Shown here: in pieces, positions 1-64,000 of the stretch
Layout: each line of letters starts with the position of its first letter
Position numbering within the stretch: the stretch's first letter is position 1
From: Proteromonas lacertae
Lineage: Eukaryota
Reading direction: 5' to 3'
Assembly: GCA_002245135.1 (NCBI GenBank)
Contig: NGBS01000895.1
Coordinates: 1-64,000 of the forward strand
Length of the DNA: 64,000 bases
The notes under the pieces: model-generated
The model's input: only the letters and a program-made list of their open reading frames with translations
Told to the model about the DNA's origin: nothing
The model's database searches: none
Translations under genes and position numbers: made by a program

Positions 1-3000
1 ATCCAATATAATTCTAGGTGTGTTGCTTTTAAGCTGTTTTTTCTTATTCACCAATCCAAGCTCCATAGCCCAACTCTGTTGTAACTGTGATAAGTTTTCG
101 TACTTTATACACTTCTTTTCAGGTAATAATGGATATTCATCGAATTTATGAGTGTTTGAAGGAGGCTCGATATCCACCTCTAATATATAACCTCTGGAGT
201 CTTTATTATCCCATTCATCATTTACATGCTTTTCTTTTCAAACATTTCTTCATATGTTTTAATGTTATATATTTGACTGAAATACATATTCATCAATTCC
301 TGCTCATTTCCTTCTTCCCACTTGAAATCTGCATATGGTAGTTTCATTGTAGCCATTGTACTTGGATATAGTGAATTGTAATCTACATAGCAAATATATG
401 ATTCTATCTGAGGAGGATGTTCTGCTATATAGGGTGGGTCCATATAGTGATTATGTGCTTCTTCTAAACGACTCGAACCAACCATAGATATACCACCTAT
501 TAAACCACTGTGAATAAAATCGTATTTATCTTGGTCACTAATCAACTCTATCTCTACTGGACAATATTTCAAAAACACACTCCATGACAAACCAGGTGAT
601 GATAAGTGCCAACAAGGGTCTAAATCAAAGTTTTTAAAAACAACTTTTCTGAAGTGATCAAATACTGAGGATAAAGTGAGAACATCCATGGCTAAATAAA
701 ATTTATTATAATCCATTAAATCTTTACACTGAATGACATCCCACAACTCACAGCATGATGCATACTCTATATTTGTTATATTATCACTCTGTTTTAATTT
801 TGAAGCAAAATCTTCTTTTTTAGGTAAACGGCTAGTTTTATAATATTTGTCCAAACTATCACAATATTCATATGGGAAGTGTCCCTTCTCTAATCCCCAC
901 TTATCTATGAAATCTTCCACTGACCATCCACTACTGGTCAATTTTTGATAGATGAATTGTTCTCTGTCAGTAACAAAGTCATATACTGGTTTGAATAAAT
1001 ATTTTTTATTTGAGTGTTCATTTGCTTCTACTTTTAATGACTTTACTAAACTATCTAATGATGCGGGCATGAACTGGCAACTGTCTATGAATCTTAACTT
1101 CTTGAATTTGATCATTAAAAATTTATTATCTGTTTTCATTAAAACGGATAGTTTTGTTCGATATCTCTTTTTCTTAGGTTTAGGTCTTGGTTCAGGTTGC
1201 TGAGGTAATATAGGTGGTGATACTGATGAACTATCATCTAATGGTGACAATGTGGGTGATACATTTACAACATTATCTCTATGTATCATTTCATGTAACA
1301 TGTTGAATGCTTCTTCATCATTATTTTCAATAGTGGGATCAACATTTATGATTGTCACAGTGGGATCCATACTTCTTGGAGTATCACATTCTTCAATGTC
1401 ACTATCTGTTTCAGTGTCAGCATTATAGTTGTTAATCAGTGCTTGTTGCTCTTCCATCTTTCTTTCTTCTTCTATGCTATCATTATAGTTAGATATCATA
1501 TCAGGAATTGGAATATCGGCTTGATTCTGGTTTGACTCTTGAATTTCAATTTCTGGCAGATCTGTATCCTGTATAGTGTTCATATTCTCCAAAATCCATT
1601 GTGCTTCATATTCTTTGTCTTTCTTAGCTAATGCTCTGATAATAAAATTATTATCGTAATTTTTGCTATTATGTGCCAACACTGGAATATACATATTTCT
1701 TAAATCACAGTGCCAGTTACACTTATTACATAGAGTTGCTATGTATTGACCAGTGAAGTGGTCATGGTGCTTAACAGGTCTCAAATCTTTATCTTTACTG
1801 ATAAATTGCTTATGACAATATGCACATTCTTTATTCGCATCATCTGATTCAATATATCCCCACATTTTGTGGGTGTGCTATCTTGTCTTCATATATTTTC
1901 ATTATATTATCTTGAATCTCTAAGAATTTGTTAACTAATCTTGTTTCTAACACTGATGGATCTTCACCTGGTTTAAGTTCATCAAAATATGTTTTCTCTG
2001 GAATTGTACCTGGATACTGAGAACTGATGTGTATGCACCAGCTGCTCATGACATGTTTCTTGTATGCACCTTTTGCATTTTTGATAACTGTATTTGATGG
2101 TAAATCTTCTTGGTATGTCTCAGTGTCCCAGTATAGTACCACTGGCATCATTTGCATAAACTTATAATTTTTAAATGATATCATTGTTTCAGGATCAGGG
2201 AACTCTCTGATAATACCTCTGTTGTTGCATACTTGACAATTTATTTTTGATGATATTGGAATGATTTATCACTGAATAATCTACAGAAGCAATATGGACA
2301 TCTTTCTACATAATTACTACACTTTTGTTTCAATGGAAGTAAAAATGCATTTAAGTTGGTAATTGGGTAAAAATGATTTCCATAGAACAATACATTGGCA
2401 TGAGGCCAATTTTTGAATTTATCTATCTGAGTGACATATAATGGTATAGCTTCATCAAAATCCACTGTAAATATGTTAAGAGTGATTTTATTATTTTTCT
2501 CAAACTGACGTATACCATTTTGCTGATTTATTGGATCTAATGGAAATTCCAAGTAATCAGTGTTATATGATTGTACATAATGCTTATAATTTGTGTTCGA
2601 TTTATTCTTAGGGAATTCCATATAATGAATTGATGCAGCAACTGCATACAGAAAACATACATTTTGTCTACCAACTGCTTTACTGAATTTTAATGTTATA
2701 ATGCATTTTTTATTTACTAACTCTTCTGGTAACTCTATATTATCAATTTCATTATCATTGGTAGCAGAACCAGCTGTGACAATAGAACGAGCCAAATTAA
2801 TTACTACTTCATTAATCCATCTAAATCTTAAATCTGATTTTTGAGTATTAAATATCTCACCCATATTGTCATATAAGTGGTATATAATTTTTCTGGTAAA
2901 ACTTCACCTAAATCACCTTTAGTACAAATTACATATCAGTGTCAAAACTCTTCCAGTTTGTCATCGTTTCTTCAGATTCTGCAGTTTCTATTACATCTGC

Positions 3001-3847
3001 TGAGATATAAGCTACTTTGAAAGTAAAATAAATTTTTGCATATCCAAAGTAATCTATGAAATTTCTTATTTTTACCATACACTCTGGAATTGACTGTTGT
3101 TCTTCTTCTTCTTGCTGTTGTTGCTTATTTCTATCTCTTGTATATCCAGTTAACTCTTCAAACACTCTTTCTGGTGATTTTGCAATTTCAAATTTTCTTT
3201 ACCAAATTTGACAGGTATTGACATACTGTACATTTTGGATGATCTTTCTACATTTCCATCAATTCTCTTCTCTGTGGTATAGGTAATCTTCTTATTTGTT
3301 GAGGATGATTTTCTAACACATCTAATGCCTCCAATGTATCTTTCATTTCTTCTTTGGTCTCATTACTCACATTTGGTGCTTGAGGATGTGTCTCTGGTAT
3401 ATCTGACACAGGTGGTGCAATTTGATGTGGAGACTCTGGAATTTCATCATCCTCTAAATATCGTTGAAATTGTTCAGCACTCACTCTACGAACTTTGGGT
3501 GATGGAGGTGGCTCAGCTTGGATGGTTGGTCTTCTCAGTGGTGTTTGGTACTGTGGGTTCTGCACTATTTGTACAGGTGGTCTAGGCAGTATAGGTCTAA
3601 ATGAACTTTGACTCAAAGTGTTGATTGGGTTTTGCAATGGAGGTGGTGGTTGCTGTACTGATTGTTGCTGGGTATACAATGGTGGTGGTGGTGCATACAT
3701 GGGCATAGGTGGTGGTGCCATCATAGGTTGAGGTGCATAGTAGTACATGGGCTGCACAGGAGGCATACCAGGGTTGTATGGACCTGTAGTACCTGCTCCA
3801 TACATAGGATGAAACATATTATATGGATAAGGGTATCCTGGGTACAT
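1..3847 (-). pseudogene. Family B (protein-primed type) DNA polymerase with exonuclease and endonuclease-VII-like Zn motif, split by about 7 frameshifts; 3' end is outside the window
   Basis: ORFs 3248-3859, 2929-3165, 2241-2864, 1849-2184, 222-1865 and an open frame from ~235 to 1 join by 1-nt shifts. Motifs: CFLYAVAA, HFYPITNLNAFL, CPYCF, FKNY..PVVLYWDTE (ExoI), CAYC..HHDHFTGQYIATLCNKCN, HNSKNYDNNFI (ExoII), RFIDSCQF, KGHFPYEY, YLAMDVLTL (ExoIII), YVDYNSLYPSTM (Pol motif A), GYILEVDIE..DEYPLLPE. Confidence 0.9.
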
Positions 3848-3896
3848 CTTTGACTTCAAGAATCTTGAATCTTGAATGTTTAATCTGAGTGGCTAG

Positions 3897-4007
3897 ATTG
3901 GTACTCAAAACCAATAGAAATCGATTGCAATATGATTGGACCACGTATCTGCATTAGCCAATGAAATATAATTAAAAATCTAAAAATGCAAAAATATATC
4001 CGTTTCA
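3897..4007. promoter_or_regulatory. Bidirectional promoter cassette 1 of the element (four CCAAT/ATTGG boxes, CACGTAT, AAAAATATATCCGTTTCA)
   Basis: ATTGG 3897, CCAAT 3911, ATTGGACCACGTAT 3935, CCAAT 3958 and an 18-mer at 3990-4007 lie between divergent starts at 3847 and 4031. The same layout recurs at 5277-5378. Confidence 0.6.
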
Positions 4008-4030
4008 AAATTTTATAATTTTTTTAAATT

Positions 4031-4315
4031 ATGAACATAGACAATGCTAGAAAAAATTTTGAGATGTGGGAACAGTATATACATAACATTGTGAATAGTT
4101 TACCGAGTGATGAAGAAATCTTAAAAGCAGCGCCAGAATCGATATCCAGATATACTAAGAAGGCAGCAAAATTAATACCATTGCTTAAAAAAATTAATGA
4201 TGAGTGTGATGATGAATTTAGTGAGAGAATTCAAAAATTAGAAAATGATATGTTAGCTAAAAAAGAAGCATCTGCTTTATTACTTATTGAGTTAATGGAT
4301 CAGCTTAATTTTTAA
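4031..4315 (+). CDS. Hypothetical helical protein (94 aa) of the element
   Basis: Clean intronless ORF with its ATG 24 nt downstream of the conserved 18-mer; no recognised family. Confidence 0.65.
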   Translation: MNIDNARKNFEMWEQYIHNIVNSLPSDEEILKAAPESISRYTKKAAKLIPLLKKINDECDDEFSERIQKLENDMLAKKEASALLLIELMDQLNF

Positions 4316-4409
4316 TTATTTTCTTAGGTTATTATGACTATATATACATATAAAACCCCCAAAAAATAATTTTGATCCTGAAACGGATATATTTTTACTT
4401 CTCTCATGT

Positions 4410-5231
4410 TTATGCACAAGGATCCACTATAATACCTTTAGCAATTAAATCTTCAATCAAATGGCTTTTGCTAGGCTGCCAACATATTTTGATATGCTGT
4501 TGAACCCAATTGTAAGGTAATGTTGTATCTAAGACAACTGGAGCTCTTGGAAGTATAATCTCATAAGAACTGTGCTCTTTACATCTCTGAAATAATGGAT
4601 TCTTTAAATGAAACTGAGGTCCAAGAATTGTGATTCTTGCATTGTTATCCATTAAAAAATTATTACTTTCAGGACATATCTTCAGGTAGCATTGTATTCC
4701 TTCAATTTTATCATCTTCAGGATATGTTAATTGGTATAGAGGTTCTAAATTATCATTCTTACACTTGTAGACCATATAACCAATTTTGCTGTCAAAGACA
4801 ACATCTTTTATATTTCCAACATGGTTTCCCATAGGATTGCATACAAATTCTTCCATACCTGGATCCATCTTCGGAATGTCAAAATGATCCTCCTTTTTGA
4901 TTTTATATTTCTTACACATGAATTCTTCATACTCTACATCTTCTCTAAAATCATCCCAGCTGATGTGCTTCTGCACCCATGGCTCACCTAAAGATGTTCT
5001 CACATGTGGACGAAAGCATTGAGGAAACAATACCTTCCACTGTTTCTTATCATCATTGACTTGTAAATGAGGTTCATTGATAGTATAGTCTGGACCACAC
5101 AACATGATTTTGACATTTTCTTCTAAAAGCTTCTTATTTGTCTCAGGAGGTATGATGAGTATAGTACAGGCACTTGTTGTGATCTGTACCACTAATAAAT
5201 CCATTAATACGTAAGTTTTAGGAGTAATCAT
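4410..5231 (-). CDS. Hypothetical protein (273 aa) with an internal duplication of a ~70-aa domain
   Basis: Clean ORF with a variant 18-mer (5242-5259, minus sense) just upstream of the ATG; two repeats of pattern C.L.I.PE.N..L...N..I...GP......P..Q...WVQ.HI..W. Confidence 0.75.
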   Translation of the reverse strand: MITPKTYVLMDLLVVQITTSACTILIIPPETNKKLLEENVKIMLCGPDYTINEPHLQVNDDKKQWKVLFPQCFRPHVRTSLGEPWVQKHISWDDFREDVEYEEFMCKKYKIKKEDHFDIPKMDPGMEEFVCNPMGNHVGNIKDVVFDSKIGYMVYKCKNDNLEPLYQLTYPEDDKIEGIQCYLKICPESNNFLMDNNARITILGPQFHLKNPLFQRCKEHSSYEIILPRAPVVLDTTLPYNWVQQHIKICWQPSKSHLIEDLIAKGIIVDPCA

Positions 5232-5241
5232 AATATCTATA

Positions 5242-5378
5242 TGAAACGAATATTTTTTTATTTTTTATCTCAATTAATTGGTTAGTTGATAAAGATATAT
5301 GTTTTGACCAATCATATTGGAACACGTATAGGAGTCATCCAATTAGGTTTCAAGAAAATAAAAAATATATCCGTTTCA
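5242..5378. promoter_or_regulatory. Bidirectional promoter cassette 2 of the element
   Basis: TGAAACGAATATTTTTTT 5242-5259, ATTGG 5277, CCAAT 5308, ATTGGAACACGTAT 5316, CCAAT 5339 and AAAAATATATCCGTTTCA 5361-5378 lie between divergent ATGs at 5231 and 5407. Confidence 0.6.
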
Positions 5379-5406
5379 ATCCCTATCATTAATTTTCAAT
5401 ATTAAG

Positions 5407-5958
5407 ATGTCTAAACATCAAAGATCCTATGATGAGTTATATCATAGAGATTTTCAGATGATAGTGGATGGTTTTCCTAACTTAATTAAAAAAGTTAGAG
5501 ATATCAGATGTATCCTTCAACCATTTGCAGCTAAAGGTAGTAGAGGAATATATAAAAAGATGACAACTGCCCAAGAGGAGTTATTCAGAATTTATTTAGA
5601 TGAAACCATCATAAAATTAGATGACATTTTTACAACAGCTCAAAGTACTCTAAGTTTCAACTCAGAAATGTCGTTGTTTAAGAAGAGGTTACTATTTGAA
5701 AGAAATTTAGATTATATAAGAGACAATGGCTGTCAATGGCATGACATTCTCAAATGTTATGGTGAGACAACGATAGATGTAGTAAGTAAGTTACATTCGT
5801 TAATGGTTGATGACATATTTAAGTATCAAGAGGTAGTTGGGCAAGCCATCAATATTTATTATAATTTCCCTTCTACAGTCAATCCGCCAAAAATTGAAAT
5901 GTATACCAAATTACAAATAGATGGTGTGAAATCATTAAAGAAGCTGAAGAAGAATTAA
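5407..5958 (+). CDS. Hypothetical protein (183 aa) of the element, basic C-terminus
   Basis: Clean intronless ORF starting 29 nt after the conserved 18-mer; no recognised family. Confidence 0.7.
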   Translation: MSKHQRSYDELYHRDFQMIVDGFPNLIKKVRDIRCILQPFAAKGSRGIYKKMTTAQEELFRIYLDETIIKLDDIFTTAQSTLSFNSEMSLFKKRLLFERNLDYIRDNGCQWHDILKCYGETTIDVVSKLHSLMVDDIFKYQEVVGQAINIYYNFPSTVNPPKIEMYTKLQIDGVKSLKKLKKN

Positions 5959-6098
5959 TTAATTAAATGATCATTAGAGTTAATATTTCGAGTTAACTAC
6001 TTCATTCGAATCTATATGTGTTGGGGATGAAACTGTATCATAATTAAAACTAAATTCTAACTACAAAGACAAGAATAATCAAAAAATTAAAGAAAGAA

Positions 6099-6228
6099 TG
6101 TAACGGATATTTTTTAGAAACAAAATGTAACGGTAAAAATACACTATAGGGAAATAGCACACATTGAAACGGCTATTTTTTTGAATCAAAAACACATATA
6201 GGGAAATGGCACACTGTGCTATTTCCCT
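6099..6228. repeat. Subterminal direct repeats and hairpin
   Basis: TG(T/A)AACGG at 6099, 6126 and 6165; TATAGGGAAAT(A/G)GCACAC at ~6145 and ~6197; inverted repeat AGGGAAATGGCACA-C-TGTGCTATTTCCCT at 6200-6228 (one G.T pair). Confidence 0.7.
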
Positions 6229-6679
6229 TTATTATTCATTATTATTAATATTATGTTAATAATATGTTATTGTGAGTCATCATTGAGAAATAGATCAAAA
6301 TAATAGTAATATAAAAAGTGCATCGACTGACGGTCAAATTTGATATTTGAAAGATGATGTATAAAACATTAATTTTGTATTTATGGTTAGATAATATGCT
6401 TCTTAACTCATATTCAATAGGAGGTCAACTAATAGTTAGTATAAGGAAGGTAAAGGTCAAGCTAAAGATATAGGTTTTGACCTATAGGTAAACCTATATT
6501 TTTTGACCGAAAAATACAACACTGATTATTTTATGATAAAATGTCACTCTTATATTTTATTATTTATTTATGTATAAAGCAGTTGCGCAGATTGTTCAAA
6601 TATTGTACAAATAGCATATTCAACTCCATTGTAATTCATATAATCAAAATAACAAAAAAAAAGAATAATAAAAACAATT

Positions 6680-8295
6680 TCATTCATAAGTTTTGTTATA
6701 GATAAAGTCAATCATCACTTTTATACCAAACAAATATCCTGCGCTTATAAAAAACAACAACAATTCCATTAGTGGACCTTTCACTGTTATAAATGATAAT
6801 TCACTTTTATTGATTGTATAGAATTTATAATTACTTTTCAATTCAGATTTATCCATTATATACTCATTACAATTTTCTTCAAATTCTTTACTAATACCTT
6901 TCACTAACATATTTTTATCATTTATCAACATTAATGCATTCTCACTGTTGTTATAGAATTTCGATATTTGTTTTACATTAATTGCACTTATATTAAACTC
7001 ATTTCCTATTATTGATATATCTTCGTTCATTGGATATAATATATGTAAAATACTATCAGTTATAAATTTCAAATTATTTATATAACTATCCATATTAATT
7101 GTTTTATCAAATATGCTAGTTATTTTATCTATATTATTATTTTCATTATCATCATCATATATTCTATTTGTTAAAGTGCCTGCTGCTATATGACTGTAAC
7201 TAAATCGTTCATGTTCGAATCGCAATTCTTCTTTTCCAATTATTATCTTCTTATGGACAATCTCAAATTTTATATTATAATATTTGGATACTTTCTCAAA
7301 CGTTTTATAGATATTTTTCAATTCTTCACTTTTACCTAATCTACTAACATATAAATACAACTCATTTGATTTACCAATTGAATCTAAACATAAACTAAAC
7401 TCAATACTATCTAATAATGCTCCACTTGCTTTATTTAACCAACTATCAGCTCCAATATAATTCATACTACCTCCATCTAATAATAGAAATAGCAAATTAT
7501 ATTTTGGTATGATATTTTCATCATAGTTATATAAATGAGACATAAATCGTAAGATTTCTAATACACCGATTGTTCCACTTCCACTGCTACTTATTCCACT
7601 TCCATATGTTGGTAAGATTGACAAAGTATCATAATGAGAAACAATTGCAATTGTTGGTAATTCGGTATTTATATTGTTATTATTTCCACTTAACCAACCT
7701 TGGAAATTGATTGTGTTAATTTCTTTCATTGGCTTAGAAAATGACATTTTGCTAATTAATTTATAAGTATTATCATTCTATTCAATATAAACATAATTAC
7801 AAAATATTATATACAGATAAAGTGATTTCTTCAAATATTTGGGTTAACTCAGCATTTTCTTCAGTGAAATACATAAAGCATTCAAATGAGTGGGTAAATA
7901 TGTACTTTTCTAGTTCTTTCATATTTATTAACTCTTGTTCTATGATATTATCGAAATTAGATGGAAGAAGGAACAATATTCCAGCAACTTGCCTTTCATT
8001 AACCAAAGTATCTATTAAATCTGAGGTACCTTCATTGAATCGCATCATAACAACATTGTTATGAAAACGAGCAGTTGGAATGGCAGAAATTACATTCTTG
8101 TAGTGAATGGCAAATGAATCAACAGGGAAGTCTTTAACACCATACTGAATTCCTTCTTTATCGTATCTTATCACTTTGTGAGCTTCCAAATTCAGTCTAT
8201 AACAACTAACTTCTAATACAACCAAACAAATGCATAAAAGAGTCTATTACAACGATATGTATATGAGTGAATAATACTCGTAAATTCGATTTCAT
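6680..8295 (-). CDS. NCLN: Nicalin (inactive M28 peptidase-like ER membrane protein), 3 exons
   Basis: Spliced start MKSNLRTLLCICLVVLEVSC (signal peptide); NFQGWLSG..LPTIAIVSHYD, SGSGTIGVLE, YNLLFLL..G.MNYIG, LCLDSIG, FEHERF, C-terminal TM helix; 34- and 37-nt GT-AG introns. Confidence 0.85.
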
Positions 8296-8362
8296 TCAAA
8301 CAACAAAAATGCAAAAAAAAGAAAAAATGAAAATGTCAAGCAAGTATCAAGCCCAGCAAAAA

Positions 8363-9849
8363 ATGAAAAGACGAAATTCTTTAGAATGTATAGAATTAAT
8401 CATATAATTTATATTTCATATAGCAAAAAATACCTCAAAAGTACGGATTTTGTCATTTACAGCACTTAATTCATACTTGAGATCCAAATTCTGTCAAGGT
8501 TACGTACCAGATGTTATGATAGGAAGAGAAAAATATCATGAGGAGCTATTAAAACATTTAGAACAGACTATAGAAAACAAACAGAATAATAGGTATTTAT
8601 CTTCTTTACGCTGATGATATAGTATATTAATAACAGGAGAAGAAGGAATAGGTAAAACAACAATGGTAAAATTGACAATAAAACAATTGAATAATGAATA
8701 TAAAACACCAGAAAGTATAAAAATAAAATATAATGTTATTAATAGATCAATATCCATTCATTCCAATCTGGTTAGATTCCTCCATACAATTGGATGATGA
8801 TACAGCATTCAAAGAAATCAGTAGGCAATTATCAATAGACGATTCTAGAAGTATAATATATTAATATAAATAAAAAAATATATAATTCAATAGAAGTTGA
8901 TGTAAAAGGAAATGTTGGAAATTTCAGTTCATTTTTAATAACAATACTCAAAGAAGGATCAATTTCAGGTATTCCTTTGATATTCATATTAAATCACTTT
9001 GATGGATTTATCCATAGAACAAAACAGACTTTGTTATATCAACTATTTGATTTAATTCAAAATGAAAACAGTCGTTTAGCTTTAGTTGGAATAACCAGTT
9101 CAATTGATAATGTAGAATCAATGGAAAAGAGAATAGTTAGTAGATTTTCACGATTACAGATAGTAATTCCAAGATTAAGTTTAGATAATATATTAGAAAT
9201 AATTCAAACATCTTTACAACTTCCAAATGGAGTAGAATGTCAAAGTAATATCATTAATAATGTTTTTAATAAGAAAAACAAAGAAGTTTTTAGTTTATTG
9301 GAGAGAAGATATAAATGTGGTTTTATTTTAACTTATTTTCTCAATTTAGTATTATTATCTATTACATATCTAAGAGATGGACATCCAAATATTACATATG
9401 AAGATATTATAGAAGTGGATAGAGTATTAGTTGGTGATATTCATTTAGAATATATTAGAGATTTGACTGAAATAGAACTGATTATTATGATTGGAAGTTT
9501 AGTTTTATTATCACAAGAAAAATATCCAATTACACTTCAAATGGTTAAAAAAGAGTATGAAGAATATAATAATAGAAACGAATCTGTTATTTCAAATGTT
9601 GAAAATTATACTACAAATCAATTGATTATTGGATTAAGACAATTGTATAGGAAAGGATTGATTTCTTCTAACTTAACTTCTAATAATGATAATAGTAACT
9701 TTTATTCGAATAATGCACAAACAGTTCATAGTCCTTTTAGATTGACAGTTGATCCAACTGTATTGTTTCAGTATATGAAAGACAATCACAATCAACTCAA
9801 AATTAATACACATTTATGCACTTGGTTAGAAAGAGCTAGATCTAATTAG
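8363..9849 (+). CDS. ORC4: Origin recognition complex subunit 4 (AAA+), multi-exon; in-frame upstream ATGs at 8309/8327/8333 are possible alternative starts
   Basis: Walker A ILITGEEGIGKTT (~8623-8662); IFILNHFDGFIHRTKQTLLYQLFD..LALVGITSS...MEKRIVSRFS matches the ORC4 pattern IFILDEFD..QTLLYNLFD..LEKRVKSRFS. Confidence 0.9.
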
Positions 9850-10050
9850 TGAAGAATATAAATTATTGTGTTTTTATCAAATTTGTTATTTTGCTTTATT
9901 TTTATTTGAAATAGAATATGTTTTGCTCACAAAATGCATAAAATCTATTTGCACACTTGCAAATTATGTGTATATTCAAAAACAACATTTGGAGGGATTT
10001 AAAAAAGCTTGTCAATTCAAACTTCGTAAATATTAAAATTAGGCATAAAG

Positions 10051-13000
10051 ATGGAGGTTGTTCCTGCTCCTGAATCACCCAAACCACGTATTTATATATA
10101 TAATTTTTATTATTTGTAGAAAAAAGAAAATTACCTACCTTATGTCCCTTGAATTTAGCGAAAAAAGAAGTTGCTATTCAATTACAGCATGTTCTGGAGT
10201 ATTTTAGCATTCATTATTTTTTAGTGAAATTCAACATGTAAAGAGAATGAAAATGAGTGAAAAAGCAGCAAAATCTTATCACGAAGTCATTCAAAAAAAT
10301 ACAGACACACTTGTATAATTATTTAATATTCATTAATAATATTTTTAATAGTCAAAACTTAAGTATCATTCTCAAGATGTTGAAAAAACTCAATCACTCT
10401 ATCCTTTAGCACTTTATACAGAACCAATACAGACATTTGACCTTGAAGATCTTGCCAAAGACCGGGAAAAGATTTTAAAAGAAATATATGACATAAAAAT
10501 GACTAGTGGTCGACCTTTACCAGCCAAAATCGGTTTAAATCGTCCACGAACCCATTGGGATAATTTATTAGACGAAATGAAGTGGATGGCGATTGATTTT
10601 TTTGAAGAAGGTGTTTGGAAAGTACGTGTATGTAAAGAAATAAATAAAGAATATAATGAGTTTATTAAAAACCATTCTAACTTCATATCAAAATCAAAAG
10701 AGAAAAATGAAATTAAAATAAACGAAATTGACAATTATAATTTAATCAATATACCATTCCAACTGAATTATCCAATTATAGAAGATAAAAACTTCAATAC
10801 ACAAAATAATAAGATTAAGGAGATTATATCAACAGATGATCTGTTAGAAGTGAAGATTTCAGAGATAATCCAAATTAGTGAGTCAGACATGGATAAAATC
10901 AATTGGGATAAAGAATTAGATAGTTATACATTATATCCACAACAGAAAGATGGTATAAATTTTATTTGTTCCCATTTTCAACAAAATTTACCAGTTATAT
11001 TCAATTCACCCAAAGGATATGGTACTCACTCATTATTTGCAATATTATTGGATTATATGAATAATAATAAAGGCAAAAGTAAGATAAATAACAAAGGAGA
11101 AAATGAATTACCGAATATCTTGATAGTAAATGATAAAGATGTAGAATATTATGAGTTTATTTGTTGTGCATTATTAGAAGCATCCAAGACTGTTGTATTA
11201 GAAAAAGATATAGACAATGAAAAGCTGATTATTTATGCTGATATTATAATTTGTCCTCAATCTTTAATATTTCAGAATAAATGGTTAACAAATTCATATT
11301 TTAACTTATTAATCGTTGATTGTAATGATTTAAGTGGATATTTACCATATTCTAACGATATGTCAGAATGTCTACTATTTTCCATAAGACTGAACAGTCG
11401 CTATGTGATAATAAGAAGTGATGTTGCTGATAATCAACAGGTACAGCTATTAAGCTTGTTATTCCCCTATTTAATCAATGATCCGTTATGTATCAAGAAT
11501 GACGCTTTATCGAAATTATATTCAAATATCACATATAGGCCAATAGAAATAGTCACAAAAGCTACAAATTATAAAAATAAACATATTCGTAATATAAAAG
11601 TTGAATTGACTGATTATCAAGAGAATCTATTTCATACAGCTTTATATGGTAATTTTTTAGATGAAGCTTATACTACTGTTGATCATATTAAATTTATTAG
11701 CTATTTATCAATGTTACACGCAATGTCAAGTCAACCATTCATATTTATAGAATTATGGAGAAGTCCGTTGGTTTTAGAATCAATAGAACCCATAAATCCA
11801 TTTATTTACACACTATTAAAATCAAAATATGATGAATTAGAGAATATAAATTTATATAACTATGGATTAATGTTAAATGCATATGATTATACTGATAATG
11901 AATATGAATCAATACAAAAACTCAATCCTGTTCAAAGCAATAATATGTATGCATATCAATATACAATTGATATGAATATTCTAAGATGTGATGCAAATAA
12001 ATCCACTTTACCATCAAAAATAAAAGTTGCATTAAGTATATATTTAAACATTCCAATTGAAAATATATATTCAAGAATCTCTTTATTTGCCAATAATACG
12101 AAATGTGAGATTAATATAACAGTTATATTAGAAAAAGATAAACTCAAAATTGATATGAATGAATTTGAAAATAAGTTGAATGAATATTTTGATCAAGGAG
12201 AATTAGCTGTTTATATCAATCAATTAGGAATTGATTTTGATAGTTTCAATGTGAAGATATATAATAGAGCAAAATATAATAATATAATCTTGAAGTTTAA
12301 TAGTGCAAATGATTATGCTGTGAATATATTACGAAGTAATTGGAAACCATTATATGGACAGGATCTGCTCCAATCGGTGTCTTCAATAATAATCAATAAA
12401 CCATCTATTACAACTTCTATTAATAACAATGAATTATTAAATAATAGAATATATGATATAATTGATAAAGATGAATTGAATAGATATAATTCAATGGCTA
12501 TTGAGAAAGTATATTGTATGTCCAATTATCATTATTTCCAACAATATGAACAATTAATTGAAGAGTTAAACATTCCATTTTATTCACCTACCATATACAA
12601 AGATAGTTTTTTACCTTACGATATACTATCAAATAAATACAAAGAAATAGACAATATTGTAGTAGAAAATAGTAATAAAAATTTACGAATATTATTGCTA
12701 TTTAGCGATGATGTATTTGAAGAATCAATTACTGATTTTTTAAGCAAAAGAAAACTAGATTATGTTATATTAGACCAGAATAAACCTACATTTAAATATG
12801 ATTTATTATATTTCAATTTTTCTAAGAATTATCCAATTGGAATATTATGTAATGAAGGAATAGACTTTAACAAAGCTGAAAATAGTAAAATATATTTAAA
12901 CTCACATACGATAGTACTAATGCATGGTATAAACCAAGGGAAATATAGTGACTACATGTGCAATATAGAGAATCACATTAATCCATTAATTGACTATAAG

Positions 13001-13624
13001 TTTTATAGAGTTATTGCTGAAGGTACTTTGGATGATTATATTATTTATGACAATACAATGAGTTCAAATTGTTATAACAATAATCCAAAATTTTTAGAGA
13101 AAATAAGAAAGAATCATAATTTACCAAGTAGAAAAGTGTTACATTATTTTTATGAAGATAATAACTACTGTAAATTAGATGAAAGTCCATGGATAATAGT
13201 TAAGAATGAGATAATAAAGAGATATGATACAAATCTAAAGAAAGCTGTAGAATATGTCAGTTGTAATGTGAGTGAAATATTTGACAATATAAACTCTGAT
13301 CATATACCACTTGATAATGAATTAATTATGTTTAATAATAATAATAATAATCATTATATATCCAAAGACACTCTATTCTATAATACCAATAGTAATATAT
13401 ACACTAATAACAACAGCAATGGTATAAATAGTAAAAAATTCAATAATGAGTTTGATATATTGAATGAATACTGTTTTGAAATGTCTAAGATCAATATTCC
13501 AACAATTCCTCACTTATATGGTCCTCCAGATCCATTAATTAACACTTATTATGATGATAAAGACAAGAGTAATGATTTACTGCAATATATAGTGTCATTT
13601 AATGAAACAAGTAACAGCAATCTA

Positions 13625-13657
<33 letters not shown>

Positions 13658-15427
13658 CTATCAAGTAACTCTATGAATATGAATGATGACATATATATGA
13701 GTGGTAGAAGAAGTAGAAATAGAAAAAAACCTACCTATGATAAAGATGACATTTATACTTATGGTGGTTCAAGTGACGATGATACAATTCTTCCAATTCC
13801 TAAATCAGTAAAGTCTCATAACACTGTCAATATTAATAATCTATTACCTCCTTTACCTGGTAGAAATAATAATAATTTGTGGACTAAATTGAGTGATAGT
13901 GTCTTGTTATGGTGTGTGAAAGAATATGGTAAAAATTGGGAATTGATATGTCAATTATTAGTGAAATATAACATTAATAAAGGTAGTTTATGTTGTAAGA
14001 ATCGATATGAGAAATTATCCAATGAAATTAACTGTAAAGATCCAATTACTTGTTATAATAAGAATGACAGTGTTTATACAAGTGATGTTCAGAAATTATA
14101 TAATAAAAAGATCGATAGTTTATTATCAAGTGATGTAAAAGAACTAAAACCAGAAATGAAAAGAATTATAAGCAGCAAAGAGGGAGAAAATGGAATGAGA
14201 AAATGTGAAAGAACTAATGATGATGAAGCGAATAGTAATAAATATAAGAATATACTCAATACATTTGATAGTATATTAAGAATCAATCAGAATCATGGTT
14301 ATAGAAATTGTTTATATGGTTTAGACTTGATGAATAGTAATAACAACAACAACAATATCAGTAACAGCAGTTCAAATAGTAGTACAAATATGAATGGTGG
14401 TGTTGGTGGTAGTTTATCATCTCCTTCAATGAACATCAATTCTGGAAATTCATTAAATGAAAGAACTGTAACACCAAGTGCATTTTTAGATGATTTTTAT
14501 ACAAAGAAGAAAGAAATCCCAAATATAAATATGAATAACAATAGTTCAAATGTCTTAAATCCATCCCAACTTCCAACTAACATTCAAAATAGTATGTCTA
14601 ATGCAGCAAATGTGACAGGGAATAATATAAATATGAATAATTCCACCAACAATAATGGAGTTTACTATCAAAATATAATTAATGGAAATACAGTAATGAG
14701 TTATGATAATAATATGAAAACTATGACTGTAGGAGGAAATAGTAATAATTCTAACAATAATAATAATAATAATATAAGAAGAATGATGAATAATGGAAAT
14801 ATGATGATGAATACCAATAACAATAACAATAACAACGCTTCAATGTCATTCCAACAGAGAAACAATCATCATTTACAAACAATCAGTCCAAAATTACAAA
14901 ATCGAGGTGGAAATAATACAGGAAATAGTAATACGAATAATATAATGAACAATAATAATATAAACTTAATGGCTAATCAAAATAATAATAATAATAATGT
15001 GATGGTTAATGTTGGAATGAATATGAATATGGGAAATAGCCGTAAAATGAGTAAAGTTCGATCAAATCGTAATACAAATCGTAATATGAATACTGCAAAT
15101 AGCAACACAATGGGAATGAACAAAATGAATTTGAACAATTCATCAATGACGATTCAAATACCATCTCAACAACAAATGCAGTTACAGAATCCAATGAATA
15201 TACAGGGAGTTAATAATAATAATATGATATTAAATCATGGAGCAGCTGGAGGTTATATGAATAACAACAACAATAATAATAATCAACAACATATAATGTC
15301 ACCTACTTTACAAATGAGTCCAAACCAACTACAAGTTCCATCTTCATCCTCATCATCTTCATCTTCAATTCCTACTCAATTACAACATAATAATATGAAT
15401 CAACCAAATCAGAATCATCCTATTGCA

Positions 15428-15458
<31 letters not shown>

Positions 15459-15736
15459 TGTTATTATCAGGAATGAATTCAGTTTCTCAAATTTCAATGT
15501 CTTTACAATCACCAAATCAATCACCAATATCATTACCTAATCAAAATATGAATATGAATAATAGAAATATTAGAAATATCAATTCTAATAACAATCAAGG
15601 TAATTCAGTTGATTTACCTATTGAACTACAGGAGTCAGTTCAAAGAATCATTGGAAGAAATGATATCAATGAAGAAGAAAAGAAGAGACAAATTGCATTG
15701 TTGTTGCAACAAGCTGAAACAAGTGGGAGGAGATAA
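10051..15736 (+). CDS. p400/Domino/SWR1/EAF1-like chromatin protein: HSA domain, degenerate split SNF2 ATPase, SANT/Myb domain, N/Q/M-rich tail
   Basis: HSA motif RPRTHWDNLLDEMKWMAIDFFEE; LYPQQKDGINF (Q motif); YRVIAEGTLDDYI (SNF2 C-terminal motif); SANT WTKLSDSVLLWCVKEYGKNWELI..CKNRY; short 5' exons from ATG 10051. Confidence 0.8.
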
Positions 15737-16204
15737 GAGAATGTTGGTGATTAATTGTTTTTATTTCTTTATATTCTATATATATATATGTGTTTGTTTG
15801 TTTATCTAATATATAACATATTTGTTGTAAAACAGTAATATTATCATATAAGTCATACATATTAAACTGTATCTTTTCTTATGGTGTAAGTTTTATTGAC
15901 AGAATAAAATAAATGATAAATCGAATGTTAAAAATAGAAAATGAAGAAAGAATAAGTTGAAAGGAGTTATTATAGAAAGAAATAAGAGCAATTGGTGAAT
16001 GTGTTGAATGTATTGTTAATAATTGATAAAAGATAATGAATTACATCATATTTATTTCATATTTCATCTTCAAAGCACTGATTAACACTTTCACCAACAC
16101 AATCATGATTCATCTGTGTATAATATGCCATTAATATAAATTCACAATTGAGTATTATTGCCTTTATCACACCTCCTATCAATTGAATTAAATCACATTT
16201 TAAG

Positions 16205-18390
16205 TTTTGGGTTATTCAAAATTTTGATAAAAATCAAATTTCGTTATTTTTGTTATATATTTACATAAAGATGATAATAAAAGTGAATAAAAGCATAAGA
16301 GAAGAGGGGTATATTTTGTATTTATTTTTATGATAGATTATGTCGAAAATTGGTTGAAAGTGGTTTTGGTGATATAGAAGTGAAGATTGGAGATAGTCGA
16401 ATAATGTCAATCAAGTCAATTTTAGTGAATGGAAATGAAACTGTAAAGAAACTGTTGTTAGATCGTGAGTTTGTAGGAGTTTTAGAGTTATATGAAGAAA
16501 TCGAAGAAATTGGCTATTATGAGATGGAGAAATACTACAGTGGTGGTGAATTGGTAATCATGTAAAGAGAGTGTGTGTGAAGTGTTGATGTTTTGTTTAT
16601 GTTATTGTGAAAAAGAGATAATAAATGATTGTTATGAATTTAGTGAAGAATAATATAGATGATGAAGTGTTAATGAAATTAATTCATATATGTAATGTAT
16701 TTGGTGGATGTTTGAGAGAGATAGAAGACTTGAAAAATATGGAAATAGAAAAGCGAGGATATAAATATTTATATAAGAATGAATATTTGTTGAGATTAGA
16801 AATGAATAATTTGATTGAGATATTAAATATGAGAGATGTGATAATAGTGAATGAGTTATGGTTATTAAATCGTTTATTAGAATGGTATAAATTCCAAAAG
16901 AATAAGAAAGAAAATAAAGAGATTAAAGCAGATTTTAAACAATTGATAGAAGAAGATATTGATGTAGAAAAGATAAAAGAGAATGAAATGGGAAAAGAGA
17001 AAAAAGAAATGTTGAAAGAAATGAAAATAGAATTAAAGAAAAATGAATGTAAAAATCATTTAGAATTATGTTTAATAAAAGATGAAAGAATTCAAAATGT
17101 GATAATCAACAAATACAATGAAGATAATAAAGAAGAAGACTTTAATGAAGAAGAAAGAAGAATATTGGATAAAATGAAAGAAGAAGAATTGAATGATGAA
17201 ATAATGTGTATATTAGAAATGAATAATATAAAAATAACAGAAATAGTATTGATGATAATGAAATACAAAAATATGAAAATGGAAAGTATAAATACTAAAA
17301 ATATATTTAAATAGAATATATCTCAAATATCGAAAAGAGAACTATGTTTGATAGATTATGTATAGAATATAATGAGAATAAAAGAAATCGAACAATGAAA
17401 TGTTTATGTTTATTCATTGAGATTAAAAAGAGTGTTTTAATAATAGAAGAAGTATGTGGAAAAGAAATTCTTTTTAGAATATTGAATGAAGATAATTATT
17501 TAAACTCCAAATCGAAAGAATTATTAATAGAATATATAAAAGAGAATAAATTGAGTTTCGAAGAAGAAGAAGAAATGATAGAAATAATGAAAGATAAAGA
17601 ATTATTGAAAGAATTAAAAACAAAAGAAATCACATCATTTTCATATCTTCAATCAGAATATTCATGTGCTATTAATGAAGAAATGTCAATAATTCCTTCA
17701 TTTGATGGAAATCGATGTGAATTTTCAGTCAATCCTTCATTGCCAGATGGAATAATGATAGATAAAGAAAATGGAATAATTCATGGAAAAGTGAATAAAG
17801 AAATCAAAAAGAGAGAATATGAAATAAGTTGTAAGAACATTATTAGTGAAAAGAAATTGATAATATCATTAGAATTTCAGATTAAATTCACAGAATTAAA
17901 CAAATGTGATGGAATATCAATATCAAATAATGGAAAATTAATAACAAATACAAATGGTTTTTATAATCATTGTTATTTGAATTTGAAAATGGAAAATGGA
18001 GTTTATCATATCAAATATCAATTTCATCAAAATGGAAATTATAATGATCATGGAAAGATGTTAGGATTATCAACTAATAATACATATTCTGGTAATAATA
18101 TTTATAATCAATCAACAACATGTAATTATTATGCATTTGATGGTGAAAGTAGAAATATTACTCCATATTGTCATATTGGAAGAGTTGTTACTTCAAATCC
18201 TCATTTCAATAATCATGGAGATGGTTCAATTTATGAAGTGATTATTGATATGAATAAAAGAGAATTTTTGATAAGTCATAATGATTCATCTCCAGTTTTA
18301 CTTGTTAAAGATTTACCTTCTGCCTTATATCCTTATGCTGTAGTTTGTCCAAATAATTCTGTAGTTGAACTAATATCAGTTTCTCATCAA
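16205..18390 (+). repeat. Left arm of a ~2.2 kb inverted duplication (partner ~26560-28741)
   Basis: Direct comparison shows near identity from the shared 5' flank TTTTGGGTTATTCAAAATTTTGATAAAAATC through the coding region. Confidence 0.95.
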
Positions 18391-18396
18391 GTTTAA
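16271..18396 (+). pseudogene. BTB/POZ - Ig-like (He_PIG) - SPRY/B30.2-like protein, copy 1, with two +1 frameshifts (~16561, ~16642)
   Basis: Introns at 16309-16336 and 17286-17314. BTB-like start GFGDIEVKI..KSILV; He_PIG-like motif FSVNPSLPDGIMIDKENGIIHG; SPRY-like MLGLS..IYEVIIDMNKREFLI..LYPYA. Has extra bases relative to intact copy 2. Confidence 0.75.
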
Positions 18397-18436
18397 AAAA
18401 ACACAATAAACAACAACAAAAGTAAATTAATTATAA

Positions 18437-19912
18437 TTAATAAATAATTTCATTCAAATTTTCTATATCACTAAAATCTATTTCATTTCGACTTTTATAT
18501 CGAATATCTTCCATATTTGAGAATAATCCTATACTACTATTATCACTTTCACTTTCAACTTTCTCAAATACAAAAACTCTATACATATGAATTGCATTCC
18601 ACTCGTCATATCCTATTGAACCTCGTTTATCAAATATTGTCTTTCTTTCTATTTGTTTCTCAATCTCTGGATCATCTAATATTCTATATAAATAATCATT
18701 TAAATTTTCAGATAAAATCAGTTTCAAATTATATTTTTCGCCAATTTCTTTCAATAATTGTGGAACTACTACAAACTCATCCAATCCTTCTACTGATTCT
18801 AATAATGTAAATTTGTATCTTACACCAAACGGATATAATTTCATTTTCCATTGTTTTTTGTAGTTTTCTTCATCCATTTCTACTTTACATACTTCATTAC
18901 TGAATGAATAAATCTTTTCACTTTTTATATTCTCTTCTTTATCTTCATTCTCTTCTTTTCCTTTCTCTATCACATTTATAAATCCATTTCGAATCAATCT
19001 AATAATTGCATTACCATCACTTATTGTTCCTATAAAATATTTTTTATTCTTCAATCTCTTTGATACTGTCTTAAATAATAGATTAATAGATTTTTCACTT
19101 TCAAATAAATAATGTAAAGCAAATTGCATACTTATACAATCAAATGCTTCATATTCATTGAAAAAAGATGTTTCATTTATATCACAACTTCCTAAATCAC
19201 ATACAGCAAATCTTGATTTGAATTCCCAATTACTCGATTTAAATCTTTCTATTGCATTTTTTACAGATTCAGAAGCTATATCAATTCCTACATATTTCTT
19301 TATTTTGTTAAAGTTCCATTTTCCCATATCTCCTCCTTTACCACAAGCTAAATCCAAAACACTAGCATCTTTCTTTGGACAGTATTTTTGAATTAATGAT
19401 GTTTTGATTAGATTGTTTACTTGTCTCAGATGTTTTATTTTGGATTCTTCTCTTTCTTCTCTATCAAGAGATTGGATTTTGTTATAATGAAAGGCAACGT
19501 CTGAACTATTACCACTTTTACTACTACTAGCAGTAGTAGTAGTAGATGATGTGGATGAATATTGTTGTGCAGGTTTTGATTTTATATAATTTTCTGATTG
19601 TGTGGGAGGTTTATTATATGTTTGGGGTTGTACTGGTTTTGAAGTTTGGTTTTTTGTATTATTCTCTTTTTTTTCACCTGTAACTATATTAAACAGTTTT
19701 CTTTCACCTTGACCATCTAAAAAAAAGCACCAATACTCTGGCATATCTGCCACTTTCCAATAACACTCTTTCATATTTTTAACTGAGTAGTAGTAGTCCA
19801 TATTCTTAGAATTTGAATGAGCCTTCTTCCAATCACTTTCATTAGATGGTTTCAAATCTATTATCATAATAAATATAAAAATACTATTATAAAATTGTTT
19901 TAAGTGCTCCAT
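18437..19912 (-). CDS. RNMT: mRNA cap guanine-N7 methyltransferase with an N-terminal WW-like domain
   Basis: VAFHYN..REES.I..LR..NN.IK, VLDLACGKGGDMGKW, GIDIA, ISMQFALHYLFESE, FG..Y.F.L; WW-like WKKAHS..YYY..CYW. Likely start is ATG 19912, followed by a 27-nt in-frame intron. Confidence 0.93.
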   Translation of the reverse strand: MEHLKQFYNSIFIFIMIIDLKPSNESDWKKAHSNSKNMDYYYSVKNMKECYWKVADMPEYWCFFLDGQGERKLFNIVTGEKKENNTKNQTSKPVQPQTYNKPPTQSENYIKSKPAQQYSSTSSTTTTASSSKSGNSSDVAFHYNKIQSLDREEREESKIKHLRQVNNLIKTSLIQKYCPKKDASVLDLACGKGGDMGKWNFNKIKKYVGIDIASESVKNAIERFKSSNWEFKSRFAVCDLGSCDINETSFFNEYEAFDCISMQFALHYLFESEKSINLLFKTVSKRLKNKKYFIGTISDGNAIIRLIRNGFINVIEKGKEENEDKEENIKSEKIYSFSNEVCKVEMDEENYKKQWKMKLYPFGVRYKFTLLESVEGLDEFVVVPQLLKEIGEKYNLKLILSENLNDYLYRILDDPEIEKQIERKTIFDKRGSIGYDEWNAIHMYRVFVFEKVESESDNSSIGLFSNMEDIRYKSRNEIDFSDIENLNEIIY

Positions 19913-20020
19913 TGCAAAAAAATTGAGTTTGAAATAAAAAAGCTTGAAAACACAAACTTCTAAAATCAACCAATAAAAACAATCCATTCCACATTCATCA
20001 CAAATTAGCATTTCTGAAAA

Positions 20021-21335
20021 ATGAGTCACAGAAAGTTCGAAGGTATGATATTTTCATTCCTTTCTATATATTTGACAATTATATGTTCATATCTCTAATT
20101 TATATAGCTCCACGTCACGGATCAATGGGATTTAGACCAAGAAAGCGATGCACACACGTAAGAGGTCATGTAAGAAGTTTCCCAAAGGATAACGTCGCTG
20201 AAGATCCACATTTAACTGCATTTATGGGATACAAAGCTGGTATGACCCATGTAATCAAGTACTGTTTCAAACCAGGTTCAAGTATAACTCAAAATAATTA
20301 TTTTTTCCAATAGAGAACCACAAGAAGGAAATCATGGAAGCTGTTACAATCATCGAATGTCCACCAATCACCATCATTGGTGTAGTAGGATACATTGAAA
20401 CACCAAGAGGTTTAAGAACACTCAAGACTGTATGGGCTGGCCACATTAGCACCACTGCTTTAAGAAGATTCTACAAAAACTGGTATCATGGAAAGAAGAA
20501 GGCCTTCACAAAGTATGCTAAGAATGTAGCAACTGAAGCTGGTCAAAAGAACATGGAAGCTCAATTAGCCAAAATCACCAAATACGCCACAATCGTCAGA
20601 GTAATTGCCCATACTGATATGACTAAATTGAACTTAAGACAGAAGAAAGCTCATATCATGGAAATCCAAATCAATGGAGGAAGTATTCAAGATAAAGTGA
20701 AATACGCCAAGAGTTTATTCGAACAAAGTGTAAGAGTAGATACAGTCTTTAGTGAATATGAAAAAATCGATATTATTGGTGTAACAAAAGGTAAAGGATT
20801 CCAAGGTGTAGTTAAAAGATTTGGTGTAAGAAGATTACCACGTAAAACCCACAGAGGTTTAAGAAAGGTTGCTTGTATTGGTCCATGGCATCCAATGAGA
20901 GTTAATATTGGTGTAGCTCGTGCTGGTCAATTAGGTTACTTCCACAGAACTGAAACTGGTAAAGAAATTTACAGAGTTGGAAAATTCGAAGAAAATGATA
21001 AAAACGCTAGTACTGAAGTTGATTTAACTGTAAAAGGTATTAACCCATTAGGAGGATTCCCTCATTATGGTATTGTAAAGAACGATTGGTTAATGATTAA
21101 GGGATGTTGTATAGGTTGTAAAAAGAGAATTTTAACCTTAAGAAAATCATTACATCCATACATTGAAAGATCTGCTGAAGCTCTTGAAGATATCCACAAG
21201 AACCAATTACAATTTATTGATACTTCAAGCAAGTTTGGACATGGTAGATTCCAAACCGTTGCTGAGAAGAAGCAATTCTATAATAGAAAGGATGAATCAA
21301 CCAAGACTGAAACTGCTGCAACAACAAGTGCTTAA
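20021..21335 (+). CDS. RPL3: 60S ribosomal protein L3 (uL3), 3 exons
   Basis: [67 protein letters not shown]. Confidence 0.98.
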
Positions 21336-21549
21336 ATGTGATTGTTTTAAAATAAACAAATGGAATGGATTTAAAAGGAATATTGCGTTTTTTTGTTTTG
21401 GGGAGTTAATTATGAACATAATTAAAGAAGAAATATAATCATTGTTTTATAATGATTATATATGTTATGTTTATAATAATACTAAATACTATTAAATAGT
21501 GTAATTATCACACTGAAGGACATTTTCATTTTGTAAGATATTGAATGTT

Positions 21550-23381
21550 ATGAAGTATAATCTATCTATTTATTATAGTAGTAGTAATTTTGAAGGTGTA
21601 CAAAAGCCAATATCTACTGATAATCCAACTCCTAAAGAGATTAAAAGATCGGAAGAATTAGTTGATTATCTAAAGTATTGAATATTGTTTAACAAATAGA
21701 CAAAATAATTTATATGAAAGTATCGAGGAGATTAACCATAGGGAGGATGTTTTAATTAATCTATCTCGTTTAATGAATGAATTTGTAAAGAATGTAGCGA
21801 AAACATTAGTATTATCGATGTTTATAATATTTTTAGAAAAAACCATGTCATATTTATAAAAATGCCATAGGCAAACTGTTTGTGTATGGTTCTTATGGTT
21901 TAAAAGTTCAAATTCCATGTGCAAATATTGACATTCTTTGTGTTACTCCCAAATATGTAACAAGAGAACATTTCTTTAATATATTTACATTGATATTAAA
22001 ATCAGATAAAGGAATTGAGGAAATAAATTCAATAGAATCAGCTTATGTTCCTCTCATTAAAATAATATATGAAGGTGTAGAATGTGTTTTACAATTTTTA
22101 TCTTTAGCATATGAAGAGATAGAGGAGAATTTGAATATATTAGATGAAGATATTCTTAATAATGCAGATGAATCAATGATTAGAAGTTTAAATGGATATA
22201 GAACAACCGATATGATTTTAAAACTAGTAGATTATCCTATAGAATATAGAATTGCACTAAAATTTTTAATAGACTGGGCTAATAAAAGAGGAATATACTC
22301 GAATAAGATGGGATATTTAGGAGGAGGTACTTTATCACTTCTAATGTGTTATATATGTGAATTATATCCCAATGCCTGTTCATAGTATAATTATTTGTAT
22401 TTATGTTAATAGTGTTTTAATTAAGAAATTCTTCAATGTTTATCAACAATATAAATGGGAAAAACCAATTCAACTTATAGAAAATAAAAAGAAGAATATT
22501 GAGTTGGATAAATACAGATGGGATCCAACAGTAAATAGAAAAGATCAAGGTCACAAAATGATAGTATTAACTCCAGCATATCCTAGTCTGAATGCAACTC
22601 CAAATGTAAATACATATTCACTGAAAGTGATGGTTAATGAACTACAAAGAGGACATGAAGTAATGAATGAAATTGAAAAAGGTGAAGCAGTATATCTATT
22701 GTTATTGTAATGATATAGAATTGGGATAAATTGATTGAACCATCAGATTTCTTTTATAAATATTATGATTATTTGGCAATAAAAGTGTCAGCTACTGAAG
22801 AACATATACTTCAATGGTTAGGATATTGTGAATCAAAACTTCGTAAATTTGTTGAATTATTAGGTGAAACTGGTTTATTTGAAACTATTCATTTACATCC
22901 AGCTGAATATCATAATCTCAAAATATTGTATTATGAAGATAAAGACAAAGATATCAAGATTCCATTGTTAAACTCTGAATTTTTCATTGGTATAAAATTA
23001 AAAAGTGGAGAAGAAAATATAGACATTGCAATTCCAATTGAGAAATTTTGCAGTTTATTTATCAACAGTTTTAGACATAAAACACAAGATATGATAATTG
23101 AAGTAGTGTATTATCAATCAAATAATTTACCATCATATTTAGGATTGGATTTTACAAAAATTGTTTTAAATAGAAACATGAATAATACAAGAAGTGTAAC
23201 AAGAAGTGAAATTATTGGAAAAATAAAAGATGTTGATGAAGATAACTCTAAAAAGTTAAGGTTAGAATTTAAGAATAAAATTGAAGGGAACTTAACCACT
23301 TCTGCAGTTAAAAGAAAATCAGTTATTCAATTAAAGAAAAGAAATAAGAATGATATATGGAAGAAAATAAAAACAGAATAA
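21550..23381 (+). CDS. Canonical poly(A) polymerase homologue, multi-exon, probably catalytically impaired
   Basis: GSYGLKV...ANIDILCV, AYVPLIK, RSLNGYRTTD, WANKRGIYSNKMGYLGG, LYPNA, TPAYPSLNAT, W.GYCESKLR; several short GT-AG introns link the ORF fragments. Confidence 0.9.
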
Positions 23382-23510
23382 ATAATCATAGTTAATTTCG
23401 TTAAGTCAATATGCTGTTGTGAATTATACAAAAGAATAATTTGTTTTTATGAGACTAACCATAATATTTTTCTTGATAATTATATAATTCACATTTTTAG
23501 TTATAGAATA

Positions 23511-24595
23511 ATGCAAAAGTATAACACTGCATCAAGTTATTATAATATTAACCATTTAAAGGTAAAAACTGAGTATATTCAGGATGGGAAAGTGATTTGT
23601 GCTGATGACACAACATTCATTTTAATGAGAGATTGCTTCATGAGAATATATAGTGAGATGAAAAGAATAATTCAGATTGGTAGTAATTCTAAAATTTAGA
23701 AGTGCTTTTTGGTATGTGGTAATGAAAAGCTTGGTAAGACCTTTTTGAGTTGTTTTCTAGCATATTGTTTCAACATGGATAATATTTCAAGGAATATAAC
23801 ATCATCCTGTTTTATGTTTCAACAAATGAACATACATGTTACTATTTTCGAGAAGCTTATGGAGTAAGATTTGAAGAAACAGAAAAGTTACCCAGTACGA
23901 AAAGAAAAACAATAATAATCAGTGACAATTTTCAAATCAGAGAAGATGAATTTAGCAATGATGAAGTAGTGATAATGATAAGCTCTCTAGACTCAAGCAA
24001 ATATAAAATTATGAGTAATAAAAGAGCAGCTATACAGTTTTATATAACCCAATTCAGCGAGAAAGAAATAAAAATCTACAATGAGATTACTCGATCTAGT
24101 TTACCATCATTTCAATATGCTAATGCAAGATTTGATAAAAATGATGGATTGCCTGTATTTATTCCACAAAAATATAACGAAAAATGTTTTATTTATGATA
24201 TAGATAAAGTTAATGCCATTCCTGATCGATTGAAGTTTTTGTCAGATGAAATAGCCAAACATATTTTATATAATCATTTTAATAACAAAGAGTATTATGA
24301 AGAATTATATAATGTAATTATGAATGGAAGAAATGATAATGTTTTTGAAAGAATGATTCATATTATTTTTGCTAATTGCAGAATGGATAATGAGTTGATA
24401 TTCATTCCTGAAAATAAGTGTTACATACATAACAAAATAGATTTTGATCATATAAGTGATAGCAAAAAGGATGAAATATATATTGATTTTAGCGAAAACT
24501 CAAAATTTCCAGCTATTAGTGGCTGTATAATTAATAGATTTAATGTTACTCCTATTCAAATGACTATAGATAAAGATCATCCAACAGTCAATTAA
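23511..24595 (+). pseudogene. Crinkler/RHS-type P-loop NTPase plus restriction-endonuclease-like module, disrupted
   Basis: FLVCGNEKLGKTFL (~23707-23748), TIIISDN, IMISSLD, C-terminal SKFPAISG...PIQMTIDKDHP; in-frame TAG at 23697-23699 and a frameshift near 23790. Confidence 0.5.
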
Positions 24596-24742
24596 AAGAA
24601 AAATATATTTTATTGATGGATGAAAGAAAGAGAATATTATGTGAAAGCTATGTATATTTAATATTGTTATTACTATTATAGTTTTTGATAAATGAAATTA
24701 CCTGTAGAAAATACATTCAGTCAGATTTGATAAACATTTATG

Positions 24743-26295
24743 AAATGAATTAAATGAATGGATTAAAGAAAAGAATGAGTATTACACAAAATATAGTATT
24801 GGAAAGAACATCAAAAATCTCAATAGCATATCCAATTTTGAGGAGTTTAACAAAACTGTAAAAACAGCATATATAGAAATTGTAAATGAAGATGAAGAAA
24901 ATATAGACTTGGGAGAAAAAATAATATATTCTGTTGAGAGGTAATCCAGGATGTGGTAAAACATCCTTTATAATATATTTGTTACATAATATTATTGATT
25001 TAAATGATAAATTGGAAAAAGAAATGAATAAATTGAATGAAGTGTTAAAATTTCCAATTCAAACATTGGTATTTAAAAAAGGAAGAGATGTAAAGTGTAA
25101 TAGATATGCCTTGAACAACAAAAGAGTATATGAAAAATATGGTGATACATATTGTGATTTAGCCATATCTGATTCATATAATCTTGAAAAGGGAGATATT
25201 GATGCTGAAATTTCATTATATATAACTTCACCTGATTATCAGAATTATGATAATTTTTATTATACTGATGGTAAAAAAGTATTCTATTATATGGACGTTT
25301 TTAGTGAAAAAGAAATTGAGGAATGGGAAAGATATTGTTCACCAGACGATTTAAAAGAAATAGCAAAATGTAATAATAGTAGATATGGAAATGTTCCAAG
25401 ACATATCTATTATACAGCAATATATGATGTATGTTATAAAAAGGATTATTGGGATGAAATATACACAGTTGGTATTAAAAGAATAATTGGTGATGTTGGT
25501 TATATTGAATTTCTAATTACTTATTTATATCTTAATGAACCCAACAAAAATAAAGAAGAAGAAGAGATAAAGATATCTGAAAAAAGGACAGTATTATTTG
25601 ATAGTACATTAAGTCATTTTTTAGTGAAATATTCTATTCCCTTCAAAGTAGAAGATGAATCAACCAAATGTTATGATAAAATTAATGAATATGAACTGGA
25701 ATTCATATCAGATGAAGTATTCGATTATATTTATGATTGTATAAGACACAAAGCTGATGAAAATGACGTAAAAACAATACAACAACTGTTAAAAGATGTA
25801 TCTTATGAACAAGATCATCAATTGTTTATATTATTATTTCATGAATTAGTATGGTACAACTGTTTGTATCATACAGATATGTTAGAAGGAAGTTTAGGTG
25901 TTAAATTAGAAAGAATAAAAGATGATGAATTTGAAGAATTTAAAGAATTATTTGATGGAAATATATATTCTACTAAAAAGGAAGAAGATGAGGTTTCAAA
26001 AGAAAATGAAGGAGAATTATATTTACTTCATTTAGCTACTCTAAAGAACAAAGAAATGATTTACTTATTATATAATTGTTTTATTCACATAATAAATGAA
26101 AATGAAAATGTAGAAGATCGTTATGACTTAATTAAAAAGTGTATAATATATTTGAGAATAATAATGAAATGGTCTGACTTCTATTTCATTTCTTTTTCTC
26201 CAAAAGGAGCCAGTATCGCACCAGCAGAAAATCATATATCATCATCGCACTTAATAGGAATAAAGAATCCTCAAAATAAAAAAAAGGAAAAATAA
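24743..26295 (+). CDS. Crinkler/RHS-type P-loop NTPase protein (5' part frameshifted at ~24921; may be the second module of the preceding gene)
   Basis: YILLRGNPGCGKTSFIIYLL, LAISDS, LYITSPD..NY, YYMDVFSEKEI, YGNVPRHI, LEFISD: motif order typical of CR-NTPase domains. Confidence 0.6.
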
Positions 26296-26554
26296 CAATA
26301 CAAGAAGTATTTTTACCAACAAAACATAGCAAAATAACAAAAATCTTTATAGATGAAACAGAAATACCATTATCTAGTTATATAAGTTTTCATTTAAGTA
26401 AATGTCAATTAAAGTACAAAAATGAATGTAAATTGTTTAAACTAATGAATCTATTATGAAAATGAACTAAAGAAGAACAAATATATGTTTTGAAAGATTT
26501 GATTTTTTATACATAATTGTGTTAAAAATAACAAAATATTAGAAATGAAGCTAT

Positions 26555-28675
26555 TTATTCTTGATAAGAAACTGATAATAGTTCAATTGAAGTGTTTTGA
26601 ACATATAACTCAGCATATGTATATAATGGAGAAGGTAAATCTTTAACAAGTAAAACAGGAGATGAATTATTATGACTAATCAAAAATTCTCTTTTATTCA
26701 TATCAACAATCACTTCATAAATTGAACCATCTCCATGATTATTGAAATGAGGATTTGAAGTAACAACTCTTCCAATATAACAATCATCAGTAATATCGTG
26801 ACTTTTACCATTCCATGCAACATAATTACATGTTGTTGATTGTTCATCAATATCATAACCAGAATATGTATTATTAGTTGATAATCCTAACATCATACTA
26901 TCACCTTCACTTCTATTTTGATGAAATTGATATTTGATATGATAAACTCCATTTTCCATTTTCAAATTCAAATAACAATGATTATAAAAACCATTTGTAT
27001 TTGTTATTAATTTTCCATTATTTGATATTGATATTCCATCACATTTGTTTAATTCTGTGAATTTAATCTGAAATTCTAATGATATTATCAATTTCTTTTC
27101 ACTAATAATGTTCTTACAACTTATTTCATATTCTCTCTTTTTGATTTCTTTATTCACTTTTCCATGAATTATTCCATTTTCTTTATCTATCATTATTCCA
27201 TCTGGCAATGAAGGATTGACTGAAAATTCACATCGATTTCCATCAAATGAAGGAATTATTGACATTTCTTCATTAATAGCACATGAATATTCTGATTGAA
27301 GATATGAAAATGATGTGATTTCTTTTGTTTTTAATTCTTTCAATAATTCTTTATCTTTCATTATTTCTATCATTTCTTCTTCTTCTTCGAAACTCAATTT
27401 ATTCTCTTTTATATATTCTATTAATAATTCTTTCGATTTGGAGTTTAAATAATTATCTTCATTCAATATTCTAAAAAGAATTTCTTTTCCACATACTTCT
27501 TCTATTATTAAAACACTCTTTTTAATCTCAATGAATAAACATAAACATTTCATTGTTCGATTTCTTTTATTCTCATTATATTCTATACATAATCTATCAA
27601 ACATAGTTCTCTTTTCGATATTTGAGATATATTCTATTTAAATATATTTTTAGTATTTATACTTTCCATTTTCATATTTTTATATTTCATTATCATCAAT
27701 ACTATTTCTGTAATTTTTATATTATTCATTTCTAATATACACATTATTTCATCATTCAATTCTTCTTCTTTCATTTTATCCAATATTCTTCTTTCTTCTT
27801 CATTAAAGTCTTCTTCTTTATTATCTTCATTGTATTTGTTGATTATCACATTTTGAATTCTATCATCTTTTATTAAACATAATTCTAAATGATTTTTACA
27901 TTCATTTTTCTTTAATTCTATTTTCATTTCTTTCAACATTTCTTTATTCTCTTTTTCTATCTCATTCTCTTTTATCTTTTCTACATCAATATCTTCTTCT
28001 ATCAATTGTTTAAAATCTGCTTTAATCTCTTTATTATCTTTCTTATTCTTTTGGAATTTATACCATTCTAATAAGCGATTTAATAACCAACTCTCACTTC
28101 GAATTATCACATCTCTCATATTTAATATCTCGATCAAATTATTCATTTCTAATCTCAACAAATATTCATTCTTATATAAATATTTATATCCTCGCTTTTC
28201 TATTTCCATATTTTTCAAGTCTTCTATCTCTCTCAAACATCCACCAAATACATTACAGATATGAATTAATTTCATTAATACTTCATCATCTATATTATTC
28301 TTCACAAATTCATAACAATCATTTATTATCTCTTTTTCACAATAACATAAACAAAACATCAACACTTCACATACACTCTCTTTATTGATTATCAATTCAC
28401 CACCACTGTAGTATTTCTCCATCTCATAATAGCCAATTTCTTCGATTTCTTCATATAACTCCAAAACTCCAACAAACTCACGATCTAATAACAGTTTCTT
28501 TACAATTTCATTTCCATTCACTAAAATTGACTTGATTGACATTATTCGACTATCTCTAATCTTCACTTCTATATCACCAAAACCACTTTCTACCAATTTT
28601 CGACATAATCTATCATAAAAATAAATATAAAAAATACCCCTCTTCTCTTATGCTTTTATTCACTTTTATTATCAT
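26555..28675 (-). CDS. BTB/POZ - Ig-like (He_PIG) - SPRY/B30.2-like protein, copy 2 (intact), 3 exons
   Basis: ATG 28675 (MIIKVNKSIREEG|LCRKLVESGFGD); ORFs 27634-28596 and 26555-27604 are joined by a 29-nt intron; same motifs as copy 1. Confidence 0.8.
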
Positions 28676-28741
28676 CTTTATGTAAATATATAACAAAAAT
28701 AACGAAATTCGATTTTTATCAAAATTTTGAATAACCCAAAA
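26560..28741 (-). repeat. Right arm of the ~2.2 kb inverted duplication
   Basis: Reverse complement of ~16205-18390 with scattered differences concentrated in the SPRY-coding end. Confidence 0.95.
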
Positions 28742-29016
28742 ATTAAAAAGATGAAAAAGATCTTAAATACCTTTATTACAAATTAAATTAGTGTATAAAT
28801 CTAAATAGTAAGCTCTATTAAGATGAAATATTAGAAGAATATTCATATGAAGTTAATTTGTTTGAAACAAGTGATTTAGAATGTGTGAACGAAGTACAAT
28901 CTATTTTAACTTTAGATTTATCAAGTATTTTGGTTTATATCACTTTTACAAAAACAAAATAGAAGAAGGATTAATAACATATATTTATGTGTGTGTCTAA
29001 CATATAAAAATTAAAT

Positions 29017-30279
29017 TTACCACCCATGATTCTGGTTATTATTATTATTATCCTGGTTATTCTCAAAGAATAAGAAATCAATAAAGAAGACTGTTCCTAA
29101 TAGTAACATTCTTTCATTCAGATCACTTTTACTTGGAAAATCAATTGAAAACGTATCAGCATCAGTAAAACATTCTTTAAAGCAACCACTCCATAATTTC
29201 AAAATTTGACCATTCACTCCACCACTATTTCGAGTACTTTCAATATTAAATTCAATTTTATCAAATGGAGCACATGGACAAGTACAACATTTTCCTAATT
29301 GACAACATGGACCAATTATATAGTCAATTATCTCACCTTTACTATCATATACAGTAAATTTATCACCACATATCTGACAATCACTGTGAACTGTACCTAA
29401 TAACTGTCCTGCTCCATCTTCTATAGTAATTTCAGGTAAACAGCAAATACAATCATTCATTCCAAATGTTTTTCGAATTGTCATTATTTTTGATTGTGTT
29501 GCACAGTTAAATATATCAATTGTAGTAGGAAAAGTAGGTCCCATTTGTCTAATACAGCAATTATTCTCTTCAAATGCTTGATATATAGGATTTGCACATT
29601 TCGGTACTTCACCATTAGCGTCTGGAATATATACTTTATATTTATTCGCTTGATCATAACCAACTAACACATCTGCCCACTCAATACTTTGCTTCACTAC
29701 TAATTTTGGTACTTTCATTAATACATCGAATGGATCAAACATATTTATTGGTTGATTGACCATTAATGGAGTTGGAGCAGTAGCACGAGGAACTGGAGCA
29801 CCATTTGGACCAATAGCGTTTTGCTGTGGTTGTATTTGAACTGGTTGCATCATTCCAGGTTGTAATTGTCCTGGTTGCATAACACCAGGCGGCATTTGAC
29901 TTTGTGGTTGAACATAGACGATTTGAGCTCCAGGAGGTAAAGCAGCACCTGGTGGCAATTGTATAATTTGTGCATTTGGAGGTACTTGTGATTGTGGTAT
30001 AGGCTGAGCATACTGAGGCTGAGATCCTGTAATTTGAGCTTGTGGAGTTGGATAGGATGTTTGTGGCTGTGTAAATTGTGCTTGAGGAACAGGATATTCT
30101 GTAGATGGAATTGTATATTGTGGTTGAGGTGTAGGATATTGAGATGCTGTATTTTGAACATCAGGATTGTATGAATTACCATAAGCAGGAGGACCTGGTA
30201 ACATTTGATTATTTTGGTTCATGGTAGGATCTTGATAAGTAGTATTTGGTGTAGGTGGATAATTATTGTTATAACTCAT
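29017..30279 (-). CDS. Phospholipid scramblase with a Pro/Gln-rich N-terminus
   Basis: VKQSIEWADVLVGYDQANKYKV, AFEENNCCIRQ, GQILKLWSG..KECFTDADTFSIDFP, LLLGTVFFIDFLFFE. Confidence 0.93.
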   Translation of the reverse strand: MSYNNNYPPTPNTTYQDPTMNQNNQMLPGPPAYGNSYNPDVQNTASQYPTPQPQYTIPSTEYPVPQAQFTQPQTSYPTPQAQITGSQPQYAQPIPQSQVPPNAQIIQLPPGAALPPGAQIVYVQPQSQMPPGVMQPGQLQPGMMQPVQIQPQQNAIGPNGAPVPRATAPTPLMVNQPINMFDPFDVLMKVPKLVVKQSIEWADVLVGYDQANKYKVYIPDANGEVPKCANPIYQAFEENNCCIRQMGPTFPTTIDIFNCATQSKIMTIRKTFGMNDCICCLPEITIEDGAGQLLGTVHSDCQICGDKFTVYDSKGEIIDYIIGPCCQLGKCCTCPCAPFDKIEFNIESTRNSGGVNGQILKLWSGCFKECFTDADTFSIDFPSKSDLNERMLLLGTVFFIDFLFFENNQDNNNNNQNHGW

Positions 30280-30630
30280 GATGTAAATGGAGAGAATATT
30301 ATTTAGTTAGAGTTTTACCAAAAACAAAATAATAACAAACACCTAAACAAAAACAAAACAGTAAATTGACAATTTCTGTAATATTTGTGGTAATAATTAC
30401 ATGTATTTGACAAAAATAAACACAAATGTAAATAAAAGATTAAAAATAGGTTTGCGCTAGCCTACACTTATGTTTTGTTTCTTTTGTGTTTATTTCATAT
30501 TCAATTATTTACTATAACAAGTGAGTTTTGTTATTATCACTCTATTTGCATATTAAAGTTGTTATTCATATAATTCAAAACCCTTTACAACAACAATAGA
30601 TATATCAGAAAAAAAACTAGTTATCTACCA

Positions 30631-33031
30631 TTAAAAAAACGACGCTGTAGTTATTCTATCTTTTCTCTTTTTACTTTCCAAAGACGCCAAAAATGCACTT
30701 TTCTTTGACTTACTAACATCAATTTTACTATTTGTACTTTTGAAAAATGCATTACTATTATTACCAACTGTATTAATACCATTATTATTATTATTATTAT
30801 TCAAATTCTTTAACAAATTCGTATTATTTTGTTTCTTTTTCAAACAAACTGAATAAACTGGATTATCTGAATGAACACTATAATCAACCATATTATTTAA
30901 TAGAAACTCAATATCATTGATATTATTACGATTTGGTAAAGGAACTCGAACATTAAATGGAGTATTTGTTCCTAAATTAATTACTTTACTATCATTCAAT
31001 AATATAATTTCATTCTCTTTTTCTTTGAATATTTTATTTCCATTTAAACAGAAATAGTTTTCACATTCTTTGTTATTACATCCATTCATTAATTGGTTCT
31101 TATATTCATTGTATAAATATCCTTCTAAATCTTCTTCATCATCATAATTGGGATAAATAATATTCTTATAACATTCACTACATAAACCTTTATCTTTAGC
31201 TACTCCACTTTTTGATTTATAATTTCGACATGGTAAATTGGAGCAATAAATTGAATTTAATCTCTTTATTGTTTCTGGTTTCATTTTAATAAATCCATTT
31301 GTTGATGTTATTTTATTGTTATTGTTATTCTTTATCTTATCATTTCCACAATAACTACAACTCATATTCAAATCACTATTGATTGCTGAACAATAATTAC
31401 ATTTCCATTCATTTATTATCGTATTATTACTAATTGTACTAAAATCACTTCCACTTTTATTCACATCTTCTTTATGAAATATTTCTATATGATATTTTAT
31501 TTCTTTCAATCTTATTTTTTCATTACAATAATTACATATTATCGTTTTACTTCCACAGTAAGCTTCATGTTGAGTAAAACCATTCATTCTGTCACTATAA
31601 TTATCAGGAGCATCTCCAGCTTCATGAATTAATCCACAAAATTGACATTGTTTTATTCTTTTAGTACAATATTCACTTCTATGTTTGTTTATATCATTTA
31701 AAAATATTTCTTCACCACAAAAACATCTGAATGGTAAGTGATATAATTTGTGGTGAATTTCTATTGGTTGATTATTCTTTATTAACATTAAACAATCTTC
31801 TATTGGACAATGAATATGATTGGATAATTCAGTTTTCTTAATTAATTCTCCACAAATTTTACATTTTGTATTCAGTCTTTCACATTTTATTGTATGTAAA
31901 TCGTAAGTATGGGGTGGTATATAATGATTACAGTTGTTACACATTTTATATCCTTTTTCTATCATTTCTTCATTCTCTTTTTCATCATTTGTATGTGCAT
32001 TTGTATTTGTCTCAATTTCCATCATTTCTACATGTTCTTTACATGTTATTTCAAACTTACAATCTGTTAGAAATCCCCAAATACTGACAAATAATGAATT
32101 CAGATCTCTATATACATTTAAATCTATTGTTATAATATTAGATTCAATTGTATTGTGTAGATTGTTAAATAAAGATGGTTGTTGATCTAATTGATTTGTA
32201 TTGCTAATAAACATTATTCCATTACCTTCAATATTCTATTATAAATATATATATATACACTTATATAAATAATTATACATTATATGAAATATCGATTATT
32301 TTATTTCTATTCTCTTTATTAATCTCAATATTATAATAAATATATTCATCTTGTTTCACTTCATTTTCTATTCTTTTATTTATTGCAATTGTATGAGAAT
32401 TATCTTCCATTCTTTTTATTTGAGTGTAATGTAAATCTAATTCTAAATCAACATCGATAATTATTACACTTTCACTTGGTTTTGTGTCTGTAATGAATAA
32501 ATCGAAATTTTGATTATTGTATCTATTAATAAGTAATACAAATGTATTTTATACTGTAATATTATTTGTTCATTCTTGTCTAAGGTAGTGAAATTTGATC
32601 TGAAGTTTTGTTGGATGGCAGTTTGTAACTCATTTTGAGATAATTCAGAAGTGGTTGTACAGTCGATAGATACATGGGTAGCTTTTGGTAATTCACAATA
32701 TTTTACTGAAATTATCTCATCCTCTTCTACACATAAATTTAACATTACCTAGACAGAATTATATTGACACTTAATACATGTGGACTTAACAGTATTTGAT
32801 TGCTGTTGGCTGTAAACTCTAACACACCACAGTGAATAGTTTTATCTTTATATTTTAATTGAAATGTTAGAGGATAGGAGAATGTATCAGATTCACTGTA
32901 TTTTTCAAGCATTTCCTAAATGAATAAAAAAATACTCATACAGAGGGTAATATTACCTTATTGCCTAATATTTCTTTACTCACTGGAACTTTTTGAACTA
33001 TTAGTTCATAAATATCTATTGAAGAAGACAT
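30631..33031 (-). CDS. UFD1-domain protein with TRAF-type zinc fingers, RanBP2-type finger and AZUL-like zinc domain, multi-exon
   Basis: N-terminal LGNKVILPS, YPLTFQL, HCGV.EF and LPKATHV..NFTTL (UFD1); repeated CxxC..H..C fingers; WKCNYCSAIN..CSYC; YKNQLMNGCNNKECENYFC. Confidence 0.8.
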
Positions 33032-33310
33032 TTGGGATTAAAAAAACAATTCAGTAAAAAAGCTTATGTAATTACATCAGTTTACATTGTTTGAGCACAT
33101 CAAGCTATTAATTATTTTTTTAATTTTTCATGTTTTATGTATTTAATTAACTACTATGATATATAACAGTGTTGCAAAAACATGTATTTCGAACAACAGA
33201 TTGTAATGAAACATATAAATTATTAGATTCAGATTAAAATATCTTCAGAGATACAAATAATTTAAATGATTAATGGCTTTGTTATTAATAATGTAACCGG
33301 ATTAATTACA

Positions 33311-33338
33311 GCATATAGTGTTTATAAACACTATATGC
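33311..33338. repeat. Perfect 28-bp palindrome GCATATAGTGTTTATAAACACTATATGC
   Basis: The two 14-nt halves are exact reverse complements with no loop. Confidence 0.95.
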
Positions 33339-33504
33339 AATTATTCAATCTCTTTAACCACATTCAAATTAGGTATGGAAATATTCACATTCGTATATGT
33401 ACAGTTAGATGTAGAGGTGGTATAAATTCTCAAGAGCAGTTATAGTAATTGCTTCAATTGCTGGTAATAGTATTAGAATGTTTTAATACAATAAGGTAAA
33501 AGAG

Positions 33505-34527
33505 TTAATCATAAAAACTATTAAATTCATTTTTTACATTAAATACTTTTCCTTTTTTAATTTCATAACTCAAATTATATTTGGATAATAACAAACCAGA
33601 TTTTAAAGAAGCTGTCAAACCGTAACTGCTTCTTGAAATTATAAGAAATTTTGATTTTGACAAAATTTCATGTTCAATAATAATTGATGATTCTTTTAAA
33701 TTATAAGCAAAGTGTATAGATATGTTCTTGGAAAATAAAATGACTTGTTTATATGTTTTGCTTATATTCAGTTTTAATCTCAGTGAATCTCCTGTTAAAA
33801 ACCATTTCTTATATTTCTTATTTCTTCTTGCCAAATCTATCATCATTTTTATATCATATAAACTTGAAAATTGTCTTTCATGTAAATCATCATTTCCTAC
33901 TCTCATTTGCACTCCAATATAATCTACTAACCTATACTTTGATAAAAACAGATTAACATTTTTTGTTATATGTTTATTAACGATTAACAATTTGTTGAAT
34001 ATATAGTAATATAGTGTGTAAATTCTTTTCATCTTATCCAACTTCTTATTAATTGAAAGATATTTCCATAATCCATTTGAAAATTCAGTTCTGTTTATCA
34101 TTTCTACTAATAAATCACACCATATATATGTAAATGATATATTCTTCAATTTTTTGATTTTTATTAACATATCAATAGTAAAAGGGCATATCGTGATTAA
34201 ACTACTACTACCATTGTATGACTTTGATGTTATATTATAATTTGGCATATGATAAAATAAATCAAATTCATCCCAATTTATAACTAGCATATTATATTAT
34301 TCTTTCATAATACATATTGGTTTAGATTCATAAAAAGTTGATAAAATAATAATGCCTGCAAATGCCATTAACCTATTTCCAAGTCCTCCTGCAACATTCA
34401 CACTTATACAATTAATTGCATTATTATACATTTTGATTAAAGCTTCTACACCAATATTAATCTTCAATATTATTAAACAAAGAAAAATAACAAGCGAAAA
34501 ACAAAGAATTAATACTTTTATCCACAT
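33505..34527 (-). CDS. Alpha-fucosyltransferase-like (GT11/NodZ-like GT-B) type II membrane protein, copy A, one 30-nt intron
   Basis: N-terminal TM, GGLGNRL motif, IGVQMRVG, FLTGDS, ISRSSYG. Confidence 0.75.
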
Positions 34528-34815
34528 ATATTTTTGTATTTTACCATATAATTTACTTAATTAAAATTATATAAAACTCTTATCAATAAGAAAAACAGTT
34601 ATTTTCTTTGTTCAATATATTTCTAGTAATTAAATGCATATTATTGATGAAAGATAGGGAATAGTTAAGATATCATTAGAATTTGCTATGAACGGTTTTA
34701 TTCTAGATAAAGGATTAATGAATATAATTGAATATATCTTTCATTTTTAATATAATGTGGTATAATAAAAAAAATGTAACTTAAGTAAGAAAAACCTTTC
34801 ACTTTTTATACTGTA

Positions 34816-35703
34816 ATGAAATACATATTTTTATCAATAATATTACTTATTATTGTCTGTTTTATTATTAAACATAAATATTTACCAAAATATCATCAGT
34901 ATTTGTTTGTTACATCATATTTTCAAATTGTAAATTATGGCAAACATAGTCTTCAACATTATAAGAAATGGATTAATCATTTCTTCAGTTATATAAACAA
35001 GTCGTTAGTTATATTCACTGATAACAACAGATCTTCTAAATCTTTTGTTCCTTCTTTTGTGAAAGCATATATGTATGAGTATGACTCAATATGGGAAGTT
35101 TCATGTATAAAAAAGTATAAAGATAATTATAGAAGGCAACATCAAATCGATAGAGAGAAAAATCTTCATAATCCAGATATTTATGCAATATGGAATTCAA
35201 AAATATGCTTTTTAGATATAGCAGCAAATGATATACCAAGTAAATTATATATATGGATAGATATAGGAACATTCAGAGATCCAACCACTTTTTATTCTCT
35301 CCCATCATCAAATGCTATAAACATGTTTATTAATTTCAATTCAATGTTCTTTTTTACAGTCTATAATCAAACCTATAAACTAAAAAATGAAACAGAGTTA
35401 GTAGATCTAGTTTTTATACAAGGAACAAGTTTTGGAGGTAACAAACAATCAATTCATCAATATTATAACGAATTTTGGAAATTATATGACTATTATTTGA
35501 ACATAAATAAATTTGTTGGGAAAGATCAGAATTTATTTAATACATTGGCATTTTACAAATCAAATTTAAATATAACATTAATAAAAGTCCATGATTTAAG
35601 CATGTGTATGGGAAATGAATGGTGGAAGTATCAATGCTTTTATGCTGGAATGAATTTAGAGTTGTTAAAGAAAATAAATATAAATGAATATATCATAAAA
35701 TAA
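34816..35703 (+). CDS. HtrL/YibB-like (WlaTC/HtrL) glycosyltransferase, type II membrane
   Basis: N-terminal TM; FVTSYF, LVIFTD, YAIWNSK..FL, YIWIDIG, FGG, FVGKDQNLFN. Confidence 0.7.
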   Translation: MKYIFLSIILLIIVCFIIKHKYLPKYHQYLFVTSYFQIVNYGKHSLQHYKKWINHFFSYINKSLVIFTDNNRSSKSFVPSFVKAYMYEYDSIWEVSCIKKYKDNYRRQHQIDREKNLHNPDIYAIWNSKICFLDIAANDIPSKLYIWIDIGTFRDPTTFYSLPSSNAINMFINFNSMFFFTVYNQTYKLKNETELVDLVFIQGTSFGGNKQSIHQYYNEFWKLYDYYLNINKFVGKDQNLFNTLAFYKSNLNITLIKVHDLSMCMGNEWWKYQCFYAGMNLELLKKININEYIIK

Positions 35704-35837
35704 CTTCCCAATACTCACATACTTTTTTATTATGGTTTTATAGCTTATGATGCTAATATAATAATGATATACACTTAATAACTATCATTTGTTATAAGTA
35801 TAACAATCATTTGTGTAGAAGGTTGGTATTTTGAGTG

Positions 35838-36866
35838 ATGTTAGTAGTTTTAACAATATTAATAGTGTGTATTTGTGGAATATTATATTTTTTGTTCAAC
35901 AATCTCAATGAAATTATAAATGAATACTATTCCTGCAACTCCAAAATAAAATATATTAACACAGAGATATATCCACCAGCAAATTTAACAGTTTTATTTA
36001 CAATGCTTATTAATTTACCAAAAGAAATTTCAAAATTCTATTTCTTATCGTTAATCAAGGTGAAATACGAAGGACTAATAGTTGTATTAACAAATAATGA
36101 GACAAATAAGTTCTATAGTAATAAATTAAACATTCATTATATAGAAATAACACATGATTATCCTTATTATCCTTTAAACCATAACAGATATCCAATAAAC
36201 ATCAATTTAGTTAAGTATATTATACCTACTTTTATATCTAATCTCTCAAAGTTTTATACAAGAAATGTTGTGAGGTATTTTATATTTTACTTGTGGCTTA
36301 AAGAATATGGTTCAAAATATAAATACTTCATTTTTACTGATTTAAGAGATGTTGTTTTTCAAAAACATCCATTTGCATGGAATATATGTAAAGGCGTTGT
36401 ACTTACTGAAGAAACATACTTAACTTCATTATTAACAATTAGTCCACAATTTAATATTCAGTATTTTAAAAACTATACTAGGATGAATCATACAGTAATA
36501 AATGGAGGATTGTTATATGGCTCATATAATGAATTGAAATGTTTTTTGTATATTTATGCAATGTCATATAGAAGATTTGGCTTTGCAGGAAATGATCAAT
36601 CCCTACTAAACTATTTGTATTATGAATCTAAACCTCAATTAAAATTGAAATGTTCAATTAGAGTTAACAGACATCATACAGGATATGCAAGATGTTTGGC
36701 TTCGTATTTATATTCATCAAATGAAACACCAATTGATAAGACAGGATTCATTGTAAATGGAGATGGAACTTATCCTGCTGTTTTACACCAGTTATATGCA
36801 GGTGTTGAATCAGGAAGTGAGAAAAGGAAAAAAAAGTTCAAAATTCTGATTAATAGTTTAATATAA
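35838..36866 (+). CDS. Putative GT-A nucleotide-sugar transferase, type II membrane
   Basis: N-terminal TM; RY..F..WL, FIFTDLRDVVFQKHPF, INGGLLYG, NDQSLLNYL, VLHQ. Confidence 0.7.
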   Translation: MLVVLTILIVCICGILYFLFNNLNEIINEYYSCNSKIKYINTEIYPPANLTVLFTMLINLPKEISKFYFLSLIKVKYEGLIVVLTNNETNKFYSNKLNIHYIEITHDYPYYPLNHNRYPININLVKYIIPTFISNLSKFYTRNVVRYFIFYLWLKEYGSKYKYFIFTDLRDVVFQKHPFAWNICKGVVLTEETYLTSLLTISPQFNIQYFKNYTRMNHTVINGGLLYGSYNELKCFLYIYAMSYRRFGFAGNDQSLLNYLYYESKPQLKLKCSIRVNRHHTGYARCLASYLYSSNETPIDKTGFIVNGDGTYPAVLHQLYAGVESGSEKRKKKFKILINSLI

Positions 36867-37133
36867 TGTTAAATATTAGATTGAACTATTTTTTCACCTT
36901 TTCTTCGTATATACTTTTCTTATTATAATTATATATATATATATAGTTAATAAATGGTTTATTACAAATTCTATAATATATGAAAATGATCGGCTTGAAA
37001 CAAGATCAAGCTTCATTTAAAAACCATAATTCTTCTAATAGAATAAGTATTTTTATATATTAATGTAGTTTCATTGTAAATTAATATAATATAGTGATAG
37101 AATATATATTCAACATATATGTTATAAAGAGAT

Positions 37134-37994
37134 ATGTTTAGAGTAACACAAAGTGTTTTTCATTTACTATTTATATTATCATTATGTATTATAAGTTTTT
37201 TTATATATGATAAAACCCCTACAGTAAAAGTTGTAGCAAATAGATGCAAATTAAAGAATATTGAAAAAAAGAAAAAAGAGAAGGTGTGGAATGCAGGTAA
37301 CTATATAGATTTAGGAGCAAATAATGGAGATTCTATAGCATGGTTTTATAACATTGAAATATTAGGTTTAAAATCTGTTGTTCCTTATCCAAAAATTCCT
37401 TTAAATATATCAATGAATTTTAATACATACATATTTGAAGCAAATCCTTTTTTATGTAACGACATCTATAGAGTAGTAAATTTCATAAAGAAACACACAA
37501 AATTGGTTAATTTTAATGTTTATTGTCCTGTTATAGTAAGTACATATAATGGAACTGATGTAATGAGTATTGACAAAGATGATTTATATTCATCAAAGTT
37601 TTACAATTCTAATGTGAATTATAACTCAAACAGACAGAATTATACTATGCCAGTGGTTAATATTACAAATTTCATAGAAGAGAATATAAGTCCAAGCGAT
37701 TTTAATGTTATGAAATTTGATGTAGAAGGTGAAGAACATTATATCTTCCCTGAATTAATTAAAACCAATCAGCTACTAAAGTTTGACATACTTTATTCAG
37801 AATTTCATAGAGCAGCTGTTAACAATCCTGCAAAAGCATATGCTACAAAAATATATAATGATTTTCTCAATTATACAATGACTTATGGTATTGAAACATA
37901 TGAGGAAAGAAGTATAAGTCAAAACCAATTAGAAAGACATTTAGATCTGTATAAAGAATTGATGTATTGCAGAAAAGGAATATTTAAAATGTAA
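37134..37994 (+). CDS. FkbM-family (Methyltransf_21) SAM methyltransferase, type II membrane
   Basis: N-terminal TM; YIDLGANNG, IFEANP, VMKFDVEGEE, LYSEFH. Confidence 0.85.
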   Translation: MFRVTQSVFHLLFILSLCIISFFIYDKTPTVKVVANRCKLKNIEKKKKEKVWNAGNYIDLGANNGDSIAWFYNIEILGLKSVVPYPKIPLNISMNFNTYIFEANPFLCNDIYRVVNFIKKHTKLVNFNVYCPVIVSTYNGTDVMSIDKDDLYSSKFYNSNVNYNSNRQNYTMPVVNITNFIEENISPSDFNVMKFDVEGEEHYIFPELIKTNQLLKFDILYSEFHRAAVNNPAKAYATKIYNDFLNYTMTYGIETYEERSISQNQLERHLDLYKELMYCRKGIFKM

Positions 37995-38063
37995 TTACTA
38001 TGTTTTTATAAAATATAGTCGTTTCTTATTGTGGTTTAATAGATAAATCTAATTTAATGTAGG

Positions 38064-39076
38064 ATGAGAGTAGTTGTTACAATATTTATTACTTTTATAT
38101 TTATTTACACAATGACAATAAAACTATTAATCAGAATAAAGCGAATAATTAGAATATACAAAAATGCAATAAATAGTGTCAGTGTCAATTGTGAAGGCGG
38201 TTTAGGTAATAGGTTAATGTCATTTGCAGGAATTATAACATTGTCATTATTTTATGAATCTAAACCAATAAGTATTAATACAAAGAATAATATAATATAC
38301 TAGTAATAAATTGGGATGAATTTGATTTATTTTATCATATACCAAATTATAATATAACATCAAAGTCATACAATTCTAGTTATTTGTTTTCATTATGCCC
38401 ATTTAATAGTGAATCGCTAAATAGTATAAAAGAGTTGAAGAATATATCATTTACATACATATGGTGTGATTTATTAGTAGGAATGATAAATAATTCAAGT
38501 TTTTCTAAGAATCTAAAGGATATTTTCCCATACATTCAAAAAGCAGAGAAAATGAGTTATGTATTTTCTATATATTACTATATATTCAACAAATTGTTAA
38601 TCGTTAATAAACATATAACAAAAAATGTTAATCTGTTTTTATCAAAGTATAGGTTAGTAGATTATATTGGAGTGCAAATGAGAGTAGGAAATGATGATTT
38701 ACATGAAAGACAATTTTCAAGTTTATATGATATAAAAATGATGATAGATTTGGCAAGAAGAAATAAGAAATATAAGAAATGGTTTTTAACAGGAGATTCA
38801 CTGAGATTAAAACTGAATATAAGCAAAACATATAAACAAGTCATTTTATTTTCCAAGAACATATCTATACACTTTGCTTATAATTTAAAAGAATCATCAA
38901 TTATTATTGAACATGAAATTTTGTCAAAATCAAAATTTCTTATAATTTCAAAAAGTACCTATGGATTAACATCTATGCTAAAGTCTGGTTTGTTATTATC
39001 CAAACATAATTTGAGTTATGAAGTAGAATATGGATTAATATTTAATATGAAAAGTAAGTTTAGCAAGTTTCAGTAA
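38064..39076 (+). CDS. Alpha-fucosyltransferase-like type II membrane protein, copy B, one intron (~38272-38303)
   Basis: TM, EGGLGNRL, IGVQMRVG, ISKSTYG; ~380 bp identical (inverted) to copy A. Confidence 0.75.
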
Positions 39077-39084
39077 TATTTTAC

Positions 39085-40068
39085 ATGAATAGAATTAATG
39101 AGTATGGTATTATATACTTACTTATTTTAATTATAATAATGATTATATATATTATAATTTATGTAAACTATGATGAATCTGAGATATTATTTAAAAGCAT
39201 TGTCATGAAAGAATTGTTTTACATTAGAAATACAACCGATAATAACTTACCAATATTATATAGTAGAAGATACACATCTGAATCATACTATGTGAAGAAT
39301 AAGACATTAATCAAAATGGAGAATAAAACAGTAAATTATAATACTAACTTTATCAAAAGACAGTCTAATATCTTAGTTGCAATTCATTCTCACATATCAT
39401 TGTTTTATCATAGATATGTCTTTAGAAAAATATACAAAATATATAAGGATATTCAAGTATTATTCTTTATAGCATTAGATTATAATCAAACATTAAACTC
39501 TCAGTTGTTAAAAGAAATGAAAATTTACCAAGATATTGTTCTATTCAATTTCAATTGCAATTATTATAATCTACATTTTTTAACATATAATTTTCTTAAA
39601 TGGGTTAAGAAGTATAAAAGTTTGTATGATGTGATAGTCAAACAGGATACTGATACATTTGTTAATATTCATATACTTCAATCAATGTTAAAACAAGTGT
39701 TAAATAAAAACAATAAATCATTTGTTTTAGGATATATATGGGGATATGAAAATGTGAATATAAGATATCCTAGCGGAATGTCATATGTATTTTTATCAAA
39801 TTCAATAGATAAATTAGTTGTTCATTTAGATGAAGAATTCGATAGAGTGTATTATGGTTATCCTGAAGATATGTTTTTTGGAAGATTGGCAAGAAGAGCA
39901 AATTTCGATTTTATTGATGCTAATTTTACCTTTAATTACACTACATATATAGAAATTCCTAATATTATATTTGATGCAAAAAAGATATATATGATTCACT
40001 GGTTGAGAATTTCTGAAATAGCATTTTTACATTTGAATTGCAGCAACAGAAGGAATTTCGAAGTATAA
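39085..40068 (+). CDS. GT31-family (beta-1,3-galactosyltransferase-like) glycosyltransferase
   Basis: TM; R..FRK, LLKE...YQDIV.F.F..NY.NL, VKQDTDTFVN, YPSGMSYV, EDMFFG. Confidence 0.85.
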   Translation: MNRINEYGIIYLLILIIIMIIYIIIYVNYDESEILFKSIVMKELFYIRNTTDNNLPILYSRRYTSESYYVKNKTLIKMENKTVNYNTNFIKRQSNILVAIHSHISLFYHRYVFRKIYKIYKDIQVLFFIALDYNQTLNSQLLKEMKIYQDIVLFNFNCNYYNLHFLTYNFLKWVKKYKSLYDVIVKQDTDTFVNIHILQSMLKQVLNKNNKSFVLGYIWGYENVNIRYPSGMSYVFLSNSIDKLVVHLDEEFDRVYYGYPEDMFFGRLARRANFDFIDANFTFNYTTYIEIPNIIFDAKKIYMIHWLRISEIAFLHLNCSNRRNFEV

Positions 40069-40099
40069 TTTAAATATAAATTCATTTTGGTTGTAAAAA

Positions 40100-41005
40100 A
40101 TGGAGTTTTTTGTTACTTTATTATTTCTTGTGTTAATAACCATTATTGTAGTATTGTTATTCTATATTAAGATTAATAATAAATCATGGAAATAAATATA
40201 ATAGAAATTATTCAAAGTGTATAAAATATCTTGATCAGAATTGGGAAAATTTTGAATCAAGAAGAGGACGTTTATCTGATCAACATATAAGAACACAGCT
40301 ATTTCCATTAATCAAAGAGATTATTCCAGTTTTATCAAAAGAACAGTGTATATATGATATTGGTGGAAATATTGGAGATATAACAGAAATGTTTAACAAA
40401 TACTACCCTAACAATTACATATTCACTGTTGAACCTTTAGAAGCTAATTATAAAGAAATGAAATCAAGATTTAATAGAACTAAGAAGATTAAGCTTTACA
40501 ACATTGCATTAGGATCATTTGATGGGAAAAGAGTATCTAATACATTTAATAGTGGAGGTTTAGGAGATTATTTATATCCAGGAAGATTAATGAATGAATT
40601 TAATATTAAATATATGAAAACTGATTCATTTTATAAGAAATTTTGTATATTTATATATATATATATCTTATAGCAAATAATATGGAAATATTCTTTTTCA
40701 AATTAGATACAGAAGGATTTGAAGATGATATTATGTACAATGCAAAGTATTTATTGGAAAATGAAAAAATCAAAATAATATATTTAGAATATCATCAAGG
40801 ATATTGTAAAGAGTATGAATCTAATCTAATTCATTATTTGAATAAATATGGTTTTAATACATATTTAGTGGGAAGTAATTTTCTATTAAGTACTAATGAT
40901 TGTCCAAATTACTCATTAGATAGATTTAGTTTAGGTCATATTATAGGTTTTCATACCACAAAAGAAATTGAAAATGATTTTATAAAGAAGTACAACAAGT
41001 CTTAG
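40100..41005 (+). CDS. FkbM-family methyltransferase, type II membrane; +1 frameshift at ~40189, intron at 40645-40673
   Basis: MEFFVTLLFLVLITIIVVLLFY TM; IYDIGGNIG, VEP, NIALG, FFKLDTEGFE, IYLEY. Confidence 0.75.
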
Positions 41006-41114
41006 TAAATATTTTACACTAAATGGTTATTATGTATTTGATTTTTAATTTTTTAACACTAAAGCTTGATGAAAGTTCAAGCTTACTTTTCAAATAGAAT
41101 ATTATAAGCAGAAT

Positions 41115-42305
41115 ATGAAAATAAGACTAATTATCATATTCGCTATATCTTTAGTTTTATTATCAATATGTTTGTATAGTAAGTATAATAATAGTTTTAT
41201 AGGAAATGATGTAATTAACTCACACATTCTTCCCATCTATAAATTAGGTAAAAACAAGTATATCACATCAGCTCATTATATAGATTATGAAAATTCTATC
41301 AATTTAATTATTTATTCAGATTCAAAAAATATTGAATTTAGCAGATGTGTAATTGTGTATGATAAATTTAAAGACAAATGTAAAGCCAAAATGCAATATG
41401 AAGGAAGTAATTACTATTATCGAATAGAGTTAAAAACTAGAAAGGATGAAAAGCCTTTACTTTTGTTCTTGAATAATTTAACAATAAAATTCAACAATAA
41501 AAAACGAATAGACACAAATTCATTTGTAGTGTGTATATCAATTGTAGTAAAACTAAAAAGGCCTCTTATGCTTATACAATTGATTGAATCATATAGAAAA
41601 TTCGGAGTATCAAAAATTGTTGTAAATTATCAGTCATCATCAGTAGATGTTATAAAGGTATTGAATTATTATAATCAAATGGGCGTTGTAGATATATATC
41701 AATATAATAATACTGTAGATGAGAGGTTTAGAGATATTGAAAATGATGTTAATCCATATATATATTATTTTCAAATATGGAAGATAAATCAATGTTATTT
41801 TGATTATAAAACTCCATCAAATCACATTATTGTATTAGATGTAGATGAAATTCTTTGGCCAGTTAAAGCATCTAATTATAAAGAGCTGTTTAAGTCATTA
41901 CCAAAAATGGATTACTTTTTTTTGCATCAATTCTTTTACAAAATTGAAATTAATATCCCTAGAAATAAAGATCATACAACCGATCTTACAGATGTGGATA
42001 TATTTTCTATAAGGAATTATTGCCCTACTTCCAATGGAATAGCTCACAAATACATAATCCATAATACCAGCAAAATCACTAAAGCTGAAGTTCATTTTGT
42101 ACAATATAAAGAAAATGTCAATCAGCAATATATACCCAATAATATTGCTTATGTTAGACATACCAGGCATTATGATGATAATATAAAGGTAATGTGTATT
42201 AATTCATCTATTACACATAATACATCAGGAGTTGAGAATAAACTTCATCTTTTATCTAAATCAGTTTATAAAAAAATATTGAATAAGATATTTCTAGGGA
42301 GATAA
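41115..42305 (+). CDS. GT92/DUF23-family glycosyltransferase
   Basis: TM; FVVCIS..LIQLIESYRKFGVSKIVV.Y, Q...INQC, IVLDVDEILWP, KYII. Confidence 0.8.
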   Translation: MKIRLIIIFAISLVLLSICLYSKYNNSFIGNDVINSHILPIYKLGKNKYITSAHYIDYENSINLIIYSDSKNIEFSRCVIVYDKFKDKCKAKMQYEGSNYYYRIELKTRKDEKPLLLFLNNLTIKFNNKKRIDTNSFVVCISIVVKLKRPLMLIQLIESYRKFGVSKIVVNYQSSSVDVIKVLNYYNQMGVVDIYQYNNTVDERFRDIENDVNPYIYYFQIWKINQCYFDYKTPSNHIIVLDVDEILWPVKASNYKELFKSLPKMDYFFLHQFFYKIEINIPRNKDHTTDLTDVDIFSIRNYCPTSNGIAHKYIIHNTSKITKAEVHFVQYKENVNQQYIPNNIAYVRHTRHYDDNIKVMCINSSITHNTSGVENKLHLLSKSVYKKILNKIFLGR

Positions 42306-42918
42306 TTCTCAAAACTTTGTTAATACAACATTTTTATCTTCTTTTTTCAATAAAGTTGCGATTACATTCTATGTGTGTTTAAAATGTTGTTATTACCAGA
42401 ATCATAAAAATAAAAATGGTTATATGTCACTCTAACACTATTAATTTCATCTTCTTTATACACACACTATAAATTGTCTGATTATATTTTTTTCTAATTA
42501 ATATCAAATTCACATTACCAAATATGTTCTATATGAAGCTTAATCATAAAAAATAAAATCAAAATATCAAGCTTTTGGCTTGTGATTTTTGATTTTTTTT
42601 TTTTTGAATATTGTAATTAATGTTAGTCAATCAATTATATAGGTACTAGCATTAGAAATGAGAAAGTTATGTAAGTCTTACCAGAATGTTTGCGAATTTT
42701 TCTGTAATAGATTTAAAATTAACTCAATTAACTTGATAGTTAATCGCTTCCCTAAGCTGTAATATTAAGTTTAAATCATGCTTAATTTTTAGCAATTATG
42801 AGAGTATAGATGATTTAATTCTGTATTTCTATGAAGAGGCTGATATAAAGAATTTAATTACAGAAGTAGAAATAGAATAATAAATAAAAAAGGAATTATA
42901 AATTATTAAAATAATAGA

Positions 42919-43767
42919 TTATACAAAGTATTTTTCTATTTCTTCTCTTGTAGTTGATTTATACTTTTGGTTATAATCATAGTGAATAGAGAAGTTATAA
43001 GCTCTATTATTAGAACACAAATCGGTTTTACCATTTAGAAATGATATTAATGTTAAAGAACTTTGATCTTGTCTGTGATTTGATCTATCTGATCCAGGAG
43101 GTGCAATACAATCATGTTGTAAAGCACATTTCTCCCATTCATACAATATTTTTTCTGCTAAACGAGAAGGATACATAAAAGCCACAGTTCCACCAGCACA
43201 ACATGTTTTATTCAACCATTTATCAGGAAAATTGAAATGTTTTAACATTAAAGGATGTGTATATTTCTTAATATCGTGACTAGTTCTTTGAGACCATACT
43301 TTGTTTTTCTTGATATTTTCAATCATATAGTTTATACTTCCAGTTATATTACATCCAGCATCAAGCCAAACAACAGGATGTTTGTATTTTTTATACACTT
43401 CATATATTATTACTGGTTTCCATGCATATTCACCTGCAGCAACTGATATATTGAAATATGATGGATAGTTATTGAAAGGAAAATTTTGTAATAGAAATAA
43501 TGGATGATTGAGTTTATATCTGTTAAGTAAATAAAGTGTATTTTGTGATAATCCTAGATTATATACAATCATCAGAAATCTGTTGTTATGTACATAAAAT
43601 GTGTGAATCATGTTTAATAATAACAATTCGTGGTTTTCTGATCCTCCAGTTACAATTACATAATCATAATCCAATATTTCATTATTCTTTACAAACATAT
43701 TATACATATATATAATAAATATTATAAAAATACAGCTAATGAAAAACTTGGTTTTAAATCTAAACAT
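42919..43767 (-). CDS. DUF1647-like putative glycosyltransferase, type II membrane
   Basis: TM; IVTGGSENH, IVYNLGL, YAWKPVII, VWLDAG, W.KCAL..DCIAP.G, HRQDQSSL. Confidence 0.75.
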   Translation of the reverse strand: MFRFKTKFFISCIFIIFIIYMYNMFVKNNEILDYDYVIVTGGSENHELLLLNMIHTFYVHNNRFLMIVYNLGLSQNTLYLLNRYKLNHPLFLLQNFPFNNYPSYFNISVAAGEYAWKPVIIYEVYKKYKHPVVWLDAGCNITGSINYMIENIKKNKVWSQRTSHDIKKYTHPLMLKHFNFPDKWLNKTCCAGGTVAFMYPSRLAEKILYEWEKCALQHDCIAPPGSDRSNHRQDQSSLTLISFLNGKTDLCSNNRAYNFSIHYDYNQKYKSTTREEIEKYFV

Positions 43768-44678
43768 TAAAATAAATAATTTACATATTTAGAAACAACT
43801 GAAATGTAGTTTAATCCATATTCATTGGTTTTGAATAAAAATTGTATTAGTGGAACAATATTCTCTACCCAATAATGAATAGTATCATTAGGTAGATGTG
43901 GAAGATGTATATCTATTATTTCATTCCAATTAGCAGACATATTCTTTTTCCATTCTTCATTATTATCTCCTCTGTCAAATCTTGTATTATCATATGATCT
44001 TTCATGAAAGTTTATTTTATTTGGATAGAATTTTGATTTTCTTATTTTGTCTCTCATATATATTTCATCAATACAATATCCATATCGTATATAATCTGAA
44101 TCTATTATCTCTTTTACTAATTCATACTCATTTGTTTTGTTTAGCATATCAATTTTTAGTATATCCTCATACATTTGTTTTGTTCCGCTGAAATAACACA
44201 TAGGCCATCTTCTACTTACATATCCATTCAATCCAAAGGATTTTATGGTGAAATTGGTATAAGAATAATCCTGAAAAAATGTATAGTTATATGGAAGCAT
44301 ATCAACATCAGAAATATACAATATACTATTCTCTTTTTTGATTTGCAACGAACTAAAAATTCTGCACAGTTTGGAGAAATATTCTAAAGAATAGTTTTGT
44401 GGAATAACAATCTCTTTATATATAGCTTCTTGTTCAGTTAATTTGTTGATTAACTCATTTGGCAATTTTTGATGTGATATAATGTATATTATTGATGTAT
44501 ATCCAAATATCCTCCACATTTTCACAAAAAGTGGAATGTAAAAGAGATATGTGCCAGATGCTGAAATTCCAACATATTTTTCAAAATTATTACTGTTATA
44601 TATATTTATATAATTGTATAAGAATAAAAAGATGATGAATAATAAAACTGTGATAAAGTAGTTGTATAGTCTTTTCAT
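43767..44678 (-). CDS. Putative DxD glycosyltransferase, type II membrane
   Basis: TM; YLFYIP....W, RIF, LYISDVDMLP, PMCY, DE..M, RFDR, IDIHLP. Confidence 0.65.
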   Translation of the reverse strand: MKRLYNYFITVLLFIIFLFLYNYINIYNSNNFEKYVGISASGTYLFYIPLFVKMWRIFGYTSIIYIISHQKLPNELINKLTEQEAIYKEIVIPQNYSLEYFSKLCRIFSSLQIKKENSILYISDVDMLPYNYTFFQDYSYTNFTIKSFGLNGYVSRRWPMCYFSGTKQMYEDILKIDMLNKTNEYELVKEIIDSDYIRYGYCIDEIYMRDKIRKSKFYPNKINFHERSYDNTRFDRGDNNEEWKKNMSANWNEIIDIHLPHLPNDTIHYWVENIVPLIQFLFKTNEYGLNYISVVSKYVNYLF

Positions 44679-45725
44679 ATGTATGTTGTGTTTTTATTCA
44701 TTTTGTTATTTCTAGCTTCTATTATGAATTATTACTATTCATTTTCAAATAATAATGAATATAATAATATTAGGAAGAAAGTATATGAAATTTTAACATC
44801 AGACATTTATGATAGATTGTTTAAAAATGTTAGTTTAATATACTTGGGAAATAGAGTAAATTACAAGAATAATATACTAAAATACGCGTTTGTAAGTTTT
44901 ATAACTGGTGAAGATTATATTAAATTGATAAATGGAACTATATACTCAATACACCAATTTTCTAATTATCCTATAGTTTTATATGTTGCTGGTGTAATAA
45001 CAAAGACAATGAATGAAGTATTTTCACATTACGATAGATTATTAGTTTATTCTATTCCGCCTGAAACAACATCTCCTTATTTTATAAAATTAAGAGCTTC
45101 ATTATTAGCTCCAGTTTTGGTAGGTCAAATAGTTGAAGCAGATACAATAGTATTACCTGGCGCAGATTGTTTATTTAAAAGAATAGAAGAAGAAATTAAT
45201 GAAAAATATCCTTTTCCAATGATGCCTAGACATCCTGATATAAGAGGAGTTGAAAAGGGAAATGGAACAACAAACATTCTTGATTATCCTATGAATAAAA
45301 GATCAATGAGATATATGCATGCTCATATGTCTTGGACTTATCATGCTTTACCATTTATAGCATTTGTGTATAACAAATCTTTCATATATGACTATGGCAA
45401 TGACGAACATGCTTTAAATATCAATTTGTGGGAAAGAAAAGCAAATAAACAATGGTGTATTTATGATCCATATTATAGTGTAGTAGATATATCACATTCT
45501 AATGATGTCTTCTATAAAATGGATGATATTCTGACGATATATAATTTCATTCATGGATGTAAATCTTTCACGCATCAACAGAGAATGATGAATAAACTAA
45601 CACTACTTAAACAAAATGAATATAAAATAATTTACTCTGCAAACAAATCTATTCATTTTTCACAATCCTGTAAATTAGATAATTTAATTTTAAAAGAAAT
45701 TTATAAGGAAAATTGTTTTTTATAG
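44679..45725 (+). CDS. Putative GT-A glycosyltransferase, type II membrane
   Basis: TM; SIHQFSNYPIVLY, FIKL.A.L, IVEADTI, NDEHALN..LW, FIHGCK. Confidence 0.65.
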   Translation: MYVVFLFILLFLASIMNYYYSFSNNNEYNNIRKKVYEILTSDIYDRLFKNVSLIYLGNRVNYKNNILKYAFVSFITGEDYIKLINGTIYSIHQFSNYPIVLYVAGVITKTMNEVFSHYDRLLVYSIPPETTSPYFIKLRASLLAPVLVGQIVEADTIVLPGADCLFKRIEEEINEKYPFPMMPRHPDIRGVEKGNGTTNILDYPMNKRSMRYMHAHMSWTYHALPFIAFVYNKSFIYDYGNDEHALNINLWERKANKQWCIYDPYYSVVDISHSNDVFYKMDDILTIYNFIHGCKSFTHQQRMMNKLTLLKQNEYKIIYSANKSIHFSQSCKLDNLILKEIYKENCFL

Positions 45726-45761
45726 TTATTTTTCCAAAAATATTTCATCTTTTCATCTAAT

Positions 45762-46484
45762 ATGTTGCTTTTATTATTTCTTTTATTAATTGCAATAATA
45801 TTTATAGCTGTTATGCTATTTTATAGAAGTAATAGTAAAAGATATAATATATGTTCATGGAGTGGAAAAAAGAAATATTTAAACACTAGTTATGAAGATA
45901 ATTACAAAGTAAAGTTAGTATATGATATTCTAAAAAAAATAAATATTGAATATTTTCTTATGGATGGTTCATTGTTAGGTTCATATAGAAATGGGGGTTT
46001 TATTCATAATGATAATGATTTTGATGTAGCTATTCCTGTTTGGTTAAATAGTAATATATTTCATTGTAAAGAGAAAATATATATAGATATAATAGATTAT
46101 GGATATGATTGTATAAAATTTCCCAGCAATTTTACAATATGCAACAAAACAAAGAAAGATTATCTAAAAATTTTCTATGATTATGCTAAGCCTCATCTAA
46201 AGAACATAAGACATAATTATCAAGATATGCATGGCGTTGTAGGATTATTTTTAGATGGATTTACAGTTGATTTGTGGTTGATGATAGGTGATGAGTCATC
46301 CTACAGAGTGAAAGATGAATTATGTAAATGTAAATTTTCAGAATTTTACATGAATTGTATAGAAAATCCTTTACCATCATTTATGAGTAAATATGGATCG
46401 GATTTTTACAAGCCTATTCCTAAAGGCCAACTTAAGCATAGATGTATAGAGCATATTCCTAATATATATATAAAAAAGGAATAA
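45762..46484 (+). CDS. LicD/fukutin-family nucleotidyl/phosphotransferase, type II membrane
   Basis: TM; YFLMDGSLLGSYRNGGFIHNDNDFDV, VDLW, KYG.DF..P. Confidence 0.88.
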   Translation: MLLLLFLLLIAIIFIAVMLFYRSNSKRYNICSWSGKKKYLNTSYEDNYKVKLVYDILKKINIEYFLMDGSLLGSYRNGGFIHNDNDFDVAIPVWLNSNIFHCKEKIYIDIIDYGYDCIKFPSNFTICNKTKKDYLKIFYDYAKPHLKNIRHNYQDMHGVVGLFLDGFTVDLWLMIGDESSYRVKDELCKCKFSEFYMNCIENPLPSFMSKYGSDFYKPIPKGQLKHRCIEHIPNIYIKKE

Positions 46485-46511
46485 ATATCCATAAATTATA
46501 TAATTTAATTA

Positions 46512-47465
46512 TCAATGTTTAGAATGTAAAAAATATATTTCATGAGGTTTTAATCTATGAATCATAAAGATGTTATCAACAAAACCAATCACAATGCTAC
46601 CTTCTCCAATTATCTTATTATATTTTCTAACATCACACATACTCACGTTTGATTTTTTTGATAATCTTCCTATAAATACATCTTCAGTACTACCATAACA
46701 ATTACTATTTACTTCAGAATGACTTGCCTTTAACATACTATTTATTGCTTTATATGGTATTACATACCCCATTCCACTTGGAAAATAACCTATAATATAT
46801 CCCCATATTTCATTTTCTGCGCTATATGGTGATTGTGAATGTAATTCTCTTAGCACATTAATGTTTAAGAAAGTATCTGTATCATGTTTAATTAACCATT
46901 TGAAGTGAGTGTGAAGTTTTGAACTCCATAGTAAGATATTATATGTTTGCAATATTAAAGCATAATAGGAGGATGAGAATTGAAACTGAAGAACATCACT
47001 ATGTAATTGAATTTCTTCATTAATTTTGTTGTTAATGTTTAAATACTTACTCTTACCTAAGATAAAAACATATGATAAGAAATTGTATCCTTTATATATT
47101 TTTCTAAATACTTCTCTTTCATAAAACATATCTGGTTCTGAAATTATTGTAATAAGATATTCACAGTCTTTTATTGTAGGATAATCTAGGTTATTATGGC
47201 TATATTCATTTAATAATAACACATATGGATTTGACTTTCTGTTTTTTATATATAATTTGTCAGAATTTCTACTGCAAGTTACTTTTTTTGTCCTATTAAA
47301 ACATTGTTCAATTTTTTCAATATCTTTAGATAAAATATTATCAAAATTTGCAATACTTGAATTGCATGTAAGAATGAGTGTAATTATAATAATACCGCCA
47401 AAAGCTATAATAAGCTTTGAATAAAATATTATTAGTCTTATAAATTTTGATATAATATAATACAT
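46512..47465 (-). CDS. GT31-family glycosyltransferase, second paralogue
   Basis: TM; REVFRKIY, EE...H.DVLQF.F..SY, IKHDTDTFLN, FPSGMGYV, EDVFIG. Confidence 0.85.
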   Translation of the reverse strand: MYYIISKFIRLIIFYSKLIIAFGGIIIITLILTCNSSIANFDNILSKDIEKIEQCFNRTKKVTCSRNSDKLYIKNRKSNPYVLLLNEYSHNNLDYPTIKDCEYLITIISEPDMFYEREVFRKIYKGYNFLSYVFILGKSKYLNINNKINEEIQLHSDVLQFQFSSSYYALILQTYNILLWSSKLHTHFKWLIKHDTDTFLNINVLRELHSQSPYSAENEIWGYIIGYFPSGMGYVIPYKAINSMLKASHSEVNSNCYGSTEDVFIGRLSKKSNVSMCDVRKYNKIIGEGSIVIGFVDNIFMIHRLKPHEIYFLHSKH

Positions 47466-47676
47466 AAATAAATCATTTTTTAATCACAACATTTTATAAA
47501 TATCCTTTAAATATTCTGTATTTGGCTATTCTTTCTATAATTCTATATGATTTTAATGTTAAATTATTTCAAGGAGGTTATTTAGGAGTAGATAACCTAA
47601 ATAATATTAAAAAAGAAATATGCTTTAAGCCATTGTAATGAATATTTTTTACTTCTATAACAAAGTGAAAGAGATG

Positions 47677-48467
47677 TTATTTTGAAAAATATAATACATT
47701 ATCCCTCAACCAATCTATTTTTGTTGTATTTTTTATCATGTAAGTAGTTTCATTTATATATCTCAATCCTTTACTCTCAAATAATCTATTACATCATTTC
47801 TATCTTTATTATTTACATGAAAATGTCCTCCTTGACCAATTCTACTCCATGTTATTAGTATTCCTTCTCTACTACACTTTAAAAGATTATTCACATATAC
47901 TTTTTCATATGTTTGTGGTATATGTTCAGCTACTTCAAGTGACATTACTATATCATATTTACAATCAAACTCTATTGGCTGAGCTAAATTTAAATATTTA
48001 ACTCTACCATTAGTAGCTTCTTCTATATTAACTGATCCATCATATTGATCGCAGACTTTGGATTTTTTAGATATAATTGGGCAATACCATCCTAAACCAG
48101 ATCCCAAATCAACAACAGTTTTGTTTTGAAATATCTCTGCTAAGATATTTGCTAAACTAACATCATGCTCATGATTACCTCCCACATATATTCTATCTTT
48201 ATTTAAACAAAATCCACCCCAATATCCAATTCCTTTACACTTACAAGACAAATTATTCATAAATTTCACATAATCTCCTTGGCTATATATTTCACTTTCA
48301 TTTTTATTTTGTGTATTACAACTTGATAATAGTGATGATATTTCTTTCTTCATCTCTTTATTTACGACAAATTTCTTAAAATTGATATTATTTTTGTTAC
48401 TATATTGCAATAAAATAATAAGAAAAATAGAAAGGCATATAATCAGTAGTATAAATAAATACATCAT
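47677..48467 (-). CDS. Class I SAM-dependent methyltransferase, type II membrane; the C-terminus continues after a -1 frameshift at ~47775
   Basis: TM; VVDLGSGLG, YDGS, SLEVAEHIP, GQGGHFHVN. The shifted frame reads SKGLRY...WLRDNVLYFSK* ending at 47677. Confidence 0.8.
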
Positions 48468-48674
48468 TTACACATAAATAATATATATTCTAGAGAGAAT
48501 GTTGTCAGAATATCTAATTTATGTTATATTTTTGATATTAATTTAGTAATTAAATTATATCCAATCATTCGTGAACTGATAGAAAATAACGACTACTTTT
48601 CATTTGGAAGAAAACAATTATCAACCATTATCAGTCCTTTCTTCCAAATTATTTACTAAATTTGAATCAGATTT

Positions 48675-49484
48675 TTAATATAAAGATACACTACATATTG
48701 CAGATTTCGATGTACGAAAACCTATATGATCCATCACATGCTGAATATGAATATCATCTTTACTTCCATTTCTTCCTTTATATGTAAAACCTAATTTATA
48801 TCCTTTGCTTAAAAATATTTTAGATACATACGCTTCTCCTGGGTAATACGCTATTTCTTTTAATATTATTGATTTGTATATTGTAGCACCATTTGTATAT
48901 CCCCATCCCAATTTCAATAATCCAATATACAAAGTATGTTTCCCCATTTTAGTTGTTACATTTATTGTTTCATGTATTTGAAAATGATCAGTTTCTCTTA
49001 CTACAACTCCATATACTTTATTAGTTTTATTAAGTATAAGTATTGATTCAAGAATAAAGGATGGATAAAATATTTCCTTCTCAACATTTTCATCAACAAC
49101 CCAATCTTCTTCTAGCAGAAATACATACTCTGTATATAAATATGAAAATAGAATATCAAAACTCAATTCCATACCACTTGGATTAAATAGAAATGAGTTT
49201 TTAATATTGTATTTTTTAATTACTTCTTCTCTTTCAACAGTTCCTTGATCAAAATACAATGTGTTGTAGTTTATTTCTTTTTCATAATTATATAAATGAC
49301 TATAAAAAGCATTTAATGTTTGATTTAGATAATTATATCTATTGCAAGCAAATATTGATATTAATATTATCGGATATCTATCTACTCCATTATAAAATAT
49401 TCGTTTATTTTTCTTAATATATATAAAATAAATAGTAATTATAGATATTATTGTTAAAACTACAATAAAAACATATATAAACAT
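48675..49484 (-). CDS. GT2-like glycosyltransferase, type II membrane
   Basis: TM; ISIFACNRYNYLNQTL, YFDQGT, TEYVFLLEEDW, HIG. Confidence 0.75.
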   Translation of the reverse strand: MFIYVFIVVLTIISIITIYFIYIKKNKRIFYNGVDRYPIILISIFACNRYNYLNQTLNAFYSHLYNYEKEINYNTLYFDQGTVEREEVIKKYNIKNSFLFNPSGMELSFDILFSYLYTEYVFLLEEDWVVDENVEKEIFYPSFILESILILNKTNKVYGVVVRETDHFQIHETINVTTKMGKHTLYIGLLKLGWGYTNGATIYKSIILKEIAYYPGEAYVSKIFLSKGYKLGFTYKGRNGSKDDIHIQHVMDHIGFRTSKSAICSVSLY

Positions 49485-50178
49485 ATTAAATCTCTATCTT
49501 CATATAATATCCATGAAAAATAATAACATAACAATATACAAACATGATAACTTCATATTTTTACATAATAACAATACACTAAAGAACTATCACACGCAAT
49601 TGATGATATTTCACAATATATGTTTGATGGATACAACTAAAACATTCCTGTTTGATATTCAAATAATACTACTCAAAAGATCATCATCATCAATATCACT
49701 AATATTTGAGTTCAGTGTATTTTCTTATTCTCTATTTTCTATACATTTTTGTAAGATTCCACATATTTCAAATTCATCATTATATTAATGATAAATTTGA
49801 TATTTCAGTTTGTTTATTTCTATTAGATTCTATTAAATCAAATGTCATCACATGCTTTCTCAAACTCTTATATTTTCTATATGTGTTTATATCTCTTATT
49901 ATAAAAGTATTTTTATATAAAAAAGATATATAAGTTCAACAACAACAATGACAAGAAGATATACACCTGGTATGAATCGTTATTGGGACTTTAGAAGATA
50001 TTTTTTCAATAGAAGAAATTTTCTTGTTATTGATTTGATTCTGTGGTAATGTAATATCCCCGAAGTAGTAATTCTAATATAATAACCGCAAAATTGATTA
50101 TGACATTTGAAATGTAAATTACATTGATTTGACTAGTATCAAGCTTTTACATATTTTATCAATTTTAAGACTATAGAA

Positions 50179-52300
50179 ATGATCATCAAGTCAAATTTAC
50201 ATATAAATGAAGGGTATAACAATCCATCGGCTCAATTATGCTATAATATATCTACATAGTTTGATTCGAAAAATGATAAAGTGTGGTTATGGTGATTTGA
50301 GAGTATTGGTTGAAGATGAAGAAATGAAAACATTGAAATCATTGTTCTGTTGTTGTAATGATACATTTCGACAGATTTTAGAAGATAAAGAGTTTAAAGA
50401 ACCATTAGAGTTATATGAAGGATGTAATAAAGATGTATTTCTGATGTTAGAAAGATATTATGAAGGAAATGATATAAATGTTGAAGATAATAACTGTGTT
50501 AAACTGTTATTGATTTGTGTTTGTTATAATGAGAATAGATTGTTGAAAATACTGAAAGAATATATACTGAAAAGAATGAATGAAAATGATAAAATGATTG
50601 TTGAATTGTTGAATGAGAAATACATACTTGAGAATAAGAATCTATTAGAAATGAAGATAGAAATGAATAAATACTTAAGTATGAAGAATTATCGATTATT
50701 GAATGATACAATGATGAATGAAATGAATGTGTATAGTATAAAAGAAATCTTTGGTTATGAAATAAAATATAATGGAAATAGAAGTGAATTAAAAGAATTA
50801 TTGAATGGTTATATGTTAATGAATGATAAATATTTGAATGAAGAAGAAAATAATATAATGAAAGAGATAATGAATAGAATAAATGAAGATGAAACAAATC
50901 AGTTAATAAGATATATCTCAGTTCCAAAAATCAAGAATGCAAATATTATATGAATATTTGATAGACAATTATCCAAAAGAAAATGAAGAAATGGAAATAA
51001 AAAGTATAATACTATTTTATTTTTAAATCAATAGAAGACTTAGCAATTGGAAACACTAAAGTATTAGATATTTTATTAGTAGAAGGAAATATGATTATTA
51101 AAATGATGGCAATGTTAATAATATATGAAAATAATTTATGTTTAAATTATACAGAATATAAGCAATCATGTAATGAATTATTAAATGAATATAAAATGAA
51201 TAAATGGAATGATTATATGAAAAGAAAGAAAAGAGGTGATAATATATTAAAATGTGTATGTGTGTTTATGAATGAAAGATATGATAATACAATAATATTA
51301 GATGAAATGGTAAGAGTATGTGGAATGGAAATAATATATGATTTTATTGAAAATGATAGAATTTTATTAAAGCATGGTGATAATATAAATAATTTATATT
51401 ATTATATTCATAATAGAAGAATTGAAGATAGAGATAATGAAATAATAATTGAGATTATCAAAGATGAAAGAAAAAGAAAAAGAATAAAATGTATATAGAA
51501 TATTTAATTAAATTAATAGATAGAAGAATAAAAGAAGTAAAATATGAAGGAGACATTTATTTAAATATAAAAGGATGTTTAAAGCCAATAGTTGATGGAG
51601 ATGTAGAAGAATATTTTCTAAAATCAAGTATAAATGATATTTAAATGAATAGAATTACCAAATGGTTTATCATTTAATAAAGAGACAGGTGAAATTAGTG
51701 GATTAGTAAGTGAACCATATGAAGGTGATTTAAGAATAGTTGCTAAAAATATATGGAATGAAAAAGAATATAAAAAGAGATTAGAGGTTTATGATAGTAT
51801 AAAAAATGAAATTATATTCTATATTAGAAATTCATTTTACTAATCAATTAAATTATGAAGTTAGCGAAGACAAAAAAACAGTTTACTCTAATGGTTATGG
51901 TAATATAGCAAGATGTATGTTTAATATAAAAATGGAAAATGCAATATATCATTACTATTTCTCATGTTCATCTCTTGATTTCAAAGTAGGTGCTGCTGTT
52001 GAATCATTTGGAATGGATCGAGATAATGATGGGAAGTATTGTGAAATTATAATAGATTCTAAAAGTTTATATGGAAATATTGGTAAAAATAAAAAAATAA
52101 AAAAACTAGATTTGTATAATAATTATTGTGAAGTAATATTTGATATGAAGAAAAGGACATTCTCAATTGTTGACAGATATGGAAATAATAATGTATTATT
52201 TACAGATCTTCCAGAAGATTTATATCCTTACGTATTTATGAGTAGTTATAAAGGGTATAATGCAACGGTAACTCTCTCTAAGTTTTTAATTGAAGAATAG
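50179..52300 (+). CDS. BTB/POZ - Ig-like (He_PIG) - SPRY-like protein, diverged third paralogue, multi-exon
   Basis: MIIKSNLHINEG|LIRKMIKCGYGD has the same first-intron position as copies 1 and 2; ELPNGLSFNKETGEISG; IKMENAIYHY, EVIFDMKKRTFSI, DLPEDLYPYV. Confidence 0.75.
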
Positions 52301-53139
52301 AGTTAAATAAATTGATTATACATTATATATATTTTTTTCATGATTATTTTTTATAAATCATATATATATATATTACATTATACAACCTATAACATCTGAT
52401 GGAGTATAAAATTTTTGAAATTAGCTTAACATACTTTTGTATACACTCATCATGTAATACTCCATCAGATATTAGAGTCAAAAATACATCATATATTTCT
52501 ATTTCAAATGTTTTATAATATTTTTCACAATATTCTTCATCTTCACTTTCACTTATGTTTGTTTCATTCAACAATAATGCTATTTTAATTCTTTTACCTC
52601 AGAAGGTAATTTACAAATTGAACTTGAGTTACAAAGGATTCTAACATATTACTAACACTATTCACTTGTTCTATGTATAATAAATATGATATAATATTCA
52701 TATCCTTCATGAATATTATTAATGATGTATCTGAATATGCTGTATATTATATCTGCTTATAGGTAAGGCATAACATGTACAGTATGTAGTATTTTTGAAG
52801 TTTGTTATTTCTACCTTCCTTTATTCTTACAAAATCATTAGGTTTAAAATGATTATTATCACTTCAAGTCTTTTTAAGTTTCTAGCATGAGAATCTTTAT
52901 AGAATTCATTACATACTTCAAGTTTTTAAGTTAATGAGTGCAGAATGTGGTTTTGCATTCAATATAGTTTTTATACATCATTTATTTCTATCATTTTATG
53001 TCTAATTAGTGACTATATAATCAAGAATGTAAATTATACTGAAAATCATTTATTTGCAATCATAAAATGTATAGTTATAATTCAAGGTTTAAGGGGAAAA
53101 CAAAAATAGAAAAGAATATCTAAAAACAAAAATCGTTAG

Positions 53140-54320
53140 TTACTTATATTTATTGTATGCAATTAAAGCTTCACTTCTTGTATCAGCATTATTATCATGA
53201 GTTAAAACTTCAAAAAAATCTAATACATTATGTTTGTGTATTATTTGTTTTATTTCTTCAGAATGAATACCATCCAAAGCTAGATGAATTAATATCCAAA
53301 CACAACTATCCTGTATCTCTACATCTTTTACTTTTATACAAAGAGTAATATATTCGAGTGAATTTACATCAATCTGACTACCATTCTCTTTACATCGATA
53401 AGTTAAATTTTGAATTGCTGAAAATACTACAGCTTGTATTTTATCATTATTAGTCTTCATTAAACTCAGTAAAGCTGAAATCATTCCATTTGAACCTAAT
53501 TTCACTAATTCTTCATGATTCATAACTATTAGTATATATATAATATAATAGTAAATACACTGTGCTAACACGCCTAGGAGGGTAATTCCTATAAATTTAA
53601 TATTTTCGTCTGAATTGTGAATTAATGGAATAAATTGATTATAAATACCACTATTCGATATATTAATTGCATCTTCTTCGTTATCTATTTAATAATAAGT
53701 CAATTCATAGATTTATACCGCATCCATTTGCTAATATAGCTAATAAACTGAATTTAACTTCAGCATTATTTGTATTTGGGATTATAGAAATTATTTGATC
53801 AAGACCAACCTCTTTAATTTTCCCAAACACTCTTCTATCAATTATCACTAATTCAAACAGTAATTTAGAAGCATCAACTTTAACTTGTTCGGATGTTCCA
53901 TGAAGAATTGCTATTAATTTTTCTATACCTCCACATCGGAATATATCTTTCTGTGCTTGATCATTGTCTATAGGATGTTAAATTCTCAATTTATACATAC
54001 TTTCAAGTAACGATATCATTAAGTCAATTGATGCTAACTGTATATCATCATTATCAATATTCAAGTAGGATACACATTTGTCTACCACATCGTGACTGAT
54101 TTGTTCCATTTTGCAAGTTGGTTGATCTAAATATACAAAAATCATTTAGTGCATACTTTCTGCATACACAAGCAATGCTGTAAGTACTGCCAATATCATT
54201 TCTGGATCAGTATCATCTAAATGAGGATATATTTCATCAAGTGGTAGGTCCTTCAGCTCTTCAGGATTAAAAGGTTCTAAAATATAGTATAATAACTATA
54301 CCATTATCCTCTACTTCCAT
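53140..54320 (-). CDS. Armadillo/HEAT-repeat protein, multi-exon
   Basis: Repeated helical units (DIFRCGGIEKLIAIL, GMISALLSLM..AIQNL, CVWILIHLA) joined by short GT-AG introns; ATG 54320. Confidence 0.7.
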
Positions 54321-54405
54321 TTCAATGAGGTAATTGAAAATAGGTTGAGCTTGTTGGTTTGTCCAAAATTTAAAGGAATATTCATATTTTTAAGAATTTG
54401 TCAAA

Positions 54406-54908
54406 ATGCAACGTTCTCTTGTAGAAGCGAATGATATATTTGATCTGTCAAAGGCAGCTGATAAATGTCCAAACTGGTATGGTATTTTTGATACAAAAGA
54501 AACTGATGGTTCATTTCTCATCAATCATTTTATATACAACTCGCTTATTAATAGTATATATAATTAGTTGTAATGAAGATAAAGATCGATGCACATTTTT
54601 GATCCACGCTAAGAAAGATATAACTTGGTATTCGAATTGTTGTCGTAAATTGGGATGTAATGTTGATAATGAAAAATATAATCATTTATTTTCAAGTGCT
54701 GATTTCTTTTCTCGACCACAATACTCATTCTTAGATAAATCAGAGGAAGAAATCAATAATTTGCTGAATCATATAATAGAAAGAGCAGAAGTTATGTCAA
54801 TGCCTAAAACAATACTTGTTGATGATTTATTCATCTTATTTTCTTATTTGAAATACTCCATTCAATCTTTATTGAAGTTTTTATCAAGATTGAAAAGTGT
54901 TTTAAACC

Positions 54909-54939
<31 letters not shown>

Positions 54940-55234
54940 ATGTATTTATGATGAGTAGGGTGATGTGTTGGTTGTTCTATATCATTCTGATACAAGTGGT
55001 GAATATGAAGAGGATATTGTTTCTCAATTAAGGAATTATTCAACTAATATTATTAATATATCTCCATTATCTAGTGGATATAGTGAAGATATCAATGGTT
55101 GTGTATAAATATTAATATTTATACAATTATTGTAAAAATAGATTGAAATTGTGGATATAAATGTTCCAGAAACTTCAACCAATCTATTTCATTATCGCTA
55201 TAAAGTATTAGATAATAAAATACTAATTGTGTGA
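54406..55234 (+). CDS. ELP6: Elongator complex subunit 6 (RecA-like fold), multi-exon
   Basis: DTKETDGSFLINHFI, WYSNCCRKLGCN, ILVDDL, PLSSGYSEDING, YKVLDNKI: ELP6 signature order. Confidence 0.8.
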
Positions 55235-55448
55235 TTTATTTATACAAATTATTAAATTTACATTGTTCATTATTTAAATAAAACCACAAAACAACACATA
55301 ATATCATTGAAAAATTAATTCTTAAATATATCCTGTAGATATGTTACACGAGGCATGTATATATATTAGATTGAGAGGAAGAGGTTTAAAAATATATAAA
55401 CTTACAAATAAATAAAAAAAGTCACCTCATTTGTTGTTTATATATATA

Positions 55449-56535
55449 TTACATAAAATATTGCTCAATTTCATCTCCAAACACTGTCATTCTTGGATAT
55501 TTAGAAAATCCATTATTATATTCTTCCAAATAACTGGGTAATGGGTAATCTTCATTGTTAGTATGACTATTCCAAGAGTTTAATGAAAAGTCTTCAATAA
55601 TTGCAATTGGTTCTGGATAATAATAACCAAATTCATTCATTTCTAATGGTTGTTGGTATGTTTGTTGAGTTGGTTGTGGTGGTGGTGGAGGTTGTTGATA
55701 GAGTGATGTATTATTAGGATAAGGTTGAAATTGACATTGTTGATATGATAATGCTGATTGTTGTTGTTGTTGTTGTTGTTGACGACGATGATGATTAGCT
55801 TGTCCGAAGTGTTGATATGATTGTTGTTGTGGTATTTGTTGTTGTTGTTGCTGTAAAATACTCATAGCTGTTGCTGGTTCTTGAAGATAAGGGAATGGAG
55901 GTGGTTCTTGTAATATACTACATACTGAGACTGGTGATTTTTCTTGTTCTTTTCTTGAAATTGCTTGGCGTTTATTTGGTTTATTTTGTATGTTTATATG
56001 ATATGGGGATTGTTGGTTTGATTGTTGACTTTGAGATTGACTTGTCATATTCTGTTGAACTGATTGCTGGGAAGAGAATTCAACTTTTGAGGATGATGAG
56101 GATGATTCACCTTTGATTGAACCGTCATAATTTCTTTTTACACCTTGTTTCTGTGTAACTTCTTTAGTTGTGGTTGTACCAAGCTTTGATAATCGTTGGA
56201 AGTACTTTTGGGCATGAGTACGAACTTGAACTACTGTTCTTGTAGAAATCAAACTTGCTATTTTCTTCCATTCTTTACCATATCTGCTTATTCCTTCTAA
56301 AAATAAATCATGTTCCTCTTTAGTCCATCGACCTAGATAATAAAAGTTGATAAAAATACCAACATTGTCAGTCCCCTTCTTAGCTTTCTCGTCATAATAG
56401 GCTCCCTCGTTGGACATGTCTTGCATCTCCAAATTCTATGAAAAATAAGGTGTTTTAAAATCTAAATATTTATACTGGTATATATTGATTGTTATTTTCA
56501 CTTGAAGTTGTACTAGGTAGAACTTGAATTGACAT
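55449..56535 (-). CDS. SHAQKYF-class (CCA1/LHY/RVE-like) single-repeat MYB transcription factor with a Q-rich region
   Basis: GRWTKEEHDLFLEGISRYGKEWKKIASLISTRTVVQVRTHAQKYF; spliced 5' exon from ATG 56535. Confidence 0.9.
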
Positions 56536-56763
56536 TGTTACAGAATTAGAGCAATATTATAATGCTTCTATAGCAAAAGAAGCAGAGTATCTTTTGACCA
56601 ATTAAAACTTCTTGTTTATTGGGCGAATCAAATATCTTCATTTTCAAGCTAATAGACGAGCTAACCAATCACTGCATCTTTGATTTGATTGGCTATTCTT
56701 TAATTGAGTTTTTTTTATTTTTTTTATTGAGAACATGGTACACACTATAGTGATAAGTGAAAA

Positions 56764-57045
56764 TCATTGTATGTCTGCGAGGACCTGTTGGATCAGAATG
56801 ATAAACTCGAGAAAGTCGATTGTATTAAGCTGATCTAAATGTGCTCCCTCTAATATCTGTATAGTATTATTCTTCTCTTGATTGGTTTTATATTTCCAGT
56901 GATTTATTTGAATTAATAAGCATTTAAATAGTGTTGTTTTACAATACAACCCATTCTATAACCAAATATAGATGCTTCATATTTTATTTTCAAATAATGA
57001 GTAAATAACTCCAATCCCTATACAAAACTTTAAAGTATAGATAGT
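56764..57045 (-). CDS. Possible small EF-hand-like protein; 5' exons uncertain
   Basis: The last exon reads LDQLNTIDFLEFIILIQQVLADIQ* after a TATAG acceptor (~56956); an intron-like 30-mer gtactat...gtatag lies upstream. Confidence 0.3.
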
Positions 57046-57073
57046 ACATATATATTTTAAGTAATATGCTTAT

Positions 57074-60000
57074 TTATAACATCTCTTCATCCTCTTCACT
57101 ATCTTCCTCTTCTCCTTCCTCTTCTCTCTTCTTTCGATCATCTTCATTTAAATTCCCTGAATCATCTGATAAATTCTCACCAAGCAACTCATATTTTGCT
57201 CCACATAGAGGTAGCCAGATATTTCTGTAAAGCTCATCCAAACTTTGACTCTTCAATCCAAGCTCTTTATTCTTCAAAACTTCACCAATCGAATCTACTA
57301 TAGCCTTGAGTATATTTTCTTTACCAAATTCAAACAAATGATATATAATTTGATTCAAAGCATATTGATAATCAAATATTCTCAACTTTGAAATATTTTT
57401 ATCTAATTCATTCTTATTGCCTATTCTATCACATTTCACTCCACCATCTGCTTTAATAACCAAATCAAATCCTAATATCATCATAAACAATTGAATCAAC
57501 TTATTCGTCACATTCATCCCTTTTACATTTTGTTTCAAATTACTCAAATCAGAGCTTGAAACTGCTTTGGAATGACTATAGAATGAAGGCCAATATAATT
57601 CACCATCATATATGAAATCTTTCTCCAAATATTGATAACCACGAGCTTAAATGTAAAATATCATTTAAATTTCTCTTTGTATATAGTGAAGGTATTTGTT
57701 CATTAAGGTAAGATTCAATCTATATATATAAATATATAAAATAAAAATAATATATATATATATATATATATATACATTATAATTGCCATAGTCTTTACTA
57801 TTAATAATAGATTCATACAATATTGAAGACTTAATCTCATCAACATTTGTTGTTTCAACTACTTTCTTTAACTCATCCATATCAATCATTTTATCTTGGA
57901 AGTATTGAAAGGATGCTCTTAATAACTGTAACTTACTTCTCACACAGTTCAATGATTCTTTATATTTCTTCAACTCTTTCTTATCTTCAAGTGATATTAT
58001 TTCTAAGAAGTGATAATTCTGATACAAATCACCATCAAATGTAAATCGATATTTCATTTCTTTTTGTAACATACTAATATCATGTTTTAACTTGTTATTC
58101 TTTCTGAATATTTCATTATATGAATTTCTAATTTCATTGGTTATTTCTTCCATAAAGAATTGCAATCTCTTTCTATCATTCAAAAACTCGACATTATTTG
58201 TTAATAATCTTACTTTCTTATCTTCATCAACCAACATATCGTTCAAAATATCCAATTTTTCATTAAATACTGTCAAATCAGTCTTTTGTTCCTCCAAACT
58301 TGAATCTAATACTTTCATATCTTTGTTATCTTCATCACCATAATTGATAAAGTTAAATATTTCAATGTTTCTAACTGACTTTCTTTCATTTATGTTTGCA
58401 CTATTTGGTTGTTGTCTATTTGCTGCTATCTTTGCTTGGATTTCTCTATTAAGCTTTTGGATTTGTCCCTTTTTACCATGAATATCTTCCAATATTTCAT
58501 CTATTTCTTCTTCAATACTTTGTTTATCTTCTTTCAACTGTTTAATACTTTGTTGATTATTTGGATTGTTGTTTTCATCAGTATCATAGAATTCTAATTC
58601 TTCTTTCACTTCCTTCAATTGTTCATTTCTATATTCACATTGTTTATTCATAATCTCTAAATCATATTCATATTTAATCACTATAGCTTGATCTGAATAT
58701 ATATTCTATATATATATATATATAAATAACAAAAATGATATATATATACATTATTTGGAATACTCTTAATCAATCCATTATGTTTATTCAATGCATTTCT
58801 TAATGCCTTTATTATATCATCTTTTTCTTTCAATTGATCGTCTAAATCACCATTTTCTATTACTACAGTCTTTGTTCTCTTTTTCATTGTGTTTATTTGG
58901 AAAGTTATTGCTCTTAATTTTTCTTCCAATTCTCTTATATAAACAGCTTGTTTTTCATCTTTTCCTTTGCTTTTTAATTTCTTTATTTCATCCAATAACT
59001 TCTCATTTTCTACTTTGTAATCACTGTTTTCATCAGTTAATTGCTGAATTCTCTTTTCCAATAAGTCATCATTGTTTTCTGCATTTCCACTTGTAAAATT
59101 CGCCAAGATTTCTTCATTCTCTTCTTTCAAACTGTCAACTTGTTCTTGTAAGTCATTCATCTTTTTAATACATGCAGAATGATCAGCATCAACAGTAACT
59201 TCTTGAATAGCATTATTATTCTTTAAATTTTCAATTTCATCTTCCAATTCTTTTATTCTCTTTTCACATTCACTATAATCAGCTTCTTCATTAATATTCT
59301 TTATTATAGTTACATTGTTATTTATATTGTTATTAGTCTGTTCCAAAGTCAAATTTCTTTTCTCTAATTCTTCTATTTTCTTATTCTTTTCATTAATTTC
59401 ATTCTCATTCTTCTTCATTATAGTCAAGTAATTATTGATGGAAGACTGTAAGTTTTTGATTTTGGTATTACATTGAGCATGACTGTCTGGCGTTTTAATT
59501 TCTCCGCTACTTGAACCACTACTCAAAGTGCTATTCTCTCGACTATGAGTTACACTTTTAATCAAATTCAATTGATTAATTTCATCATCTTTTGATTCTA
59601 ATTTCTTCTCCAATATCTTTATTTCATTCTCTTTATCTTTCAAATTGTTTTCCAACTTTTTGGATTTTGTTAAATATGTATTTACTGTTAATTTGAGATT
59701 ATTAATTACCTTATTACATTTAGAATGATCATTCACATATTTGATAATTGTCTTTACTTGTGGTGGTGATTGAGGTTGTGGAGGTGGTGGTGGTGGTGGT
59801 ATAACTTTATCTTCTTCATCATCAACATCAAAATTAAAATGAACTCTGTGAGGATTTGTATTAGACATTTGAGGTGATAATAACTGAGTTTGTAATTTGT
59901 CATTTAATTCTTTGTTTAATACCATCAAGTTACTACTTTTTTGCTATATATATAAATATATATATAATATTATATTTATACTCTTTCTATCATCACTGAT

Positions 60001-61571
60001 TTAGACATATCAGCATTCTGCTTCTTTAATTTCTCAATCTCTAATTCATATTGTCTTTTAAACTCATCCAATTGTTCATTTTTAACTTCTTCTTCCTCAA
60101 CTACTTCCTCAACTACTTTTTCTTTTATTTCTTCTTTTCTTGGTTGAGGTTTAGGTAAAAGTGATGATTTTCTTCTTTGTGATGGAGATTTTGGATTCTT
60201 TGCTATTTCTTCATATTCATCATCATATTCATCATCTTCTTCAACTGCTATTGGATCAGGCATTGTAGGATCTAACTCTGATTTAATTGGTTTCATATAT
60301 TCAGTTTTGACTTTTATTGCTACAGCACCAAATTGTAATGTTCTAATTGTCTCTTTCTTGTGAAGTATCACTGGTGTACAACATAACAAAATAGCTACTC
60401 TTGAACAATGGAATAAGTATGGATATAAATATCTTGTTAGATTTGTTGATCTAAAAAATGTTGGATTTACTTCCTGTAATTCATCTTTTTGAATACCAAT
60501 CTTCTGTTTCTTCAAAATATCACTAAACAAATTAGTTAAATTAAACAATGAAGTATTAATCGAAATAGCTTGTTTTACTTGTAAATGGCTTTGTCCTGGT
60601 TTAGTTTCTATCTTTTCTGATCCTGCTAAATCAATCATACATAAATTACCTTTATATTCGTAAGTTAACATTACATCTTTTCCATGCTCATCCTGCCCCA
60701 TTTGTTCTTTTATCATATTTACAGTAATTTGTATTAATATATGAGATCGACTTGAATTGTTGTTCATTACTGTATTATCCACAACACATCTATATTTATA
60801 TATAATAATGAGAATATTCTTAACATACTTTTCTCTACCACTTCTATACAATTCTAATACTTCTTCGATCAAGGATTCTGTAGATTCTTTAAGATTTGAG
60901 AAGGTATTCTTTGTCACACCTCTCATCTGCAAACCATGGTTATGATCAAAGTGAATGGGTAATGATTTCTTATTGGTTGCTAATAAATCATACATATCAG
61001 TGTTATAATCTTCAACAAACATTACAGTTATTGATTCTACATTACTAGCTTCGCTTGATCGTTCTATTATACGTCGAATCATTAATTGGCATAAGCCTTC
61101 TCTTTCTTCTGTTCCATTAAGTGTGAATGACTTACCGGATCCTGTTTGACCAAATCTATAAATTTATACATATTACATAAACAAAAATACGCAAAAATAC
61201 AAGCATTATAACCACAAAGAACATGATCTATATACTTATCACCGATTTCGTTAAAGCTACAAGATAATATTATCACATATACATATCTAAAGATGGATTG
61301 TCCTTTTCTGGCACTTTATCTGAATCAGTATTTGAAGACTTTAGTGAATTGACTGTTGAACTTAGGATCATCCACAGTAATCCTGTTCTATTTGGCATTA
61401 CAATGCTGAATGTTATACCAATTTACCTTTCTTATTTTCTAAATAGTTTAAATATTTTCTGCATTTTGATGCTCCTAACGACTTTATTTCGTTATCAAGT
61501 ACTGGCCTTATAATTGGAAAAGCCTAAACATTATTAATTACAAAAAATCATACAGATATTTTAGTTGTCAT
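57074..61571 (-). CDS. N-terminal-motor kinesin with long coiled coil and a C-terminal globular domain, multi-exon
   Basis: Spliced GYNACIFA|FGQTGSGKSFT (P-loop), NNNSSRSH (switch I), IDLAGSE (switch II), INTSL, ETIRTLQFG; heptad-rich ORFs joined by (TA)n-containing introns. Confidence 0.88.
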
Positions 61572-62062
61572 TGAAGTACGATGGTAAATAATGAAAAATT
61601 ATATTCAAACTCTTCAAGCCCAACAGTCATAATGTTTAGTTATTATAAATAATAGTTAATTATTATAGAGAAAATAACTATACATACCAAAATTTCATTT
61701 TTCAAAATTTTAATCTATCAATATGGTTTATTTATGTGATTAATTTATTTTGGGGGTATATTCTACCAATATTGAAAGGTTTATGTAATAATTAACTGAA
61801 CTTCATGGAAACATAGTATGAAATGTTGATTTTATGGATATAAACTTCTTCACAATGATGATGTTACCACTATTGTTACCATTTCTGCCTTTTTATCGTA
61901 CTTGATCAATGCAAATGGATAAGTCTATCGATATACCGTTGTATTACGTATATGTATGTAATAATCTATGTATAATAAATTGATGACAACTCACTTCTTA
62001 CTCATAATCAAATAAAGAGTTCCAATAATTATAGTCGTTTTACTGTAATTTTTTTGTTTTTA

Positions 62063-63542
62063 ATGAATATAGAATATAGAGTGCATAGAATTGAACCTTT
62101 GAAAAACAAAAACATTAATGAGTACATAAAGAATGTTTATGGTGATTTATTAGAGGTATATATTTATTTGCTTATTATAGTCATATTTACCATTAAAAAC
62201 TCAAAATGATATTGTTATGTATGAGATATATAAAAAAGATTTAAGCAGAAAAGAAATTTTGAAAGTAATTCCTACAAAGAATTATAATTCTTCGATTTTA
62301 AGTGATTTTAAAAAGAAAATTGAGTTTATTAATTCAATATTTGGAGAGAATGATGGTTTATTAAAAAGCAGTATTGTAAAAGTAAATGAAGCTGATCCAT
62401 ATTTGATTATTAGTCGTTATAAGAATAATAAAACTTTAGAAGATATGAATGATATAGAATTAATAAATATATTTAAAGAAATAGGAAGTTATCCATTGTT
62501 AAAAACGTTATGTAGAGTATTGAGAGTGTTTCATGAAAATGGTTATTATCATGGTGGAATAAAATTGAGTAATATAATATTAATAAAACAAATAAAACAA
62601 GAAAAATTTGAATTTTTAATTTGTGATTATTTTTATCTGCTATTGAATAAGAATAAATCAATAATTACTAAAGAAAATGTGAATTATGTAAGTCCAGAAG
62701 AATTAACAAACATAGAATTAGATGTAAAGAAAGATATGTGGAATATTGGAATAATATTATACAAAATTTTAAGTGGTAAATTTCCATTTGATGGTAATTC
62801 AATAGAAACAAAACAAAAGAAAATATTTAATGCGCAATTTGATGATTTAGATATAAAATTTAAAGATAAGATAAACCCATTAATTCATAAATTATTAAAA
62901 AAAGAGAGTAAAAACAGATTATCAATCAAAGAATTTGAAAATGTAATTGATAAAATTAATTCTAACATTTATATTGGTGATTCAATTCATTTTGTTGAAA
63001 AAAGGAAAGAAGAAAAAGGAGTAGTATTTATTCCTGATTTTAATCACAACAATATTTCTATAAACGACAATGGAACAACAATTATAAACACTGTTGGTGG
63101 TGCTGAATCACATTGTTATTTAAATATGGAAATCAAAGATGAAGCAATACATCACTTTATATTCAAATTGAATCGTGGTAATAATGGAATATTCTTTGGT
63201 TGTTCTACAAATAGTGAATATGTAGGAGATGATTTATCAGACAATGAAACATCATGCAGTATTGGTTTTCATAATTATTATTGTTATTTATATGGATCAA
63301 ATGGAAATAAGATGATAGATGATGAGTTAGACAACATCGATATAAAGGAAGGAGAAGAATATGAAATAATATTTAACATGAAAGAAAACACAGTTTCTAT
63401 AAAACAAAGAAATTGTGATGAAATAATATTATTCACAGATATACAGAAAAAATTGTATATATTTGCTAGTATTTACAAAAAGAATGATTCAGTTAGTATT
63501 ATAAAATACTGGAAAATAGATTACAACAATATGAATGAATAA
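62063..63542 (+). CDS. Pseudokinase fused to a SPRY-like domain
   Basis: Kinase C-lobe NYVSPEE, DMWNIGIILYKILSGKFPF; catalytic loop YHGGIKLSNI and DYF instead of HRD/DFG; C-terminal ISINDNGTTI..HCYLNM..IFFGCSTN..YEIIFNMKE..LYIFA is homologous to the SPRY ends of the BTB genes. Confidence 0.85.
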
Positions 63543-64000
63543 TGTCATTTCTCTTTTTAAAAATTAACATCTCATTGCATTAATTTGCATATTTTTTTTA
63601 TTTTGCTATCTTGTTTTCTGTATATGTTGAATGATATAGCTTTTTATAATTTGGGTTACAAAATTCCATTTAAGATAACCACTGAACAAAGAATGAAATT
63701 GAAAGGAATTAACATGAAAAAACTATGGAGACAAGCAAATTAGCTGATAAAAAAATTAGACAGTTTTACTGGTATTGAATAATAAAATCATAGCAAAAAT
63801 CTAAACAAATATACATCTTGATATTACTTCCATATAATAACTAGAATAGTATTAATGTGTAAGAATAAGTATTTAATTCATTTACTGTGACAATTATAAT
63901 AGGAGTTACTTATAGTTAAATTATTTTATGCTTTTTAGCTGTTATTCAAAATTACATTTTTTTGTTATTCAACCAGTTATGCTGATATATTAGTCATCTT

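What the first reader, a model, noticed from the sequence alone, without database searches (positions are those of the whole stretch)
33505..49484. A 16-kb, 15-gene operon-like glycan-biosynthesis island in a eukaryote
Seen: 15 consecutive genes with no housekeeping gene between them, all with an N-terminal signal-anchor (type II, Golgi-like). They span many unrelated families: 2 fucosyltransferase-like, HtrL-like, 2 GT31, GT92, GT2-like, DUF1647-like, 3 unassigned DxD-type, LicD, 2 FkbM and 1 class I methyltransferase. Twelve are intronless while flanking host genes are intron-rich, and several gaps are under 40 nt. Known: such mixed clusters typify bacterial O-antigen/capsule loci and giant-virus glycosylation loci, not nuclear genomes. 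Inference: a biosynthetic gene cluster for a methylated, fucosylated, phospho-decorated surface-coat glycan, acting as a serotype-like locus and probably assembled from laterally acquired genes retargeted to the secretory pathway.
Basis: partly seen in the sequence, partly recalled or inferred. Interest (0 to 1): 0.92.

Follow-up and report, generated by a model that had tools for sequence, protein, structure and literature searches.

The report
Fifteen-gene Golgi glycan cluster in protist
An AT-rich single-celled eukaryote carries 15 adjacent nuclear genes, each starting with a membrane anchor, that likely encode Golgi enzymes which would together build a fucosylated, methylated, phosphate-tagged surface sugar coat; similar clusters are reported in the worm C. 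elegans, and the genes look long resident rather than freshly imported.

Summary
The cluster is real: 15 consecutive genes, all with an N-terminal hydrophobic anchor, from about 11 families; none of 28 flanking ORFs hits a glycan family. Pfam supports 8 genes, a predicted fold confirms the fucosyltransferase pair, HtrL is weak, and two genes carry one-base frame breaks. The DNA is host-like (codon use, introns), so not a contaminant. Linkage looks non-random: g14-type methyltransferases lie in the same locus as g15-type transferases in 31 of 52 metagenome loci (25 adjacent), DUF1647 lies near fucosyltransferases in 28 of 120 bacterial and viral loci, and contig lengths suggest clustering in relatives too. 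Recent import and retargeting are unsupported: g14 groups with anchored animal proteins, the families tested have old paralogs, and no donor locus was found. It is not one operon (five strand blocks). Best reading: a co-adapted Golgi glycan-decorating cluster assembled from older gene families; product, co-expression and serotype role are untested. The scan had not noted this DNA before; it noted anchored glycan clusters in bacteria and an arthropod-like genome.

The parts
33505..34527 (-). g01, GT-B fucosyltransferase-like (NodZ/FUT8/AtFUT1 fold), 330 aa, one 30-nt intron at 34284-34313
   Evidence: 24 unnamed relatives at 45-57%
34816..35703 (+). g02, weakly HtrL-like, 295 aa
   Evidence: pairwise E 0.003 to E. 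coli HtrL; no Pfam hit
35838..36866 (+). g03, unassigned, probable GT-A (DLRD motif; family resemblance recalled, from no call), 342 aa
   Evidence: no hit; one weak partial match
37134..37994 (+). g04, FkbM-type methyltransferase, 286 aa
   Evidence: PF05050 2.8e-5, TIGR01444 1.5e-7
38064..39076 (+). g05, fucosyltransferase-like paralog of g01 (74.5% aa), 326 aa, 32-nt intron at 38272-38303; 381 nt identical to g01 (38571-38951 = 33633-34013)
39085..40068 (+). g06, GT31, 327 aa
   Evidence: PF01762 9.9e-14
40100..41005 (+). g07, FkbM-type methyltransferase; 29-nt intron at 40645-40673; frame break near 40185 between anchor and catalytic part (one-base error, or possibly a 40-nt intron)
41115..42305 (+). 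g08, GT92, 396 aa
   Evidence: PF01697 3.5e-19
42919..43767 (-). g09, DUF1647, 282 aa; start overlaps the g10 stop by one base
   Evidence: PF07801 8.3e-6; 1,598 relatives; fusions
43767..44678 (-). g10, unassigned probable GT-A (DVD motif), 303 aa; head-to-head with g11 with no gap
   Evidence: 3 relatives at 73-91%; Atlas look-alikes viral, nearest named GT8/Nucleotid_trans; weak GT-A matches from a poor model
44679..45725 (+). g11, unassigned probable GT-A, 348 aa
   Evidence: Atlas look-alikes GT8/Mannosyl_trans3/Nucleotid_trans at 0.96, a lead only
45762..46484 (+). g12, LicD-family phosphotransferase, 240 aa
   Evidence: PF04991 1.3e-8; NF045866 2.3e-11, far under cut-off
46512..47465 (-). 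g13, GT31, 317 aa (30% identical to g06)
   Evidence: PF01762 3.7e-15
47677..48467 (-). g14, class I SAM methyltransferase; open frame ends at 47763 and the last 36 homologous codons follow in another frame (47787-47680)
   Evidence: PF13489 1.2e-5
48675..49484 (-). g15, GT2-like transferase, 269 aa, of the family that neighbours g14-type methyltransferases in prokaryote loci

Best explanation
This is a run of 15 adjacent host genes, each beginning with a hydrophobic anchor, that likely encode type II Golgi enzymes which would work on one shared surface glycan and are likely kept together because they must be inherited and expressed as a set. Mechanism, step by step. Shown: gene set, anchors, families, host-type introns and codons. 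Inferred from family knowledge: the anchor holds each enzyme in the secretory pathway with its catalytic part in the lumen; GT31 x2, GT92, the GT2-like g15, DUF1647 and the probable GT-A proteins g02, g03, g10, g11 extend a chain; g01 and g05 add fucose from GDP-fucose; g04, g07 and g14 O-methylate sugars with SAM, g14 probably capping what g15 adds; g12 adds a phospho-group (choline or polyol) from a CDP donor. Donors, transporters and the acceptor come from elsewhere in the genome, since the cluster has none (shown). Inferred: the genes are transcribed as several short overlapping units, not one operon, and the cluster was assembled by duplication and relocation within old, expanded families, whatever their distant origin.
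For: 15 of 15 anchored, against 0 of 28 flanking ORFs with a glycan family. About 11 families and only three same-family pairs (g01/g05 74.5%, g06/g13 30%, g04/g07 no BLAST match), so tandem duplication alone does not explain it. g15-type genes lie in 31 of 52 metagenome loci picked by a g14-type methyltransferase, 25 within 300 nt, against 2 of 120 DUF1647 loci; the profile, built without g15, hits only g15 of the 15 (E 1e-9, Z=1000). A fucosyltransferase lies in 28 of 120 DUF1647 loci; a FUT8-like family found in 6 of them hits g01 and g05. Among 49 long DUF1647 relatives scanned, fusions occur to GT2 (6), GT11 (2), GT10, GT31, FkbM and another methyltransferase (1 each). In unnamed relatives, one g14-family cluster and one g01-family cluster share two contig lengths, 2736 and 2419 nt; chance 0.0006 by jittered lengths, which suggests these families are neighbours there too, in another order. 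GC3 0.156 against host 0.166, codon r 0.96. Nuclear precedent with partial co-expression in C. elegans.
Against: No expression data, genome or glycan data could be had. No enzyme was assayed; g02, g03, g10 and g11 have no firm family. The prokaryote methyltransferases that pair with g15-like genes form a clade (SH-aLRT 96) apart from g14 (quick tree), their gene order is reversed, the g15 match covers only about 100 residues, and the 31 loci collapse to 25 clusters at 90% and 11 at 50% identity, so the pair is a family-level hint. 92 of 120 DUF1647 loci show no fucosyltransferase, and the control loci for that count were much shorter (median 4.4 kb against 20 kb). The contig-length match is indirect: the contigs were not read. 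Two of three methyltransferase genes are broken in the assembly. The FUT and methyltransferase families have 20 or more lineage relatives each, as expected of a turnover hotspot. The C. elegans authors leave pathway function open.
Confidence: 0.55

Rival explanations
1. A birth-and-death hotspot: anchored glycan-enzyme genes pile up here through local duplication, conversion and relocation, each serving a different glycan or none, with no single pathway.
For: Many paralog-like relatives; a 381-nt identical block between g01 and g05; two frame breaks; a different neighbour pair in relatives; no shared upstream motif seen by eye; lineage-expanded BTB genes and a Polinton-like element nearby.
Against: About 11 families with no non-glycan surface gene mixed in; zero-gap and one-base-overlap packing; the same family partnerships recur in bacteria and viruses.
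Confidence: 0.27
2. The cluster arrived as a block from a giant virus or an intracellular bacterium, and was then adapted to the host and given, or kept, its anchors.
For: Giant-virus loci have the same dense two-strand layout with DUF1647, GT31, FkbM, GT92 and a g15-like GT2 (L001, L002, L021, L027). Atlas look-alikes of g10 and g11 are viral clusters. 12 of 15 genes lack introns. One viral row is sister to the g09 clade at 91/86 on a very long branch. Earlier scan notes describe anchored clusters in Dependentiae and Chlamydiae (unchecked).
Against: g09 matches in the 120 loci reach at most 40% over full-length segments. Only 1 of 120 loci has three of four further families tallied. Viral GT31s do not match g06 or g13. 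Viral scans with g10 and g01 alignments found nothing. Only 2 of 32 viral and 0 of 78 prokaryote DUF1647 rows have an anchor. No viral core gene flanks the cluster. g14 groups with eukaryote and viral rows of mixed kind.
Confidence: 0.14
3. A contaminant or mis-assembled insert.
For: Two one-base breaks and a 381-nt perfect repeat could be assembly faults; no reads could be laid.
Against: Host-type 29-32-nt introns, host codon use, no GC step at the borders, and close relatives in other sequencing runs, whose FUT relatives begin at or after the same intron position.
Confidence: 0.03

Closest known systems
C. elegans glycogene clusters C13A2.1-.12, K06H6.1-.6, T15D6.1-.12 (PMC7614267, section 17 read; Fig. 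S15 not seen)
   Same: Nuclear runs of single-anchor Golgi-type proteins from several GT families with methyltransferases and DUF1647; pathway function unproven in both.
   Different: Here 15 genes in 16 kb, mostly intronless, gaps down to -1 and 0, with LicD, NodZ/FUT8-like and HtrL-like genes and no nucleotide-sugar transporter; a protist, not an animal. No sequence-level orthology was tested.
Megavirinae glycosylation clusters, 6-33 genes (PMC10117803, abstract and section 24 read)
   Same: Dense mixed clusters of glycan genes of patchwork origin, with genome-like GC and clade-specific content.
   Different: Those include nucleotide-sugar synthesis and lie in viral genomes; here none is present, all enzymes are anchored, and the flanks are host genes.
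Bacterial O-antigen, LPS-core and capsule loci (general knowledge; examples L106, L107, L112, L113; E. coli waa region with htrL)
   Same: Shared families and neighbour pairs: DUF1647 with fucosyltransferase, FkbM, LicD, Fringe/GT31, methyltransferase with GT2.
   Different: No flippase, polymerase, priming transferase or sugar synthesis; five strand blocks; spliceosomal introns; anchors on every enzyme.
GT-B fucosyltransferases NodZ, FUT8 (GT23), AtFUT1 (GT37), POFUT1/2
   Same: The g01 model matches NodZ Z 13.6 (rmsd 4.2, 165 aligned), FUT8 13.0 (4.9, 207) and AtFUT1 12.4 (4.0, 225); the next non-fucosyltransferase is 8.4.
   Different: 12-19% identity, no Pfam hit, tied among several families; linkage and acceptor unknown.
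Leishmania SCG side-chain galactosyltransferase genes (search listing only; details recalled)
   Same: Protist Golgi glycosyltransferase families that set a surface glycan pattern.
   Different: Recalled as copies of one family, not a mixed-family cluster.

Membership tests
C. elegans-type nuclear glycogene cluster | Adjacent genes for proteins with one N-terminal membrane segment | tested here: met
   15 of 15, no further strongly hydrophobic segment; 240-396 aa (g14 234 aa as broken), several under the paper's 300-600
C. elegans-type nuclear glycogene cluster | Several GT families plus methyltransferases plus DUF1647 | tested here: met
   fold
C. elegans-type nuclear glycogene cluster | Nucleotide-sugar transporter among the genes (present in some worm clusters) | tested here: not met
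   no multi-pass protein among the 15
C. elegans-type nuclear glycogene cluster | Correlated expression | not testable with these tools
   no run was listed
Eukaryotic biosynthetic gene cluster | Three or more non-homologous enzyme genes adjacent | tested here: met
   about 11 families; only two BLAST-related pairs
Eukaryotic biosynthetic gene cluster | The enzymes make one product | not testable with these tools
   only neighbour and fusion hints
Bacterial O-antigen/capsule locus | Flippase, polymerase or ABC exporter, priming transferase | tested here: not met
   none in Pfam or NCBIfam scans, no multi-pass protein
Bacterial O-antigen/capsule locus | Nucleotide-sugar synthesis genes | tested here: not met
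Operon | Co-oriented genes on one transcript | tested here: not met
   five strand blocks; only g02-g08 form a 7-gene co-oriented run, whose transcript was not testable
Giant-virus glycosylation cluster (endogenised) | Viral core genes nearby or viral nearest relatives | tested here: inconclusive
   no core gene in the flanks; trees for only 2 of 15 genes, neither decisive; Atlas look-alikes viral
GT-B fucosyltransferase superfamily (g01, g05) | NodZ/FUT8/POFUT fold with conserved donor-site Arg | tested here: met
   Arg of QxRxG invariant in 25 rows; its role is recalled knowledge
GT-B fucosyltransferase superfamily (g01, g05) | GDP-fucose transfer activity | not testable with these tools
   needs an assay
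HtrL_YibB PF09612 (g02) | Profile or sequence match | tested here: inconclusive
   no Pfam hit; pairwise E 0.003 with aligned motifs
LicD/fukutin (g12) | PF04991 above cut-off with the Asp motif | tested here: met
   35.7 bits against 22.6, over 35 residues only; DNDFD seen in the sequence; donor not testable
Serotype locus | Alternative gene sets at one position in different isolates | not testable with these tools
   no second assembly; hints only

The most novel reading that the evidence does not exclude
A eukaryotic serotype system: this protist lineage keeps its surface-glycan enzymes in bacteria-style cassettes whose gene content is swapped and converted between isolates, each cassette specifying one coat glycan, and g14 with g15 defines the missing glycan O-methyltransferase module whose relatives occur in molluscs.
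Probability: 0.25. Interest if true: 0.87.

Novelty: new variant of a known kind. Interest (0 to 1): 0.62.

Why it matters
Golgi glycan enzymes are usually scattered in eukaryote genomes, which is why many remain unassigned. For C. elegans the glycan methyltransferases and phosphorylcholine transferases are stated to be unknown, and so is whether its glycogene clusters are pathways (PMC7614267, passages). A compact, mostly intronless 15-gene set gives a ready panel to test both points. It offers candidates for sugar O-methylation (g14, with anchored relatives in a clam), a likely role for DUF1647 next to fucosylation, and a new branch of the NodZ/FUT8 fold. If content varies between isolates, it would be a protist counterpart of bacterial serotype loci.

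Tried and rejected
No genome is held and no sequencing run was listed, so other clusters, expression and the two frame breaks stay unchecked; the blank is no evidence. 7 cluster proteins were not in the collection as exact sequences. Scans without relatives: g09 alone and g14 alone in viral contigs; g10 alignment in metagenomes and viruses; FUT alignment in viruses; g02 and g11 in phages, g03 and g15 in plasmids; g15 in 5 genomes. g02 in 301 genomes of one gut-bacterial order gave 2 weak matches: one lies in an unrelated gene pair, the other has 5 stops. g03 gave 1 weak match with a stop, not examined. The HtrL family search rang nowhere, controls included, so it says nothing. PDB sequence searches gave only chance hits. 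The g10 model was poor (pLDDT 44.6). My first reading, that no bacterial or viral locus shares more than one family, was overturned by profiles. The careful tree did not finish; the quick tree is quoted, and loci over 80% alike were thinned. One search used 56 of 258 rows (the 18 nearest plus a random 38). One search scanned 49 long relatives of 150. Searches scanned hand-picked loci, so only one search is a tally. The host was not identified: the ribosomal L3 search shows only a eukaryote. 26% GC, short introns and DNA-encoded stops fit the Proteromonas/low-GC Blastocystis group as described in PMC10690189 (passages, sections 7 and 10), but this was not tested. Literature: searches listed no paper describing such a cluster in a protist; most subscription journals are not held, and the worm cluster map (Fig. 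S15) was not in the supplement text. Also read as passages: PMC5608401 (Blastocystis coat holds fucose), PMC3534327, PMC13620141.
Full report
Observation. The region 33505-49484 holds 15 genes and nothing else. Each starts with a hydrophobic stretch (17-residue Kyte-Doolittle maximum 2.29-3.58) and has no second strong one; 2 of 14 roughly placed flanking starts reach 2.0. Gaps are 288, 134, 267, 69, 8, 31, 109, 613, -1, 0, 36, 27, 297 and 207 nt, so 6 of 14 are under 40. g10 and g11 face away from each other with no base between their start codons, and the g10 stop overlaps the g09 start. The strands run - / +x7 / -x2 / +x2 / -x3. Three introns (30, 32, 29 nt) look like those of the ribosomal L3, poly(A) polymerase and kinesin genes nearby. 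None of 28 flanking ORFs hits a glycan family; they are ordinary host genes (ORC4, cap methyltransferase, scramblase, Myb, kinesin and others) plus a Polinton-type polymerase at the far left. The contrast in intron density is real but milder than claimed.

Two genes are broken in the assembly. g14 ends at 234 aa, while its full-length lineage relatives are 250-269 aa, and 5 of 5 tested match 34-36 further codons in another frame. g07 changes frame between anchor and catalytic part. Errors are likely but could not be checked.

Families. Pfam gives FkbM (g04, g07), GT31 (g06, g13), GT92 (g08), DUF1647 (g09), LicD (g12) and a class I methyltransferase (g14). g01 and g05 have no Pfam hit, but a model of g01 exon 2 (pLDDT 74) has only fucosyltransferases among its listed Foldseek matches and in the first six rows of a wide search, NodZ Z 13.6 to POFUT1 10.7, next 8.4. 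g15 is hit by profiles of GT2-like proteins. g02 aligns weakly with E. coli HtrL, which lies beside the LPS-core genes. g10 and g11 resemble GT8/Nucleotid_trans-type clusters in the Atlas, and the poor g10 model matches GT-A folds weakly. g03 rests on a recalled motif.

Is it host DNA? GC is 24.0% against 25.9% in the flanks with no step; synonymous GC3 is 0.156 against 0.166 and codon fractions correlate at 0.96. g10 has relatives at 91, 80 and 73% in other sequencing runs. The 24 g01 relatives all begin at or after the position of the g01 intron. It is native and long resident. The host is a eukaryote; earlier notes call it a flagellated gut protist (unchecked).

Is the grouping functional? 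Tandem duplication explains little: BLAST links only g01/g05 and g06/g13. Four lines point to partnership. First, of 52 metagenome loci picked by a g14-type methyltransferase, 31 hold a g15-type gene, 25 within 300 nt; the control is 2 of 120. g14 and g15 are neighbours here, in the reverse order. Second, 28 of 120 viral and prokaryote DUF1647 loci hold a fucosyltransferase, 22 an FkbM, 4 a GT31/Fringe and 2 a LicD; a FUT8-like family in six bacterial loci matches g01 at 2e-6. Third, DUF1647 is fused to GT2, GT10, GT11, GT31 and methyltransferases in 11 of 49 long relatives. Fourth, in unnamed relatives a g14-family cluster and a g01-family cluster share contig lengths 2736 and 2419 (chance 0.0006); these two families are not adjacent in the window, so clustering seems to recur in another order. 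All four are indirect, and the limits are listed in the Against line.

Origin. g14 and its lineage relatives form a clade (97/100) that groups with animal, unnamed and viral rows (SH-aLRT 93), apart from the prokaryote methyltransferases that pair with g15-like genes (quick tree). The named clam protein P0036 and most full-length relatives near it already carry an anchor, so the anchor need not have been added here. g09 nests among 9 unnamed rows (98/84) with long inner branches; the nearest viral row sits on a very long branch. No single viral or bacterial locus resembles the whole set, although giant-virus loci share the dense layout and family mix. Only 2 of 15 genes were treed. Ancient, piecemeal transfer remains open; recent block transfer is unlikely.

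Turnover. g01 and g05 share 381 identical bases in the catalytic half while the rest has diverged, as gene conversion (or an assembly fault) would give. A relative has g10 at 91%, yet the best g14 relative of 43 is 75% and the best g01 relative of 24 is 57%. That fits changing cluster content between close relatives, but also different rates or missing contigs. It is a hint for the serotype idea, not a test.

Mechanism. The most likely reading is a set of type II Golgi enzymes that extend a surface glycan, fucosylate it, O-methylate it and add a phospho-substituent, using donors and acceptors made elsewhere. The tiny gaps imply overlapping transcripts; gaps of tens of bases are reported for human Blastocystis (PMC10690189, section 7), so they do not prove an operon. 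A fucose-bearing coat is reported for Blastocystis (PMC5608401, passages), but the kinship of the host is untested.

Comparison and verdict. The closest known thing is the set of C. elegans glycogene clusters, which mix GT families, methyltransferases and DUF1647 and are partly co-expressed (PMC7614267). The Megavirinae clusters and bacterial loci are alike in layout but carry sugar synthesis or export genes that are absent here. Ten literature searches listed no protist case (see Tried and rejected). The finding is a new variant of a known but little-studied kind: real, unusually compact and testable. Interest 0.62.

Noticed in passing
window 222-5958: Run of intronless ORFs with a type B viral/organellar DNA polymerase (PF03175 4.9e-13), split over several frames, GC about 31-34%: likely a Polinton-like element cut by the window edge.
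   Followed up: partly
window 16198-18397 and 26554-28748: 2.2-kb inverted duplicate at 95.9% identity holding a BTB/BACK-like ORF and a second unassigned ORF; a BTB ORF also lies at 50207-50953, right of the cluster.
   Followed up: partly
window 33633-34013 and 38571-38951: 381 identical bases shared by the two fucosyltransferase-like genes in inverted orientation, inside genes otherwise about 75% alike at protein level.
   Followed up: partly
window 44676-44681 and 43765-43769: Back-to-back start codons of g10 and g11 with no spacer, and a TAATG stop-start overlap between g10 and g09; each promoter must lie inside the neighbour's coding sequence.
   Followed up: no
window 49485-50206: About 720 nt with broken, AT-rich frames and no clear gene at the right border; possibly a decayed gene.
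   Followed up: partly
L128-L171 (metagenome loci): A widespread prokaryote gene pair, class I methyltransferase overlapping a downstream GT2-like gene that Pfam hits weakly in only 2 of 8 tested; an unnamed module.
   Followed up: partly
P0029-P0037, P0041: Anchored class I methyltransferases in a clam and unnamed animal-like records: candidates for invertebrate glycan O-methyltransferases (methylated mollusc glycans recalled, from no call).
   Followed up: no
L021:4036-12585, L001:6673-13935, L112:787-7785: Dense glycan clusters around DUF1647 in viruses (with three GT6 genes in L021) and a Treponemataceae genome (two LicD, two GT11, Fringe).
   Followed up: partly
window 23382-26295: Unassigned ORFs, one with a weak STAND NTPase hit, between poly(A) polymerase and the BTB duplicate.
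   Followed up: no
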